From positions 1 through 64,000 of the forward strand of contig CALBRH010000001.1 of assembly GCA_937899865.1 (NCBI GenBank): a stretch of DNA of 64,000 nucleotides. The letters are read 5' to 3'. Below are positions 1 to 64,000 of the stretch, piece by piece. Positions within the stretch are counted from its first letter, which is position 1. Every line of letters begins with the position of its first letter. The stretch is from an uncultured euryarchaeote (GTDB taxonomy: Archaea; Thermoplasmatota; Poseidoniia; Poseidoniales; Poseidoniaceae). The notes under the pieces were generated by a model. The model was not told where the DNA came from, made no database searches, and saw only the letters and a list, made by a program, of their open reading frames with translations. Position numbers and translations under genes: made by a program.

Positions 1-1
1 G

Positions 2-1036
2 CTGATTAGTTGGGGTGGAAAACATGATCAGCGCTATTCCAAGCTCCATAACGAGCTATCCCAAGAGGGCTTTTCCTGCAAAATTCTTGAATTGGGTGAC
101 CTGCCAACTAAACCCAAAGTCAATGATCGGATCCTATTAAACAGTCTGGCTGTGCCAGAAGATGTGGCTAATCTTGCTCAAAAATGGCTTGAGGAAGGCA
201 AGATTAGTCGACTTGATTGGTTTGCTCACGAAGCAAATCCAGAGATTTGGCTACCTCGCCCTGATCAGATGAAAAGATTAAAGTCACTTTTAGAAAATAA
301 TAATTTTTATTTGATGGTGCCCTCTCAATTAATCTTAGAAAACTATCAATCTTTGCTTGGCTATCATGGGGATAGGCTTGGTTGTCAGACACCAAGGCTG
401 TGTTCGAATAAAAAAAACCAATCTTTTTTTGATTCACCAATACCATCTTTTGACACTCTTCACTTTCAGATCACAGCTATGGCTGGCGCAGGCCAGAAGG
501 GACATCTTTGGTTACTTCGAGTTCTTGAACAAGTTTTGACGGCCACACCAGATGCTCAAGATAAGCAACTGAGGCCAATAGAGCTATCTTTTATTGGCTT
601 AGAGCAAGGACCCTATGCAGCTTTTACCCGTGAAGTCATTCGACGTGGGCAAGCATTACTAGGTGAATCTTTTCATTGGACCTACCATGGCTGTAAGTCC
701 GATGCACTCGATGCAATGGCGAAAGCTAATCTGTCAGTGAGTTGTTCGCTTGAAGAAACTTTCTCTTTGGTTTCACTTGAGGCGATGGCATTAGGTCAAC
801 CACTATTGAGAAGTCAGACAGGCGGTTTTTCCGAACAGTTAGACGATGGAGTTAGTGGCTTTGATCTTGGCTTACCCGGCCCTGATGTTCGACAAGAACA
901 AGTTGACTTATTTCACCGACTTCGTGATCCTGAGGTCTTCAGCAATGAACGTCTTACGGAAATGGCGCATGCGGCCCGAGCAAAAGCGAAAAAGTTTTGT
1001 ACTGTTACTTACTCTGACTGGCTTCTAAGTAAATGA
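2..1036 (+). CDS. Glycosyltransferase family 4 (GT-B), 5'-truncated
   Basis: The frame is open from base 2 (LISWGGKHDQ...) to TGA at 1034-1036. It carries the GT4 E-x7-E motif (SLEETFSLVSLEAMALG) followed by SQTGGFSEQL. Composition differs from the rest of the window. Confidence 0.8.
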   Translation: MISWGGKHDQRYSKLHNELSQEGFSCKILELGDLPTKPKVNDRILLNSLAVPEDVANLAQKWLEEGKISRLDWFAHEANPEIWLPRPDQMKRLKSLLENNNFYLMVPSQLILENYQSLLGYHGDRLGCQTPRLCSNKKNQSFFDSPIPSFDTLHFQITAMAGAGQKGHLWLLRVLEQVLTATPDAQDKQLRPIELSFIGLEQGPYAAFTREVIRRGQALLGESFHWTYHGCKSDALDAMAKANLSVSCSLEETFSLVSLEAMALGQPLLRSQTGGFSEQLDDGVSGFDLGLPGPDVRQEQVDLFHRLRDPEVFSNERLTEMAHAARAKAKKFCTVTYSDWLLSK

Positions 1037-1087
1037 CTTGGATAAAAAATCGGTGGATCTGGTTTTTAGATCTTCTGCTCCCGGTGG

Positions 1088-1156
1088 GAAAACAAAGCAA
1101 AAATAAGAAACACAAAGGAAAACAAGAAAAACAAAGGAAAACAAAGAAAACCAAGG
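1088..1156. repeat. Low-complexity A-rich imperfect tandem repeat (about GAAAACAAAG units)
   Basis: About 69 nt of A/C/G with a single T, made of recurring GAAAACAA(A)G. It lies at the transition between the GT4 segment and the high-GC segment. Confidence 0.7.
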
Positions 1157-1218
1157 ATGACCACCTCGCTTCAAGGCGACCTTTCAGGCTCCATGACCTA
1201 CCCAACATCTTGCGACCA

Positions 1219-2168
1219 ATGGGGTCGAGGTGCATAACGGAGTTATGGGCCTAACCGCTACCATACATCGCAGGTCACCCCTGATCCGGGCGCTCGTCGC
1301 GCTGCTGGTGGGTCTATCCGCGATCCGCGGGATGCGAAACGAGCTCGCGGAGTGGCGCGCGTTGCGCGAGAAGAAGGCGGCTCGACGGGAAAAGGCTGAG
1401 AAGGCGGCGGCGTTTAAGAAGTCGCAGGAGGAGGAGGCGGCGCGACGGAGGGCGGTTTTAGCGGAGGCGGAGGTGGCCAGGGTTCTCGCGTGCCCCGCGG
1501 TGGTCACGGAGGCTGCGACCAAGGCGGCGGAGGAGGCCAAGGCCAAGGGCGAGCCCAAACCCCGGAAGGATCACAGCGCGGTGCACAGGTGCGTGTTGGA
1601 TCTCGGCGGTCCCGGGACTTCGACGGAGCTTCGAGCGGATTCGGAAAAAGGCGGCGGCGGCGACCCGAGCCGGTGCGTCGTGTGCGCCGAGTTTCTCGCG
1701 GACGTCGCCGAGAAGGTCAAGATCGAGCTCGCCGGCAGCGGGTCCAAGGACGGGGCGGGTGTCGCGGACAGGGTGCTGGGAACCGCGTGCGGCGAGGCGC
1801 AAGGCGGGGGGAACAGCCGACACGGTAAGCTCTGCGACTCGTTGCTCACGCTTCGCAGGGATGTCGCCCGGCCGCTCGGGTTGGGGGTTCCGCCGCGAAA
1901 GATTTGCGAGCGCGTGTCGCAGAAGGATGCGCTGATATGCGAGCTCAAGGCGGCGAAGGAGGGAACGGTCGGGGCGGAAGGCGGGGACGTCGCCGCGGCG
2001 GACGCGTTTAAGCGAATATCCCTCTTGGTCCATCCGGACAAGCACCGGGGGCATCACGGGGCCAAGGCCAACGCCGCGTTCAGGCTGCTGAAACAGGCGA
2101 GGGACCACTTCGATCTGAAGGCTAAGCGCGAGGCGGAGAGGCTGAAGAAGGGGGAGGGCGGCGAGTAG
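1219..2168 (+). CDS. Eukaryotic protein: signal peptide/anchor + coiled coil + ARMET/MANF-like saposin domain + C-terminal J-domain (spliced: 1219-1229 joined to 1274-2168)
   Basis: CVVC...C...LC...PPRKICERVSQKDALICELK resembles the MANF/ARMET N-domain ([20 protein letters not shown]). FKRISLLVHPDK...AFRLLKQA contains the J-domain HPD motif. Splicing gives a hydrophobic N-terminus, MGSRSPLIRALVALLVGLSAIRG. GC content is very high. Confidence 0.7.
1230..1273 (+). other. Putative 44-nt spliceosomal intron
   Basis: AG|GTGCAT donor at 1230, CTAAC branch point at 1251-1255, CGCAG| acceptor ending at 1273. Removing it joins ATG 1219 in frame to the long ORF. Confidence 0.65.
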
Positions 2169-2262
2169 CGAAAGGGCGAGCGTCACGACGGCGGAGTCCC
2201 CGCGCCGACGTTTTTTTCACAAACGAGTCTCCGGATGCGCATCCGGACCTCCGCTAGTAGTT

Positions 2263-2429
2263 TCAAGCCTTCTCGTTCGCCTTGAGAGTCTCGTAGATGA
2301 GCATCCGCCAGAGCTTGATCACGAACTGCTCGGCCTCGTCGTCCAGCACCGGCTCCAGCTCCGACACCATGTCCTTCGCGCTGAGGTGCTCGCCAACCTT
2401 CTCCACCACAAACTCCACCACCTGCCGCC
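2263..2429 (-). CDS. C-terminal PWI domain of an RBM25/Snu71-like splicing factor (eukaryotic, 5'-truncated)
   Basis: VVEFVVEKVGEHLSAKDMVSELEPVLDDEAEQFVIKLWRMLIYET matches the RBM25 PWI tail pattern (VLDEEAEVFIVKMWRLLIYET). High GC, cut at the ~2430 junction. Confidence 0.8.
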
Positions 2430-2432
2430 AGT

Positions 2433-3557
2433 GAATTAGTTGCAATTCCTGGTCTTAATCCAGTTATTCCTCTAGGTTGGGGCGCATTAGCATTCATTGT
2501 AGCATTGGTTATCCATGAGTTTGGTCATGGTTTGCAGGCTAGAGCACATGGTATGAGAATTCGATCTTTTGGGTTGTTACAATTGGGCCCATTGCCTCTG
2601 GGTGCATTTGCTGAGCCTCAATATGAAGAATTGACTAATGCTCCGAGTAAAGAAAGAATGCGAATGTTTGCAGCAGGTCCTGCAACGAATATTTTTGCTG
2701 CTGTTGTTTGCTTAATATTCCTTGGAGGTTTGGCCGGCCAATTTGTTGCCAATGATTCTGGTGTACATGTTAGGGGTATCGTTCAAGATGAGGGCGCCTT
2801 TGATGCAGGTTTACAACCGTGGGATACAATTCAATATATTGATGAAAAACCGGTACAAGATGTTGATGATTTCTATGATGTCATGAAAGGATATTCTGCT
2901 AATGATAGTATTAGTATAACGGTTATGCGCAGTGATGGACAAATAGAAACTCTAAATGCAACCCTTTCAGATAAGTACGACTATTACGTAAATCTTGGTT
3001 GGTCAGCATCAGATTTGGATGCACTTGGAATCGATAAAGAAGATCCATTTCTTGGAGTTGAAGGTCTATCCGGAGGTACTGCAGGAATAGACCGATTGGC
3101 AGGGCCATTATCTCCTCGCTGGGAAGGTAATATTTTACAAAAATCATTGATGGTACCGTTTCACACACTCAGTATGATGATTGTACCTTTTGAATTGCAA
3201 GGTGTTGCAATGCATCCATTTGAAGAATCGTTACTTGAGGCTGATGACAATTCATTTGCTCAAGCATTAGGTACTAACGGTTTACTTTTCTTAGTCAACC
3301 TATTCTTTTGGCTATTATGGGTTAATATTCTACTTGGATTTACTAATCTTATTCCTATGGTTCCATTTGATGGTGGTCATATGTTCAAAGATATGTTGCG
3401 AGGCATACTTAACGGCATAAAGAAGGTCGGACGTAAATTGAAGTTCTGGGACATCAATCCTATGTGGATTGAGCATATTTCAAGTAAAGCATCTAACATT
3501 TCATCTTTAGCATTACTTGGAATGATTTTGTTTATGTTGATAGTTCCATATTTCTAA
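2433..3557 (+). CDS. Site-2 protease (M50 family) with PDZ domain, 5'-truncated
   Basis: HEFGH zinc motif, GPATN, PDZ insert, NLIPMVPFDGG. The frame continues upstream of the track start (ELVAIPGLNPVIPLGWG) up to the junction at ~2431. Confidence 0.92.
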   Translation, partial: ELVAIPGLNPVIPLGWGALAFIVALVIHEFGHGLQARAHGMRIRSFGLLQLGPLPLGAFAEPQYEELTNAPSKERMRMFAAGPATNIFAAVVCLIFLGGLAGQFVANDSGVHVRGIVQDEGAFDAGLQPWDTIQYIDEKPVQDVDDFYDVMKGYSANDSISITVMRSDGQIETLNATLSDKYDYYVNLGWSASDLDALGIDKEDPFLGVEGLSGGTAGIDRLAGPLSPRWEGNILQKSLMVPFHTLSMMIVPFELQGVAMHPFEESLLEADDNSFAQALGTNGLLFLVNLFFWLLWVNILLGFTNLIPMVPFDGGHMFKDMLRGILNGIKKVGRKLKFWDINPMWIEHISSKASNISSLALLGMILFMLIVPYF

Positions 3558-3559
3558 CA

Positions 3560-4219
3560 TCATAATTTACGTTTCATCAACTCAGCTAGAATATTTCTTT
3601 GGACATGAGTGGCGGATTTTTGATTGTATTGTTCATGTAGTGAAATCTGTTCTAATGTAGAGTTACTACGAGATTGTAGATTTTCTAGATTATTCTCCGA
3701 TGATTTAGTTTGTGAACAAATTAGAGCAATGAATTCATTCAAAGCTAAGCCTTTTTGCCAGTTTAAGTAAGGTTTACCATTACGAGTCAATGGTAGACTT
3801 GGAATAAATGGTGCAAGTTTTCGCAGTTTTCCATGGAGTGTTTCAGTTTCTACTCGAAATATTCTCCACGAGTCACCCCTTACACCCTTTAGTCGATAAG
3901 CATACAACGGCATTAAGCAAGACCTATTTCCTTCATAGACCAGTGAGTTATACTGGTCAACAGTTCTACCAGACAAGTACAATTTTGCTTCTTTAGAAGA
4001 TTTTACTTCAATTGGGAAGCAAATATCTCCACGTAATGCAAGTAAATCACCAGATCCTTCAATACCGGAACCGGCTGCTCTTACTACGAGAAATGGTCTT
4101 TTTTCGACTAATTTCATCTTGGCTTTCTCTACTTCACTACAAGATTTGATTACTGCGTTGACGCCTTTTGCCAAGCCAGCGAGAACTAGTCTCAGTTCTC
4201 TCTCATACTTGCTGCTCAC
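3560..4219 (-). CDS. hjc: Archaeal Holliday junction resolvase Hjc-like
   Basis: N-terminal SKYERELR, VVRAAGSG, GDLLA, IEVKS: the PD-(D/E)xK signature of Hjc. Confidence 0.85.
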   Translation of the reverse strand: MSSKYERELRLVLAGLAKGVNAVIKSCSEVEKAKMKLVEKRPFLVVRAAGSGIEGSGDLLALRGDICFPIEVKSSKEAKLYLSGRTVDQYNSLVYEGNRSCLMPLYAYRLKGVRGDSWRIFRVETETLHGKLRKLAPFIPSLPLTRNGKPYLNWQKGLALNEFIALICSQTKSSENNLENLQSRSNSTLEQISLHEQYNQKSATHVQRNILAELMKRKL

Positions 4220-4338
4220 GATACTGCATCATTGTCAAGCGTTTTTGATTACTTCGGTATGCATCGTTAGATTAGTGACGATTTCGAGGTAGTGACAAAT
4301 TTCGGTAGGTTTGAGGTCATAGATGGTTTGGCAGGGCT

Positions 4339-5100
4339 ATGTCGCGATTGGCAATCCGGACTGAAAACTTCCGATTGTCATTCAAATTAATCGAAAAACT
4401 TCGTTTAAAATCACTCGAATTTGAAGTAATTGATGTCAATAAAACAGTACCATCTGAAAATATAATTTGGTTTTCTTCGCCTTCTGAAATTTTGACTTTT
4501 CCATCAATAGGTACCCCGATTCCAGTAGAAGTTGATAATATTGATTCAGCTATTTTGTCAGCAATCTTCCAACTAAAAGGTTCGAATGCCTCAGTATCTT
4601 TGGTAATTGGTATAGATCCTGGGCCATATCCTGGTATAGCTTGGCTAGTCGATGGAGCATTTTGTGGGATCTTAGAGTTGACATCTATCCAAGACATAAT
4701 TCCAAATCTGTTGAATTTAAGGCGTATTGCTGATTTTGAAAATATCACAATTAGGGTCGGAGATGGTGCACCGTTAATTAGAGATCGAATCATCAATGAT
4801 TGTATCTCAAGAAATTGGGTTGTTGAACAGGTTGATGAAAAAAAGACATCATCAGGCCTAATTCGTAATAATCACTCAATTTCTGCATTGAGGATTGCCG
4901 CTAATTCAGGAAAGAAAATTTGGCAATTAAGAGATATTACTCCAACGGAGGGGGACATAAAATATATTCAAACCGAGAGTCGAAAGAAATCTAAAGGTGA
5001 ATTTACAATTTCAAAAGCAGTAGCAATTTTAGTTGCTAAAGGCGAATTAAGTATGGAAGATGCATTAGAGCAACAGGGTCATTCTTCTTCCGAGAAATGA
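4339..5100 (+). CDS. Hypothetical protein with RNase H-like (YqgF/RuvC-type) central domain
   Basis: VIGIDPG..GIA, RVGDG and VDEKKTS resemble YqgF-family motifs. Confidence 0.55.
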   Translation: MSRLAIRTENFRLSFKLIEKLRLKSLEFEVIDVNKTVPSENIIWFSSPSEILTFPSIGTPIPVEVDNIDSAILSAIFQLKGSNASVSLVIGIDPGPYPGIAWLVDGAFCGILELTSIQDIIPNLLNLRRIADFENITIRVGDGAPLIRDRIINDCISRNWVVEQVDEKKTSSGLIRNNHSISALRIAANSGKKIWQLRDITPTEGDIKYIQTESRKKSKGEFTISKAVAILVAKGELSMEDALEQQGHSSSEK

Positions 5101-6083
5101 TCAAATTCATATTTTGCTTGATGCATTTCAGGTGATTTTTGCATTATTTTCTTGAGGGTAATTTCCAAACCAATCGGCGCGAAAATTATGCCACCAATTA
5201 CTAATGATAAGAATAGAAATGAAGATCCAGGCACATATTGAGTTCCAGGAGATCCAGAGCCACTAAGCATCAACTTTACTGTACCAAGCCAAGGAATTTC
5301 TCCTCCAGCTACTCCAACTAACCAATCTTCTTTGACAGGTCCAGCAACTCCTGAGGCACTATGAACTCCAGATGAGCCATTAACTACTAGACCACCTTGG
5401 TCAACTGAGCACTGATTATTATCTCCAAGAGTAACTATCCCAGAATGTTTGGGTTGCCAATTCCATACCACTAGATATGGTTCAACGTTAGCATGGGCAA
5501 ATCTGTTACAATCATAATATCCAGCATTATTGCCATCAAAACGAATGGTTATGGTTTCTGAATCAGTAATGTTTGTTCCTGGAACAGCCCAAGTCAAAAC
5601 ACATGTACCAAGTCCCCCGTCTTCATCTTCAACAGAATCATCCCAGGTGCCGCCGTCAGGACAATGTTGTGAATTATTTCCATCGCTGGGTGCTAAGCGA
5701 TTTGGAGAAATGGTTTGACTAGGCTCCACGCGCAATATGGCTCGATGAATTATTGGAGTACCATCATCTCCATTTTTTTGGTAAATTATGACATCTCCTT
5801 CCATGCCATGAGTTTCGTAACCATGGTACTTGTTATTTTCATCGCTTGCTTCAGCGAATGTAATGATGTTTTCATATGGTGTGTCCATTACTAGAATAAG
5901 ATCTCCTGCATCAATGCTTCCAACTTCTCCTTTTTCTTCATGTACCATCGAAGAAGATTCGACCACAACTAACGGTGGCATAGTCCCAGTATGAGCCCAT
6001 AAGCCCAATACTAAGAATGCAATCATTGCGACTGCAAGCATCATCTCGCGTAAGAGATTGCTAAGCGGGTTTTTGTCGGTCAA
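5079..6083 (-). CDS. Signal peptidase I (S26, archaeal type) with Cys-containing insert
   Basis: N-terminal TM, PPLVVVESSSM (catalytic Ser), GDLILV, GDVIIY, PIIHRA (His), TLGDNN, C-terminal TM. Confidence 0.9.
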   Translation of the reverse strand: MTDKNPLSNLLREMMLAVAMIAFLVLGLWAHTGTMPPLVVVESSSMVHEEKGEVGSIDAGDLILVMDTPYENIITFAEASDENNKYHGYETHGMEGDVIIYQKNGDDGTPIIHRAILRVEPSQTISPNRLAPSDGNNSQHCPDGGTWDDSVEDEDGGLGTCVLTWAVPGTNITDSETITIRFDGNNAGYYDCNRFAHANVEPYLVVWNWQPKHSGIVTLGDNNQCSVDQGGLVVNGSSGVHSASGVAGPVKEDWLVGVAGGEIPWLGTVKLMLSGSGSPGTQYVPGSSFLFLSLVIGGIIFAPIGLEITLKKIMQKSPEMHQAKYEFDHFSEEE

Positions 6084-6092
6084 CTTTTACCC

Positions 6093-6509
6093 TCATTTTC
6101 GTTTCTTGAGACCTTTCTCAACGAGGAAATCTTCCCATGCCGCCGCATGCCCTGCTCCAAGTATTTTTGCTGCCTCGTCACCTTCTGATTTACGGCGCTT
6201 TAATTCAGAAGTTGAATCGATTTGTTTGAGTTCATCAAGCAGATTAACATAGCTTCTAAGGTTGAGGAATTCCGGTGTAATTACAATCAAAAGCAAACTT
6301 GAGAAAACGAGCATACCGATTGCTGCTCCAGTAAATTCTCCCCATTCAGCATCACTTTGTAAGAATAACAATTGATATCCACTAACGATAAGTAAAATTG
6401 CGGAAGCACCGAAACCAGTAGCACTTAACATTAGTTGTTTGCCATGTTGTTTAGCCCATAAATCACCAAAGAACCCCATATAATCACCATTGCTTGGTAG
6501 GTGGTACAA
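6093..6509 (-). CDS. Small two-TM hypothetical membrane protein (possibly DUF3198-like); start may be ATG 6479
   Basis: Two hydrophobic helices followed by a charged helical tail; upstream of and co-oriented with the S26 gene. Confidence 0.6.
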   Translation of the reverse strand: MYHLPSNGDYMGFFGDLWAKQHGKQLMLSATGFGASAILLIVSGYQLLFLQSDAEWGEFTGAAIGMLVFSSLLLIVITPEFLNLRSYVNLLDELKQIDSTSELKRRKSEGDEAAKILGAGHAAAWEDFLVEKGLKKRK

Positions 6510-6600
6510 TGTTTGAGTTCTTTGATGTTTTGCTTACAATTTTCACTGCAAATGCTCAAATGTGATTGCATTATCCATATGGCGCGGGGGTGGGGAGAGT

Positions 6601-9600
6601 ATGTCTAGTGTATTTTCCCTGCTTCATGAAAATTTGCAAAAAGCACTTACTGCGAGGCAGTGGAGTCCAACTCCAATTCAGGAATCAGCAATCCCAGAGA
6701 TTCTTGACGGTAAGAATCGATTATTGATTGCTCCAACTGGATCTGGAAAGACTCTCTCAGCGATTTTACCAATATTACATCGCTGTATAGCTGAAAATTG
6801 GGCGCCATTATCTGTACTCTATATTACTCCGCTGAGAGCGCTAAATCGTGATGTAGATAGAAGACTACAGGAGATAGCAGAATCTGTTGGACTGAATGTT
6901 GGACTTAGACATGGTGATACCACTAAGTCCGAGCGAGCAAAGCAGGTAAGGAAGCCACCTCATATTCTAGTGACAACTCCTGAAACATTCCAATTGATGT
7001 TTACCGGCAAGAATCTACGAGAATTGCTCAAAACGGTTAATGCAGTCATCGTTGATGAGGTTCATGATTTGGCAGCAAGTGAGCGGGGTTGGCAGCTGTC
7101 ATTAGGTCTTGCTAGATTAGAAGCCTTATCAGGAAAAAAAGTCCAAAGAATTGGTTTATCAGCGACCGTAGGAAATCCACAACAAGTAGCTAAATGGTTG
7201 GCAAGCGATGGAGAGCCAATTATTGAAACTGGAAAAAGAATAACAGAAATATGTGTTGAAACAGAATTTCCAGAATCTAAGGATGAGTCTGGAGGAATTG
7301 AGTATGCTATTCCATCCCGTGCTCATGCTATTTTCCGCAAAGTAATCTCAATGATACGAAAAGATGCTCCATGTTTACTATTTGTCAATAGTAGAAGTGA
7401 TGCCGAAACCATTGCCAATAGATTGCAGAAGATGGCTCCCGATTTACAAATCGGTGTTCATCATGGTTCACTTGCTACAAAGACAAGAATTGACATGGAG
7501 GATGGATTAAGAGAGGGTAAAATCTCCGGACTTGTGTGTACTTCAAGTCTAGAATTAGGTATAGATATTGGTTTAATTAATAGGATAATCCAAATCAAAA
7601 GCCCTCGTTCTGTTGACCGTTTACTGCAAAGAGTAGGTAGAGCGGATCACAGACTTGGAGGAATTGGTCGAGGAAATATATTTGCTTGGGATTGTGATGA
7701 GTTGTCTGAAGCAACTGTAATCGCTCAACGTGCAATGAGGGGAGAATTAGAACCAGTAATATGGAGAAATAATCCGAGGACTGTTGCGATAAACCAACTC
7801 ATCTTAATGGCTCATTGTTTCAAAGCAGTACCTATTGATGAAGCAACAGAAATCATTAATCAAGCACCTCAATTTGAGAATTGGTCTCGTAAAGATACTT
7901 TAGAGGTGCTAGAGGTAATTGCTGAAAATTGGTTAGTGAAATTTACTGAAAACCCAAGCAATGAACCTTGGTATAGATGGCCTACTGCGATATATGAGGA
8001 AGCTAAACTAATGAAAGAGAACGAATCGGTCAATTTACCAACAGAGCGACCATTATTCAAAACTCCAGATGATGAGATAGACTCAACATTGAAGAAAATT
8101 GAACTTAAGTTACCAAAAAAATATGCTAAAGGATGGTTTTCTGTCTCGGGAAGAACTAGAGATTGGGTTACTAACCACTTGTCGATGATTCCAGATAAAC
8201 AATCTTACAGAGTAAGAGATAGTGTAACAAGGCGAACGATCGGTAGTGTTGATGAGGCCTTTGTTTTGTCTCTAAATAGCTCTGGTGAAGATGAAGATGG
8301 CGCAGTTCGTCGCTTTGTAATTGCTGGAAGGACTTGGATGATAATTGATGCCGACCCAGAGAAAGCAGAACTTCTCGTAATACCTGCTTCAGATCAAGCC
8401 AAGGCGCCACAATGGGTTGGTGAATTACCTCCTGTACCTGCAGAAGTCGCAAGACAAATCGGTAAATTGAGAGAATTAATCGCTAGTGATTTGGGTTTGA
8501 TTACAATTTCTAATCAACAATCATCTTCAATTGACCGTTTTAATATTCTTTCAGCAAACAACTTGAAAGTTTCAGATTATCCAATCAACGAACATGGACT
8601 TGGAATGCTTAGTGATGAAATTGGTGACCATATGGAAAAGTCTGGAAGTCTGCCGACAGATAGTAAAATTACCATAGAAGAGCGAAATGATGCAATAATT
8701 ATCAATTCATGTCATGGAACTAAAATTAACGAAACAATTGGGCATTTATTGCTAGCAATGTCATCTACAAAGTCAGGAAATTGGGGTAGATTGATCATTG
8801 AATCAACACGAATAGGGATACAAGCTTCCGGAATTTCACCAGAAGATTTAGTTGGCTGGCTAAAAGATACACCACCCGATGCTTTAGAGGGTCTGTTAAG
8901 TGTAACTTTACCAAACTCTAGACAGTTGAGATGGCGATTTGCTGATGTTGGTAAAGCGTTTGGCATAATTAGACATGGAGTAGATCCTAGAAGAATAAAT
9001 CTCCAAGCACTAATTAGAAAATATCGTGGAACAGTCGTACTACAAGAGGTGCTAGACAAATTATTCTTTGAAAAAATGGATATCCAAGGTGCTAGAGATG
9101 TATTGTCGGCAATCCAAGAGGGAGTAATCTCAATCGAAATTGCTGCAGCAGGTCCGATTGGTTTGTCTAGGCGTTCAAGTAAGGATTTGCTTTTGCCAAA
9201 TTGGGACAATGCTGCAGTTAGAGAGCGCCTAAAGTTAAGGCTGGAAAACGAACGTGCAGTATTGTGTTGTTTGAAATGTCATAGTGTTAGGCGGTTTAGA
9301 GTTGCAAGATATAATGAAATTTCTGATATAGGTACTTGTCTAAAATGTAAAGGTAAGATGCTTGCTTGTACAAGAGAGGGATTATTGCCTATGCTCAAAG
9401 ATTGGGTCTCATCAGATGAAGATAGTGACCGTATAAGGATGATAAAAAATGCAGAGATGATTCAAAATAGAGGTCAAGAAGCGATTCTATGTTTGATGGG
9501 TCGAGGTATCGGTGAAGCCACTGCTCAGAGAATTCTCCGTAAAGTACCAAGAAACAATCGTGATGGTTTACTACGCGCTATTCATTTGGCAGAAGTTGAA

Positions 9601-9630
9601 TATGCTCGAACTAGGAGATTTTGGGGTTAA
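6601..9630 (+). CDS. lhr: Lhr-like SF2 DEAD/DEAH helicase with C-terminal Zn-ribbon and HhH-like tail
   Basis: [43 protein letters not shown]-terminal CLKC...CLKC and [12 protein letters not shown] 6601 follows a G-rich RBS. Confidence 0.92.
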
Positions 9631-10703
9631 TCAGCTTCATCCTGTAGATTGATCAATTCAGCAGCTCTTACTACATCGCCTTCTTCCCACCAATCTACTG
9701 CAATAAATGTTGGACGCTTACCATGTTCATTCCAGCATTCATTGGCTCGCTCGACAAGGAAATCAACATCATTAGCCTCTTCAGCCTGTGTTGGGTCGGC
9801 GAGTCCTACTTGGTTACTTAGCCAATTATTCATGTGATAAACAACTTGATTTTCATCACCTCGAAGAACATCACAGTTCATTTCAGAGGTACTTTTTTCA
9901 CCATAATTAGTGGTCCAACTATGGCTAAGGAAATCATGAATCCAGGGGTGCCTTTCATCGCCACCTTGTTCCCAGAATACAACTAGATTTGTTGCATTAT
10001 CAATCATATTTTGTAAAGTAGGCCACGGTTGATTTATCTCGTGAATAAACACTTTATCCATTAACCCAGAATCAATGAATACTTGTTCAAGATGCTCTGG
10101 AGTGACATAGTTTTCAACCAATATTGTGACCACATCTTGAGGATTATCTTCCATCTCATCATTAAGTTCAGACAACCAATCAACAGCACTTACATTGCCG
10201 TAAACACATGGACTAAAACCTCTATCATCACTACCATGGCACAATTTAACGCCGGATAATTTCTTATCGTTCAAATTATCATAATGTGTATCAATCATGA
10301 ATGCACGAATGCCAGCCTGCCACTGAGCATCAAATCCAGTTCTATGATTACTTGCAGGATAGTATATGCCATCATCTTCGGTAGCAAATGCATTATGGGT
10401 TTCAGGGAATGTCACATTATCGTAAGTTCGCAAACATAGAATTATCATTCCATTACAAGGCTCAGTCGGCTCAGGTTCCGGCTCAGGTTCTGGTTCGGGC
10501 TCAGGTTCGGGCTCAGGTTCCGGTTCGGGTTCAGGCTCCGGCTCTGGTTCAGGTTCCGGCTCAGGTTCTGGCTCCGGCTCAGGTTCTGTCGGTTCATCAT
10601 CCGAGTTTTCATCTTGCCCTTTACCAAGTGGGTCAAGCGGGTCTATACAACCGGAAAAAAGTAGCAGGGCTGAAAAAATGATTGATATCATCACCCTGCT
10701 CAT
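9627..10703 (-). CDS. Lipoprotein with (Glu-Pro)n linker and PI-PLC X-like phosphodiesterase domain
   Basis: Lipobox-like LLLFSGC, then the EP repeat, then [29 protein letters not shown] (PLC-like TIM barrel). Confidence 0.82.
10459..10594 (-). repeat. Coding (Glu-Pro) dipeptide repeat, about 20 units
   Basis: GGYTC(A/C/G/T) hexamer-type repeats on the plus strand with varied synonymous codons; translates to EPEPEP. Confidence 0.95.
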
Positions 10704-10753
10704 GGCAATCCCTGTAGGTCTACATCAATCAAATACTCGGTCAAAATTGAGGT

Positions 10754-11200
10754 TTAGATGCTTCTAACCTTAAGACCAGCCTCTTTCATCATCTCATTAG
10801 AGGTAGTAAAGTCATCTTTCCAGCGTTCAGGAATTTCTCCAGCATTAGGATATACAACCTCTTTAATTCCAGCTTGGATTAATGATCTTGCACATCTAGA
10901 ACAAGGTGGCCAAGTTACGTATGCAGTGCTATTTTTGAGTGAAACACCGATTCTTGCAGCATGCATAATGGCATTTTCTTCAGCATGACAAATCAAAGGA
11001 TATTTCTTTTCACGATCCATCAATCTATCTTCGTCATCATCAATTCCTCTTGGAAATCCATTAAATCCTGTAGAACGTATTTCTCGGTCTTCACCAACCA
11101 CTACGCAACCAACTTTAGTAGATGGGTCCTTGCTCCATAGCGAGATATGTTTGGCAAGTTCAATGAATCTCATATCCCACTTTTCACTCATCGCAACCAT
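10754..11200 (-). CDS. dCMP deaminase
   Basis: SKDPSTKVGC, GFNG, HAEENAI and PPCSRC zinc motifs. Confidence 0.93.
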   Translation of the reverse strand: MVAMSEKWDMRFIELAKHISLWSKDPSTKVGCVVVGEDREIRSTGFNGFPRGIDDDEDRLMDREKKYPLICHAEENAIMHAARIGVSLKNSTAYVTWPPCSRCARSLIQAGIKEVVYPNAGEIPERWKDDFTTSNEMMKEAGLKVRSI

Positions 11201-11223
11201 CTATGCCTACATGCCTCTGAACT

Positions 11224-12579
11224 TCATTGCTTCGGCAATAAGTGAAGGTCGTCATCTGAGTTTTTCCCGAGATGATTTAGGATATTACCTTGCAAGTATA
11301 ACGAACCAATCGATAAGATAGTTCCAACATCTGCAGGCTTTCTTGCTAAGATATTATCTATGACAATTGTGACCTCATCGACAATTTGAATTGAGCAGTC
11401 AATCCAGTCAAATGTTGCCAAATCCTTTGGTTCAATACCAGGGTATCTGCCACCCTGTGGCTTAGTTAAGTAAATTTCAACATCAGAGAAATTGCGACAA
11501 AAGTCGTTAATCAGTGACAGCATTTTTTCTAATTCTTGCTGTGGTGAAGTCCCGAAAACCAAAGTCAACTTGTCTTGAATATTTTTACTCTTGACCATTT
11601 CAATCAATTCATTACTGACTCGAATTAAGCCAGAAGGATTGTGAGCGGCATCGAGAATTATTCGATGACCAGAAGGTAGGTCAAGTTCTTGTAGACGAGC
11701 AGGCCAATTAACGACATTTTTCGCTTCTGGCAATTTGGCTGGATCTATTTTTAGAATAGCAAATGCTTCTCTTGCCAACAATTCCGCTTCTTGTAGAATA
11801 GTATAATTATCATCGATTTGGATAAACTTACAATCAACAATTTCTGGTTTTTCATCAAGTTCTATATTGGCGCAGTTAGCTGCACAATCAATAACAGTAT
11901 TTTGGAAGTTTGGAATCCGCATTTCTCTTGCAATCAATGGCTTACCAGGCCTTGCAATCGCAGCCTTTTCTCTAATTATTTGATATATGTCATTGCCAAG
12001 TACATCTGTATGTTCTTTGGTAATTGTAGTTAGAATTGCTAAGTCTGCAGGGGCGCATCTAGTAGCATCTAATCTTCCTCCTAAGCCAGTTTCAAGAATT
12101 AAAAATCTTGGTTTAACTATTGATGTAATTACCATAGCTGCCAAAAAAGTAGTTTCAAAAAAAGTTAGATTTATTGATTTTTTTTCAGAAGATATTCTCA
12201 CTACTTCGATGGCTTGGTCAAATTCTTCCTTACTAGTTGGTTTACCGTTTATTCGGATTCGTTCTTCAACACGACACAAATGTGGCGAGGAAAATAACAC
12301 ATTTGAGTCATTATTCAATGACATACAGGCTGCCATTAGAGAGCATAGCGTGCCTTTACCATTACTTCCTGCAACATGAATTATCTGTGTGTTACTTAGA
12401 TCGATGTTTAATGAAGATAGAATAGAAAAGGTATTTTCAAGTCCGAGCGCCATACCATTGATTTTGGTTGATTCTAACCATTGTCGAATTGCAGAATGAC
12501 TTGACACGTTTACTCCACCAATTGATATGGCATAATCCTTGGTGAGATTAAACATCTTCGCGTAATAAAAGCGATTCAC
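11224..12579 (-). CDS. folC: Folylpolyglutamate synthase/dihydrofolate synthase
   Basis: IHVAGSNGKGT, SSPHL..ERIRING, TFFE, LETGLGGRLDAT, LDAAHNPSG, GSLYL. Confidence 0.92.
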   Translation of the reverse strand: MNRFYYAKMFNLTKDYAISIGGVNVSSHSAIRQWLESTKINGMALGLENTFSILSSLNIDLSNTQIIHVAGSNGKGTLCSLMAACMSLNNDSNVLFSSPHLCRVEERIRINGKPTSKEEFDQAIEVVRISSEKKSINLTFFETTFLAAMVITSIVKPRFLILETGLGGRLDATRCAPADLAILTTITKEHTDVLGNDIYQIIREKAAIARPGKPLIAREMRIPNFQNTVIDCAANCANIELDEKPEIVDCKFIQIDDNYTILQEAELLAREAFAILKIDPAKLPEAKNVVNWPARLQELDLPSGHRIILDAAHNPSGLIRVSNELIEMVKSKNIQDKLTLVFGTSPQQELEKMLSLINDFCRNFSDVEIYLTKPQGGRYPGIEPKDLATFDWIDCSIQIVDEVTIVIDNILARKPADVGTILSIGSLYLQGNILNHLGKNSDDDLHLLPKQ

Positions 12580-12607
12580 TCAAAAGATAGAGCACACACG
12601 CCAAAAC

Positions 12608-14779
12608 ATGAGCGAAGCAGACAATCCAGCCACAGGGCAAAGTACTGCTTCTGCTGAATTCGCAAAAGTAGAACAACAGTTAGCCCAGGAAACCAGTGTC
12701 ATAGGTTTGATGAAAGAACAGATGACTTCTATGCTTGGAATGGTGACTATGTTCATTGTAACAATAGTCTTGGCTTTGTTTATCCGGCCTTGGTATGATG
12801 TTGCTGAATTACATGCATTTGGAGAAGCCGGCGCTACCCAAGCAAGATTTATTTTCTTAGAATTAGTAATGATTTTCATTTTTACTGCAGTAGTAATTGC
12901 TCTTGCTAGATACAAAAAAGAATGGATAATAAAGTATGGAATTATGGGAGTCCTAACGATTGCTCTAATGTATACAACCGTACCACTAATGCATATGTTG
13001 GTTATTGATTTTGATGTTGAAGACTTTGAATATGAAGAATCGTTTTCATATACTGGAGAATATGTTACCGACATTGGAATGGACGGCTTCATAACCCATG
13101 AATTACTTGGCAACTTTACAAATTGGCAAGACTCGATTTCCTTTTTTAATGCACAATCAATAACTTCTGGAGAGCCTGAATGGGTTTCAAACTTTAGCAG
13201 ATTACCAGCTGGTGATTTTGAAAAACTACGTATTGTTAAATCAGATTCCCATCTAACTTTAGCAAATACAGCATGGATATGGACAATTGATTCTCAAACT
13301 GGAAATATTACTAATTATCATCCTTGTAATTATCTTGACCAATCAGGTAATCTACAATTGGGTACAACTTATGGTGATAGTTGTGATATGGCTTTGGCTG
13401 TAGATGAAGGAATTTATGTATTTTCAGGAAGTGGTACAGTAACGTATTATCCTTTAAGTTCTGGAGGAAATATGCTAGCGCCTCAAGCTCAGTGGGTTTT
13501 ACCAAGTGATATTAATTTTGGAGATGGTTTCATTGAAGCAACCCAAATTTCTGAAGACAGATTTTTGTTAGTTACTGATAAAAATACAGTTGTGATGATG
13601 CTAAAAACGACTAAGGAATCATTAGATATTGAAGTAATGCCATTTGAATTTGAATATTATAGCGAGGAAGTAATTACCTCGGCAGACTTCGGTCACTCAC
13701 CATGGTCTGATACTAACATTTCAAACAATGAAGGAAATATGGGATTCCTGATTGTTGGTGAAGCAAATGGAAATGTCACAGGTTGGGAGTGGAATGGTAC
13801 TAAATCTGATACCAAACAGTTCACAAATCAAGAAAAGATGAATGTCAAAGGCTTGGTTGATTCTGTCAAGCAAGTTCAGATCACCGATTTGGACAATTCT
13901 GGTTATACTGATTTACTAATCTCAAGTGATGAAGAATCATATTGGCTTCATACACAGTTATTGAAAAATCGAATATCATTTGATATTGATAATGATTTTT
14001 TGTATGGGGTATTTTCATCTAATGAATCAAATGATTACTTCTATGCAGTTCTAACTGATTCGATAGCAGGGGGAGAAATCGATGATGACATGTATACTCT
14101 CGATGGTTTACAACTGTACGATATTCCATTCTTAGTAGGCGTAGTAATTGCATTATTATTGATGGTTTTACTTTATCTCCATAGTGAATGGTATGTTGTT
14201 AATACAGTAGGAATTTTAGTTGGTGCAGGCGTAATAGTGATGCTTGGTGTTGCATTTGTTCCTGGCTTAATCATGATTTTCATGATTTTAGCCGCTGTTT
14301 ACGATGCTTGGGCAGTTTATCGCTCAAAACATATGTTGGAGTTAGCAGATACGATGATTGGCCTTCAGTTGCCAATTCTACTTGTTGCTCCACAAGACAA
14401 GGGCTACTCATTCAAGGATGAGAAAACGAAGATGGTCGACAAAACACATGTTCCTCAAACCGCATCGCCAGTAACCGAGCCTAAAGTCACTAAGAAGAAA
14501 AGTAAGGAAGCATTATTCATGGGCTTAGGAGACATCATATTTCCAGGGATGTTAGTTCTATCTGCAGTTCAATGGTTGGATAGTGACAATTCATTTGCGA
14601 TTGCTATGTTTACTTTAGTGGGTTCACTAATTGGATATTTAGCATTGATGAGTTATGTTGCTAGAGGAAAAGCGCAAGCAGGTTTACCATTGTTGAATGG
14701 TGGAGCGATTTTGGGATATTTGATTGGAGGATTAATTTTCATGGGAACTGAAATATTTAATCTTGGAATTTCGTTGTAG
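12608..14779 (+). CDS. Presenilin/PSH-family intramembrane aspartyl protease with a large inserted soluble domain
   Basis: AVYDAWAVY (TM6 Asp), MGLGDIIFPG (GxGD), QAGLPLLNGG (PAL-equivalent). A ~375-aa hydrophilic insert lies between TM3 and TM4. Confidence 0.9.
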   Translation: MSEADNPATGQSTASAEFAKVEQQLAQETSVIGLMKEQMTSMLGMVTMFIVTIVLALFIRPWYDVAELHAFGEAGATQARFIFLELVMIFIFTAVVIALARYKKEWIIKYGIMGVLTIALMYTTVPLMHMLVIDFDVEDFEYEESFSYTGEYVTDIGMDGFITHELLGNFTNWQDSISFFNAQSITSGEPEWVSNFSRLPAGDFEKLRIVKSDSHLTLANTAWIWTIDSQTGNITNYHPCNYLDQSGNLQLGTTYGDSCDMALAVDEGIYVFSGSGTVTYYPLSSGGNMLAPQAQWVLPSDINFGDGFIEATQISEDRFLLVTDKNTVVMMLKTTKESLDIEVMPFEFEYYSEEVITSADFGHSPWSDTNISNNEGNMGFLIVGEANGNVTGWEWNGTKSDTKQFTNQEKMNVKGLVDSVKQVQITDLDNSGYTDLLISSDEESYWLHTQLLKNRISFDIDNDFLYGVFSSNESNDYFYAVLTDSIAGGEIDDDMYTLDGLQLYDIPFLVGVVIALLLMVLLYLHSEWYVVNTVGILVGAGVIVMLGVAFVPGLIMIFMILAAVYDAWAVYRSKHMLELADTMIGLQLPILLVAPQDKGYSFKDEKTKMVDKTHVPQTASPVTEPKVTKKKSKEALFMGLGDIIFPGMLVLSAVQWLDSDNSFAIAMFTLVGSLIGYLALMSYVARGKAQAGLPLLNGGAILGYLIGGLIFMGTEIFNLGISL

Positions 14780-14787
14780 GTGATTAA

Positions 14788-16080
14788 GTGTTAGATATTC
14801 ATATGTTTAGAGATAATCACGAACAGATTCGTGCTGACCATGATAAGCGTGGTCTTTCTCATGAAAAAATAGATCAAGTGATACATTTTGATAAATTGTG
14901 GCTCAATTTACAACATCAAACCAATCAATTAAGACAGCAAAAAAATACTGCTGCAAAGGGAATTAGTGAAGCAAAAAAGTCTGGAGATGAAGCAAAAGCA
15001 CAAGCAATTTTGGCAGAAGTAGCTTCTTTGGGAGCAGAAATTTCACAGTTGGAAGCAAAAACTCAGGAAGCCATAGAACAACGTGACAGTATACGTATGT
15101 CAATTCCCAATATACTTCATCCTGAGGTTCCTCAAGGTGCAGACGAGTCTGGAAACACTGTACACAGCACCTATGGTAAAAAACCGGAATTCAATTTTGA
15201 GCCAAGAACTCATAATGAGTTGATTGAGATGAATAAATGGGTTGACTTGAAACGAGCAGCCAAGATTGCAGGTAGTAGATTTTTCTTTCTCAAAGGAGAC
15301 TTAGCGAGATTAGAATTAGCATTACAAAATTATGCTGTAGATTTTATTCGCAAAAGAGGATACACCTTTGTTCAACCACCAGTCATGATGAATCGTAAAG
15401 CATACGAAGGCGTAACAGATCTAGGTGATTTTGAAACCGTGATGTATGGAATTGAGCCGGATAAGTATTACATGATTGCTACATCTGAACATCCGCTTAC
15501 CTCGATGTACATGGATGAAACAATTCCAGAAGAGCAATTGCCATTGAAAATAGTGGGGGTATCACCTTGTTTCAGAAGAGAAGTCGGCTCTCACGGTCAA
15601 TCAGATTTAGGAATTTGGCGTGTTCATCAATTTACAAAGATTGAACAAATTGTTTTTGCCAAGCCAGAGGAATCTTGGGCTATCCATGAAGAGTTATTGC
15701 AAAATTGTGTTGACCTATGGAATGAACTTGGTCTTCATTATGAAGTTGTTAACATTTGTACTGGGGATATGGGCACGGTAGCAGCACGGAAGTATGACTT
15801 GGAGGCTTGGCTTCCTGGTGCAGGTCAATATAAGGAAATAGTATCATGCTCTAATTGTACAGATTATCAAGCGAATAGATTGCAGGTAAAATATGGACAG
15901 CCAGGCCATGCAAATCAACCGATTGTTCACACACTTAATTCGACAGCAGTAGCAACATCGAGAGCCTTAGTGGCAATTATTGAACAGAATCAGTTAGTAG
16001 ATGGTAGAGTTTCAATTCCAGATGTATTAGTTCCATTTATGGACGGACAAACCACATTAGAACCCTGTTCTTGGGGTTAA
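14788..16080 (+). CDS. serS: Seryl-tRNA synthetase
   Basis: N-terminal coiled coil, ATSEHP, FRREVGS, HQFTKIEQ, EIVSCSNCTDYQA, HTLNST. Confidence 0.97.
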   Translation: MLDIHMFRDNHEQIRADHDKRGLSHEKIDQVIHFDKLWLNLQHQTNQLRQQKNTAAKGISEAKKSGDEAKAQAILAEVASLGAEISQLEAKTQEAIEQRDSIRMSIPNILHPEVPQGADESGNTVHSTYGKKPEFNFEPRTHNELIEMNKWVDLKRAAKIAGSRFFFLKGDLARLELALQNYAVDFIRKRGYTFVQPPVMMNRKAYEGVTDLGDFETVMYGIEPDKYYMIATSEHPLTSMYMDETIPEEQLPLKIVGVSPCFRREVGSHGQSDLGIWRVHQFTKIEQIVFAKPEESWAIHEELLQNCVDLWNELGLHYEVVNICTGDMGTVAARKYDLEAWLPGAGQYKEIVSCSNCTDYQANRLQVKYGQPGHANQPIVHTLNSTAVATSRALVAIIEQNQLVDGRVSIPDVLVPFMDGQTTLEPCSWG

Positions 16081-18651
16081 TCAATCCAGTAATCCGGCTT
16101 TTTCGATTGTTGTAATATCAATGTCACCAGGTAGTCCAAGGTCTACAGGCATGCCTCCAATAGTAACCACTACTCCGGTAATATGAGTAAAGAGACAAGG
16201 AGGGAAATCGCTTTCACTAATTTTGTTTGAAAGTAATTTCCAACCATTTGACAATTTATTTTTTGCTTGCTCAAACATTTGTTCATCTCCAAAGCTAATC
16301 CATCCATTGGCTTTCCAAGCGTGTTTTTGTAATTCTTTGGTGACCAAAGCAGGAGCTGGTGCGACAGTGTGGCGATAAGGCCAAGCATTCACCCAATCAA
16401 GTCCAGAGTCTCGCAACCACTCAATACCAGTCGGTTCGCTGCTTGCAGATATTGTTTGTCCGATTGACTCGAGGTGTCTAAGGAGGCTACGTAAATGCGG
16501 GTGTCTTGATTGTGTTTTGGCTAAATTTTCTGCAATATTAGTTGCGGTTAGGATTCTTCCTTCATCAAGATGTAATAATGCACACACAACATTACCATGA
16601 ATCCAATTTTCTAAGGAATTTTTCTTAATGTACCGTTCAAGAATGTTTAGCGCTTGTTCAAACTTACCGCATAATCTCATTCTTGCTATGTCACCAAGTA
16701 GAATCAATCGGTCTTCAGGCTCATTTCGATAAGCCATTTCAGTAGTAGCAATCCCGTCTCTGTAGCGTTTGATTAAGTCAACATTTCTTTTAGAAAGCGG
16801 ATCAACCGAAAGTAATGACTTCAATTTCTCATCTAGTTTCCTCTTTTTTGGCTGCATTATTGATGCAAACCACTGAAGCCTTGCCGCTTCAATGTCATCG
16901 TCTGGTAACATTGCAAGTCTCGGTTTAGCTTCGGCAAAATCTCGTTGACTCAAACTCGCAGCAACTAAAATTAATCTAGCAATTTGTGCTTCTCTGCCAC
17001 CTCTTAATGCCAATATCGATACTGCATTATTTTCGGCATCATCCCATCGCCCCATCGCAGCATATATTTCCATCATAGCATCAGTTTTTCTAACCAAATC
17101 TAGACCTTCTAATTGTTCTCCATGCCCTTCAATTACCGTATCAATACGGGCCAACGCTTTATCCCAAGAATCCTCAGTAACCAATTTTCTAATGGCCTTT
17201 TGTTTTAGGTAAATGACGTCTTCTAATTGTGCCATTCTTGCCCTATTCTCGCCCATAGAAGCATCAAATGAGATGTCTTCTAAGCGTGAACCTATTTTTC
17301 TAGATCGTGCCCAAATCACAACAAATGCAACTTGACCTCCAGAAGAAAGCATCCATGTTAATTCTTCTAGAGCGTCTTTTTGAATAACTGTACATAGGTT
17401 GTTTTCCCATGATCCACATGCTGCACCTTGAGGTAGGAAACTAGAGTCCCAGAAGGTAATCATAGCTAATGCTAATAGTAGCATAGATTGACCAGCAAAG
17501 CCAGTAAAGCAGAAGTTCAATACTTTGGCTTGCTGACTTCTTTCAGCTCTAAGTAAGCGACTATCAGCTAGTTTAATGCCACCTTTGCCAGAGACATCCT
17601 GAACATCTAAGAATAAAATTCTAGCAACTTCATAGACAAATAAGAATCCGATTAATGCAACGTTCAAAAGTAAGAATAACAATACCATATTTACAAGGGG
17701 CACTCTTATTCCTTCAGCAGGGATAAAGGCAAACAACTCAATCAATGCAAACCCTAGAATCCCCCCTTCTTCCATTATCGAAGACTGAACTCGATATTCA
17801 GGTAAATCAAGAACTCTATCAGAATGAGTAAACATTTCAGGATTTATTGATAGTGCTAAGATTGAAACTATTGTATTAAACGCGATAAAAGGCATTACTG
17901 AAAGGTTTAGATTAACAATCTGAGCAATTGCTTGCTGTTTCGGACTTGGTTTATGATTATGAAATGGTGATGCTTCACCGCTAGCAATTTTCATTGAGGA
18001 TTGCTTTAGCGCTTGCCAAGATGAACCAAGAACCCTGCCGTAAGCAAGTACTGCTGGAGAAAACGCGACAAATGCACAGATACTGAATACCCTGAAAGAA
18101 GGGATGTTCATTGAAGTAAGAATTACTGCAACGATTCCAACAAAAATCATCCAACTAAGTGTTAATACAACATATGAATAATTTTGCCATACATTTGAAT
18201 TTTGTAGCGTGGCTTTTCCTGCCCCTACTGGTTTAATGACCTGTGCACCAAGGGAAGAGCCACTCGAAATAATAGCTGGAATTGAGATAAAAAGTAATGC
18301 TATGATAATTGATGGTGCATGAAATCCTTCGGAGAAATTGTACTTAGTCATCAAAAACTCGAAAACAAGAATCAAAACTCCTGTTAAAGCAAAAAGATAA
18401 CTTGTAACACCAAATCTCATACCTTTGGTTTGTAATAGATTTCTTGCATCTTCTACAGATCTAGTGACATTATGTACCTCATAACGTTTTTCTCCAGTTT
18501 GAAATGCCACTTGTAAACCTCTTAATTGACGTGGAACTACACTATTCCAAAACAAGTAAGCGGTGATTGCGGCAAAGAAAAAAGGAATTATGGCCACCAA
18601 CCCAAAACCATCAATGATTGGTGGTGCTGAAATATCAAAACCTCCTTTCAA
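16081..18651 (-). CDS. Large hypothetical polytopic membrane protein with TPR-like helical C-terminal region
   Basis: About 9 hydrophobic segments in the N-terminal half, then helical repeats (YAAMGRWDDAE...). The start overlaps the thrS stop by 4 nt. Confidence 0.7.
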   Translation of the reverse strand: MKGGFDISAPPIIDGFGLVAIIPFFFAAITAYLFWNSVVPRQLRGLQVAFQTGEKRYEVHNVTRSVEDARNLLQTKGMRFGVTSYLFALTGVLILVFEFLMTKYNFSEGFHAPSIIIALLFISIPAIISSGSSLGAQVIKPVGAGKATLQNSNVWQNYSYVVLTLSWMIFVGIVAVILTSMNIPSFRVFSICAFVAFSPAVLAYGRVLGSSWQALKQSSMKIASGEASPFHNHKPSPKQQAIAQIVNLNLSVMPFIAFNTIVSILALSINPEMFTHSDRVLDLPEYRVQSSIMEEGGILGFALIELFAFIPAEGIRVPLVNMVLLFLLLNVALIGFLFVYEVARILFLDVQDVSGKGGIKLADSRLLRAERSQQAKVLNFCFTGFAGQSMLLLALAMITFWDSSFLPQGAACGSWENNLCTVIQKDALEELTWMLSSGGQVAFVVIWARSRKIGSRLEDISFDASMGENRARMAQLEDVIYLKQKAIRKLVTEDSWDKALARIDTVIEGHGEQLEGLDLVRKTDAMMEIYAAMGRWDDAENNAVSILALRGGREAQIARLILVAASLSQRDFAEAKPRLAMLPDDDIEAARLQWFASIMQPKKRKLDEKLKSLLSVDPLSKRNVDLIKRYRDGIATTEMAYRNEPEDRLILLGDIARMRLCGKFEQALNILERYIKKNSLENWIHGNVVCALLHLDEGRILTATNIAENLAKTQSRHPHLRSLLRHLESIGQTISASSEPTGIEWLRDSGLDWVNAWPYRHTVAPAPALVTKELQKHAWKANGWISFGDEQMFEQAKNKLSNGWKLLSNKISESDFPPCLFTHITGVVVTIGGMPVDLGLPGDIDITTIEKAGLLD

Positions 18652-20768
18652 ACCAAGTTAGGCTGGGATGACTTTTCAGAAATTTCAGCAGTAATATTTG
18701 TTATGAACTCATCTAGAGCAATATCAGCTACCTGTTCTCCACTACGGGCTCTTAAGCTAACTGTATTATTTTCAGCCTCTCCATCTCCAAGAATAACCAT
18801 GTAGGCTGGGTGGAGTTTTCGATGAGTTCTAATTTTCTTGCCAATAGTATCGTCGCCATCATCAATTTCAACTCTAATACCAAATTCTCTCAGTTTTTCT
18901 GCAACGAAGTTAGCGTATTCAGTGTGTTTTTGTGAGATTGTCAGTATGTGGCATTGAGTAGGTGAAAGCCAGGTTGGGAAACGGCCAGCAAAATGTTCTA
19001 TCAACACTCCACAGAATCTTTCCATGGAACCAAATGGTGCTCGATGAATCATCACTGGGCGATGTAATTCGCCATCTGAGCCTTTGTAAGTTAAATCAAA
19101 ACGCTCAGGAAGGTTGTAATCTACTTGAACAGTTCCAAGTTGCCATTCTCTTCCAATTACATCCTTAACCACGAAGTCGATCTTTGGACCATAAAATGCA
19201 GCTTCACCTTCTTCTTCTGACCAATCTACGCCAAGTGATGCAGCCGCATCACGACACGCTTGCTCTGCCTTATCCCATCGTTTGGGGTCGCCAACATATT
19301 TTGTAGAATCAGGGTCTCTAAGTCCGACTCTTACTCGATAATCAGTCATTCCTAATTTGTCAAAAATAATCTGTACAAGTTCAATGCACCCAAGCACTTC
19401 TTGAGCAATCTGGTCTTCTGTTACAAATAAATGAGCATCATCTTGAGTAAATCCACGGACTCTTGTCATTCCAGAGATTTCACCTGATTGCTCCCATCGA
19501 TAAACTGTGCCAAATTCTGCTAGTCGTAAAGGTAAATCTCGATATGATCTTGCTTGTGAAGCATAAATCTTGACATGGTGAGGGCAATTCATAGGCTTGA
19601 GCATATAGCCATCAATTTCTCCAGTTTTCATTAGGTTAGATAGTTCAGAACACGAGCATCCTTCATCTGATAATTTTTTCATCAAATCTTTCTCAACCAA
19701 TGGCGGGTATTGCGAATCTTGGTAATATGGAAAGTGACCCGATGTCCGATACAAGTCAAGTTTCCCAATATGTGGAGTAAATACTTGTGAGTATCCTTGT
19801 CTTGTTAAGTGCTCACCGATAAAGTTCTGTAACTCTTGTCGCACAATTGCTCCTCTTGGTGTCCACAAAATCAGGCCTTGACCGACTTCTTCATCAATAT
19901 GGAAAAGTTGTAAATCTCGCCCAAGCTTTCTGTGATCACGCTTCTTTGCTTCTTCCATTCTGTGTAAGGTTTGTTTGAGAGCTTCTTTCGTAGGTTCTAC
20001 AATACCATAAATTCGAACTAATTGTTCTCTATCTTGGTCACCTCGCCAATAAGCTGATGACACACTGGTTAATTTACAAAACATCAATTTAGCAGTGCTT
20101 GCAACGTGTGGCCCCAGACATAAGTCATACCAATCACCTTGTTTGTAAATAGTTGAACCAGTTCCTTCTCCGATTTTGTCTTCAATGATTTCAATTTTGT
20201 AAGGGTTAGAAGCAAAGTGTTCTCTTAATTCTTGGTCCCCGAGTTCAACTCTTTCAACAGTTAGATTTCTCCGAGCAAGCTCTTGCATTTTTTTCTGAAT
20301 CGGCTTTAAATCTGCTTCTGTGATTGGTTCCATAGCAAAATCATAGTAAAATCCTCTATCTATGGCAGGTCCAATTGTTGGTTTTGCATCTGGATAAAGC
20401 TCCATCACTGCTTGGGCTAAAAGGTGTGCAGTACTATGTCTTAAGATGTGCATACCAGAATCAGATTCAGCCTTAATCCCCTCAATTTCACATGAGTGAT
20501 GAATCTCATAAGACATATCTCTTTCATGGCCATCAACCAATGCTGCAAGGCAGCCATTTTTCTTTCCAAGCACATCGGTAATAACTTCAGAACATGTGAT
20601 GCCTGCAGCATATTCATTGACATTTCCATCAGGTAAAGTGATGTTAATCAGTGTCAAATTAGCCCCTCCTATACTTGCCGGAAGTACCAACCCTTCATCA
20701 ATTTCGCGATTCAAATTACTATTCAGCATGTTATTTTTTACCAATTTACGCCTAACTGATTGAATCAA
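18648..20768 (-). CDS. thrS: Threonyl-tRNA synthetase, bacterial type (TGS + SAD editing domain); true start probably downstream, e.g. ATG 20729
   Basis: HILRHSTAH, DLCLGPH, RDHRKLG, KPMNCPHH, TRVRGFTQDDAH, FYGPKID, HRAPFGSMERF. Confidence 0.97.
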   Translation of the reverse strand: MIQSVRRKLVKNNMLNSNLNREIDEGLVLPASIGGANLTLINITLPDGNVNEYAAGITCSEVITDVLGKKNGCLAALVDGHERDMSYEIHHSCEIEGIKAESDSGMHILRHSTAHLLAQAVMELYPDAKPTIGPAIDRGFYYDFAMEPITEADLKPIQKKMQELARRNLTVERVELGDQELREHFASNPYKIEIIEDKIGEGTGSTIYKQGDWYDLCLGPHVASTAKLMFCKLTSVSSAYWRGDQDREQLVRIYGIVEPTKEALKQTLHRMEEAKKRDHRKLGRDLQLFHIDEEVGQGLILWTPRGAIVRQELQNFIGEHLTRQGYSQVFTPHIGKLDLYRTSGHFPYYQDSQYPPLVEKDLMKKLSDEGCSCSELSNLMKTGEIDGYMLKPMNCPHHVKIYASQARSYRDLPLRLAEFGTVYRWEQSGEISGMTRVRGFTQDDAHLFVTEDQIAQEVLGCIELVQIIFDKLGMTDYRVRVGLRDPDSTKYVGDPKRWDKAEQACRDAAASLGVDWSEEEGEAAFYGPKIDFVVKDVIGREWQLGTVQVDYNLPERFDLTYKGSDGELHRPVMIHRAPFGSMERFCGVLIEHFAGRFPTWLSPTQCHILTISQKHTEYANFVAEKLREFGIRVEIDDGDDTIGKKIRTHRKLHPAYMVILGDGEAENNTVSLRARSGEQVADIALDEFITNITAEISEKSSQPNLV

Positions 20769-20834
20769 ATAATCATGATTTTTGTTAAACAGGATTCCAC
20801 AAGTATTGAAGAGTAGTAGGTATACAATATCATC

Positions 20835-23800
20835 ATGGCAAAATCCCGCAGGCTCATTGGCACAGTTCTTCTTCTCCTCTTAATGCCACTATTCTTACCG
20901 GTTGTATCGGCGGATGGTATGCCACAGCAACCTCAAATAAACACGTTATGGCTTGCTAATGAATTTGGTGAAAATAACCATGCTTATCGAGTTACTTTTG
21001 CTGATGGAGAATCGTATCAAGCCGTGATAGATGTTGAACATGAAAGGGCAGGAGAAGATTTAGATGTTGAGATTCTTCAATCGTGGGATCTAGTTGATGG
21101 ATTTAGAATATTAGATATTCAACTTAACACTAGTTTAGATTGGAATGATATTATCACGGTATCAGTTTCAATAACTCATTATGCTGAACAAGAATTAGAT
21201 GAGCCTATGATGGTAGAACGTGAATTTGAGGTTGGAACTTGGAATCAACCTATGGATGATCATGAAATAATGCTCGAAACAACATGGTTACTCGATCAAA
21301 TATACAACACCTCTGAAGGGCCTCAAGGATTCAACCTGAATTTTACTGGTCAAGGCTGGCAACAGAGAATTGGTGATACTATCGAATCATGGGAACTCGG
21401 TAATGGTAGTATTTCATTTCTTGAATCAACAGATTTAGGTAGCAATAATTTGTCACTTGATTTAGAATCGATTTGGAAGAACGAAACCATACAGAGTGGA
21501 ATTTTAACTTCACAAGTGTTTGAAGCGGTTGGCTCTGGAGTATTGCATATTATTTCTATGGAAGATGATGTAAATACATCAATAATTGTAGAAGTAACAA
21601 ATGCCGAATTGAATCGTTCGATTATCAATCAAGTAATTTCAGAGCGACTAAAAATTGATGCTAATGGAGTATTAAACATAAGTTCTCAAGAAAGTGAAAA
21701 CTCATCCTTTGCAGTTAATGGTGACATCGGTGTTTTTTATCTCGAAACTTGGGATGAAAATGGAGTAAGGAGATTCTATGACCAAAGGTTTGAGGCTATT
21801 GCAGATATGATAATTATTGATGATGGTTCAAGACTTGACATAGATGTAAACACTTTGAATTCTGGAGAAACATGGAATGATGGTGTAAGAACTAGTCAGA
21901 TTGAGGAGGTTGTAGGTTCTGGGACATTCGGTTTTTCAGAGAGCGATAATGAATCCTCGGTAAATGTAAATGGTACAATTTATCAGTTTCATACCAAGTC
22001 AGAACAAGGAATAACTTTAGTTGATGATATTCATATTGATGGGGTGATTACTGGAGATGTTCAAGGCGATTTTGGAGTTGTTAGAGGCATAGAATTGACA
22101 GGAATGCAGGCTAATGCTACAGGAATTGAATTCCCAGTTAATGTAATTCATGAAGAATCTTGGTTCAATTTAACTGGTATAAATGGTGGCAATTTTTTCG
22201 ATGGAGCAGGAATCGGGGCGACACACAATCAAACTTGGGATTATCAGGTAATTTACTCAGATTGGGAGAATCGAACGGTACGTCTAGTGTGGGAGGAATC
22301 GGGGGCAGATTCCTCAAGTGGTGAAGAATTCCCAGAAAGAAGTCCAATTGAAAAGGAACCAGAACCACCTGAAGTTGAGGAAGCACTTGGTAATTTAACC
22401 GTTAGTAGAGAGACTGGTTTGATGCCTATACCGATGCATCCAGGAGATAAGATTAGATTGGATGGTCAAGAAGGACTGACACTTGTTGTAACAGCAGAAG
22501 CAGTGACGAATGATCCAAGGGATGGTCATAATTTCCATGTCGTATCTTGGTCTGGCGTCTATGAAGGGAGTGAATCTGGTACTGCAACAGGAGCGATAAT
22601 TGATGAGGGCCCATTGAAGGGTTTGATTTCGAGTGTTTCGAGAGTATTAGCTATACCATTTGGTGAAGAAGGAAACCTTGCGAACTTTACAGAAACTCAA
22701 TTATTGACTAGGGTAATATCACCTGCAGTTGTTACGGCTGAAGAAAATTCTGCACCTATAATTTCTGGGCTTTACTTACTCGAGGGATTAGTAGTTTCAG
22801 AGGGCGGTAGTGTTGCAACCCTAGTTGCCGAAGTAAGTGATGTAGATTGGAATCTTGAACAGGTAACCGTTGACTTGACCCCTATCGGTGGTTCAATAGT
22901 TGTAATGAATGATAGAGGGATTGATGGCGACGCTGCTATTGGCGATGACAAATACTCAACATTGATTGTAGTACCTGGTTTAGAAGTCGGTGACTTCACA
23001 TTGGCTATCGAAGCACAAGATTCGTTTGACAGCATTAGTTCATCTACGGGACAGATAACAGTTGTCAATCAAGCACCGAGGCTCACAAGTGCCGAGATTT
23101 TACCCAATCAAGGCCCTAGAGGTACTAACATGGTTGTCAATGTTGAAGCCTATGATGGACATGGTGTATCCGAAATCAGTATAGATTTACAAGAATATGG
23201 TGGTGGATTGTTTGAGTTGGTGGAAAACTCGGGAATTTGGACAACCATGTTGATAGTGCCCGAGGGCATGTCGCCAGGAAAACAAACATTGGAATTTGTA
23301 ACTGTTGACGGATTAGGAAAAGTAGGTCTAAACACTGTTTGGCTCAACGGGCAAAGAAGCACTTCACATCCATATGGGCCACACTTTATCCCTGATGATG
23401 AAGCAATACCAATTGAGATCACAGTGGAAAATTCACCACCATTATTTAACATTCCAAGTCCAATAAAATATACTCGTCCAGAGTCTTCAACTACAGTTGT
23501 CTTTGAAGTTGAAATTTTAGATTCCGATGGAATTACTAATGCTAGAGCAAATCTAGGTGTCTTTGCGCCTTTGAGTGCTCAAACCGGATGGGTAGTTATG
23601 AATGATAATGGAATAAATGGAGATGCAGTTCCAGGTGATGGGATTTATTCTGTTGAACTATCTTTACGTACAAGTACGCCTATTGGAACTCATGAAATTC
23701 TAATTCAAGCAATTGATGGTTTTGATGTTGCAACACCAATTACTCCAGTTTCGGTAATTGTTGTAGAAGAATCGAGTTTAGTCCCTAGTTTAGATAGTGA

Positions 23801-23930
23801 TACATTATCATCATCTGTTTTGATAGTGATTTTAATCGGATTCACTATGGTTGCAGGAATCTCAGTATTCTTTTTGATGCGAAAAGGGAAAGATAAGGAA
23901 TACTTAGAAGATAGGTTTGGCTTTGAATAG
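20835..23930 (+). CDS. Large secreted acidic beta-rich surface protein with two choice-of-anchor-X-like motifs and a C-terminal membrane anchor
   Basis: Signal peptide, Asp/Glu/Gly-rich body, MNDRGIDGDAAIGDDKYS and MNDNGINGDAVPGDGIYS, C-terminal TM followed by RKGKDK. Confidence 0.75.
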   Translation: MAKSRRLIGTVLLLLLMPLFLPVVSADGMPQQPQINTLWLANEFGENNHAYRVTFADGESYQAVIDVEHERAGEDLDVEILQSWDLVDGFRILDIQLNTSLDWNDIITVSVSITHYAEQELDEPMMVEREFEVGTWNQPMDDHEIMLETTWLLDQIYNTSEGPQGFNLNFTGQGWQQRIGDTIESWELGNGSISFLESTDLGSNNLSLDLESIWKNETIQSGILTSQVFEAVGSGVLHIISMEDDVNTSIIVEVTNAELNRSIINQVISERLKIDANGVLNISSQESENSSFAVNGDIGVFYLETWDENGVRRFYDQRFEAIADMIIIDDGSRLDIDVNTLNSGETWNDGVRTSQIEEVVGSGTFGFSESDNESSVNVNGTIYQFHTKSEQGITLVDDIHIDGVITGDVQGDFGVVRGIELTGMQANATGIEFPVNVIHEESWFNLTGINGGNFFDGAGIGATHNQTWDYQVIYSDWENRTVRLVWEESGADSSSGEEFPERSPIEKEPEPPEVEEALGNLTVSRETGLMPIPMHPGDKIRLDGQEGLTLVVTAEAVTNDPRDGHNFHVVSWSGVYEGSESGTATGAIIDEGPLKGLISSVSRVLAIPFGEEGNLANFTETQLLTRVISPAVVTAEENSAPIISGLYLLEGLVVSEGGSVATLVAEVSDVDWNLEQVTVDLTPIGGSIVVMNDRGIDGDAAIGDDKYSTLIVVPGLEVGDFTLAIEAQDSFDSISSSTGQITVVNQAPRLTSAEILPNQGPRGTNMVVNVEAYDGHGVSEISIDLQEYGGGLFELVENSGIWTTMLIVPEGMSPGKQTLEFVTVDGLGKVGLNTVWLNGQRSTSHPYGPHFIPDDEAIPIEITVENSPPLFNIPSPIKYTRPESSTTVVFEVEILDSDGITNARANLGVFAPLSAQTGWVVMNDNGINGDAVPGDGIYSVELSLRTSTPIGTHEILIQAIDGFDVATPITPVSVIVVEESSLVPSLDSDTLSSSVLIVILIGFTMVAGISVFFLMRKGKDKEYLEDRFGFE

Positions 23931-23948
23931 GCCAATTTCCGATAACGG

Positions 23949-23954
23949 TTTATA
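23949..23954 (+). promoter_or_regulatory. Archaeal TATA box of tRNA-Gly
   Basis: TTTATA begins 32 nt upstream of the tRNA 5' end. Confidence 0.6.
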
Positions 23955-23980
23955 CCCCTGTTTGGTGGGAGGGCTACATA

Positions 23981-24055
23981 GCGAGCGTAGTGTAGTGGTT
24001 ATCACCGGGCGTTGCCAACGCCTGAACCCGGGTTCGAGTCCCGGCGCTCGCACCA
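23981..24055 (+). tRNA. tRNA-Gly(GCC) with encoded CCA
   Basis: Acceptor stem GCGAGCG/CGCTCGC, anticodon arm GGGCG-TTGCCAA-CGCCT, T-loop GGTTCGAGTCC, 3' ACCA. Confidence 0.97.
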
Positions 24056-24119
24056 TATTGACTGATTTTGGTTAAGTAACATTTAACCGTAGAATGATTA
24101 TGGCATAACAGGGTTAAGC

Positions 24120-24443
24120 ATGACTGACAGACGAACAATATTCATCGGCAAGAAACCATTACACGCATATGTAAGAGCAGTTGTAATGGCTATGGAATTA
24201 GGCGATCGTAACCTAGAATTGGTGGCTCGCGGCGCTACTATTGGTAGAGCCGTTGACGTTGCAGAAGTCTGTCGTCGCAGAAATGGTATAATCGCACAGG
24301 GACTACCAGAAGAAGTGGTCATAGGAGAAATCACTTGTGAAAGTGAAGTAATCCCTTCTGAGGATGGTAGAGACCGTACTGTCAGTGTTCTAAGGATTGA
24401 ACTTGATGGCCATGGAAGTCTTCCTGAAAGCGAAGAAGAGTAA
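24120..24443 (+). CDS. albA: Alba DNA/RNA-binding protein
   Basis: IFIGKKP..YV, LVARG..I.RAVDVAE, VSVLRIEL. Confidence 0.9.
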   Translation: MTDRRTIFIGKKPLHAYVRAVVMAMELGDRNLELVARGATIGRAVDVAEVCRRRNGIIAQGLPEEVVIGEITCESEVIPSEDGRDRTVSVLRIELDGHGSLPESEEE

Positions 24444-24803
24444 TTAATCAAGCAAGGATATTCTACGCTCAATTTCTTTTGCAGTTTGTTCAAAAATTTC
24501 AAACGATTGACCTACAGGATCATCCAGTTCCCAATCTTGATCTATTTTAATTGCAGGGCATTGAACTCCACAACCCATTGAAATTACCAAATCAAATTCT
24601 TTAGGGTCGAATTGATCGAGGTTTTTGGGTTTCATTTCAGATGTATCAAAGCCTTTATTTTGCAGGATTGTTAATGCATGCAGAGAGACTTTTTTGGCAG
24701 GATGTGTTCCAGCAGAATGAGCGTCATGGCCATATAGTTTTGCAATTCCTTCAGCCATTTGCGAGCGGCAAGAATTTCCTACACAAACAAATAAAATTCG
24801 CAT
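24444..24803 (-). CDS. Low-molecular-weight PTPase/ArsC-like arsenate reductase family protein
   Basis: ILFVCVGNSCRSQMAEG P-loop, SAGT, WELDDP. Confidence 0.88.
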   Translation of the reverse strand: MRILFVCVGNSCRSQMAEGIAKLYGHDAHSAGTHPAKKVSLHALTILQNKGFDTSEMKPKNLDQFDPKEFDLVISMGCGVQCPAIKIDQDWELDDPVGQSFEIFEQTAKEIERRISLLD

Positions 24804-24894
24804 ATTTAGGACACTTAATGGGAATATTTAGATTATTTCTATTTAGAAACAGGCAGTATTATGACTATGCTTTTGCTGGAGTAATTGACCAACA

Positions 24895-25254
24895 ATGCTA
24901 TCCAAGTATCTTGCTACAATCTATTTCTGTATTTTGTTTGGTATATTATTTGTTTTACACATAGTATTTGCTGCTAACGATAATGACTTGATGTTTAGGA
25001 GTGTAGCTGTAATAATTAGTATAATGATATTTCTTTGTGGGCCAATCTGTGTTTTTTTTGAATCATCAAAGGAGAGGTACAAGTTTTCATTTATGTTAGG
25101 AATGACATTATCTTTGTTTTTATCGATAGGCCTTGGCTGGGCATACAATGATATGTCTATGGGTATCATTATGATTATTCTTCCAATATTATCGGTAGTA
25201 ATTCATTCTATCATCAAACAAAGTCCTATTGGATATACCTATGGGTTGAAGTAG
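24895..25254 (+). CDS. Hypothetical four-TM membrane protein
   Basis: 119-aa ORF with four hydrophobic segments, ending 20 nt before the mrp ATG; unusually AT-rich. Confidence 0.55.
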   Translation: MLSKYLATIYFCILFGILFVLHIVFAANDNDLMFRSVAVIISIMIFLCGPICVFFESSKERYKFSFMLGMTLSLFLSIGLGWAYNDMSMGIIMIILPILSVVIHSIIKQSPIGYTYGLK

Positions 25255-25274
25255 GATTGTTATTTGGAAATTTC

Positions 25275-26282
25275 ATGGCCGATTCACCGGTGACTACTCA
25301 TGACCCAAAAGGTGCAGCGTCACCAGAAGGACCCTCTGCTCAGCAACAAAAACAGATGGAGAGCGCTTATGCCAATATGAAGCGTAAGATGGCAATGCAA
25401 GAAATAGGTAAGAAAATTAAGCATAAGATCATGGTTCTATCTGGTAAAGGTGGAGTTGGAAAGTCAACAGTTTCTACCGGCTTAGCACTTTCTTTGGCTC
25501 AGCAAGGTCATACAGTTGGAATACTTGATATCGATATCACTGGCCCTAATGTCCCTAAAATGATGGGTTTAGATGGTAAGCGATTACATGTCGAACAGGG
25601 TAGAATCCATCCTGCTCAAGGTCATTTAGGCGTTAAAGTAATCTCAATGGCATTTTTACTCGAGGATGAAGATACTCCGGTTGTTTGGCGTGGTCCAATC
25701 AAACTTGGGGCAATTCAACAATTCATTGGAGATGTTGAATGGGGTGAATTGGATTATTTGGTTATCGATTTCCCACCTGGAACATCTGATGAACCACTAA
25801 CTGTAGCGCAATCCTTGCCTGACATTGATGGAATGGTGATTGTGACTACTCCACAAGATGTTGCATTACTTGATAGTAGGAAATCGATTACCTTTTCAGA
25901 ATCACTTAAGGTACCGGTTTTAGGAGTAGTTGAAAACATGAGTGGATATACAATTTCTGGCATTACAACTCCAGAGTCTAACTTAGAAATTTCTGGCCCA
26001 GGCGGAAAGAGACACAAAGTCGTTTCAGATGATGAAGGGAAATTCAGTGTTACTTTGGATATTTTCAAGCAAGGCGGAGGAAAATCCACTGCAGATGAAT
26101 TTGGCGTACCATTCCTTGGTGAGTTGCCATTTGACCCAGGATTTGTGCGCGGTGGTGATGACGGTGTACATCGAATTGTTAGCGACCCAGAAGGAGCATC
26201 TGCAATCGCCTTTGCCAAAGTTGTTGAAGCAATAAAAGCACAAATTGGGACTTCTAATGACCAGGGATTAGAGATTATTTGA
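25275..26282 (+). CDS. mrp: Mrp/NBP35 (ApbC) family P-loop ATPase lacking all cysteines
   Basis: SGKGGVGKST, DIDITGP, WRGP, DYLVIDFPPGTSD, VTTPQ, ENMS. The usual CPxC motif is absent. Confidence 0.92.
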   Translation: MADSPVTTHDPKGAASPEGPSAQQQKQMESAYANMKRKMAMQEIGKKIKHKIMVLSGKGGVGKSTVSTGLALSLAQQGHTVGILDIDITGPNVPKMMGLDGKRLHVEQGRIHPAQGHLGVKVISMAFLLEDEDTPVVWRGPIKLGAIQQFIGDVEWGELDYLVIDFPPGTSDEPLTVAQSLPDIDGMVIVTTPQDVALLDSRKSITFSESLKVPVLGVVENMSGYTISGITTPESNLEISGPGGKRHKVVSDDEGKFSVTLDIFKQGGGKSTADEFGVPFLGELPFDPGFVRGGDDGVHRIVSDPEGASAIAFAKVVEAIKAQIGTSNDQGLEII

Positions 26283-26292
26283 GGCTACTAAT

Positions 26293-26643
26293 ATGGCTGA
26301 AATTCCTGAATTAAAGCGACTAGAGCGTCGTGATACAGATTTGGAATTGACTTATGGAGATGGTTCAAAGTTTACTGTGACTTATGATGATTTGAGATAT
26401 GCATGTCCATGTGCAAAATGTTCACCTCTAAGAAATGATGATGAATCAAGTAAATCACTTCGCAGAGAGGTTGAGGCTATGTCTGCTGAAAAGCCCAAAG
26501 TTCGAATCGTCGGGAAATATGCATTGGGTTTTGAGTGGTCTCAAGGGTGCTCAAGTGGAATATATCGATTTGAAAGAATTTGGGCTTTAGCTAATAATCA
26601 AGATCCAGATGATGGTAGGGCTTATGTTCACGGTGTTTGGTAG
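26293..26643 (+). CDS. DUF971 (GBBH N-terminal-like) protein
   Basis: LRYACPCAKC, VGKYALGFEWSQGCSSGIY; directly downstream of mrp. Confidence 0.85.
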   Translation: MAEIPELKRLERRDTDLELTYGDGSKFTVTYDDLRYACPCAKCSPLRNDDESSKSLRREVEAMSAEKPKVRIVGKYALGFEWSQGCSSGIYRFERIWALANNQDPDDGRAYVHGVW

Positions 26644-26726
26644 TATTAGAAACCACATTTTTCGTCCTTAAGTAGGCGAGGGTTTGATGTATAATCGTAT
26701 AAACGGAAATTTGGAGAGAACCGAGT

Positions 26727-28805
26727 ATGCAAGGTGTGTATCTTACTTGGATGATAAGCGCCCTTGCCCTAGGAGTCCTCCTTTTGCCGGTTTTCAAACC
26801 AAAGTGGATGGAATTAAGATTATCTACATTCGTAGATTTTTTCCGTAGGTATTGGATTCATGTTCTTATCCTCTTTATGATTTACAACGCTAAGGATGGC
26901 TTAGATGAAATTGATAGAATCTTGATGGCAAGTACAGGTCTTGATATGACTCCGTGGATTTATGCTATCGAAGGGGATTTGGTTTTACATGTTCAACAAT
27001 TTTTTGAAGCGCAGTGGCTAACGGTGATGTTGACTCATTTTTATGTTGCAGGATTTATGTTCATATGTTATGTTTCAGTATTTTATTTTGCTTATTTTGA
27101 TGACAGATGGATGGCAGACAGAGTTACTTTGACTATTGCATGGGTGTATATTCTGGCGGTACCATTTTATCTGTTTTTCAATGTTAGAGTTACCGGAGCA
27201 TACATTCCCGAAATGGAAACTCTGGCCTATTCGCTAAATCCAGAAATTTCAGACTGGTTCCGTAGGATTGACCCATTCACTAATTGTATGCCATCATTAC
27301 ATATTGGGATTCCTTATGCAGTATGGCTATGTATCAAACGATTTGACCACGATGAAAGATGGGCATTATATCGAAAAATTGTCTTTATCTATGTTTTACT
27401 TACAGTTTTCACAATTATTTATTTGGGAATTCATTGGATTATTGATATCGCTGGTGGCATGATTGTAGCTTTCATAGCAGTTAATTTAGCCGATAAAACA
27501 TCCAAGCCAATTTGGAGTATTTTGGATGAAAGAACAATCAATGCGAGGTTAGTCACAGTTCTTACAAATCCACGTAAAGCCTACAGTATCGTTAGTGGTA
27601 AACTAAGCAATGTTGCAAAAAACTTTGCTAATCCAACCTCACGTGAAACAGGGATTTTAGCTGTAGTAGTTTTGATTATTGTTGGCTCTGTAATCACTTG
27701 GGATTTAACTCATCAATCATTACCCGCAAAAGGTGTTGAAGCTCCGGAGGGCGCTGCAGGAGCAGATGGTTGGTTAGCAACAATCGATAATACAAGCGAA
27801 AATGGCCGGTTGCTAAAATTGTATGATTTATCCGATTTAGATAATGATGGGATTGAAGTAGTTCAACCAAATCTCACTTCGGATTCTTATTATCAGTTGA
27901 CTGGTGATAAATTAGTTATGGCTAATAGCACAGTATTGTACGTAGTTGATATTGCCGAACCGGATATAGTTTATTTCCAAAAATCCATACAAAATGTTGG
28001 CCAAGTAGAGTTGTGCAATATGGGTGACGATTATGTTTTGATGACTTTATCTGGCGGGGAATTAACTGCCGAAAAGCTGAGTGGTGAAATTATTGATATT
28101 GGAATTTCGAATAGTAATATCTCTTATGTTAAGTGCCAAGGCAATGACTTTGCTTTCTTAGTTGAAAATCAGTCTGATAAAGTCTATATGAGTAATTTAG
28201 AATTGATTGGTTCACTAACTTATACTGTAAATGCTTCAGCTAATGAAGAGGATGAGCAAGTGTTAGAAGATTGGGGCTCTCCAGCCGATATTGAAAACGC
28301 GACAATAATTGACTTAGTTTTTGATAGAACTCATTTATTGGTCAATGTGAACTTATCATCAGTCGATAGAATCGTATTAATCGACCGCATCTCAGGAGAA
28401 CAGAGATTGTTGGGAGATGGGAAATATTCATCATATGATCCATCAATTAGAGATGGTGTAGTTGCTTGGGTGATGAAAGATCATCTAAATCCTACAAGCC
28501 CAATCAAAGAATATTATGATGGAGAAATTTTGTACATGTACTTGTCTGATAATTTTACTCAAGTTTTAACTGCGGATGAAGTTGATCAATGGGGGCCAAT
28601 TGTGCTAGAAGACCATCTCATTTATCTTGAGGAATCAGATGATGGAGTTGTGATAAAGGTTCATTCATGGACGCCGGAGTTGAAATCTTACTCTAATATT
28701 GTATTACAAATTGCTTCAATTATAGGGATAGTCATTGTCTTCATATATATCAATCAAAAGCAATTAGAGGCGAAATCAAAGATAAGTTTCGTGGAAGAGG
28801 AGTAA
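26727..28805 (+). CDS. PAP2/AUR1 (IPC-synthase-like) membrane domain fused to a beta-propeller-like domain and C-terminal TM
   Basis: NCMPSLHIG and YLGIHWIID are the PAP2 C2/C3 motifs. The C-terminal repeats (SYDPSIRDGVVAW, DQWGPIVLEDHLIY) are TolB-like. Confidence 0.8.
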   Translation: MQGVYLTWMISALALGVLLLPVFKPKWMELRLSTFVDFFRRYWIHVLILFMIYNAKDGLDEIDRILMASTGLDMTPWIYAIEGDLVLHVQQFFEAQWLTVMLTHFYVAGFMFICYVSVFYFAYFDDRWMADRVTLTIAWVYILAVPFYLFFNVRVTGAYIPEMETLAYSLNPEISDWFRRIDPFTNCMPSLHIGIPYAVWLCIKRFDHDERWALYRKIVFIYVLLTVFTIIYLGIHWIIDIAGGMIVAFIAVNLADKTSKPIWSILDERTINARLVTVLTNPRKAYSIVSGKLSNVAKNFANPTSRETGILAVVVLIIVGSVITWDLTHQSLPAKGVEAPEGAAGADGWLATIDNTSENGRLLKLYDLSDLDNDGIEVVQPNLTSDSYYQLTGDKLVMANSTVLYVVDIAEPDIVYFQKSIQNVGQVELCNMGDDYVLMTLSGGELTAEKLSGEIIDIGISNSNISYVKCQGNDFAFLVENQSDKVYMSNLELIGSLTYTVNASANEEDEQVLEDWGSPADIENATIIDLVFDRTHLLVNVNLSSVDRIVLIDRISGEQRLLGDGKYSSYDPSIRDGVVAWVMKDHLNPTSPIKEYYDGEILYMYLSDNFTQVLTADEVDQWGPIVLEDHLIYLEESDDGVVIKVHSWTPELKSYSNIVLQIASIIGIVIVFIYINQKQLEAKSKISFVEEE

Positions 28806-28806
28806 T

Positions 28807-29961
28807 TTATTTCTTAATACTCAGCATTCTTTCTAATGCAAGAAGCGAACCTTCCTGAACATCTTTTGAAACAATAATTTGGTTAGGAATTTCTCCTTCA
28901 ACTAGTTTTTCTAGTACATCCATTAGATATGCTGGATGAATCATGTACATAGTGGAGCAAGGGCAAATTTTGTCATCAAGACATTCTACATGTTTGTCAG
29001 GGTGTGATTCAGCTAGTCGAGCTACCATGTTTATTTCAGTACCAATCGCAACGTGACTACCACTAGGCAAATTTTCAACATAATTTTTGATGAATTGAGT
29101 AGAACCGTTTGCGTCGCTAACTTCAACAGTCTCTTTTGGACATTCAGGATGGACAACTACCAATCCATCTGGGTGTCTTTCTCTAAAATCAGCAACTTGT
29201 TCGACAGTAAATCTTTTGTGAACAGAGCAAAACCCATGCCACAAAATTATTTTTGCCCCTTGCAAATCTTTGTCTGAACCTATTTTTGGAACCCATGTAG
29301 GCATTACGCTTTCTTCAATTCCCATTGATAGACCAGTATTTCTACCAAGATGTTGGTCCGGGAAAAACAGTACTGCTCCTTCGGAGCCAGCCCTATCAAA
29401 GGCCCAATTGAGAACTCCAGTTGCATTAGATGAAGTACAAACTATACCGCCATGACGGCCGACAAAATCCTTCAAATCTGCGCTACTATTCATGTATGTT
29501 ACAGGAATTAGATACGACTTATCATCATCAGGTTTTTCACCTGGAGAGGCACGATTTATAGGATCATTTAGTCCAGTTTCAGCAAGGATTTCAGTCCACG
29601 CACTCTCAACATCAGGGAGTGTGGCCATATCCGCCATCGAACATCCTGCTCTTAGATTTGGCAATATGACATACTGGTCATCATCGGTTAAAATATCAGC
29701 GGATTCTGCCATAAAATGTACGCCACAAAAGACAATAAATTCAGCATTAGAATCGGCAGCCATTTGGCTTAGCATGAATGAGTCTCCAATAAAATCAGCG
29801 TGCATGACAATACTATCTCGTTGATAGTGGTGTCCAAGAATCATTAGTCTCGAACCTAATTCTTGTTTTAATTCTGTTATTCGTTCAGCAATTGCTCGCT
29901 CCTCTGGAGACATGGAGGTATCCATGAAGTCAATAGAGCACATCGGCAATGTAATGGTCAT
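28807..29961 (-). CDS. nadA: Quinolinate synthase A
   Basis: ILGHHYQ, FCGVHFMAE, AGCSMADM, TYMNSS, CTSSNA, PDQHLG, GFCSVH, CPCSTM. Confidence 0.95.
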   Translation of the reverse strand: MTITLPMCSIDFMDTSMSPEERAIAERITELKQELGSRLMILGHHYQRDSIVMHADFIGDSFMLSQMAADSNAEFIVFCGVHFMAESADILTDDDQYVILPNLRAGCSMADMATLPDVESAWTEILAETGLNDPINRASPGEKPDDDKSYLIPVTYMNSSADLKDFVGRHGGIVCTSSNATGVLNWAFDRAGSEGAVLFFPDQHLGRNTGLSMGIEESVMPTWVPKIGSDKDLQGAKIILWHGFCSVHKRFTVEQVADFRERHPDGLVVVHPECPKETVEVSDANGSTQFIKNYVENLPSGSHVAIGTEINMVARLAESHPDKHVECLDDKICPCSTMYMIHPAYLMDVLEKLVEGEIPNQIIVSKDVQEGSLLALERMLSIKK

Positions 29962-30046
29962 TTGCCCTCAAACACACCGAGTAGTTGCTCCTTTTCAACA
30001 ATTGTGATTCCGTGATGTAAATAAATGAGAGCAATGAGCCATTAAC

Positions 30047-30730
30047 ATGGCCTTCCAACCAAAAGCGAGACTTCACCTTGGAGCTGAAGCTGAAGTATGG
30101 TCTGGTACATGGATGGGAAGGCCCGCAGTCAGAAAACATCGACGTAGCCGGGCGTGGCGTCATCCCGATTTAGAGAAACGTCTCGGATATCGAAGAATGC
30201 TTAGTGAAGCAAGAATTTTGATTCGAATAAAAGGTGCTGGTTTACCAGTTCCAGCGGTATGGGATGTCGATTTAGAAAGCGGCCGTATTATCATGGAGAA
30301 AATGAATGGTAGGCCATTAATCGAAATGCTACGCGACGAAAAAGTTCCTCAAGATGAAATTCATAAAGCATTACATAATTCTGGATGTGCAGTTAGAATG
30401 CTTCACAGGATGGCAGTAACCCATGGAGATTTATCAACCAACAATATCTTGATCGATGAAGATTGTAATGCATTTTTAATTGACTTTGGTTTGTCTGCAG
30501 TTGAATATGAAGTGGAAAGATTTGGTATTGATTTGCATGTTATGGACGAGATATTAGGGGCATCTCACCCAAATATAGCCAATGGCATTGACATTTTCTT
30601 GGCAGGATATCAGCAATGTGATAATGACCAAGGTCCTTTAGAAGAACTCTCAGGGGGCATGCCACCAGTAGCCAAAGATGTTCTAAAGCGATTGGATGAT
30701 GTCAGATCTAGGGTAAGATATCATGGCTAA
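30047..30730 (+). CDS. bud32: KEOPS complex kinase Bud32 (stand-alone)
   Basis: GAEA, RHPDLE.RL, EAR, HGDLSTNN, IDFGL, R.RY C-terminus. Confidence 0.92.
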   Translation: MAFQPKARLHLGAEAEVWSGTWMGRPAVRKHRRSRAWRHPDLEKRLGYRRMLSEARILIRIKGAGLPVPAVWDVDLESGRIIMEKMNGRPLIEMLRDEKVPQDEIHKALHNSGCAVRMLHRMAVTHGDLSTNNILIDEDCNAFLIDFGLSAVEYEVERFGIDLHVMDEILGASHPNIANGIDIFLAGYQQCDNDQGPLEELSGGMPPVAKDVLKRLDDVRSRVRYHG

Positions 30731-30731
30731 A

Positions 30732-31139
30732 TTAGCCAACTAACAATCTCATTTCTTCAACACTTTTCAGTTCAGAAAGGTAGATTTGTTCGATAGAGTC
30801 ATACAAATCATCAGTTTGTTCGATTAATGGTAATAGCTCAGCATAAACTTCAGATGCTTTGATTTCAGTTTCCAGTGCATGGTTTAACATTTCCATGTAA
30901 TCAGTTGTGTGAGTAATTTTGTATGGGTTTCTTTCAGTAACTGGAATTCCTCCCAATTGTACAATCCCCTTACGCACAATATCTGCGTGTTCAATTGATT
31001 CGGTCATTTCAGTATTGAACATTGGTGAAAGTTGCAATCGATGAATACCTGTGATGTTCGCAGCATAATGTGCATACATGTTTATCGCTCTTAATTCCCA
31101 ACCTAGTGCTGCATTCATTTTTTCTATCAATTCAGTCAT
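30732..31139 (-). CDS. Ferritin-like (bacterioferritin/DPS-like) protein
   Basis: Four-helix pattern WELRAINMY...ESIEHAD...LETE..A..Y. Confidence 0.8.
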   Translation of the reverse strand: MTELIEKMNAALGWELRAINMYAHYAANITGIHRLQLSPMFNTEMTESIEHADIVRKGIVQLGGIPVTERNPYKITHTTDYMEMLNHALETEIKASEVYAELLPLIEQTDDLYDSIEQIYLSELKSVEEMRLLVG

Positions 31140-31229
31140 AATCTCAACTCTTAGGGCAAACTAAATTTTTCTTCGGTGTCTCCCTTACATGCAGACTTAA
31201 TCGTAGGTGTTAATAAACTAATGCAAAAA

Positions 31230-31604
31230 TCAACCAATTTCTAATCTATCGCCTAATTCCCAACCTACAAAAGCAAATAAGATACATAAGACGAAAGAAA
31301 TACTAGCATATACTAGTGCAAGTGTATAATTATCATTTTTCACTAAGGTTAATGTTTCCAAAGAAAATGTTGACATTGTGGTGAATGCACCCAATAATCC
31401 AGTTCCAAAAAATAACATTAACTCTTCAGAGTATCCGTTATTTATCGCCATTACAGCCAACATTCCAAGAATAAATGAGCCAGAAACATTGACTAGAATG
31501 GTTGATAATGGGAAATCACTAGACTCAATGAGATTCCCAATACTAAATCGTAAAACTGCTCCAATTGCTCCACCAAGGGCTACTAAAACTGCTTGTTGAA
31601 TCAT
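31230..31604 (-). CDS. crcB: Fluoride channel Fluc/CrcB
   Basis: GGAIGAVLR, T..VNVSGSF, GLLGAFTTMSTF (first Phe of the motif is Met). Confidence 0.93.
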   Translation of the reverse strand: MIQQAVLVALGGAIGAVLRFSIGNLIESSDFPLSTILVNVSGSFILGMLAVMAINNGYSEELMLFFGTGLLGAFTTMSTFSLETLTLVKNDNYTLALVYASISFVLCILFAFVGWELGDRLEIG

Positions 31605-31705
31605 ATTAATTGCTCATTGTCATGCGTGTTAAATTATGTTGTCAAAATCCTTCTGAAATGGTAATTTATCGATAGACATGATAACTCCGATGCTATCGCA
31701 GAGAC

Positions 31706-32371
31706 ATGAGTCCGACAGTTTGGTTTCTAACAGGAAATACAGGAAAACTTGTTGAGGCAACCGAACACTTGTCTCATCTAGGGTATGTTGTTAAACAATT
31801 TATTGTTGAAGGTAATCAATTGTATGAGCCACAAGCAGAAACATTGGAAATTGTTGCAAAATCAAAAATATCTCAAGCACTTCAACATTTACCAGATGAA
31901 TTTGCTAAAGATGATATGATTTTAGTTGAGGATGCAGGTTTATTTGTATCCGCTCTTGATGGATTTCCAGGAGTCTATTCATCATATGTGTATTCGACAA
32001 TAGGTAATTCAGGAATCATTAGGTTGTTGAATCACTTGGAGACCGAAGATACGGTTTCCAGTGCAAGTTTAAGAGCTGCACATTTCAAGGCAGTTGCCGC
32101 AATATGGCGAGACGGTGAAATTCTAATCGGTGAAGGAATTTGCCCTGGTCACATCGCTCTTGAACCAATGGAAGGGTCTGGATTTGGGTTTGATCCAATT
32201 TTCATTCCTTATGATTTAGATAAGGAATTACAACCGCTCAGTGCAGGTAATTATGGTGAACATAGCACTCATGGCAAAACCTTTGGTGGCGTAGACTTAG
32301 TAACCAAGAACAAATTCAGTCATAGAACTAGAGCATTACAAAACTTGTTCAACCAATTGCCATCAGCATGA
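31706..32371 (+). CDS. rdgB: Non-canonical purine NTP pyrophosphatase (RdgB/HAM1)
   Basis: TGNTGK, EDAGL...L.GFPGVYS, GFGFDPIF, SHR. Confidence 0.93.
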   Translation: MSPTVWFLTGNTGKLVEATEHLSHLGYVVKQFIVEGNQLYEPQAETLEIVAKSKISQALQHLPDEFAKDDMILVEDAGLFVSALDGFPGVYSSYVYSTIGNSGIIRLLNHLETEDTVSSASLRAAHFKAVAAIWRDGEILIGEGICPGHIALEPMEGSGFGFDPIFIPYDLDKELQPLSAGNYGEHSTHGKTFGGVDLVTKNKFSHRTRALQNLFNQLPSA

Positions 32372-32389
32372 TAAATCAGAAGTAACTGG

Positions 32390-33307
32390 ATGAGGTTGAG
32401 GGACATGGGTTTTCTACGTACACTCTGCGGACTTGTTGCCGTTAGTGCTGGTATATTCTATTTGACCTCAGCCTCTAACCTATCCGATAATGGAAAGTGG
32501 TCACTTATTGGAATTACTTTTGTAGCCACATTTGGTTGGGTATTACTTGGTGGAAGAGGTGTTAAAACAGTTAGCAAAGTGACAAATCAAGAGGAAATAA
32601 CTGTTGCATCAGAAGATGTTGTTGATTCTGAAGACGAAATAATATCCGATTCTGATATTCCATCGCCTGTTACTTCTGATGATTTGGATGGAGTCTCTCT
32701 TAGAGAAAGAAAGTTGGCAAAAATCCAAGCTGCAAATCAAGCACAGGATGATTCAAATGTCCAAGATGAGGAAGCAGTCATTGAGGTTGAAGTGACTGTC
32801 GAAAACTTTCATACAGCCGATGAATATGTTGTTGAAGTCAGCCCAGAATCAGTTGAAGATGCAGATATAGAAATGACAGTATCCAATCGTCGAGTAAAAC
32901 ATCAAGAAATTCGAGAGCGAATTGAAAAACGAAGACGTAATCAATTAGCAGAAATTAGAGCCTCAACAGTTAGAATGTGGGAGCAATATAATGATGGCGA
33001 GGATATAGTTGCTTTGCTACAGACTCCAGATCATGGTTTGAACATTATAGATGAACCACAAAAACCAGCGGCAGGGCACGTATATGGTGCAACATTCATC
33101 CGTATTGGTGAAGAGGATATTCTAAAACTTCGAACACCTCTCGATTCAGGCTTTGAAGAAGTAGAAAAGAAAACCAAAATTCCAGAATTGCCGGGTCTTG
33201 ATGGAATGCCTTTACCACCTTTACCTGATGGAAATCTACCACTTCCACCATTGCCAAATGCGAGTGATGCATTAGCGGCAATGAAACTGCAAATGGATGA
33301 AGATTGA
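32390..33307 (+). CDS. Hypothetical acidic protein with two N-terminal TM helices and a Pro-rich tail
   Basis: 305-aa ORF with normal codon usage and no recognisable motif. Confidence 0.65.
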   Translation: MRLRDMGFLRTLCGLVAVSAGIFYLTSASNLSDNGKWSLIGITFVATFGWVLLGGRGVKTVSKVTNQEEITVASEDVVDSEDEIISDSDIPSPVTSDDLDGVSLRERKLAKIQAANQAQDDSNVQDEEAVIEVEVTVENFHTADEYVVEVSPESVEDADIEMTVSNRRVKHQEIRERIEKRRRNQLAEIRASTVRMWEQYNDGEDIVALLQTPDHGLNIIDEPQKPAAGHVYGATFIRIGEEDILKLRTPLDSGFEEVEKKTKIPELPGLDGMPLPPLPDGNLPLPPLPNASDALAAMKLQMDED

Positions 33308-33324
33308 TTTTTCTAAAGTAAATC

Positions 33325-34167
33325 TTACTTATCTTGCCATTTAGCTTTGTCTCTTTCCATAAATGCCCTTACGCCTTCTTCTTTGTCTTTGCTATCAAAT
33401 AAGTTAGCAAACTCTTCTGCTTCAATAGCGATTCCTTCATCAAGAGTATTGTTCAATGCTGCTTTTATTGTACGCTTAGCAGTTGCTAGAGTGAATACAG
33501 ATTTGCTGGCAATTTTTTGAGCCATGTCCATAGTAAATTGTTGTAATTCTTCTTCTGAACATACATGATTAACTAAACCAATTTTGTGTGCTTCTTGAGC
33601 GCTAATCATTTCTCCTGTCATTATCATTTCTAAGGTCTTGCCATAACCAATTAGTTTGGCCAAACGCTGAGTTGCACCATATCCAGGTATGAGCCCTAAG
33701 TTAATTTCTGGAGTGCCGAATTTTGATCGCTGTGAAGCGATTCTAATGTCACATGAACAAGCCACTTCACATCCTCCTCCAAGTGCGAAACCATCAACCA
33801 TTGCAATTGTTGGTTTAGTTAGTGACCACAATGCTTCAACTGCATTATCACTAAATTTCACCTTTGTAGTCTGACTATCCATCCCAACGAATTCAGAGAT
33901 GTCTGCTCCTGCAACGAAAGCATTTGGTTTGGGTCGCTTACCTTCTTCTGCAGGTAATGGTTTAGCACCAGTGATAATCACACATCTAATTTGATTATTG
34001 TTTTCCACCCAAGAACAAAAACTCTTCAAAGAATCCATAACTTCTGTGTTCAAAGCATTGAGTTTATTTGGTCGATTAATCGTTGCTAGTGCGATATATC
34101 CATTTACAGAATCATCAGATACTGGTATTTTTTCCACAGCCAAAACCGAGGTACTTGGGTCGTCCAT
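33325..34167 (-). CDS. Enoyl-CoA hydratase (crotonase, two-Glu type)
   Basis: NRPNKLNAL, FVAGADI, GGGCEVA, PEINLGLIPG. ATG 34167 is preferred over the track start 34401, which would overlap the ABC gene. Confidence 0.92.
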   Translation of the reverse strand: MDDPSTSVLAVEKIPVSDDSVNGYIALATINRPNKLNALNTEVMDSLKSFCSWVENNNQIRCVIITGAKPLPAEEGKRPKPNAFVAGADISEFVGMDSQTTKVKFSDNAVEALWSLTKPTIAMVDGFALGGGCEVACSCDIRIASQRSKFGTPEINLGLIPGYGATQRLAKLIGYGKTLEMIMTGEMISAQEAHKIGLVNHVCSEEELQQFTMDMAQKIASKSVFTLATAKRTIKAALNNTLDEGIAIEAEEFANLFDSKDKEEGVRAFMERDKAKWQDK

Positions 34168-34252
34168 GTCAGTGCTAAAGCAATCAACTTGATGATTTAT
34201 CCTATTGTGGTTGAATCCAATAATACATAGAATAGAACAGTTACGAAGTATC

Positions 34253-35029
34253 ATGGGTGACAATCCGCCACTGGTCAAAGCAGTAGATATGGCGAAGAAA
34301 TACGGTGATTTTATCGCATTACATCCACTTAATGTTGAGGTTAATTCAGGAGAGTTTTTCGGTGTGTTTGGACCTAACGGCGCAGGTAAATCAACCTTCA
34401 TAAAACTGTTAACCGGGCAATTGAAACCAAGTAAAGGGCAAATTGAGGTGTTGGGAATAAATGCAATTAATTCACCTCAAAAAGTTAAAGCTAACATTGG
34501 TATTGTTCCAGAATCAGAATCTCCTCCTTCTTATTTGACTCCAGTGGAGTTCCTGCAGTTTGTTGCTAAACTAAGAGATATTGAAAATAGTGAATTTGAG
34601 GTAGAATATTGGATAGACTGGTTTGGTCTTGAAGAAAAAAGACATACCATGTGTAAGGATTTGTCAAAAGGTCAACGGCAGAAAGTGATGTTGGCATCAG
34701 CATTTATCCACAAGCCAAAACTACTATTCCTCGATGAACCATTTGCTAACTTGGATCCGATTTATCAACGAAAATGTCGAGAGTGGCTAATCGAACATGT
34801 TAGAAATGGAGGGACGATTTTTCTTTGCTCCCATGTATTAGAAATGGCTGAGAGAATGTGCAATCGCATGGCTATAATCAATGATGGAAAGGTCCTTGCA
34901 GCCGGCACGGTTAGAGGTTTGAAAAATAATTCAGATGAAACACTAGAAGATGTATTCATCCGTTTGGTTGGCAAATCTATCGAAGATGTAGAGAGACAGT
35001 TAGAACAAGAGGCAAAAGAGGAGGAGTAA
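34253..35029 (+). CDS. ABC transporter ATP-binding subunit
   Basis: GPNGAGKST, LSKGQRQ, LFLDEP, H-loop CSH. Confidence 0.95.
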   Translation: MGDNPPLVKAVDMAKKYGDFIALHPLNVEVNSGEFFGVFGPNGAGKSTFIKLLTGQLKPSKGQIEVLGINAINSPQKVKANIGIVPESESPPSYLTPVEFLQFVAKLRDIENSEFEVEYWIDWFGLEEKRHTMCKDLSKGQRQKVMLASAFIHKPKLLFLDEPFANLDPIYQRKCREWLIEHVRNGGTIFLCSHVLEMAERMCNRMAIINDGKVLAAGTVRGLKNNSDETLEDVFIRLVGKSIEDVERQLEQEAKEEE

Positions 35030-35031
35030 TC

Positions 35032-36726
35032 TTGCCTGGAGCTCATATATCTTCCAGAGAATGGGATGAAATTGACAATTCTAATTCCATGACTAAGTTA
35101 GGAACTCATTCAGGAGGTCAAAAACTTCTAACGCCATTAAGGGGAATATCCTCGTTTAGAGCTACTTTTAATGTGATGTTCAAGGAAGAGTTTCGGAAAA
35201 ATGTCGAATTTGCTAAGGCAAGACAAATGATACTTTTTCCACTATTACTTTCCTTAGTTACTATGGTCTCAACTGTTGGCTTACAATTTTTAGTTGGGGA
35301 TTCAGCTGCTCAAACAAGCGATACAGATGTGAATAGTTTCACTTGGCAAGAACTGCGTTTTGCTCTTCACCTACCTCTTTTGGTGTTTAGTTTAGGAATG
35401 GGTACATTTGCCTTCATGGGCAGGGATGCTTTGGTTAGAAGAACAGCATCAAAAAATCATTTATTAGCATCACCAGCACTTCAGCCCTTGCCAAATTCAA
35501 TGGCACATTTTGCATATTTTGTCAAGGATTTAGTATTCTATGTATTGCTGATTTTATCACCAATTATTTTGGGGATGGGCCTTGGAAAAGGCTTGGATAC
35601 TTTTTTTGACATTAAGACTCCGTTAGAATATTCCAGTTTGCCTTGGACTTGGTTTGCAATGGTTGTTACTCTTGCGCAAGGATTGGTAATCTCTTTTCTT
35701 GCTTCTGCGCTATGGATGAGAGGTAGGCCTTTCACAATTTTTGGACCAATCGCAGTAGTTTTGATTGGTATTATTGTTGGCGTTGGCGTATTTGACATAG
35801 AAATGATTTTGATCGGATTACAAATTCAAACTAACAAAAATCTGTTACTCGGTATTGTTGGTTTTGCAATGTGCATTTTGCTTGGTTACCTATCTTCATT
35901 ATTGATAATTGACGATTTTGATGTAAGTGTTGTTGAAAAGGGAGACTTATTCAAACCAATTTATGCAAAACTATCATTCCTGGGTCGTGGAGAAATTAGG
36001 CTGATTGTTGCTAAAGAATTTGTAGATTTGTTTAGATCTGGTTCAATAAAGAAAATGGTAGTCTCCTATACAATACCTCTTGCAGTATTGCTTGGAATGG
36101 CTTGGTTAATTGATTTCGCAGAAGCACCTATTCCGATTAATTTACTTTCATATGCGCCATTCTTAGGGTTCTTCGGTTTCAATTTCTACTCCTGGTTAAC
36201 AATCTTGGATTCTCCAGAATTCATGAATGGATTGCCAGTGAGGGTGCCACAATTAATCCGTGCAAAGGTATTGGTATATTTTCTAATCACTTCATGGATC
36301 TCCTTGATATTCATTATTTTGATGGCTTGGAGATTAGATGAATGGGCATCTTTGCCTACTAGTATAGTGGTTATGTTTGCTAACTCGATTTACATAGTTG
36401 CACTAACCGCGTTTTTGATGGGCCTACGTCCAAACAAAGCAATTTTTGATGCTTCGATAATGATTTGGTTTTGGATAGGAACTGTTTTACCTCTTCTCGG
36501 GTTATTTTTGCTATCTTTCACACAAGGTGATGTTTCCCTTTATGGAAATTGGTGGGAGAGGGCTTCGCAAGACGGTTTGGCTGCTACAGCAGGCATGTAT
36601 GATGAGACAATGGTAAGGCAAGGTTATGTGGGTATGCTGGTAATTTCTGGCTTCTTGTTATTCGCTTCAGCTGTATTATGGAAACTGATGGATAGGCGTT
36701 GGGGGGCAGCAGAATTTAGCAACTAA
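35032..36726 (+). CDS. Putative ABC exporter permease (about 12 TM)
   Basis: Polytopic membrane protein starting 2 nt after the ATPase stop. Confidence 0.75.
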   Translation: MPGAHISSREWDEIDNSNSMTKLGTHSGGQKLLTPLRGISSFRATFNVMFKEEFRKNVEFAKARQMILFPLLLSLVTMVSTVGLQFLVGDSAAQTSDTDVNSFTWQELRFALHLPLLVFSLGMGTFAFMGRDALVRRTASKNHLLASPALQPLPNSMAHFAYFVKDLVFYVLLILSPIILGMGLGKGLDTFFDIKTPLEYSSLPWTWFAMVVTLAQGLVISFLASALWMRGRPFTIFGPIAVVLIGIIVGVGVFDIEMILIGLQIQTNKNLLLGIVGFAMCILLGYLSSLLIIDDFDVSVVEKGDLFKPIYAKLSFLGRGEIRLIVAKEFVDLFRSGSIKKMVVSYTIPLAVLLGMAWLIDFAEAPIPINLLSYAPFLGFFGFNFYSWLTILDSPEFMNGLPVRVPQLIRAKVLVYFLITSWISLIFIILMAWRLDEWASLPTSIVVMFANSIYIVALTAFLMGLRPNKAIFDASIMIWFWIGTVLPLLGLFLLSFTQGDVSLYGNWWERASQDGLAATAGMYDETMVRQGYVGMLVISGFLLFASAVLWKLMDRRWGAAEFSN

Positions 36727-36798
36727 TTCAATATGCATTATTTATTATTCAATATGAATAATAGTTACTTTGATTTGCTGCCATTTATACGATTCGAC

Positions 36799-37359
36799 AT
36801 GCCTCATGCAGTAGCAGTGTGTGGAATGCCCGGTTCTGGCAAGGGTGAGTTTGCCCAAATTTTGGCTGGCCAAGGAATTCCAGTAAGGTCTATGGGCGAT
36901 ATGATTCGTGCCGAAGTAAAATCCAGAGGGATGGAAGGCAGCCCCAATGTATACGGAGAAGTTGCAGCTGATTTACGTGCTGAGTTTGGGGAAGATGTTC
37001 TTGCAAAACGACTTGCAGATGAGGTGTCTGAATTACTGAAGACCAATCCAATTGTATTGATTGAAGGTATGCGTGGGACTGCAGAATATGAAATATTTAG
37101 TTCAAGATGGAGTCCTAATTTTAGTAGCGTAGCAATCACAGCAAATCAGGAGATAAGATTCCAAAGAACACAATCAAGAGGTCGCCCAGAAGATGGAGAT
37201 CGTGAACAATTTCAGATTAGAGAAGAAAGAGAGGCAGGATGGGGGCTATATTCATTGATTGAAAATGCAGATTTTGAGATCAAAAATGAATCGAGCTTGG
37301 AAGATTTAGTTTTATTGACTAATAATTGGCTCGCCAAGTTTACAAAAAATAAATCTTGA
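36799..37359 (+). CDS. UPF0200-like P-loop nucleoside/dephospho-CoA kinase family protein
   Basis: GMPGSGKG, SMGDMIR, IEGMRG..E, RGRPED, RE.GWG, IKNESSL. Confidence 0.82.
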   Translation: MPHAVAVCGMPGSGKGEFAQILAGQGIPVRSMGDMIRAEVKSRGMEGSPNVYGEVAADLRAEFGEDVLAKRLADEVSELLKTNPIVLIEGMRGTAEYEIFSSRWSPNFSSVAITANQEIRFQRTQSRGRPEDGDREQFQIREEREAGWGLYSLIENADFEIKNESSLEDLVLLTNNWLAKFTKNKS

Positions 37360-37397
37360 AACAATGAATTTGCGGTTAGTGTGGCTATTTTTGCCCA

Positions 37398-38996
37398 TTG
37401 ATTCACCCAAGTGTTATAGTTATCCAATGCATGTCATCAAGTGCATCGGCAGGGGGTAATGGTATGGCGAGAAAGCGTGGGAAGCGCGGAGATTCGAAAA
37501 AACGGCAGCGTGCACGTCAACGCGCACAGTATGATGAACTGGACAAATATCCCGTAATGCCACCCCATGCATTCGCTCGAATTGTACGTGATAGAGCAAC
37601 ACTAAACATCATTTATCAAATCATTGAACCACCTATGACTAAGAAAGAACAACAATATCGTGAAGAAATAATGGATATATTCATTCGTTCGTTGACAGCA
37701 AACATCGATGAGATAGACGCTAATCCCGAAGCATATCTTAGAACTGCCATGGACAAAGTAATCAAATCCTATGGTATGAAAATCAATAAAAAATCAAAAT
37801 CAAAGATTTTTTACTATTTACGAAGAGATCTAATCGGCTATGGCGACATGGATGTTTTGATGAATGATGCTAACGTTGAAGATATTTCACTTGATGGTAC
37901 TAATATACCGATATTTGCTTACCATAGAAAATTTGAATCCGTAGAAACGACTTGTATTTGGGAAACTGATGATGAATTGGAATCTTATGTAATTAAGTTG
38001 GCTCAAAGATGTGGTAAGCACATATCAGTTGCAGATCCACTTCTGGATGCAACTCTGATGGATGGTTCAAGAATCGTTATGAAGCTTGGACACGAAGTTT
38101 CAACTAGAGGGTCTTCATTTTGTATTAGAAGATTCAAAGATGACCCGTTCTCTCCAGCAGATATCATTGCATTTAGAACAATGTCTTCTCTAATGGTTTC
38201 CTATCTTTGGATCGCTTTCCAAAATGAAGTGCCGATGTTGTTTGTCGGTGGTACTGCATCAGGTAAAACAACAACTTTGAACGCAATGTGTATTTTTATT
38301 CCGTGGCAGATGAAGATTGTTTCAATTGAATCTACTAGAGAGGTAAATATTCCTCAACCAAACTGGGTTCCTGGTTTGACTCGACAAGGTTTTGGTGGTG
38401 AATCTACAGAAGGTGTAATTGGTGAGTTCGAATTATTGAAAGCGGCATTAAGAGAGCGTCCAGAATATATTATTGTAGGTGAAATTCGTGGTGCAGAAGC
38501 TTATGTTCTATTCCAAGCTATGGCAACAGGTCACTGTGCATATTCTACCGTTCACGCAGATTCAGTACCTTCTCTTGTTCATCGATTAGAGAACAAACCA
38601 ATTGACATTCCACGTGTACTGTTGCCGGCACTTGAAGCCTGTTCAATTCAGATTCAAACTAGAATTAATGGTAAGCGTGTTCGTAGAACTAAGCAATTAG
38701 TTGAAATTGTTGGTATCGATCCTAACTCGTTGGAAGTGATTACCAATGAAGTGTTCCGCTGGGATGTGACCTCAGATGACTTCATTTTCAGCGGGAAATC
38801 ATATGTTTTAGAGAAGATTATGGTTAAGTTGAATTATTCACAAGATGACATGCGTAGAGAACTAAGAACTCGAAAGAGAATTCTAGAATGGATGGTTCTT
38901 AACGATATTAGGAAGGCTGATCAAGTATCACAAATCGTTACAGAATATTATGTACGTCCAAATGAGATTCTGGCTCGTGTTGACGGTCTGCGTTGA
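37398..38996 (+). CDS. Type IV pilus/T2SS assembly ATPase (ArlI/PilB-like); start may be ATG 37431 or 37464
   Basis: GGTASGKTT, ALRERPEYIIVGEIRG.EA, ATGH..YST.HA. Confidence 0.93.
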   Translation: MIHPSVIVIQCMSSSASAGGNGMARKRGKRGDSKKRQRARQRAQYDELDKYPVMPPHAFARIVRDRATLNIIYQIIEPPMTKKEQQYREEIMDIFIRSLTANIDEIDANPEAYLRTAMDKVIKSYGMKINKKSKSKIFYYLRRDLIGYGDMDVLMNDANVEDISLDGTNIPIFAYHRKFESVETTCIWETDDELESYVIKLAQRCGKHISVADPLLDATLMDGSRIVMKLGHEVSTRGSSFCIRRFKDDPFSPADIIAFRTMSSLMVSYLWIAFQNEVPMLFVGGTASGKTTTLNAMCIFIPWQMKIVSIESTREVNIPQPNWVPGLTRQGFGGESTEGVIGEFELLKAALRERPEYIIVGEIRGAEAYVLFQAMATGHCAYSTVHADSVPSLVHRLENKPIDIPRVLLPALEACSIQIQTRINGKRVRRTKQLVEIVGIDPNSLEVITNEVFRWDVTSDDFIFSGKSYVLEKIMVKLNYSQDDMRRELRTRKRILEWMVLNDIRKADQVSQIVTEYYVRPNEILARVDGLR

Positions 38997-39010
38997 TAGG
39001 GAGGATTTAG

Positions 39011-40030
39011 ATGGAGCTAACCGCTTGGCAAAGATTCTGTAATAGAATCCTTGGTAGAATTCTAAAAAAGCGTGCGCGTAGAGACACTGCTCTCTCAGAG
39101 AATCTTGTCAAAAGTTCGATGGGAGTAATGCCTGAAGTTTACTTGTCGACAGTAATCTTCACATCATTTGCAATTGCTCTAGTATGTTGGGGAATAATTG
39201 GTATTTTCTTCTTACCTGAGGTTGGTGTGATTGCATTTTGGGAAAGTCTACAAGATCCAGCAAGTATCAACCCTTGTCTTGATTGGGAGTATTGGGAGCC
39301 TGAACTTGTCGATAAATCAAAGCCCGGTAATGGCTGCCCTGAATATGCAACAAGAGTATTTCCTGCTCCAATCAAAATATTTATTTTAGTAGCATTAGGT
39401 GCAATTGCTCCTTATTCAGGTTTTTTACTTGTCCGTAGTAGTGCAAAGCGTGAAGCAGATCGCAGAGGCGCTCAAATTGAGAAATATCTGCCATATGCAT
39501 CATCATACACAGCAGCTATGTCAGCAGCCAATGCAACACCAGCCAAAATTTTCCGTTCACTGGCTATGAATAAAGACATTTATGGAGAAGTATCAGAGGA
39601 TGCAGGTCTTATTTATCGAGATGTAACATTATTAGGTTATGATTTAATTACCGCGATTAAACTAAGTGTAGATCGTGCAGCATCAGTTTGGTTGACAGAG
39701 TTCTTCCAAGGTATGGTAGGTACTCTCACTTCTGGAGGTCATTTGAAGTTGTATTTCTTGAATCGTGCAGAACACTACATGAGAGAAAATAGAACAAGAT
39801 TACAACAATTCCTTGAAACTATTGCATTGCTCGCAGAATCCTATATTGTAGTTGCCGTAGCAATGCCTCTATTTTTGATTGTAATGTTAGTAATTATGTT
39901 CTGGGTTTCAGGTTCAGGTGCTCAGATGTCAGAAGGGATGTTATATGGTATTGTTCTTGGTTTTATCCCAATGATCCATGTTGCTTATTCTGTCTTGGTT
40001 TATACTAGCAGTAAGGAACAGGAGATGTGA
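39011..40030 (+). CDS. T2SS F-family (PilC/TadC-like) membrane platform protein 1
   Basis: IEKYLPYA..Y.AAMS, YGEVSE, GYDL..AI, LLAESY; follows the ATPase. Confidence 0.88.
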   Translation: MELTAWQRFCNRILGRILKKRARRDTALSENLVKSSMGVMPEVYLSTVIFTSFAIALVCWGIIGIFFLPEVGVIAFWESLQDPASINPCLDWEYWEPELVDKSKPGNGCPEYATRVFPAPIKIFILVALGAIAPYSGFLLVRSSAKREADRRGAQIEKYLPYASSYTAAMSAANATPAKIFRSLAMNKDIYGEVSEDAGLIYRDVTLLGYDLITAIKLSVDRAASVWLTEFFQGMVGTLTSGGHLKLYFLNRAEHYMRENRTRLQQFLETIALLAESYIVVAVAMPLFLIVMLVIMFWVSGSGAQMSEGMLYGIVLGFIPMIHVAYSVLVYTSSKEQEM

Positions 40031-40039
40031 GTTGATATT

Positions 40040-41659
40040 ATGGCTAGGAAGAAAAAGAAAAAACTAGTTGTAGAACTAGATCTTCCCAAAGATGATACAA
40101 CGTTAAAGAAACTTTACATTATCATATTTTTCTCTATAATTCTTGGTCTATCTTCCGGAATAATGTGGGTAACAAATTCTGGATTTATTCCAACTGCTAA
40201 TGGCGAGCCAATGTTTACTAATGTTTACTGTGGGGCAACAGCTCAAGATGACATTGGAACAGACTTCGCTGCAGAATTTAGTGGCAATGTAAAACCTTCA
40301 TATCAAGCCAATGAATCATGTGCAATTCTAAAAGATAATCCAGACAAATTGGAATGGTCTGAACAGCCATGGAAAAACATTGTTTCCCGAGCAAAAAAGT
40401 TTGATGTCCCTGGCATGTCTGAACAGTTCAAGGGCGATGTTGTTGTTGAACAGCCTTTGTCACTTTCATGTAGTGTTGAAGCAGCCACTCCCACAGAATA
40501 CACTGTGGTAATTAGAGATCCAGATCTAAATGTATTGCCAGGCGGTTCATTCACTGGAACTACAGGTAAAGCAAGTGATGTTTGTAATATTGAAATCGAG
40601 GACATAGCACCGGATAATAGATATGAGGTCGCTATTTTCTCGAATGAAGAAGGTAAGAGATTAAGTTCTGCTCAATTTGACCTCACTTTAGATTTCTATG
40701 ACGGTATTCCAACTAATATGAATAATAAATCATTTTGGATTGGTCCTAAAGTAGAACTTGGCCCATTTGATTTTAGGCCAATGATATTCTTGAATTTCTT
40801 TGGCTTAACCTTCTTCTTTTTACTATATCCAGCTTCATTTTATTGGGAAAAGGTCGAAAAAAGAAAGAATGAAATTGAAGAAAAATTCCCTGATTTCTTA
40901 AGAGATATGGCAGAATATTGGAAAGGTGGTCTTTCCATGACGGTTGCTGTTCAAACTTTAGTAAAATCAGAATATGGGGCATTAAATGATGAAGTAAAGA
41001 AAATGTCAGATCAACTTAGTTGGGGAATCAAATTTAGTGATGTTATCAAGCAGTTTTCTGAGCGAGTCGGCACTCCATTAGTCAAGCGTGCAATTACCCT
41101 AATTGCTGAAGCAGATAGAGCGGGTGGTAAAATATCAGATATTTTGGTTACTGCTGCTAATGATTCACGTGAAATCAAGTTCTTAGAAGGTGAGAGAAGT
41201 CGTGCAATTGGCTCGTACATTGCGGTTATTTGGACTTCATACTTCGTTTTCTTGGGTGTAATTACTTTGCTTGGTAGAATCTTTATTCCTGCTATCGCAT
41301 CATCAAACACAGGAGGAGAAGGTGGCGATTCTGGTGGTGCAAACATAGGTAACATGTCAATTAGAGCAATTGATCCATTGTTTTTCGTAACCGTGTTTTA
41401 CTATGGTGTTACAATGCAAGCCATTGGTAATGGTTCGATGGCAGGTTTGATGCAAAATGGTCGCTTTTCTGCAGGTTTCAAACATTCAGGCATGATGATT
41501 ATTGTAGCTCTAATTGCATTTAATTTGTTGGTGTTTAGTCCAAATTTGATTGGTGAATCAAGTTATGCTTTCTCTCAATTAATAGTCACTGGTGATTCAA
41601 CATACCATATCGGCTTGAATCCATCTGGCGGAGTATATGCTCCTTCACCAATAATTTGA
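40040..41659 (+). CDS. T2SS F-family membrane platform protein 2 with a large extracytoplasmic insert
   Basis: FPDFLRDMAE..KGG, YGAL..E, QLSWG, EADRAGG; a ~200-aa soluble region follows TM1. Confidence 0.88.
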   Translation: MARKKKKKLVVELDLPKDDTTLKKLYIIIFFSIILGLSSGIMWVTNSGFIPTANGEPMFTNVYCGATAQDDIGTDFAAEFSGNVKPSYQANESCAILKDNPDKLEWSEQPWKNIVSRAKKFDVPGMSEQFKGDVVVEQPLSLSCSVEAATPTEYTVVIRDPDLNVLPGGSFTGTTGKASDVCNIEIEDIAPDNRYEVAIFSNEEGKRLSSAQFDLTLDFYDGIPTNMNNKSFWIGPKVELGPFDFRPMIFLNFFGLTFFFLLYPASFYWEKVEKRKNEIEEKFPDFLRDMAEYWKGGLSMTVAVQTLVKSEYGALNDEVKKMSDQLSWGIKFSDVIKQFSERVGTPLVKRAITLIAEADRAGGKISDILVTAANDSREIKFLEGERSRAIGSYIAVIWTSYFVFLGVITLLGRIFIPAIASSNTGGEGGDSGGANIGNMSIRAIDPLFFVTVFYYGVTMQAIGNGSMAGLMQNGRFSAGFKHSGMMIIVALIAFNLLVFSPNLIGESSYAFSQLIVTGDSTYHIGLNPSGGVYAPSPII

Positions 41660-41671
41660 GGAGATGATTTC

Positions 41672-42112
41672 CTGCGTGACGAAGAGGGCGCCCAAATTCA
41701 CATCCTCGAGATGCTTACATTGTTTTGGCTATTTTTTATGTCAGCAACTTTTCTAATTAGAATTGATGTCCCTGATTCTCGCTCAGTTGCTCATGATGCT
41801 AGCCTTGAGGCAGCCGGAGAATCAGTTTTGCAATATGGTTTGGGTTTAGATGCAGAGGTAACTGGCGAAAATCGTCTGACAGAGTTGTTGTCTCAATCTG
41901 ATTATGATGGTGCATGTACATTACTTCAAGATGCACTAATGTCAGGTAAAGAAGCTAATTGTTGGTTAGCAAAGAATAGTGCAACATCTAATCCATACGG
42001 ATTGGTTGGTACACCATCGGGAAATACAGTAACAGTCCATCAATTAGTGACAGTTGATGAAAATGTTTGGACAATCAGTTTAACTTTGTGGAATATAGGA
42101 GGTGGCGCTTAA
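41672..42112 (+). CDS. Pilin-like protein with class III signal peptide (likely starts upstream of track ATG 41711)
   Basis: The in-frame upstream sequence reads LRDEEG/AQIHILEMLTLFWLFF. A GAGGAG RBS lies 8 nt before CTG 41672. Confidence 0.65.
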   Translation: MRDEEGAQIHILEMLTLFWLFFMSATFLIRIDVPDSRSVAHDASLEAAGESVLQYGLGLDAEVTGENRLTELLSQSDYDGACTLLQDALMSGKEANCWLAKNSATSNPYGLVGTPSGNTVTVHQLVTVDENVWTISLTLWNIGGGA

Positions 42113-42549
42113 TGAAGCATAGTCAACAAGTTGGCGATGATAGAGGACAAATGCTGCTTGCAACAGGTGTAGTTCTATTGCTTTCATTATTGTCTATGGC
42201 AGTATTTAGTGTCAAAGTGGCAGGTTTAACTTCTGCCCATGAACCAAATGCAGATTCTGTAATTGAAACAACAAAGGAAGTTGTTGACATATTACCTTCA
42301 CTGGCTGAAAATCGTACAGAGATATGGATTTCAAGTGGCATGGAACGGATTGACGCAGCAGAATTGGCTATGTCAAGTATTCATGATGATTTATTACATC
42401 ATGGGGAAATTAGAGGAGTTGAAGTAAAAATGCAGGAAATCATAGTTTCGGTAATTGATGGAACAACGATGGAAATCTCACTTGACTTAGGAATCACAGA
42501 CGATTCTTCAACTTTACAAAGTCAAGTTACTTTCACTATCAATAATTAA
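42112..42549 (+). CDS. Pilin-like protein with class III signal peptide
   Basis: MKHSQQVGDDRG/QMLLATGVVLLLSLLSMAVF; TAATG-coupled to the previous gene. Confidence 0.75.
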   Translation: MKHSQQVGDDRGQMLLATGVVLLLSLLSMAVFSVKVAGLTSAHEPNADSVIETTKEVVDILPSLAENRTEIWISSGMERIDAAELAMSSIHDDLLHHGEIRGVEVKMQEIIVSVIDGTTMEISLDLGITDDSSTLQSQVTFTINN

Positions 42550-43229
42550 CTACGACTTTGATTCCAAGCCACATCTAAATGATGTTCAATTTTCTCTAAA
42601 TCACTAGAAACTCGAGAAATATCAACTACGGGCCAAGATGAAATCTTTGATCTTTCAATTAAACCATCTTGTATTCTTCTTATGCGTTCGAAGTTGGCAA
42701 TGTAACGATCGTGCCTCCTAAATGAATGGGCATCTCGAGATTTTATCATTGATTTATGCTTCTCTTCATCACTAACGGCCATAATCACACCAACTGCAAT
42801 ACCCCCAGAATCAATCCAACTACGAATTAAACGATCACTTGGGATAATGTGAACTCCCTCTAATAACAAGTCAATACCTTCTCTCATGGCTCGATTTATT
42901 GTCGCCTCTATGCCTTTTTCCACAGCTTGACAAGTATCAATCCAGTCTAGTATCGCATCATTCGAATCACCAATTGAAAAAGACGATCTATGTAGAGCGG
43001 GATCGGTTTGAAGTTCATCTGTTGAGCGTAGAATCTCTCTAATTGCATCCGTTGAAATCAACCGAGCAAAATTGCTTTTTGCAGCAATTTTCATTGATAC
43101 AGTTGACTTTCCTGTGCCCGTTGCTCCAGCAATAATTAGCAATCTCGGAGGTCTGTTGGCAATAGTCTTAGCTGTTGTATCAGCAAGACCAATTGTTCGA
43201 GCCATGGTGCATGTATGGTGAACTGTCAA
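42546..43229 (-). CDS. 2-phosphoglycerate kinase-like P-loop protein; start may be ATG 43205
   Basis: GATGTGKSTV, ISTDAIREILR, LLEGVHI.P, IRRIQD.L. Confidence 0.78.
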   Translation of the reverse strand: MTVHHTCTMARTIGLADTTAKTIANRPPRLLIIAGATGTGKSTVSMKIAAKSNFARLISTDAIREILRSTDELQTDPALHRSSFSIGDSNDAILDWIDTCQAVEKGIEATINRAMREGIDLLLEGVHIIPSDRLIRSWIDSGGIAVGVIMAVSDEEKHKSMIKSRDAHSFRRHDRYIANFERIRRIQDGLIERSKISSWPVVDISRVSSDLEKIEHHLDVAWNQSRS

Positions 43230-43322
43230 TTATAGTTATCATGGTAAAAACACCAAATTTTGTTGGTTATTGGGCTTACATTATGAGCGAACACCTTTGA
43301 ATAGAAACTTTGTCGGCTAATT

Positions 43323-44759
43323 ATGAGCGCAGAAAAAATGTATATTGCGGGAGATTGGGTTGATTCAGATAATGGAGATGTTAGTAATGCAATTAATCCT
43401 GCAACAGGAAAATCAATTTCAACCGTTCCAAAAGCAACATTGAATGATGTTGACCGCTGTGTGGAGGCGGCAAATTCTGCGTTACAAAGTTCTGAATGGA
43501 AAAATATGGATCCTGCCCAAAGAGGACGTATTTTGAATAAAATGGCTGCAGTAACTTATGGTGCTGCTAAGGAATTAGCAAAGATAGAATCGGAAAATAA
43601 TGGTAAAACCTTCCGAGAAGCACTTTCTGAGATTCGCTATGGTGCATGGACTTTGGAGTACTTTGCCGGATTAGCTGATAAGATCGAGGGCAGTACTATA
43701 CCAGTCCCAGGTAATAGATTGAATTACACATTAAGACAACCTATTGGAGTTACGGCACACATTGTTCCATGGAATTTCCCACTACAATTAGCGTTACGTT
43801 CAATTGCACCTGCGCTTGCTGCAGGTTGTACAGTTATTGCAAAACCGGCATCATGGACACCGCTTTCTCTTCTAGCATGGATGAAAAAGATTGACGAAGC
43901 AGAAGTTGGACTACCATCAGGGGTATTGCAAGTCATCACTGGTTCAGGCGGATTGGTTGGTGACGCACTTGCTGGGCACAAAGGAGTCGATGGAATTGTG
44001 CTAACTGGAGGAGTGCCAACTGGTAAAACTGTGATGGCAAAAGCGAGCGAGAATCTAACGCCAGTCACTCTTGAACTAGGCGGTAAAGGTGCAAATATTG
44101 TGTTTCCAGATGCTAATCTGAAGTATGCTGCTAAAGCAATTTGTTTTGGAATATTTATGAATGCAGGACAGATGTGTTGGGCCGGTTCAAGATTGCTTGT
44201 TCATGAAGATATTCATGATGAATTAGTTGAAGCAGTAGTTGCTGAAGTCGGTAAATGGAAAGTTGGTCCGGGCATGGCAGAAGGAGTTAGAATCGGTAGC
44301 CTCGTCCATGAATCACATCGTTCTGAAGTATTAGAAAAACTTGCCAACGGAATCTCTCATGGTGGCGAAATTGTATGTGGTGGTAACGCAGTAAGTGGAG
44401 ATGGAGCTTTCATGGAAGCAACAGTAGTTACTGGAGTAGATGTAGAAAATCCATTATTTTATGATGAGTTATTTGGACCTGTTTTGTCAGTGACCAAATT
44501 TTCAACTGATGAAGAGGCTTTGTCTTTAGCCAATCATTCCGATTTCGGATTATTGAACGGAGTATGGACAAATGATCTTAGTAGGGCTCACAATTTAGCA
44601 CGTGATCTTGAATCCGGTATGGTTTCGATAAATGAATATCCAATTACTTTCCCACAAACCGCATTTACTGGCTGGAAACAATCGGGAATTGGTATTGAGC
44701 AAAGCAAGGACGCACTTCGCTTCTATACTAAAGTAAAGAACGTAAATGTCAAACTTTGA
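43323..44759 (+). CDS. NAD(P)-dependent aldehyde dehydrogenase
   Basis: PWNFP, KP, LELGGK, GQMCWAGS (catalytic Cys), ELFGPV. Confidence 0.95.
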   Translation: MSAEKMYIAGDWVDSDNGDVSNAINPATGKSISTVPKATLNDVDRCVEAANSALQSSEWKNMDPAQRGRILNKMAAVTYGAAKELAKIESENNGKTFREALSEIRYGAWTLEYFAGLADKIEGSTIPVPGNRLNYTLRQPIGVTAHIVPWNFPLQLALRSIAPALAAGCTVIAKPASWTPLSLLAWMKKIDEAEVGLPSGVLQVITGSGGLVGDALAGHKGVDGIVLTGGVPTGKTVMAKASENLTPVTLELGGKGANIVFPDANLKYAAKAICFGIFMNAGQMCWAGSRLLVHEDIHDELVEAVVAEVGKWKVGPGMAEGVRIGSLVHESHRSEVLEKLANGISHGGEIVCGGNAVSGDGAFMEATVVTGVDVENPLFYDELFGPVLSVTKFSTDEEALSLANHSDFGLLNGVWTNDLSRAHNLARDLESGMVSINEYPITFPQTAFTGWKQSGIGIEQSKDALRFYTKVKNVNVKL

Positions 44760-44768
44760 GGCCTATAT

Positions 44769-45551
44769 ATGCCAGTTGAAACTAGTAACTTAGGTGACGG
44801 TGTTGCATTGGTGACAATGGCAGGTAAATCTGCCACTCAATCCTTTTCAATGGAATTTTTACCACAAATCGCTGAAGCGATAGATTCGGCTTTGTCCGAT
44901 AAATCAATCAAGGCAATTGTCATTACAGGCGAGGGTAAATTCTTCTCAGCAGGTGCTGATATCAATGCTTTTGCTAAGTCAATTGAAAATAATGATGCTC
45001 CAAAATTGATTCGCGATTTAACAGGAATATTACATCCATTAATCGTTAGAATAAGGCAATCACCAACCATTTGCGTTGCAGCAATAAATGGTGCTTGTGC
45101 AGGTGGCGGGCTGGGACTCGCTCTAGCATGTGATGTTAGAATCGCCACCTCTGGTGCAAAAATAGCAGCCTCTTATTCCGGCATGGGCTTATCTCCAGAT
45201 GGTGGGACTACATGGTTGCTACCGAGACTGGTAGGAACTCAGAATAGCCGCAAATTTTTCTTTGAAAACAGTATTTGGAATGCTCAACAATCACTTGATT
45301 ATGGTGCAATTGATGAATTGGTTGAATCTTCAGAATTATTGTCACGGGCAACTGAAGTTGCAAAACTTTGGAGTTCTTGGGGCCAACACACTAAAGAAGC
45401 TACTAAACATCTGCTCGATGTACAAACTCACCATGATTTTGAAACACATCTAAAGCATGAGAGAACTCTAATTGAAGCAGCAGGAACAACTGATGCTTTC
45501 AAAGAAGGAGTTGCAGCATTTTTGGAAAAGCGTAAGCCCAATTTTGATTAG
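44769..45551 (+). CDS. Crotonase-family isomerase, PaaG-type
   Basis: FFSAGADI. Both usual catalytic Glu are absent (GGGLGLA; SYSGMG) and the Asp in GLSPDGG is kept, as in PaaG. Confidence 0.78.
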   Translation: MPVETSNLGDGVALVTMAGKSATQSFSMEFLPQIAEAIDSALSDKSIKAIVITGEGKFFSAGADINAFAKSIENNDAPKLIRDLTGILHPLIVRIRQSPTICVAAINGACAGGGLGLALACDVRIATSGAKIAASYSGMGLSPDGGTTWLLPRLVGTQNSRKFFFENSIWNAQQSLDYGAIDELVESSELLSRATEVAKLWSSWGQHTKEATKHLLDVQTHHDFETHLKHERTLIEAAGTTDAFKEGVAAFLEKRKPNFD

Positions 45552-46438
45552 AACTCTGGCATTTCAGTTTCTTCTGCTGTGCCATTTGACCAATCATAAA
45601 TGCCCATTCCAGTTTTTTTGCCCAATCGATTTTCACTGACTAATTTCTCAAGTAGTGGATGAGGTGCGTATGAATCATCATCAAACGATTCTTGTAGATT
45701 TTTTAATATGTCTCTTCTAACATCAAGACCAACAAGGTCTGTAAGTTCTAATGGACCCATCGGGTGCTTGTAACCTAGTACCATTGCGGTGTCAATATCC
45801 TTGGCACTAGCAACTCCATCGGCTAGCATTTTAATTGCTTCATTTCCAAGAACAACTCCTAACCTAGATGTTGCAAAACCAGGAACATCATTAACCAATA
45901 TTGTAGTTTTATTTATTGCATCACCAAACTCTTTAGCAACTTCAATCGTTTCTTTAGAACATTGATCATGTTTTACTAATTCAAGTAATTTCATTATTGG
46001 TACAGGGTTGAAAAAATGCATCCCAATGACTTTCTCAGGACGTCCTGATGCTGCAGCAATATCAGCAATAGATAGAGAGGAAGTGTTTGTTCCCAAGATA
46101 CATTCTTCCTTTGTTTCAATTCCAAGTACGTGGAATATCCTAGCCTTTATTTGTAAATTTTCGGGGACGGCTTCAATTACTAGATCAACATCTTTTACCG
46201 CAGCAGGTAAATCTTGATACGCGTGAAGATTAGTTGCCCACTTCTTTTTCTGTTCAAGCGTAGTTTTACCTCGAGCTATCCCCTTTTCCCAAAATGCATC
46301 AATCGCTTTCATACCTTTGTCTAAGCCATCAGGAAATGCATCATACAAATTGGTTTTCCATCCTGCTTGAGCACAAACTTGAGCAATTCCTGCTCCCATA
46401 GTTCCAGCGCCAATTATTGCAACTTTGGTAATGCCCAT
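45548..46438 (-). CDS. 3-hydroxyacyl-CoA dehydrogenase (PaaH/Hbd-like)
   Basis: GAGTMGAGIA, EAVPE, NTSSL, MHFFNP, GPLELTDLVGLD. Confidence 0.93.
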   Translation of the reverse strand: MGITKVAIIGAGTMGAGIAQVCAQAGWKTNLYDAFPDGLDKGMKAIDAFWEKGIARGKTTLEQKKKWATNLHAYQDLPAAVKDVDLVIEAVPENLQIKARIFHVLGIETKEECILGTNTSSLSIADIAAASGRPEKVIGMHFFNPVPIMKLLELVKHDQCSKETIEVAKEFGDAINKTTILVNDVPGFATSRLGVVLGNEAIKMLADGVASAKDIDTAMVLGYKHPMGPLELTDLVGLDVRRDILKNLQESFDDDSYAPHPLLEKLVSENRLGKKTGMGIYDWSNGTAEETEMPEF

Positions 46439-46439
46439 A

Positions 46440-47384
46440 TTACATGCCAATCGGTGATGCTTCATCATGGTTGCTTGTCAGAGAATTATTTCGCTGGGCA
46501 ATTATAACTCCTCCAGTAATTAGTATGAATGCGAAAAATAGGGATATACCGAGTTTCTCTTGCAATAATAAAAATCCACCAATAATACCAAACGGTGGTA
46601 CAAGGTAAACATATAGTGCACTCATAGAAGCACCGATTTTCACAATACCATCGGCAAACCAAACATATGATATTACAGTTGAAAATAGAGCTAAGAAGAT
46701 TAATCCGACCCATCCATTAAAACTGGGCATAATTATTCCTTTAGTTGCCGATTCAACAGCGACCATAGGTGTTAAAATTATCAGACCGGCTACAGAAGAC
46801 CAAACCGTCAATTCAAGAGGATTAAGTGGTTTTTGCGCTGCTTTAGCTGGAGACGTCATTGCCTTTTTCATCAGTATAGTATTACATGCCCAAGATAATG
46901 CAGCCCCTGCAATCAAAATATTTCCTAGAATTCTATCAGATAATGGTATGTCAACATTTGGCGAATAATAGAATAGAATTGCTACCCCGCTAACACCCAT
47001 TATCAAACCAATAACTAAGTTTAGATGCATTTTTTCGCCAAGAAAAATAACTGCTAAAATCGTAGTAAATAGTGGATTAAATGTAATCATTAAAGACGCA
47101 TCACCGGCAGCAGTAAATTGCATTCCATACATGAAAAATGCTTGATAAACAACGGTTGAAAAGAAACCAATGAGAAAAATTCTTCCCCATTCTGCTCGGT
47201 TTGGAAACATCCATTGCCCAGTCAGTCTTAAGAAAATTAGAAAACTTACAGTAGCAATTACATATCGTAGCCATGATGCGGTGAATGGTAGAATATCATT
47301 TGCTACCACTCTTCCTGCAGGCCAACCAAAGCCCCAAATTACTGCTACCAAAAACAACTTAAAATGAATCAAAAAATTATTCAT
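46440..47384 (-). CDS. DMT/EamA family transporter
   Basis: Ten TM segments in two EamA repeats (IWGFGWPA...; Y.VPPFG). Confidence 0.9.
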   Translation of the reverse strand: MNNFLIHFKLFLVAVIWGFGWPAGRVVANDILPFTASWLRYVIATVSFLIFLRLTGQWMFPNRAEWGRIFLIGFFSTVVYQAFFMYGMQFTAAGDASLMITFNPLFTTILAVIFLGEKMHLNLVIGLIMGVSGVAILFYYSPNVDIPLSDRILGNILIAGAALSWACNTILMKKAMTSPAKAAQKPLNPLELTVWSSVAGLIILTPMVAVESATKGIIMPSFNGWVGLIFLALFSTVISYVWFADGIVKIGASMSALYVYLVPPFGIIGGFLLLQEKLGISLFFAFILITGGVIIAQRNNSLTSNHDEASPIGM

Positions 47385-47917
47385 TCAAATCGCTCCAAAC
47401 CTAGTTGGAGCATTCTTGATCTAGGGAGTCCAATTTCTGGAAGACCTTTAGCAGGCGCATATATCTTCAAACCTTCAATTCTTGAAACATACAGGCCATA
47501 ACTTGCCATATCATCCAGTTTGTAAGGTGTTTCAAGCCCCATTTCGGTTAGTGCATCACAGGCTTTCTGACTGTAAATAGGGTATAAATTAGTAGAGAAA
47601 TGCATCCATTCAGAGATTCTCTGAGTATCAATTCCATCAATAGTCAAAAGATGTTGAAGTAGGGCGACGTCTGGATAAGAAACCGTTCGAATAATCATTT
47701 CAATTTCATTAGTGACTTCTTCTGGGAAAACGAAAGGTTGTCTTTGAGACCAATTTTCAGCGACTTTTATGTGCTCCATCGACGCTTTATCTTGAATAGC
47801 AAATATTGCTTTAGAATATTCTTCGTCATCAATACTGTCAGCAACAAGAGAAGGTAGTTTAGAATAGAAGTTTTCACATCTATCGACATCTACTCCGTAG
47901 AGGGAAACAGGGATCAT
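47381..47917 (-). CDS. Hypothetical protein, possibly a degenerate HhH/OGG-fold
   Basis: LLTIDGIDTQRISEWMHF...YPIYS; its stop overlaps the EamA start; SD GGTGGAG upstream. Confidence 0.6.
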   Translation of the reverse strand: MIPVSLYGVDVDRCENFYSKLPSLVADSIDDEEYSKAIFAIQDKASMEHIKVAENWSQRQPFVFPEEVTNEIEMIIRTVSYPDVALLQHLLTIDGIDTQRISEWMHFSTNLYPIYSQKACDALTEMGLETPYKLDDMASYGLYVSRIEGLKIYAPAKGLPEIGLPRSRMLQLGLERFE

Positions 47918-47933
47918 ATTGACTCCACCTTAA

Positions 47934-49094
47934 TTATGCAGATGCGCCAATGCCGGATTCGATTTGTCTGGTAGACATAGGTTTGTTAGCAATCCATTCT
48001 TGTTTGAATAATTCTTTCAAATCAATTTCATCTTGTGGTATTGGCAATACTGTGGTTAGATATTCTGCATAGTCTTCGTCTGTGCCTTCGAATTTAGTAC
48101 CGTCGACATAGTATTTTTCACCCTTTGTAGCACCGATATCTCGATTGAAGTTTTCATGTGGCACGTACAACTGAGGTGATCCTTCAGGTAAGTATCCGCA
48201 GAGTTTCTTTACTTCACCTACTATTTCATCGTGGTAGTGGCCTCTTGATTCTTCATTCAAAATTTCCTTATCAACTTCAATACCAGCATCCAGTTTCTTG
48301 CGTTCATCCCAGCGTCCTTTAATGCCCCAAACATATGCCCAATGAGCAGAAGATGAAGCATCTACGCCAAATAGATCGTGAGCCGTTGATACCCACTTGT
48401 TGATATATCTCTGTAGCATATCTAGAGGTATTACTCCAGCTTTGATAATCCTCCTGAGTCCATTTGAACCAGTTCCCAAGTGGAATGATTCTTCCTTAAG
48501 CATTGGCCCCATAGAAGCAGCAAGTGGCTTGAAAGCAGAGGTTGAAAGCATACCTAATTGGAACTTCCCGTCTCTATCTACAAACATAGTATAGCAAAAG
48601 AAGTCAAGCCAGTGTGGCATTGGGCGATTAAATGCTCCAAGTAATCTGTCGCCATCTTGAGCGTTTCGTTCAAGCAATTTTTGCGCCTCTCTTCTACCTT
48701 GTTGCCCAAAATAAGTCATAAGTAAGTAAGCCATTTGCCATCCATGACGTTGTTCTTCAGCCATAATTCTAGCTGCAGCATAGCGATCATAATCAGTTGG
48801 AGCAGATGCTAACAAGTGTCTTTGTTGTTCTACAGATGCGAATTCAGTGTCACCCTGAACAGTAATCATGGTGATTAGAGCATCACGCATACTTTGATGA
48901 GGAACTTGTAAAGCCCTTTCCCACTTTGCTCTTCCCTGATAATCACCAAATTCAATAACATCTCCGGCTCTTTCCCAGTCAAATAATACTGAAAGCTCAA
49001 AGTCTCCTAACCAAGAAGGGTCAAATCCTACTCTCCCTTGCCAGTCTTCAAAGTTCGAAATCCACTCTTCCCAAGTATTCGGTAAGTTGTCCAT
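47934..49094 (-). CDS. BoxB-like di-iron aryl-CoA epoxidase (PaaA/PaaC/BoxB ferritin-like superfamily)
   Basis: QGDTEFASVEQQRHL, EEQRH.W.M.YLL..YFG..GR.EA..LL, LGAFN..., W..FF..T.FVDRDGKFQL, EESFH closely follow BoxB, including the Asp ligand. Confidence 0.85.
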   Translation of the reverse strand: MDNLPNTWEEWISNFEDWQGRVGFDPSWLGDFELSVLFDWERAGDVIEFGDYQGRAKWERALQVPHQSMRDALITMITVQGDTEFASVEQQRHLLASAPTDYDRYAAARIMAEEQRHGWQMAYLLMTYFGQQGRREAQKLLERNAQDGDRLLGAFNRPMPHWLDFFCYTMFVDRDGKFQLGMLSTSAFKPLAASMGPMLKEESFHLGTGSNGLRRIIKAGVIPLDMLQRYINKWVSTAHDLFGVDASSSAHWAYVWGIKGRWDERKKLDAGIEVDKEILNEESRGHYHDEIVGEVKKLCGYLPEGSPQLYVPHENFNRDIGATKGEKYYVDGTKFEGTDEDYAEYLTTVLPIPQDEIDLKELFKQEWIANKPMSTRQIESGIGASA

Positions 49095-49130
49095 GATTAT
49101 CCGAGGCTGGGCTTATCCTTATTGTCTTTG

Positions 49131-49142
49131 CGAACATGTTCG
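49131..49142. promoter_or_regulatory. Perfect 12-bp palindrome, candidate operator upstream of the boxB-like operon
   Basis: CGAACATGTTCG lies 37-48 nt upstream of ATG 49094, in the 50-nt gap after the HTH regulator. Confidence 0.5.
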
Positions 49143-49144
49143 TA

Positions 49145-49759
49145 TTAGGATAAAATTTCATCATAATACTTGTCAATTACTTTGCTTTCTATTGAATGTA
49201 GCATAACAGACAGCGTTGATTTAGTAATTCCTAATTCAGTTGATAAATCTGTTAAAGTAACTTCTCTTGGCGCAGTCCAGTAACCTCTGCGGAACGCCAA
49301 TTCAAAGACTTCCCGTTGTCTCGCTGTCAAAAGTTTCTCTTCGCTTGAACGAGTAGATTTGAGTTTCATCTGAAGATTTTCTAATTCGATTTCATTTACC
49401 AATTGCTTAGCTTGTTCAGACGAACATTGAATCGTCCAGTCTGCCCACCCGTCTATGACATCAAAAGGAGTTCTCGGAACTACACCTACGGTCCTCAAAG
49501 GTCTGATGAAACCACCTCCTCCGCTAGCGATTGTTACACTTGCTTTGTCGTCACCAAGCAAATTAACAGTCTCGACACCACTAAGGTTTCCTAAATCTGA
49601 AAGTAACTCTTGTTCCGCAGCAATTTGTGCAGTTCCTCTGCCCTTTCCAAGTGGCATAGTTTCGATTATCTGCAAAACTAAGTTGGGGTGATTTCTTGTT
49701 ACTTCTCCAGCCCAATGGCCGTTAGGTAGACGAACTTCAATTCTTACTATTTGGGACAT
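49145..49759 (-). CDS. Bat-like HTH_10 transcriptional regulator
   Basis: C-terminal LTARQREVFELAFRRGYWTAPREVTLTDLSTELGITKSTLS..LH..E.K, the typical HTH_10 pattern. Confidence 0.9.
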   Translation of the reverse strand: MSQIVRIEVRLPNGHWAGEVTRNHPNLVLQIIETMPLGKGRGTAQIAAEQELLSDLGNLSGVETVNLLGDDKASVTIASGGGGFIRPLRTVGVVPRTPFDVIDGWADWTIQCSSEQAKQLVNEIELENLQMKLKSTRSSEEKLLTARQREVFELAFRRGYWTAPREVTLTDLSTELGITKSTLSVMLHSIESKVIDKYYDEILS

Positions 49760-49763
49760 GTAA

Positions 49764-50720
49764 TCACGAACTGTGTATACGATCATGCCTTGTTAATTGT
49801 TTACTTTCAACATCGATCATTTCTGCAAAAGTTGCTATTGTTCCATCGTCTTTTAACTGTACACCTGGTAAATAACCATCACATACCCCGGATGCAACAA
49901 AAATGGCATCATCCGATTGACACAAATCTTTAGCATCCCACAATCTTGTCAAATCATCATCAATCATGTTCTTAGCGCGTGCTTCTTCTTGGTCAGAACG
50001 GAATACCAATCTGCCTTCAAATACTCCTCCAATACCTCGAATTGCAGTTGCAGTAATTACGCCTTCAGGTGCAGCACCGATTCCTAGTAACATGTCATGT
50101 TCGCCTTCAGGTCTTGCAGCCCACAGTGCAGCAGATATATCGCCATCACCAAGAAGATGTAATTGAGCACCCATACTATTTACTTCTTTGAACAAATCAT
50201 GGTGTCTCGGTCTATCAAGTGCTATTATTCGGACCTCTTCAACGGGTTTGTCAAGCACTGAAGCAACTTGTTCAATATTGTATGATACTCCAGCATCTAG
50301 GCTAATATGTCCTTCCATTTCAGGTCCTGCAGCAATTTTGTCCATGTAACAATCAGGAGCATGCAATAGTGTTCCTCTAGGTGCAGCAGCAAGAACCGCA
50401 ATCGAATTTGGTAAGTTATCAGCACAATTATTTGTACATTCCAATGGGTCGACAGCAATATCTATTGCAGCAACATTAGGGTTGCCTATTTCACAACCTA
50501 ATTGCTCACCAATATACAACATTGGGGCTTCATCTCTCTCGCCTTCACCAATTGCAACTCGACCATCAAATGGAACGCTGTCAAAGGTCATTCGCATAGC
50601 CTCCACAGCAGCAGCATCAGCAGCCATCTTGTCGCCTTTACCACGCCACTTTGCACTAGCGATAGCAGCCAAATCAACCGCATCAAGGAAGTGATTTGCT
50701 AATTGCGAAACCTTGCCCAT
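49764..50720 (-). CDS. glpX: Class II fructose-1,6-bisphosphatase
   Basis: ADAAAVEAMR, IGEGERDEAPMLYIGE, DIAVDPLE, YMDKI, LDRPRH, GDGDI, GIGAAPEGV. Confidence 0.95.
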   Translation of the reverse strand: MGKVSQLANHFLDAVDLAAIASAKWRGKGDKMAADAAAVEAMRMTFDSVPFDGRVAIGEGERDEAPMLYIGEQLGCEIGNPNVAAIDIAVDPLECTNNCADNLPNSIAVLAAAPRGTLLHAPDCYMDKIAAGPEMEGHISLDAGVSYNIEQVASVLDKPVEEVRIIALDRPRHHDLFKEVNSMGAQLHLLGDGDISAALWAARPEGEHDMLLGIGAAPEGVITATAIRGIGGVFEGRLVFRSDQEEARAKNMIDDDLTRLWDAKDLCQSDDAIFVASGVCDGYLPGVQLKDDGTIATFAEMIDVESKQLTRHDRIHSS

Positions 50721-50768
50721 GAAACAAGTGGATAGATGCTAATCAATGAACAATGCGGTTTTGATTAG

Positions 50769-51218
50769 TTAATCGGATTTATATTTTTCAACGATTCTAA
50801 CATCGCAAATCTCGCTGTTAGGATATTGTCCATCAGCATCTTTTTCATATGACTTGACCATGTCAAGAGCACACAATAATCCAGCACAAACTCCGGTTAT
50901 AGCCTCCATTTCGATGCCTGTTTTGTAGTGGGCTGTAACACTAACAGTACAACGTAATGAATTTTCTAAAAGCTCCCAATTAACCTTACATCCTTCTAAT
51001 GGGATTGGATGACAATGAGGAATAATTCTCGGAGTTTCTTTGACAGCTTGAATAGCTGCGATAGTTGAGGCCTCGATCACATCACCTTTTTTCACTTGAT
51101 TAGAAGAGATTGCTTCTAACGATTTTTGAGATAATTTTAGTATTCCTGTGGCGACTGCACTTCGCACCACAATCTCTTTTTGAGTAATATCAACCACACC
51201 TTCAATTTCTTTTTTCAT
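50769..51218 (-). CDS. moaC: Cyclic pyranopterin monophosphate synthase
   Basis: VDIT.K, KKGDV, IIPHCHP, TGIEMEA, DMVK. Confidence 0.93.
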   Translation of the reverse strand: MKKEIEGVVDITQKEIVVRSAVATGILKLSQKSLEAISSNQVKKGDVIEASTIAAIQAVKETPRIIPHCHPIPLEGCKVNWELLENSLRCTVSVTAHYKTGIEMEAITGVCAGLLCALDMVKSYEKDADGQYPNSEICDVRIVEKYKSD

Positions 51219-51222
51219 AATA

Positions 51223-51669
51223 TCAACCTAATCCTGCTTTCCACATCTCGCCCGTTTCAGAAACTTCCTTTTTCCAAATCGGGGCCTGTTTCTTTAATTC
51301 ATCAATCAACCACTCACATGCAAGAAATGCTTCCTTGCGATGAGGGCTTGCAACATGGATAGAAACAATATTTTCCCCAGGCTCAACACTTCCTGTACGA
51401 TGCGACATTGCAATTTTTTTCACACTAAATTTGTCGATTGCTTCAGTGGCTAAACCATGTAAAACATCACCTAATTTATCTTGCCATGCATCGAATTCTA
51501 ATCGATATATTTGTACGCCATTGTCAATTCCTCTAGTTATCCCAAGAAATGAAACAATCGCTCCGCAACCGTCTAAATCCAATGATTCAAGGAGCGACTG
51601 GTGATCTAAATTTATTGGAGACTCCCTAATGATTATGTCTCCGTCCATGCCTATGCGAAGCAAACGCAT
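51223..51669 (-). CDS. moaE: Molybdopterin synthase catalytic subunit; start may be ATG 51648
   Basis: GAIVSFLGITR, HRTG, ASPHRKEAF.AC..LIDELK..APIWKKE. Confidence 0.92.
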   Translation of the reverse strand: MRLLRIGMDGDIIIRESPINLDHQSLLESLDLDGCGAIVSFLGITRGIDNGVQIYRLEFDAWQDKLGDVLHGLATEAIDKFSVKKIAMSHRTGSVEPGENIVSIHVASPHRKEAFLACEWLIDELKKQAPIWKKEVSETGEMWKAGLG

Positions 51670-51700
51670 AATTCAAACCTCACGCCTCGTTGCAGTATAC

Positions 51701-52954
51701 ATGGCGGAGGCTGGTCCAATCAAAATCATGGGGGCAGGCCTGTCTGGTCTTGCTGCTGCGACTATATTGGCTAAAGGTGGTAGAGAAGTCCATGTTCATG
51801 ATATCAGAGATGATTCTGGAGCAAGATTTGATGGTGATTTCCAAGCCTTAGAAAATTGGAGTATGGATACAGACTTTTTTGACCAAATGAAGAGTTGGGG
51901 TTTTGACACAAGTGAATTTAAAGCAACTGAATTTAAGGTTGTAGATTTAATCCATCCCGATGACAAAATAACTCAAGCCAAGAGTCCAAAGATTGCTTAT
52001 CGAATTGTCGAGCGAGGTACTTCAGACCACACCATAGATCAAGGAATTAAGCGTCAAGCATTAGCCGCTGGAGTTAAAATTCACTACAAATCAAAGGTTA
52101 AGGAGGAAGACTGTCAGATAATTGCCTGTGGTCCAAAGGGTACATCAGCGGTTGCTTATGGTGAAATTTTTCACACCGAACATCCAAATCATATCGCATT
52201 CCAGTTGAATGACAAACTCGCTCCAGGCGCATACTCTTACTTGATAATCATCGATGGTGTTGGATTAATCTGTACTTGCCTTTGGCGTAAACAGAAGAAA
52301 ACTGACAGATTTCTCAATGAAACAATTGCTTGGTATGACAAACACTATCCTACACTAAACCGAAAACCAATCAAACGAGTTGGCGGCAAAGGCGATTTTA
52401 CAATCAACAAAAATTACTTTCAAGATGGCCGGTATTATGTCGGTGAATCTGGAGGGCTACAAGATTTCATGTGGGGTTTCGGAATGAGAATGGCAGTTTG
52501 GTCTGGTGTTTTAGCAGCTAAAGATATTCTTGGAGAAATAAATTATGAAACTGAGGTAAGAAAGCAATTATTACCTTATGTAAAGACAAGTGTAGCTAAT
52601 CGTTGGTTGATGAATCGTGTTGGAGATAAGTCATTTAAGATAATGTGTAATAGGTGGATGAAAGATCAAAAGAAGCGAAAAGATGGTCTTGTTTGGATTG
52701 GGAAATTATTCAGGCCAACTTTTTTGAAAGGCTTGATTTATCGGTTAGTCAATCCATTTATGCTGCGAAAAGATCCCAAATCAATGGGTAGAGGAGTTCG
52801 CAGAATGCCATTTAGAAAGGCTCTGAAAAGAGACGATTGGGAGCCCTCTAGTGAAGCGATGGCAGTGAAGGAACAATGGAATTTGATAAGGAAAGGTGGA
52901 GGAAAAACCTCCTTCGCAGAAGACTCTGACCAGATTTCTATTCCAAAAAGTTGA
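51701..52954 (+). CDS. FAD-dependent oxidoreductase, geranylgeranyl-reductase-like family
   Basis: GAGLSGL.AA Rossmann motif, APGAYSY, VGESGGLQD..WGFGM. Confidence 0.82.
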   Translation: MAEAGPIKIMGAGLSGLAAATILAKGGREVHVHDIRDDSGARFDGDFQALENWSMDTDFFDQMKSWGFDTSEFKATEFKVVDLIHPDDKITQAKSPKIAYRIVERGTSDHTIDQGIKRQALAAGVKIHYKSKVKEEDCQIIACGPKGTSAVAYGEIFHTEHPNHIAFQLNDKLAPGAYSYLIIIDGVGLICTCLWRKQKKTDRFLNETIAWYDKHYPTLNRKPIKRVGGKGDFTINKNYFQDGRYYVGESGGLQDFMWGFGMRMAVWSGVLAAKDILGEINYETEVRKQLLPYVKTSVANRWLMNRVGDKSFKIMCNRWMKDQKKRKDGLVWIGKLFRPTFLKGLIYRLVNPFMLRKDPKSMGRGVRRMPFRKALKRDDWEPSSEAMAVKEQWNLIRKGGGKTSFAEDSDQISIPKS

Positions 52955-52994
52955 ATGCGATTTATTCATAATGCTAGTCCGTCTCGGTTGACAC

Positions 52995-53861
52995 ATGAGC
53001 GACCTGTATGGATTAAAACTCGAGCCTATGCCAAATAAATTGGTAAATTATGGAGTCACTGAAAATGGAATTGCTATGATTGAACTTACCTCAAATTCAG
53101 CTGGTAAACCATTAGATGGCCCTAATGACCGTTCTCCAAATACTTACACGCATGAGATGATGCGTGATATTGATGAAGCAATTGTAAGGGCTCGATTCAA
53201 TGATGATGTAACTTGTATTGTGCTTACTGGTAACGGTGCATCTTTCTTTTCCGCAGGCGCTTCAATTCAAATGTTGAATTCTGTAACTCCTGGATTCAAG
53301 TACAATTTCTGTCTTCACGCTAATGAAACGCTATCAAGATTAGAACAAACATCAAAGTTGGTTGTTTGCGCTATCAATGGTCACGCAGTTGGCGGTGGAC
53401 TAGAAATTGCTATGGCTGCTGATATTAGAATTGCTAGAAAGAATTCTGGAAAGGTTGGACTACCAGAAATCAACCTTGGTGTACTTGCTGGAACAGGTGG
53501 TACAGCGAGACTTACTAGATTGATTGGCAAAGCAAAAGCTCTTGAAATGATGGTTACAGGCGAATTAATGTCTTTTGAAGATGCTCATGCATGCAATCTC
53601 ATCAACCATATTTGGGAAGGTTCTCCTGAAGATTTCAGAAGAGATATTCTTGACTGGTGTTCTCAATTTACTCTACCAAACAAGGCAGTTAAGGCTGTAG
53701 GAAATATCAAGCGTTCCTGTCAAACAGGTCCAGAAATTCCATTTGAGTACCACTTGGCACTTGAGCGTGAGTTACAAGCTGCATTGTTCAACAGTACAGA
53801 TGCTAAAGAGGGCATTGCAGCATATGTTGAAAAGCGTGTTGCTAACTTCACTGGAAACTAA
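52995..53861 (+). CDS. Enoyl-CoA hydratase/isomerase (two-Glu type)
   Basis: NTYTHEMM, FFSAGASI, GGGLEIA, LPEINLGV. Confidence 0.9.
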   Translation: MSDLYGLKLEPMPNKLVNYGVTENGIAMIELTSNSAGKPLDGPNDRSPNTYTHEMMRDIDEAIVRARFNDDVTCIVLTGNGASFFSAGASIQMLNSVTPGFKYNFCLHANETLSRLEQTSKLVVCAINGHAVGGGLEIAMAADIRIARKNSGKVGLPEINLGVLAGTGGTARLTRLIGKAKALEMMVTGELMSFEDAHACNLINHIWEGSPEDFRRDILDWCSQFTLPNKAVKAVGNIKRSCQTGPEIPFEYHLALERELQAALFNSTDAKEGIAAYVEKRVANFTGN

Positions 53862-53877
53862 AACTGAGGTGGACTAG

Positions 53878-54801
53878 GTGGCAAAGTATCAAGTTCCCGC
53901 TGATGTGCCAGATGAGTTGATTGAAACTTTCATACAAAATATGGATGCGGCTACTGCTGGAACTGGAAAGATGAATTTGTTTGCCTGTGATCAAAAGATA
54001 GAACACTTGAATGATGATTTCTACGATGGAGATAATGAAATTCCATTGTCATCAAATGATCCTGCTCATCTTTTTGAAATCGGAAGCCGATGTTACAAAG
54101 AAGGCACTATTGGAGTTCTTGCTGGACAACTTGGTTTAATTTCTCATTATGCCAGAGATTATCCAGATGTCCCATACTTGGTCAAACTTAATTCAAAATC
54201 GCATTTGATAAAAACGTCGCAAAGAGATCCAATCTCCCAGGCATTATGGGATATGGATGATGTTATGTCACTAGTTCATAATGGCATTAATGTTGTTGGA
54301 ATTGGTTATACAATATATGTTGGAAGTGAATATGAACATGAAATGATGTCAGAGGCTGCTCAATTCATCCGTCAAGCACATGAATTAGGTATGGTTTCTG
54401 TAGTTTGGATGTACCCAAGGGGTAAAGCAGTTGCAGATGAAAAAGATCCACAACTTATCTCTGGTGCTGCTGGTGTAGCAGCTTGTATTGGGGCAGATTT
54501 TGCCAAGGTAAATTATCCAACAGAATACCCTGGTATGACTAGAGCAGAATCATTGGCAATCGCTTCACAGGCTGCTGGCCGAACTGGAATAATATGCTCT
54601 GGAGGTGGAACTTTGCCGCCAGAACTATTTTTGCAAAGATTGTGGGAGCAAATGAATATTGGAAATTGTCGTGGTGCGGCTACAGGAAGAAATATCCATC
54701 AAAAGAATACTGAAAGCGCGGTAAAGATGACTGCTGCTTGCCATGCGATAATTTGTGAAGGGGCTTCAGTAGAAGAAGCACTCAACATCTACAATTCGTG
54801 A
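53878..54801 (+). CDS. Class I (DhnA-type) fructose-bisphosphate aldolase
   Basis: FACDQKIEHLNDDF, YLVKLNS, GYTIYVGSE.E, WMYPRG, GADFAKVNYP (Schiff-base Lys), ATGRNIHQ. Confidence 0.9.
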   Translation: MAKYQVPADVPDELIETFIQNMDAATAGTGKMNLFACDQKIEHLNDDFYDGDNEIPLSSNDPAHLFEIGSRCYKEGTIGVLAGQLGLISHYARDYPDVPYLVKLNSKSHLIKTSQRDPISQALWDMDDVMSLVHNGINVVGIGYTIYVGSEYEHEMMSEAAQFIRQAHELGMVSVVWMYPRGKAVADEKDPQLISGAAGVAACIGADFAKVNYPTEYPGMTRAESLAIASQAAGRTGIICSGGGTLPPELFLQRLWEQMNIGNCRGAATGRNIHQKNTESAVKMTAACHAIICEGASVEEALNIYNS

Positions 54802-54810
54802 AGATGAGGT

Positions 54811-55863
54811 GTGGTAATGGGTGTGATTCATCCAGATATCTGCAAAGCAGAAACCCTTCCATCAAATTACTATACAGATCAAAATATTTATCTTGAATTG
54901 TTGCAAAAATTCCACAGTTCATGGAACTTTATTGGACTAGAATCAATGCTTGAAGAAAATAGTATCATGCCAATTTCTATTGGTGAGACTCCTATGTTGT
55001 TGACAAAAACCGACTCGCAAATATATTGTGTTTCAAATGTTTGTACTCATAGGGGGATGATACTTTGTCAAGAAAATAAAACCACATCAACAATAACGTG
55101 TCCATATCATGGCCGAACGTTTTCTCTAAATGGTGAAATTAAGCATATGCCAAAATTTTCGGAAGTTGAAAATTTTCCTGCTGATAACGATAACCTTCCT
55201 AGTGCAAAGGTAGTAAATTGGCATGGGTTGCTTTTTGCTAATTTATCAGATAATGAATCATTTGAAGGATATATGAGTTCACTTGAAAGTAGGATGAGTT
55301 TTCTTGACTTTTCTAAACTCAACAGAGATAGTAGTTTAGACAGATTACATGAGTTGTCCGCAAATTGGATGTTATATGTTGATAATTATCTTGAAGGCTT
55401 CCATATACCCTATGTTCACAAAGGTCTCAATTCAGTTATTGATTATTCAAATTATGAAACAGAAGTTTTTGATAATGCAGTATTACAAATAGGATATGCT
55501 CTTGAAGGTGAAGAAAGCTTTGATATTCCATCAAGTCATCAAGACTATGGAAAAAATATTGCAGCATATTACTGGTGGGTATTTCCAAATCTAATGTTAA
55601 ATTTTTACCCATGGGGCCTTTCAATTAATGTTGTAATTCCTAATGGAGTAAGTTCTACTAAGATCGCCTATTATGGATTGATTTCAGATAATAGTAAATT
55701 CGGACTCGGAGCTGGCGGTAATTTAGATACTGTTGAAGAAGAAGATCAATGGATTGTTGAGTCATGTAACAAGGGGATGAATTCACCACTCTATCAAAGA
55801 GGTCGTTATTCACCTAGTATGGAGCAAGGAGTTCATCACTTCCACAGGTTGCTAACAGAATAA
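54811..55863 (+). CDS. Rieske non-heme iron oxygenase alpha subunit, choline-monooxygenase-like
   Basis: NVCTHRG and CPYHG Rieske motifs; NYLEGFHIPYVH and EEDQ mononuclear iron site; FPNLMLNFY. Confidence 0.9.
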   Translation: MVMGVIHPDICKAETLPSNYYTDQNIYLELLQKFHSSWNFIGLESMLEENSIMPISIGETPMLLTKTDSQIYCVSNVCTHRGMILCQENKTTSTITCPYHGRTFSLNGEIKHMPKFSEVENFPADNDNLPSAKVVNWHGLLFANLSDNESFEGYMSSLESRMSFLDFSKLNRDSSLDRLHELSANWMLYVDNYLEGFHIPYVHKGLNSVIDYSNYETEVFDNAVLQIGYALEGEESFDIPSSHQDYGKNIAAYYWWVFPNLMLNFYPWGLSINVVIPNGVSSTKIAYYGLISDNSKFGLGAGGNLDTVEEEDQWIVESCNKGMNSPLYQRGRYSPSMEQGVHHFHRLLTE

Positions 55864-55865
55864 AA

Positions 55866-56204
55866 TTACAATTTATCTTCTGCAGGGGTTCCTGTGGTAA
55901 CATTACCTTCTTGGTCAATAATAATTGGAGTACCTTCTTGCCACCCAGGGCAATTGCTGGAGACCCATGTTCTAGTTGCCCATTCACAGATATCGTATCC
56001 GCCAGATAGAATTCCAGATCTCTTGATGTAGCCGACCTTTACAATGTCTTTGTCTTTTGACAAAACATTCCCTAGTTGTTGGCTTGTGGTGCCGTGACGC
56101 ATCGTGCTGTTGATGTGTTCTAAGATCTCCGCAGTGTTTCGGGGTCGCTCGCCTAAAAATTTCTTAATTTTCTCTCTAATTCTAGTTGTTTTCATCAAAT
56201 TCAC
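55866..56204 (-). CDS. DUF3860 family small winged-helix-like protein
   Basis: RNTAEILEHINSTMRHGTTSQQLGNVLSKDKDIVKVG...YDICEWA, a family I associate with MGII. Confidence 0.85.
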   Translation of the reverse strand: MNLMKTTRIREKIKKFLGERPRNTAEILEHINSTMRHGTTSQQLGNVLSKDKDIVKVGYIKRSGILSGGYDICEWATRTWVSSNCPGWQEGTPIIIDQEGNVTTGTPAEDKL

Positions 56205-56455
56205 TCTCTTGTCACGCAGCGCATATCCATTGAATATTTGCCACTAAACCACAGGACAGCGGTCGCTAATATAATAGTTCCTCCAGAATTGAGAGTTTGT
56301 TACATTTGGATACGAAATTAAGTGTAAAAAATGAACCATTTATGACTGGATGTAAGTAAAATCATACTTTTCCAGTGGAAATCTGTAACTAAATGTAACT
56401 AATAAGTATAATTATAAATAAAATTATAAGTTAATCACAGATAGCAGACTTTGAG
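56205..56455. promoter_or_regulatory. Candidate replication origin/divergent control region with an ORB-like element and an AT-rich tract
   Basis: TTTCCAGTGGAAA at 56369-56381, TGTAACTAA twice (56384, 56394), and a 35-nt tract with only 2 G at 56401-56435. Confidence 0.5.
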
Positions 56456-58981
56456 GTGACATTATTGTCCAAAAGTATCAGAATTAGAAGTCGTTATCAA
56501 AGACGAATACTAAACTGGTTACTTGATAATAGTGGTTCAGTATCTGAAATCTCAATGACATTGAATATTAGGACGCCCCATGCATCATTAGCATTAAGCG
56601 AACTAAGGAAAAAAAACCTTGTACATAGAGATGATTTACATGGAATTAGAGGTGCAGTACACAATATTACTGAATTTGGAAGGAAAGTACTGGAGGAAGA
56701 TCGACTTAGATTATACAAGAGATATGTAGCAAAAACCGAGCAAGAATATGACGGTATTGTTTTACAATCTAAAGACCATGAGTTACTACTTTGCTACCAT
56801 AAAAATCCTCCAAATTCATTATTTCCGCTGCCAATAGATCCATTTTCTGAAAATATTGATTCAATAAATGATTCCAGTGGAACAGATGGGGTGATTTGGG
56901 CATCAGTAGTTCCAGAATCTATCAAATGGTATTCAGCTGAGAGTTTAGAGCAAATTACACCTCCTAACGAACTTGGAATGGGTACACTTGATGCTTGGTT
57001 ACAAACAACAGACTCATTTGCTTTGGTAAGAGCAGTTTTATTCAAACCGACAAACCAATGGAATGTTCCGCCAGGAACAAAATTCAATACACCAAAATAC
57101 AATCAATCTGAAGTTCCTGAAATTTTGTCATCAGGTGACCACAACATTGGTAAAATCGTAGGCACAGATTTAGTAGTTTCATGGAATACTAGATTACATG
57201 CTCACTTGACATCAGAAATCGATATCAATTTGCTAATAAATTCCTTTTCAAATAATGCCTATGTTCTTAGAAAAAACCCAATTAAACCCGATGTGACTAC
57301 TCTGCCAATCGATAGTTTGTATGAGTGGTTGAAATTGCGTCACAAGAGATTGAGTGAAGAAAAACTCAGGGCAAAATTTGAACAAATAAAATCTGTAATT
57401 GATAATGAATCAATAAATTCTCTTAGTGTTCCGCTGCAGAAGGAAATCTCAAGAGATTTTGGCTATTGTGAATGGATAAATGAAACACCGGAGAATATTG
57501 ATATTTCTAATTTATCAATTGATGGAGTTAAGTCGATAATAATGTACTTGAGAATGACATACTCTACAGAATATGTTGTAGAATGGGATTGGGAAATAGG
57601 TTCAAATTCTGAATTTTTGAATAATATGATAAGAGAATCAAACTGCAGACTATTGGTTACAAAGTTAGGTTTGTCATCGGCAATAACTTCATCATTTGCA
57701 ACCTTAAATTCCTTACCAGATCTTGCCATTGCTAGATTAAATTTGTCAAATCAACATTCTCTAGACCTAGAGTTGACCAGTGATCATAACAAACAAGCAA
57801 ACATCGCTCATAGTTTAATTCCTAAAGATGCGATTGAATTATTGAATGCCTATGATTATGACTCATGGGATTTGTCAAAAATGACAAGTTCATCTGACGA
57901 TTTTGAGTTCAGGTCTCAAATTTGGCAAGCTCTAAACAAATATCCGTTAGGAGATGAAACTTGGTCTAATGATATTGAAACATCAAATCCCTTGGCAGCA
58001 TGGATTGCAACTCCAAATGAATTTCGCGAGAGTAGATGGATTAGAATTGCTAACAAACTTCGAGATAATTGGGCAGATTTGATGCAATGTGAAAATACAT
58101 CGCCTAAATTACTGGCATCCAGTATTAATTTGGCTAGTGACCAATGGAAGTTAGATGCAATAAAGCAAATCTCACAACACTTTCTTACAGATAACCAATT
58201 ACTGATTGAAATGAGAAAAGATGCATTAAATTCATCTCAATCAAGTGCTATCTCAACTGCTATTTTGCTAATTTGTGACAAATTACCAAATGAATTCTCA
58301 TCATATGTTAGGAGTGCTGTCGATGAATGGTTAGATTCTCCTCTGTTTGCTAATGATGTGTTAGAATCTTTGTTTAGAGAAAATAGTGAAGGAGACTTTG
58401 ATAGGTTTGTTGTCTATGATAAAGTTGCTTTAGCATCAAAGATACATCCTAAGAATTCAATTTTGTATAATTGGGGAAGATATGTCATGTGTTTGAAAAA
58501 TTCAGAACTCATTTCAAATGAATTAATGAGGGATTTTATCAGTCTATTACCCTTCCATTGGTGGTATGGTAATTCATCAGATTGGTTAGTTAGTCAATTA
58601 TCCAGTTCAGCAGGACGAAGATGGTTAGCTGAACAGCGAATACCTTGGCCCGGACTAATCTTTAGATTAGATGGAGAAATCTGGGGCCCACCTGGGTTTA
58701 GAAAGAAATTTGTAAGACAGATTCCAGCAAGCAATGATCTTTTATTTATTCCAATAATGCAAGATTGTGTTGCAAAAGACTACTTGATGGATACTTATGA
58801 TTTAGCGTCAAAAATCGAAGATTCCAATTTTAGAATTACAGCTCGAACTCATCCAAAAATAGGATTTTTGTTGCGGGAACTCAATGAATGGCCTGATTTT
58901 TCTGTCAAGATTATTTCTGAAGGTGATGCAACGATTGGCGCGTTAATTTTTGGCATTTCATACTACAAAAATCTGAATTGA
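56456..58981 (+). CDS. Large hypothetical protein with N-terminal winged HTH
   Basis: RILNWLL...SVSEIS..L.I..PHAS.AL.EL....LV.R...G....ITE.G. The remainder is helical with no NTPase motif. Confidence 0.75.
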   Translation: MTLLSKSIRIRSRYQRRILNWLLDNSGSVSEISMTLNIRTPHASLALSELRKKNLVHRDDLHGIRGAVHNITEFGRKVLEEDRLRLYKRYVAKTEQEYDGIVLQSKDHELLLCYHKNPPNSLFPLPIDPFSENIDSINDSSGTDGVIWASVVPESIKWYSAESLEQITPPNELGMGTLDAWLQTTDSFALVRAVLFKPTNQWNVPPGTKFNTPKYNQSEVPEILSSGDHNIGKIVGTDLVVSWNTRLHAHLTSEIDINLLINSFSNNAYVLRKNPIKPDVTTLPIDSLYEWLKLRHKRLSEEKLRAKFEQIKSVIDNESINSLSVPLQKEISRDFGYCEWINETPENIDISNLSIDGVKSIIMYLRMTYSTEYVVEWDWEIGSNSEFLNNMIRESNCRLLVTKLGLSSAITSSFATLNSLPDLAIARLNLSNQHSLDLELTSDHNKQANIAHSLIPKDAIELLNAYDYDSWDLSKMTSSSDDFEFRSQIWQALNKYPLGDETWSNDIETSNPLAAWIATPNEFRESRWIRIANKLRDNWADLMQCENTSPKLLASSINLASDQWKLDAIKQISQHFLTDNQLLIEMRKDALNSSQSSAISTAILLICDKLPNEFSSYVRSAVDEWLDSPLFANDVLESLFRENSEGDFDRFVVYDKVALASKIHPKNSILYNWGRYVMCLKNSELISNELMRDFISLLPFHWWYGNSSDWLVSQLSSSAGRRWLAEQRIPWPGLIFRLDGEIWGPPGFRKKFVRQIPASNDLLFIPIMQDCVAKDYLMDTYDLASKIEDSNFRITARTHPKIGFLLRELNEWPDFSVKIISEGDATIGALIFGISYYKNLN

Positions 58982-59008
58982 TGCGATGGTTTCATTTATG
59001 TTAGCATT

Positions 59009-59293
59009 GACAGTATAACGCCGCACTAGCAACATCGGGCAGAGCTACTGTGAAATTGCAATGAAGTTCGATACCAATGTGCGGTCCGCTATCGAAGACC
59101 AAAATGACCCTTAGGGGGATGATTTTTGGGGCAAAAGCGGTAAACCATTTGGTAGGTTATGGGTCCTTGTGTGACGTAAGGATGAACTCAAGACAACCAC
59201 CCTATCAAACAGCACGCCCCGGCACCGAGGGTCAGGCCTTGGAGCAATGCGATGAAATAGGCCGTTAGGAGCTGGGGCACAGCGCTGCTGTCC
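59009..59293 (+). ncRNA. ffs: Archaeal SRP (7S)-like RNA
   Basis: Alu domain: CCGCAC/GTGCGG (h2), TAGC/GCTA (h3), UGUGA U-turn, ATTG/CAAT (h4), and a loop-loop pair ATCGGGC/GTTCGAT. Terminal pairing is possible (GACAGTA/TGCTGTC or TAACG/CGTTA). The ends are approximate. Confidence 0.7.
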
Positions 59294-59368
59294 AAAGTAT
59301 ACTTAAATCGAAATCTTTAGTTTGATTTAAGCGATTAACTCAAAGGCCAATTTTGTTACAGGACTGCA

Positions 59369-60391
59369 ATGGCAACGGATGGCGGTTATACTTGTTGCCT
59401 GGTCGGGGGGACTTTCGATAGGTTTCATTCTGGACATAAATTATTGTTAAGTATGGCAATTTCTCGTGCTGAAAAGGTTGAAATTCATGTGGTTAATGAT
59501 GAATTAGCAAGTCGCAAATCATTATTTATTCAAGGTTATGAAGAAAGAGTTAGCACTATTCTTGATTGGTTAGAGGAAAAATCGATACATTCTGTAAAAT
59601 TGTTTCAATTAGATGATTCGTTTGGTCCAGCACCAGTTCACAAATCAGCAGATGCAATTGTTGCAACTCCTGAAACACTTGCAAATTGCCATGAAATTAA
59701 TCGAATTAGAGAATCTTCAGGATTAGCAAAACTATCGATTTTGGAAGTTCCACATATGTTAGATTTTTCTGGACAGATAATTAGCAGTTCAAGAATTAGA
59801 AGTGGAAAGATTGATTCAGATGGGAATCCATGGATAGATCAAGATAGACGTTCAAGTAGTTTGAAGATGGTATCAAGCCTTGATAGTGAATTAAAAACAC
59901 CGATGGGGACTTTGTTTAATGGACCTGAAGAGTTTCCAGAAATTGCTATGGGTGAAGCCTTAGAATCAATCGATAGAGAAAATAGTACAATCATCGCGGT
60001 TGGAGATGTATCGGTTGCAACTTTACTAGAGATGGGTTTCATTCCCGACATTGGAATTATTGACGGTATGACTAAACGCATTGAATTAGAAGAATCTCAA
60101 AAGATAGATACTACAAGTTTTGGTAATGAATTAACTGCCAAAAACCCGCCTGGTCACCTTACACCATCGCTAATTGATGCTATTGAGGAGGCTCTATCAA
60201 ATGAAGAATCCACTGTTATAAATGTTGATGGCGAAGAGGATTTAGCTCCAATTTTAATTCATTGTCTTGCTCCAATCGGTAGTGTTGTAATATATGGTCA
60301 ACCCAAAGTTGGTGTAGTTGTACAAGTTTCAAGCTTGGCTGTCAAAAATCGATGTCGTGATATTTTGTCAATGTTTGAGGTGGTTGATTGA
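59369..60391 (+). CDS. coaD: Fused phosphopantetheine adenylyltransferase + DUF359 (GTP-dependent dephospho-CoA kinase)
   Basis: GGTFDRFHSGH and IISSSRIR (PPAT); AVGDV, IIDGMTKR, VDGEEDL, YGQP (DUF359). Confidence 0.88.
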   Translation: MATDGGYTCCLVGGTFDRFHSGHKLLLSMAISRAEKVEIHVVNDELASRKSLFIQGYEERVSTILDWLEEKSIHSVKLFQLDDSFGPAPVHKSADAIVATPETLANCHEINRIRESSGLAKLSILEVPHMLDFSGQIISSSRIRSGKIDSDGNPWIDQDRRSSSLKMVSSLDSELKTPMGTLFNGPEEFPEIAMGEALESIDRENSTIIAVGDVSVATLLEMGFIPDIGIIDGMTKRIELEESQKIDTTSFGNELTAKNPPGHLTPSLIDAIEEALSNEESTVINVDGEEDLAPILIHCLAPIGSVVIYGQPKVGVVVQVSSLAVKNRCRDILSMFEVVD

Positions 60392-61503
60392 AAGAGAACC
60401 CTTTGATTTCAATCACTGTTTGTGTGAGGGATGGTGCACATTGGATAGATGGTTGTTTAGAGTCTCTAAAAAATCAAACTTACCGACCTCTTGAAATTAT
60501 TGCAGTGGACGATGGTTCAACAGATGGTTCTAAGGAATGTTTAGAGAAATGGCATAACACTGAGGATGAAATTCCAGTTTTCGTATATTCTCAAGCTGCT
60601 ATTGGATTATCAGCGGGTAGAAATTTAGCTGTCGAAAATTCACATGGAGAATGGATTGCGATTACCGATATCGATGCAAGGCCGACACAAAATTGGATTA
60701 CAAATCTGTATGAAAAATCACAGCCTGTCGATGATGGTGAGCAAGTAGTAGCAGTAACAGGGAGAACAATTTTTGAAAGAGCCGATGATTTAGTCAGCCT
60801 ATTACGTTCAGTAGAAATAGAATCTAAATATCGCTCAAGACCAAGAAGAACTAGTTTAGCCAATGGTCCTTGTTCAATGTTTCATCGTTCTTCATTAAAT
60901 GAAATAGGCGGTTTTGATCCTTCATGGTATCATGCAGAGGATATGGAAGTAAGTTTGAAATTAATTGCAAATGGAGGAACGATTGTTTATGCTCCTGAGG
61001 CAGTAGTAGCACACGTTCCCGAATCGGGGCGAAAGCGGTTTTTGGACAAGCGTTCCAGAGATGCAAGAGCCCATGTCAGGATAATTAGGAAATATCCTAA
61101 AAGACGCCGACCAGGTCCAGATTTTGATTTTATCGGAAGTTCAACTATGGTACTTATTGTAGCACCACTGTGGTTAACTGCATTTTTGATGGTATTACCA
61201 TTCTTGTATCTTTTTAGTCAAACAGACAGTCTCGGTAGGGAAGAATTTCATACTTGGTGGCAGACTAAAGTATTGCTAGTCAGCATTTGTTTAATGTTTA
61301 TTCAAGAACTAATATTGTGGCGAGGGCCGTTAGGAGTAGTAAATCGAACGGCAATATTTCACAGCAATAAAAATCGATTTTATGTTTATGTTGCACAAAA
61401 ATTTCTAATCTTGCAATGGAGTTTAGCATTATGGAAAGGACTAATGCTTGGATGCTATGATGCTATTACCAAGAAAAATGGACATGATTTCAAAAAATCA
61501 TGA
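60388..61503 (+). CDS. Glycosyltransferase family 2 with C-terminal TM helices
   Basis: EIIAVDDGSTDGS, GRNLAV, ITDID, GGFD...AED.E...L. Confidence 0.92.
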   Translation: MKENPLISITVCVRDGAHWIDGCLESLKNQTYRPLEIIAVDDGSTDGSKECLEKWHNTEDEIPVFVYSQAAIGLSAGRNLAVENSHGEWIAITDIDARPTQNWITNLYEKSQPVDDGEQVVAVTGRTIFERADDLVSLLRSVEIESKYRSRPRRTSLANGPCSMFHRSSLNEIGGFDPSWYHAEDMEVSLKLIANGGTIVYAPEAVVAHVPESGRKRFLDKRSRDARAHVRIIRKYPKRRRPGPDFDFIGSSTMVLIVAPLWLTAFLMVLPFLYLFSQTDSLGREEFHTWWQTKVLLVSICLMFIQELILWRGPLGVVNRTAIFHSNKNRFYVYVAQKFLILQWSLALWKGLMLGCYDAITKKNGHDFKKS

Positions 61504-62115
61504 GTTGTTTTCTTCAGGTTGAGGGGAATTTGCTGCATAAACTAAAGCAAATCCAAAAGCCATCAGGCCGATGGTGACTGAATAAACTCCAGGGTCAATC
61601 CAGCCGGTGGAATTTATTCCGAAGTACAGGTAATTGGCTATACCAAGTAGTAGACACCATGCACCAAAAGTCTTGAACCAGCCACCCAATTCAGGATTTG
61701 CTAGAGACATCCAAGTTTGATTTACAAAGATTGACTTAGCCCAAGCACCTATTCCTCCATCTTGAGCATTTATTGTTTTGAAGCCCAATGCGGCAAAAAG
61801 CCCACAAATCGCTAGAAATACTATGTCGGATACAACGAATGATGGGGCTGTTGAAAGATCTTCAAATGCTTTGTTAGTTAATTCAAAAGTTAGGACTCCA
61901 GACCAAGAAACACGGTAGTTGGGATGAATCTCTCCAAGCAAATTTAGTACTCCTAAGAATATACCAAGCATACCTAAACCAACAAACCAATTTGACATGG
62001 CCTTTGAAGGGTTTAACAGCATTTGAACAAGTCCATCTTCTGTATTGCTCACTTCGCTCATGCGTCGCCCACCTGCCATGTGATTATAAGTACACCGAAC
62101 CAAAAAAATCCTCAA
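61498..62115 (-). CDS. Hypothetical four-TM membrane protein (start probably ATG 62079 or 62061)
   Basis: Four hydrophobic helices; downstream of and co-oriented with cdc6. Confidence 0.65.
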   Translation of the reverse strand: MRIFLVRCTYNHMAGGRRMSEVSNTEDGLVQMLLNPSKAMSNWFVGLGMLGIFLGVLNLLGEIHPNYRVSWSGVLTFELTNKAFEDLSTAPSFVVSDIVFLAICGLFAALGFKTINAQDGGIGAWAKSIFVNQTWMSLANPELGGWFKTFGAWCLLLGIANYLYFGINSTGWIDPGVYSVTIGLMAFGFALVYAANSPQPEENNS

Positions 62116-62120
62116 AATCC

Positions 62121-63377
62121 TTACAATCTTGTTTGATATTTGTAAGTGCCATTGAATATATTCTCTAGTTCAGGCTCAGCTTCAGACATAATTGTTACTG
62201 GATTGATATTTTGCGGTATGCAGGAATTGATTTCCTTTGACCTACCATATCTACCTTTACTGATTGTTCTTGCCGTAATTAGTCCTAGCATGTCCAAACT
62301 TGAAATTAAACCTGAAACTCTACGCTGAGTTAGTGCATTGGTTCCAAGATGACGGCAGGCTTGTGAATAAATAGAGTATACTTCTCCAGTTTGAATATTT
62401 TTCAAACCATTCTTTTCATTGATTAAGATGGCTCCTAAAACGATCTTTTGTTGGTTTGGTAATTTGGCAATTACTGGAGTCATTTGGTCAGCTTCTATTT
62501 GATGCTGAGCAATTTTCACATGATTTTGTTCAACCTTTTCTGAACCGCTAAGTTCAGCTTTTTCCGTAGATACTCTCAACAAATCAAGAGCACACCTTGC
62601 ATCACCATGTTCTTGTGCCGCTAAAGCAGCACACATTTCTATTACTCCATCTCCAATCACTCCATCATGTAAAGCAATCTTGACTCTTTCACGCAAGATA
62701 TCTTGTAGTTGCTGCGCATCATATGGATTGAATATTACATCAAGTTGTCCAAGCCTAGATCTCACTCTCGGGTCGAGGAAATCAGTGAACTTGAGGTCAT
62801 TAGAGATTCCAATAACACAAGAGCGAGCTTTTTTCAACGAGGAATTAAGATTAGTAAGATTGTATAGCAAATCGTCTCCAACCTTCCTAACTAAGTGATC
62901 GATTTCATCAAGTACAATAATGAATACACCTTGTCTTGAATCCATTCTTTTAACAAGTTCACTAAACACTCTATCAGTAGGCCATCCAGTAAAAGGAATT
63001 TCATCAATTTCATGGTCTTCTAATAGTGAATTTCCAATGTGGCTAAGGACCCTATACTGTGTGTCAATCTGTCGGCAGTTGACAATAACTGTTTGTACTG
63101 AACGGTTAAGTTGTTTACCTTTATCTTCAAGTTGACTACAAACATAGTTTGTGACTGCAGTTTTTCCCGCACCAGTAACACCATACAATGTCATATTAGA
63201 TGGAATATGTCCTTTCAGTGCTTCAACAAGATTGAACGATAAAGTATCGATCTCATTTTTTCTATGTGGTAATTTACTGGGGTTGTAATTGTGACGTAAG
63301 AACTCTTTGTTTTGGAACAGGGTTTTTTTAGACAGATAACCATCGAATATGTTTTCTGTCATTCCTCTGTCCTCCAT
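62121..63377 (-). CDS. cdc6: Orc1/Cdc6 replication initiator; start may be ATG 63362 after GGAGG
   Basis: LPHRK.EI, GVTGAGKT, LDEID, RVRSRL, FNPY...L.DIL, GDARCALDLLR, C-terminal wHTH. Confidence 0.96.
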   Translation of the reverse strand: MEDRGMTENIFDGYLSKKTLFQNKEFLRHNYNPSKLPHRKNEIDTLSFNLVEALKGHIPSNMTLYGVTGAGKTAVTNYVCSQLEDKGKQLNRSVQTVIVNCRQIDTQYRVLSHIGNSLLEDHEIDEIPFTGWPTDRVFSELVKRMDSRQGVFIIVLDEIDHLVRKVGDDLLYNLTNLNSSLKKARSCVIGISNDLKFTDFLDPRVRSRLGQLDVIFNPYDAQQLQDILRERVKIALHDGVIGDGVIEMCAALAAQEHGDARCALDLLRVSTEKAELSGSEKVEQNHVKIAQHQIEADQMTPVIAKLPNQQKIVLGAILINEKNGLKNIQTGEVYSIYSQACRHLGTNALTQRRVSGLISSLDMLGLITARTISKGRYGRSKEINSCIPQNINPVTIMSEAEPELENIFNGTYKYQTRL

Positions 63378-63515
63378 TTAGCATCTCAACCCGGCTGGCC
63401 GGGAAAAGCGCGATGAACCTCCCAGTCCGAGTCCCCCTCATAAGCATACCTTTGACAAAAACTTTCACAATCTTATTTGTGTAATAATTAATGAAAAAAA
63501 GATAATTGAAATATG

Positions 63516-64000
63516 TTAGAAAAACCATTTCCCATTCCAGTTAATTACATACTTATCTTGTGCATGTAAAACATTGCTCGGATGGTTTGGAAATTCATTT
63601 GAGGTTATGGTTGGGTGTTGTGAATTCTTGCAATCAATAAATGTATGAGTAATAATGAAATTAGTGTTTGGATATTGTTCGCTAAGCGCTTGTATATCGG
63701 ATGGCTTGTGATGCTCATCACTTGGCACCCATTCTGGAATTCCCATTTCAATAATTGCCAAATCAGTCTTACTTATTGCATCATATAGAGGCTCACAAGG
63801 TCCAGAGTCGCCACTATGAACAAATTTCGCTCCACTAGAAGATTCAAAACTATAGCCAAAAGGATCCACTGCATCATTATGATTTACTTCAAATCTGTTC
63901 CAACTCCATCCATCAGTAGTTACTCCTTGAGAATTTTCATTCCAAGTAATTTTTGAAAGAATATTTTCTAGTGATCCAGGATAAGCTATTTCACATAGAT
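63516..64000 (-). CDS. Metallo-beta-lactamase-fold hydrolase (RNase Z/PhnP-like), 5' part outside the window
   Basis: The frame is open to the window end (...FEVNHNDAVDPFGYSF..., HSGDSGP, IITHTF). Confidence 0.8.
   Translation of the reverse strand, partial: LCEIAYPGSLENILSKITWNENSQGVTTDGWSWNRFEVNHNDAVDPFGYSFESSSGAKFVHSGDSGPCEPLYDAISKTDLAIIEMGIPEWVPSDEHHKPSDIQALSEQYPNTNFIITHTFIDCKNSQHPTITSNEFPNHPSNVLHAQDKYVINWNGKWFF

What the first reader, a model, noticed from the sequence alone, without database searches (positions are those of the whole stretch)
43323..49759. Archaeal BoxB-like aerobic aryl-CoA epoxidation cluster
Seen: two convergent operons whose stops overlap: ALDH + PaaG-type crotonase (+), and HTH regulator > BoxB-like > hypothetical > EamA > 3-hydroxyacyl-CoA dehydrogenase (-). 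The di-iron protein has the BoxB ligand pattern, including Asp in VDRDG, but is shorter (386 aa) with a different N-terminus. Known: BoxB epoxidises benzoyl-CoA and needs BoxA (reductase) and BoxC (hydrolase); PaaABCE/G/Z do the same for phenylacetyl-CoA. Inference: a hybrid Box/Paa ring-cleavage route, with unknown substrate, in a planktonic marine archaeon. This is the best candidate for an undescribed system in the window.
Basis: partly seen in the sequence, partly recalled or inferred. Interest (0 to 1): 0.82.

Follow-up and report, generated by a model that had tools for sequence, protein, structure and literature searches.

The report
Short BoxB-like oxygenase operon, marine archaea
This Marine Group II archaeon carries a shortened relative of the bacterial benzoyl-CoA ring epoxidase BoxB, always paired with an unknown helical protein and set among fatty-acid-type CoA enzymes; nearly all sampled genomes of this abundant ocean order have it, but BoxB's usual partner enzymes are missing, so its substrate is still unknown.

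Summary

The 386-aa protein is the only PaaA/BoxB-family member in the genome. It keeps all six BoxB iron ligands. It also keeps the BoxB-type substrate contacts Gln/Thr/Ser, where PaaA has His/Ser/Gly.

It is not a BoxB orthologue:
- It scores 218 bits against a cut-off of 499.
- It lies outside a BoxB clade with 100/100 support.
- Thr210 is replaced by Val or Ile.
- The genome has no BoxA, BoxC, PaaB/C/E or aryl-CoA ligase.

The gene is near-universal in Poseidoniales (148 of 151 genomes) and occurs in several other Thermoplasmatota families. Its obligate neighbour is the 178-aa unknown, which has an HhH-GPD-like fold and was never found without it. A hydratase-type crotonase and a 3-hydroxyacyl-CoA dehydrogenase accompany it widely. 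The plus-strand crotonase carries the PaaG isomerase signature.

Best reading: an O2-dependent oxygenase for a benzoyl-CoA-like thioester that feeds Paa/Box-like lower steps. This is untested.

This scan reached much the same verdict on other MGII genomes (e1-4877135, e1-5292041).

The parts
47934..49094 (-). BoxBL: short (386 aa) BoxB-like di-iron oxygenase. It is the only PaaA_PaaC-family gene in the genome.
   Evidence: PF05138 scores 58 bits (cut-off 28.5). TIGR03225 scores 218 bits (cut-off 499) over model positions 58-325. PDB 3PER matches at E 3.6e-52. All six iron ligands and five of seven ring contacts are kept. It is the single family member in the genome and is present in 148 of 151 Poseidoniales genomes.
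47381..47917 (-). hyp178: 178-aa obligate partner of BoxBL. All-helical, with an HhH-GPD (Ogg2/EndoIII)-like fold and no family assignment.
   Evidence: It starts 16 nt after the BoxBL stop, and its own stop overlaps the EamA start. It is conserved across the order, with 21 invariant columns. The AF2 model has pLDDT 90. VIA-align gives Z 8.0 to 3N0U, and many HhH-GPD glycosylases appear in the top 25. The atlas search gives TM 0.72 to an OGG-type cluster. It is found in 88 of 301 Thermoplasmatota genomes. All 88 also have BoxBL, and at every listed place compared (more than 60) it is the adjacent gene.
46440..47384 (-). EamA/DMT transporter, inserted in the operon only in MGIIa and in family f2.
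   Evidence: PF00892 appears twice, E 3e-44. The closest NCBIfam model is the carboxylate/amino acid/amine transporter family, below cut-off. It is present in MGIIa/f2 loci and absent from MGIIb loci.
45548..46468 (-). HCDH: 3-hydroxyacyl-CoA dehydrogenase (PaaH/Hbd-like), last gene of the operon.
   Evidence: 3HCDH_N plus 3HCDH domains. It follows BoxBL-hyp178 in 20 of 20 Poseidoniales loci and lies near BoxBL in several other families. It is one of three such genes in the genome.
44769..45551 (+). ECH1: PaaG-type crotonase (isomerase signature), convergent on the operon.
   Evidence: Its best PDB hit is E. coli PaaG 4FZW_C at 1.8e-33. It is the best PaaG match in the genome. Both hydratase Glu residues are replaced and the Asp of 'SPD' is kept, as in PaaG's 'IPD'. 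The NCBIfam models 'oxepin_alt' (181 bits) and PaaG (156 bits) are both below cut-off.
43323..44759 (+). Aldehyde dehydrogenase of the general betaine-/phenylacetaldehyde-DH type, upstream of ECH1.
   Evidence: PF00171 scores 529 bits, but no NCBIfam equivalog is reached. In most MGIIb genomes a different ALDH (33-35% identical) holds the equivalent place.
49131..49142 (.). Perfect 12-nt palindrome CGAACATGTTCG, 37-48 nt upstream of the BoxBL ATG. It is a probable operator of the HTH_10 regulator.
   Evidence: It is the only exact copy in the window, against 0.07 expected by chance. It is exact and at the same position in 32 of 35 MGIIa loci, and absent from the MGIIb loci, nearly all of which lack the regulator.
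49145..49786 (-). HTH_10 (Bat-type) transcription regulator, directly upstream of BoxBL in MGIIa.
   Evidence: PF04967 at E 1.8e-15. It is present upstream of BoxBL in MGIIa loci. Among MGIIb loci it appears only in L046.
52995..53861 (+). ECH2: hydratase-type crotonase (PaaF/crotonase-like). It sits directly upstream of BoxBL in MGIIb and other Thermoplasmatota. Here it is displaced 4 kb by an inversion.
   Evidence: It keeps both catalytic Glu residues. Its best PDB hits are generic enoyl-CoA hydratases. It is adjacent to BoxBL in 12 of 13 MGIIb loci and in families f21 and f31. Orthologues occur in 30 of 31 BoxBL-positive genomes outside Poseidoniales.
51629..52954 (+). p441: GGR/PHBH-fold flavoprotein, the constant upstream neighbour of ECH2 in Poseidoniales. 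It is a neighbour and not shown to be part of the module.
   Evidence: It has a GxGxxG motif and only weak NAD_binding_8 and GG-reductase hits. The model has pLDDT 77, and Foldseek finds 3OZ2/GGR, KMO and FixC. Orthologues occur only in Poseidoniales, including BoxBL-negative genomes, and none occur in the other BoxBL-bearing families.

Best explanation
The core of this locus is a two-gene module. It consists of a shortened BoxB-like di-iron oxygenase (BoxBL) and a 178-aa helical partner (hyp178), and it is inherited vertically in aerobic marine Thermoplasmatota.

Shown:
- BoxBL has an intact BoxB-type di-iron site.
- BoxBL has a BoxB-type, not PaaA-type, thioester/ring-binding pocket, apart from Thr210 changed to Val or Ile.
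- It is co-transcribed or tightly linked with a hydratase-type crotonase (ECH2) and a 3-hydroxyacyl-CoA dehydrogenase.
- In MGIIa it is also linked with a DMT transporter, a PaaG-type isomerase-like crotonase plus an aldehyde dehydrogenase, and an HTH_10 regulator with a conserved palindromic operator.

Inferred:
- BoxBL uses O2 and two electrons from a non-dedicated donor, most simply a ferredoxin.
- It epoxidises or hydroxylates a benzoyl-CoA-like (aryl or cyclic) acyl-CoA.
- The product is processed by the crotonases and the ALDH. This would be ring isomerisation or opening followed by aldehyde oxidation, as PaaG/PaaZ or BoxC/BoxD do.
- The chain is then shortened by the hydratase, the dehydrogenase and one of the genome's thiolases, as in the lower Paa/Box pathway.
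- The thioester would arise without a dedicated aryl-CoA ligase. Possible sources are 2-oxoacid:ferredoxin oxidoreductase acting on aromatic 2-oxoacids, or beta-oxidation of phenyl-substituted acids activated by the single FadD-type ligase.
- hyp178 is a stoichiometric accessory or effector subunit of unknown role.

The substrate, the electron donor and the ring-opening step are all untested.
For: - Closest relative: BoxB 3PER at E 3.6e-52, about 47% identity over the core.
- Active site: all six ligands are kept, plus Q116, T119, S123, F193 and F203. E. coli PaaA has H, S and G at the first three, Phe at F193 and Ile at F203.
- It is the only family member in the genome.
- Order-wide synteny of BoxBL-hyp178-HCDH with ECH2, ECH1 and an ALDH.
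- In MGIIb, p441-ECH2-BoxBL-hyp178-HCDH lie on one strand with gaps of about 60 nt or less, measured in locus L039.
- Linkage to ECH2 or HCDH persists in other families, and even for 260-290-aa mini forms.
- hyp178 was never found without BoxBL, and at every listed place compared it is the adjacent gene.
- ECH2 orthologues are present in 30 of 31 BoxBL-positive genomes outside Poseidoniales.
- ECH1 has the PaaG catalytic signature, and its best PDB hit is PaaG.
- PaaJ-like thiolases lie elsewhere in the genome.
- A 2-oxoacid:ferredoxin oxidoreductase-like pair is present.
- A conserved operator upstream of BoxBL indicates regulated expression in MGIIa.
- In-situ expression: 'boxB' is listed among highly expressed MGII genes (PMC5069720).
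- BoxB is monomeric and needs only catalytic amounts of a transiently bound reductase (PMC4498308). A non-dedicated donor is therefore plausible.
Against: - It is outside the BoxB clade and far below the equivalog cut-off.
- Thr210, whose backbone sets regio- and stereo-selectivity in BoxB, is replaced in every short form.
- No BoxA, BoxC, PaaZ-type hydrolase, PaaB/C/E, benzoate- or phenylacetate-CoA ligase, indolepyruvate oxidoreductase or ADP-forming acyl-CoA synthetase was found.
- The only AMP-forming ligase is of the long-chain fatty-acid type.
- ECH2 and HCDH look like ordinary beta-oxidation enzymes. Their co-distribution with BoxBL could simply track an aerobic heterotrophic lifestyle.
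- A near-universal, highly expressed gene in 1.3-2.2-Mb genomes is unusual for peripheral aromatic catabolism.
- The ALDH is not orthologous between MGIIa and most MGIIb.
- An HhH-GPD-like partner has no counterpart in the Box or Paa systems.
Confidence: 0.5

Rival explanations
1. BoxBL oxygenates or desaturates a non-aromatic acyl-CoA as an accessory step of lipid beta-oxidation. Candidates are unsaturated, methyl-branched/isoprenoid or alicyclic chains. On this reading ECH1 is a delta3,delta2-enoyl-CoA isomerase, ECH2 the hydratase and HCDH the dehydrogenase of ordinary fatty-acid degradation. The ALDH would oxidise fatty or isoprenoid aldehydes.
For: - ECH2 and HCDH score best against generic crotonase and 3-hydroxybutyryl-CoA dehydrogenase models.
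- The PaaG signature is also the signature of enoyl-CoA isomerases.
- The only acyl-CoA ligase is of the FadD11/long-chain type.
- Four acyl-CoA dehydrogenases and four thiolases are present.
- Lipid degradation is the accepted core metabolism of MGII, and a 3-hydroxyacyl-CoA dehydrogenase is among its most transcribed genes.
- A GGR-like flavoprotein heads the MGIIb operon.
- BoxBL is a near-universal gene of the order, as beta-oxidation is.
Against: - The residues that pack against the aromatic ring in BoxB are kept. These are Q116, T119, S123, F193 and F203, with position 206 Phe or Tyr.
- No known ferritin-like acyl-CoA enzyme of this branch acts on aliphatic chains. This rests on my own knowledge.
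- The GGR-like gene does not co-distribute with BoxBL outside the order.
- Ordinary beta-oxidation needs no oxygenase.
Confidence: 0.25
2. BoxBL and hyp178 form a unit that acts on something other than a CoA thioester, for example a nucleotide, a cofactor or a nucleic-acid base. This is suggested by the glycosylase-like fold of the partner. On this reading the CoA-enzyme neighbours are only conserved bystanders.
For: - The only strictly co-inherited, always adjacent gene is hyp178.
- The hyp178 model resembles Ogg2, MagIII and EndoIII, and the queuine-salvage enzyme DUF2419.
- Bacterial short forms stand alone, without CoA enzymes nearby.
- The gene is near-universal in the order and highly expressed, like a housekeeping function.
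Against: - Gln116, which hydrogen-bonds the benzoyl-CoA substrate in BoxB, and the rest of the pocket are conserved.
- Linkage to ECH2 and HCDH recurs in distant families, and for the mini forms that lack hyp178.
- The position of the glycosylase catalytic Asp is not conserved between MGIIa and MGIIb hyp178. This is my reading of alignment A1 against motifs recalled from memory.
- The fold match is only middling for a helical protein (Z 8).
Confidence: 0.12
3. It is a bona fide benzoyl-CoA 2,3-epoxidase of a canonical Box pathway whose BoxA and BoxC genes were merely missed.
For: Public annotations call it benzoyl-CoA 2,3-dioxygenase/epoxidase component B. The genome is only 91% complete.
Against: - TIGR03225 scores 218 bits against a cut-off of 499.
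- It lies outside the BoxB clade, which has 100/100 support.
- The best BoxA-like hit is a CysJ-type flavoprotein at 75-88 bits against a cut-off of 459. The best BoxC-like hit is ECH2 at 78 bits against a cut-off of 712.
- The neighbourhood is the same, without BoxA or BoxC, in 20 loci of other genomes, several on contigs longer than 300 kb.
Confidence: 0.04

Closest known systems
BoxB, oxygenase component of benzoyl-CoA 2,3-epoxidase (Azoarcus/Aromatoleum evansii; PDB 3PER, 3PM5; NCBIfam TIGR03225)
   Same: Both have a ferritin-like di-iron core. About 47% of residues are identical over roughly 190 positions. All six ligands are kept, including the unusual Asp. The Gln/Thr/Ser/Phe/Phe residues that hold benzoyl-CoA are kept. 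Both probably need no PaaC-like structural subunit.
   Different: It is about 90 residues shorter, through loss of the N-terminus, two or three internal segments and the tail. Thr210 is Val or Ile. It lies outside the BoxB clade. It has no BoxA reductase and no BoxC dihydrolase. It has an obligate 178-aa partner that BoxB lacks. It is archaeal and near-universal in an order rather than part of a catabolic island.
PaaABC(D)E phenylacetyl-CoA 1,2-epoxidase with PaaG, PaaF, PaaH and PaaZ (E. coli)
   Same: BoxBL belongs to the same Pfam family (PF05138). The neighbours correspond in type to PaaG (ECH1, same catalytic signature), PaaF (ECH2), PaaH (HCDH) and the ALDH half of PaaZ.
   Different: The PaaA equivalog scores only 40 bits against a cut-off of 280. 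The pocket residues are of BoxB type, not PaaA type. There is no PaaB, PaaC, PaaE, PaaK, PaaX or MaoC-type oxepin-CoA hydrolase. All crotonase and dehydrogenase matches are below their equivalog cut-offs.
Uncharacterised short PaaA/BoxB-like proteins (bacterial metagenomic forms of 377-383 aa such as P0124, P0126 and P0131; PDB 4MUD, 235 aa, 'ring oxidation complex/phenylacetic acid degradation related protein')
   Same: They share the shortened architecture and ligand set, and a non-Thr residue at BoxB position 210 in the forms aligned (4MUD was not aligned). They group with the MGII proteins outside BoxB in the tree.
   Different: The three bacterial forms examined stand alone, next to a TetR regulator, MgtE or methyltransferase genes, with no hyp178 and no CoA enzymes. 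None has a known function.
HhH-GPD DNA glycosylases (Ogg2 TM1821 3N0U, MagIII 1PU6, EndoIII), compared with the partner hyp178 only
   Same: The overall all-helical two-lobed fold is shared (VIA-align Z 8.0, 156 residues aligned; many family members appear among the top hits).
   Different: Sequence identity is 7-12%. No profile match to any PDB chain or Pfam family was found. The Gly-rich hairpin and a conserved catalytic Asp are not evident. There is no Fe-S cysteine motif.

Membership tests
BoxB (benzoyl-CoA 2,3-epoxidase subunit B, TIGR03225 equivalog) | Full-length match above the curated cut-off of 499.1 bits | tested here: not met
   It scores 218.2 bits, covering model positions 58-325 of 471. 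True BoxB representatives score 672-908 bits.
BoxB (benzoyl-CoA 2,3-epoxidase subunit B, TIGR03225 equivalog) | Di-iron ligands Glu120, Glu150, His153, Asp211, Glu240, His243 | tested here: met
   E84, E114, H117, D173, E202 and H205 align to them in all MGII and Thermoplasmatota sequences. Ligand numbering is from PMC5489048.
BoxB (benzoyl-CoA 2,3-epoxidase subunit B, TIGR03225 equivalog) | Residues that orient benzoyl-CoA: Gln116, Thr119, Ser123, Phe193, Phe203, Phe206, Thr210 | tested here: inconclusive
   Five are identical. Phe206 is Tyr here and Phe in MGIIb. Thr210 is Val here and Ile in MGIIb, and is non-Thr in every short form.
BoxB (benzoyl-CoA 2,3-epoxidase subunit B, TIGR03225 equivalog) | Placement inside the BoxB clade | tested here: not met
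   In the careful ML tree the BoxB clade has 100/100 support and a stem of 1.44. The MGII clade (100/99) lies outside it, sister to another Thermoplasmatota family.
BoxB (benzoyl-CoA 2,3-epoxidase subunit B, TIGR03225 equivalog) | Works with the BoxA reductase and the BoxC dihydrolase | tested here: not met
   The best BoxA hit scores 74.7 bits against a cut-off of 459 and is a CysJ-like protein. The best BoxC hit scores 78 bits against a cut-off of 712 and is ECH2. Neither enzyme appears in the 36 related loci inspected. The genome is 91% complete.
BoxB (benzoyl-CoA 2,3-epoxidase subunit B, TIGR03225 equivalog) | O2- and NADPH-dependent 2,3-epoxidation of benzoyl-CoA | not testable with these tools
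   This needs an enzyme assay.
PaaA_PaaC superfamily (Pfam PF05138) | Domain match above the gathering score | tested here: met
   It scores 58.2 bits against 28.5.
PaaA (phenylacetyl-CoA 1,2-epoxidase subunit A, TIGR02156) | Equivalog score, and presence of PaaB, PaaC and PaaE partners | tested here: not met
   It scores 40.5 bits against a cut-off of 280. E. coli PaaB, PaaC, PaaE and PaaK find nothing in the genome. The pocket residues differ from PaaA.
PaaG-type isomerase (TIGR02280), tested for ECH1 | Equivalog score | tested here: not met
   It scores 155.9 bits against a cut-off of 345. 'oxepin_alt' NF046063 scores 181 bits against 300.
PaaG-type isomerase (TIGR02280), tested for ECH1 | Isomerase active site: both hydratase Glu residues absent, single acidic residue in the 'PD' loop | tested here: met
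   In alignment A5, ECH1 has Gly and Ser where PaaF and ECH2 have the two Glu residues. It keeps the Asp of 'SPD', aligned to PaaG's 'IPD'. That this Asp is the catalytic residue rests on my own knowledge.
HhH-GPD superfamily, tested for hyp178 | Fold similarity, plus the helix-hairpin-helix motif with a Gly/Pro-rich loop and a catalytic Asp | tested here: inconclusive
   The fold gives VIA-align Z 8.0 to 3N0U, and many family members are among the top hits. Foldseek finds no match at E<=0.001. There is no profile match in the PDB. The motif is not evident in alignment A1.

The most novel reading that the evidence does not exclude
BoxBL plus its HhH-GPD-fold partner is a new, reductase-less type of aryl-CoA epoxidase. 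It would be fed by ferredoxin rather than by a BoxA- or PaaE-type reductase. Together with single-domain crotonases and an ALDH in place of BoxC or PaaZ, it would form the core aerobic route by which the most abundant planktonic archaea break aromatic rings. The rings would come from aromatic amino acids or algal phenolics. That would make Poseidoniales and related marine Thermoplasmatota a major, overlooked sink for aromatic dissolved organic matter.
Probability: 0.3. Interest if true: 0.8.

Novelty: new variant of a known kind. Interest (0 to 1): 0.6.

Why it matters
Marine Group II archaea are among the most abundant microbes of the surface ocean and have never been cultured. What they consume is inferred almost entirely from their genomes.

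This oxygenase is present in nearly every genome sampled. It is listed among highly expressed MGII genes in situ (PMC5069720). It has the active site of a ring-dearomatising enzyme so far characterised only in bacteria.

If it does attack aromatic CoA esters, it adds aromatic carbon to the diet of these archaea. It would also define a minimal epoxidase system with no dedicated reductase, no BoxC, and a new partner protein. If instead it acts on lipids, it would be a new oxygen-dependent step in archaeal beta-oxidation.

Either way, the BoxBL-hyp178 pair is a well-defined target that can be expressed in the laboratory.

Tried and rejected
- Complex prediction for BoxBL + hyp178 gave no verdict (score 0.00). 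It counts neither for nor against binding.
- p441 as the missing reductase or partner is rejected as an obligate partner. Its orthologues are confined to Poseidoniales, occur in BoxBL-negative genomes, are absent from other BoxBL-bearing families, and are unlinked in some MGIIb genomes. Its fold is GGR/PHBH-like, not BoxA- or PaaE-like.
- The FNR-like ORF just beyond the window (C1:64435-65700) as BoxA: it is a CysJ-type sulfite-reductase flavoprotein and is 16 kb away.
- ECH2 as a BoxC homologue: it scores only 78 bits to the BoxC N-domain but 173 bits to ordinary hydratase models. No specific relation was found.
- hyp178 found nothing in Pfam, NCBIfam, PHROGs or a PDB profile search. Foldseek against the PDB gave nothing at E<=0.001.
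- Bacterial short forms P0124, P0126 and P0131 have uninformative contexts with no CoA enzymes.
- The 208-aa ORF after BoxBL in L075 is not hyp178-like.
- A greedy ORF census of neighbours in high-GC relatives produced spurious antisense ORFs and was abandoned.
- Searches for other routes found none: homogentisate dioxygenase, ADP-forming acyl-CoA synthetase and indolepyruvate oxidoreductase were all absent.
- Literature searches for PF05138, 'BoxB-like', or MGII together with phenylacetate or aromatic compounds found no study of this protein.
- A structure model of BoxBL itself was not made. Both fold jobs went to hyp178 and p441.

Full report
**What is there**

| Gene | Coordinates | Strand |
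|---|---|---|
| Aldehyde dehydrogenase | 43323-44759 | + |
| Crotonase ECH1 | 44769-45551 | + |
| 3-hydroxyacyl-CoA dehydrogenase (HCDH) | 45548-46468 | - |
| EamA/DMT transporter | 46440-47384 | - |
| 178-aa protein, no family match (hyp178) | 47381-47917 | - |
| 386-aa PaaA_PaaC-family protein (BoxBL) | 47934-49094 | - |
| HTH_10 regulator | 49145-49786 | - |

The two convergent units end in overlapping stop codons at 45548-45551. The window is the first 64 kb of contig 1 of a 2.01-Mb, 91%-complete genome. Its close relatives in public data are labelled Poseidoniaceae, that is Marine Group IIa.

**The oxygenase**

BoxBL's best characterised relative is BoxB of Azoarcus evansii (PDB 3PER, E 3.6e-52).

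- All six BoxB iron ligands are kept. BoxB Glu120, Glu150, His153, Asp211, Glu240 and His243 (PMC5489048) align to E84, E114, H117, D173, E202 and H205.
- Gln116, Thr119, Ser123, Phe193 and Phe203, which orient benzoyl-CoA in BoxB, are also kept.
- E. coli PaaA has His, Ser and Gly at the first three of these positions. The pocket is therefore of BoxB type, not PaaA type.
- Two differences are systematic. Phe206 is Tyr here and Phe in MGIIb.
- Thr210, whose backbone sets selectivity in BoxB, is Val or Ile. It is non-Thr in every short form examined.

BoxBL is not a BoxB orthologue.

- It scores 218 bits on TIGR03225, against a cut-off of 499 and against 672-908 bits for true BoxB.
- It lacks the BoxB N-terminus, two or three internal segments and the C-terminal tail.
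- In a careful ML tree the BoxB clade has 100/100 support on a long stem. The MGII sequences (100/99) sit outside it, sister to those of another Thermoplasmatota family and among other short forms (quick tree).

**What is missing**

The genome has a single PaaA_PaaC-family gene. None of the following was found:

- BoxA or BoxC above cut-off
- PaaE
- a match to E. coli PaaB, PaaC, PaaE, PaaK or PaaX
- an indolepyruvate oxidoreductase
- an ADP-forming acyl-CoA synthetase
- a homogentisate dioxygenase

The one AMP-forming ligase is of the FadD11/long-chain type. Four acyl-CoA dehydrogenases, three 3-hydroxyacyl-CoA dehydrogenases and four thiolases are present.

**Distribution and synteny**

BoxBL is found in 148 of 151 sampled Poseidoniales genomes. 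In nearly all of them it is a single copy, and the few extra matches are fragments at contig ends. It is 60-65% identical between the two main families.

In 20 loci spread over the order, BoxBL-hyp178-HCDH is invariant.

- The EamA transporter is inserted only in MGIIa and in family f2.
- The HTH_10 gene precedes BoxBL in MGIIa and in only one MGIIb locus.
- In MGIIb the operon reads p441-ECH2-BoxBL-hyp178-HCDH on one strand, with short gaps.
- In this window the same p441-ECH2 pair (51629-53861) lies 4 kb away, beyond an inverted glpX-MoaC-MoaE block.
- ECH1 and an ALDH are always nearby. The ALDH of most MGIIb genomes is a different ALDH, only 33-35% identical.

Across 301 Thermoplasmatota genomes BoxBL occurs in 100. 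These include several families outside the order, at 47-62% identity. It was not found in the sampled methanogen-like, small-genome families and other families tallied. In the families outside the order it still sits next to hyp178, ECH2 or HCDH. Even 260-290-aa mini forms sit next to ECH2 or HCDH.

**Which neighbours travel with it**

| Gene | Distribution in the same 301 genomes |
|---|---|
| hyp178 | 88 genomes, all of which have BoxBL; none of the 201 BoxBL-negative genomes has it |
| ECH2 orthologues | 30 of the 31 BoxBL-positive genomes outside Poseidoniales, plus three genomes of one family without BoxBL |
| p441 orthologues | Poseidoniales only, including two BoxBL-negative genomes |

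At every listed place I compared (more than 60), hyp178 is the gene next to BoxBL. p441 is a lineage-specific neighbour, not a partner. Relatives are not independent, so these counts describe the pattern and are not statistics. The ECH2 pattern could also reflect a shared aerobic heterotrophic lifestyle.

**The neighbours themselves**

- **ECH1.** It lacks both hydratase glutamates and keeps the Asp of the 'PD' loop exactly as E. coli PaaG does. ECH2 keeps both glutamates, like PaaF. ECH1's best PDB hit is PaaG, and it is the genome's best PaaG match. Its scores stay below the PaaG and 'alternative oxepin-CoA hydrolase' cut-offs.
- **hyp178.** It is a real, conserved gene. Its model is confident (pLDDT 90). 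It resembles HhH-GPD glycosylases at a middling level. VIA-align gives Z 8.0 to 3N0U, many family members are in the top 25, and the atlas search gives TM 0.72. The glycosylase motif is not evident.
- **p441.** It is a GGR/PHBH-fold flavoprotein.
- **Operator.** The 12-nt palindrome CGAACATGTTCG, 37-48 nt upstream of the BoxBL start, is exact and in register in 32 of 35 MGIIa loci. It is absent from the MGIIb loci, nearly all of which lack the regulator. That pattern marks it as the regulator's operator.

**Interpretation**

The active site argues for a benzoyl-CoA-like substrate. The gene company matches the Paa/Box lower pathway type for type: PaaG-type isomerase, PaaF-type hydratase, PaaH-type dehydrogenase, an ALDH, and thiolases elsewhere (PMC4498308).

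BoxB is monomeric and needs only traces of a transiently bound reductase. A general ferredoxin could therefore serve as donor. A CoA ester could arise from 2-oxoacid oxidation without a dedicated ligase. These points are inference.

Several facts keep a lipid-type substrate a serious rival (about 0.25):

- The flanking enzymes look like ordinary beta-oxidation enzymes.
- The ligase is of the fatty-acid type.
- The gene is near-universal in the order.
- No ring-opening enzyme is identified.

A substrate that is not a CoA ester remains a lesser rival (about 0.12).

**Prior knowledge**

Databases already name the protein boxB or PaaI. One Red Sea metatranscriptome paper lists MGII 'boxB' among highly expressed genes. 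Another reports a 3-hydroxyacyl-CoA dehydrogenase among the six most transcribed non-ribosomal genes of three MGII genomes. I could not tell which of the paralogues that is.

The main MGII genomics paper that I could read does not mention this protein.

Earlier follow-ups in this scan reached the same general verdict on other MGII genomes. This report adds:

- the MGIIb operon form with ECH2
- the phylum-wide co-distribution tests
- the BoxB-versus-PaaA pocket comparison
- the PaaG signature of ECH1
- the fold of hyp178
- the conserved operator

**Verdict**

This is a real, conserved, expressed system. It is a new variant of the BoxB/PaaA kind rather than a member of either family, and its function is untested.

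Noticed in passing
window 49131-49142; loci L009-L038 and L051-L055: The perfect palindrome CGAACATGTTCG upstream of BoxBL is exact and at the same position in 32 of 35 MGIIa loci, across several genera. It is absent from the MGIIb loci, nearly all of which lack the HTH_10 gene. It is a likely operator.
   Followed up: partly
window 51629-52954 (+): p441 is a highly conserved flavoprotein (61% mean column identity) with a GGR/PHBH-like fold. Its orthologues are confined to Poseidoniales. It scores far below the geranylgeranyl-reductase cut-off, and its function is unknown.
   Followed up: partly
window 49764-51669 compared with L039-L058: The glpX-MoaC-MoaE block lies between BoxBL and p441-ECH2 in MGIIa but on the far side of p441 in MGIIb. 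An inversion split the ancestral ECH2-BoxBL operon in MGIIa, and the HTH_10 gene sits at the new junction.
   Followed up: partly
window 53878-55863 (+): Directly after ECH2 come a DhnA-type class I aldolase (above its NCBIfam cut-off) and a Rieske oxygenase. The Rieske protein's best, sub-threshold, match is the glycine-betaine monooxygenase GbcA. Any link to the BoxBL genes was not tested.
   Followed up: partly
L077:4377-5204 (-) and L078:9016-9786 (+): Mini BoxB-like proteins of about 260-290 aa, 35-41% identical to the core of BoxBL with all ligands kept, occur in two other Thermoplasmatota families. They lie directly next to an ECH2-type crotonase or an HCDH, without hyp178.
   Followed up: partly
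L075:8056-14158 (+): In one Thermoplasmatota genome the cluster reads ECH2-BoxBL-(unknown)-crotonase-HCDH-crotonase-Amidohydro_2. The last family includes ring decarboxylases and lactonases of aromatic catabolism.
   Followed up: no
L039:5112-6530 (-) and equivalent places in MGIIb loci: The ALDH beside ECH1 in most MGIIb genomes is only 33-35% identical to the MGIIa one. This looks like a non-orthologous replacement at a conserved position. One MGIIb genus (L056) keeps the MGIIa type at 64% identity.
   Followed up: partly
L001:889-2154 (+) = contig C1:64435-65700, just beyond the window: A 421-aa protein matches only the FAD/NADPH half of the sulfite-reductase flavoprotein CysJ. No flavodoxin domain is evident.
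   Followed up: no
window 42546-43229 (-): A 227-aa P-loop kinase related to 2-phosphoglycerate kinase, below cut-off, is a conserved neighbour of the ALDH across the order.
   Followed up: no
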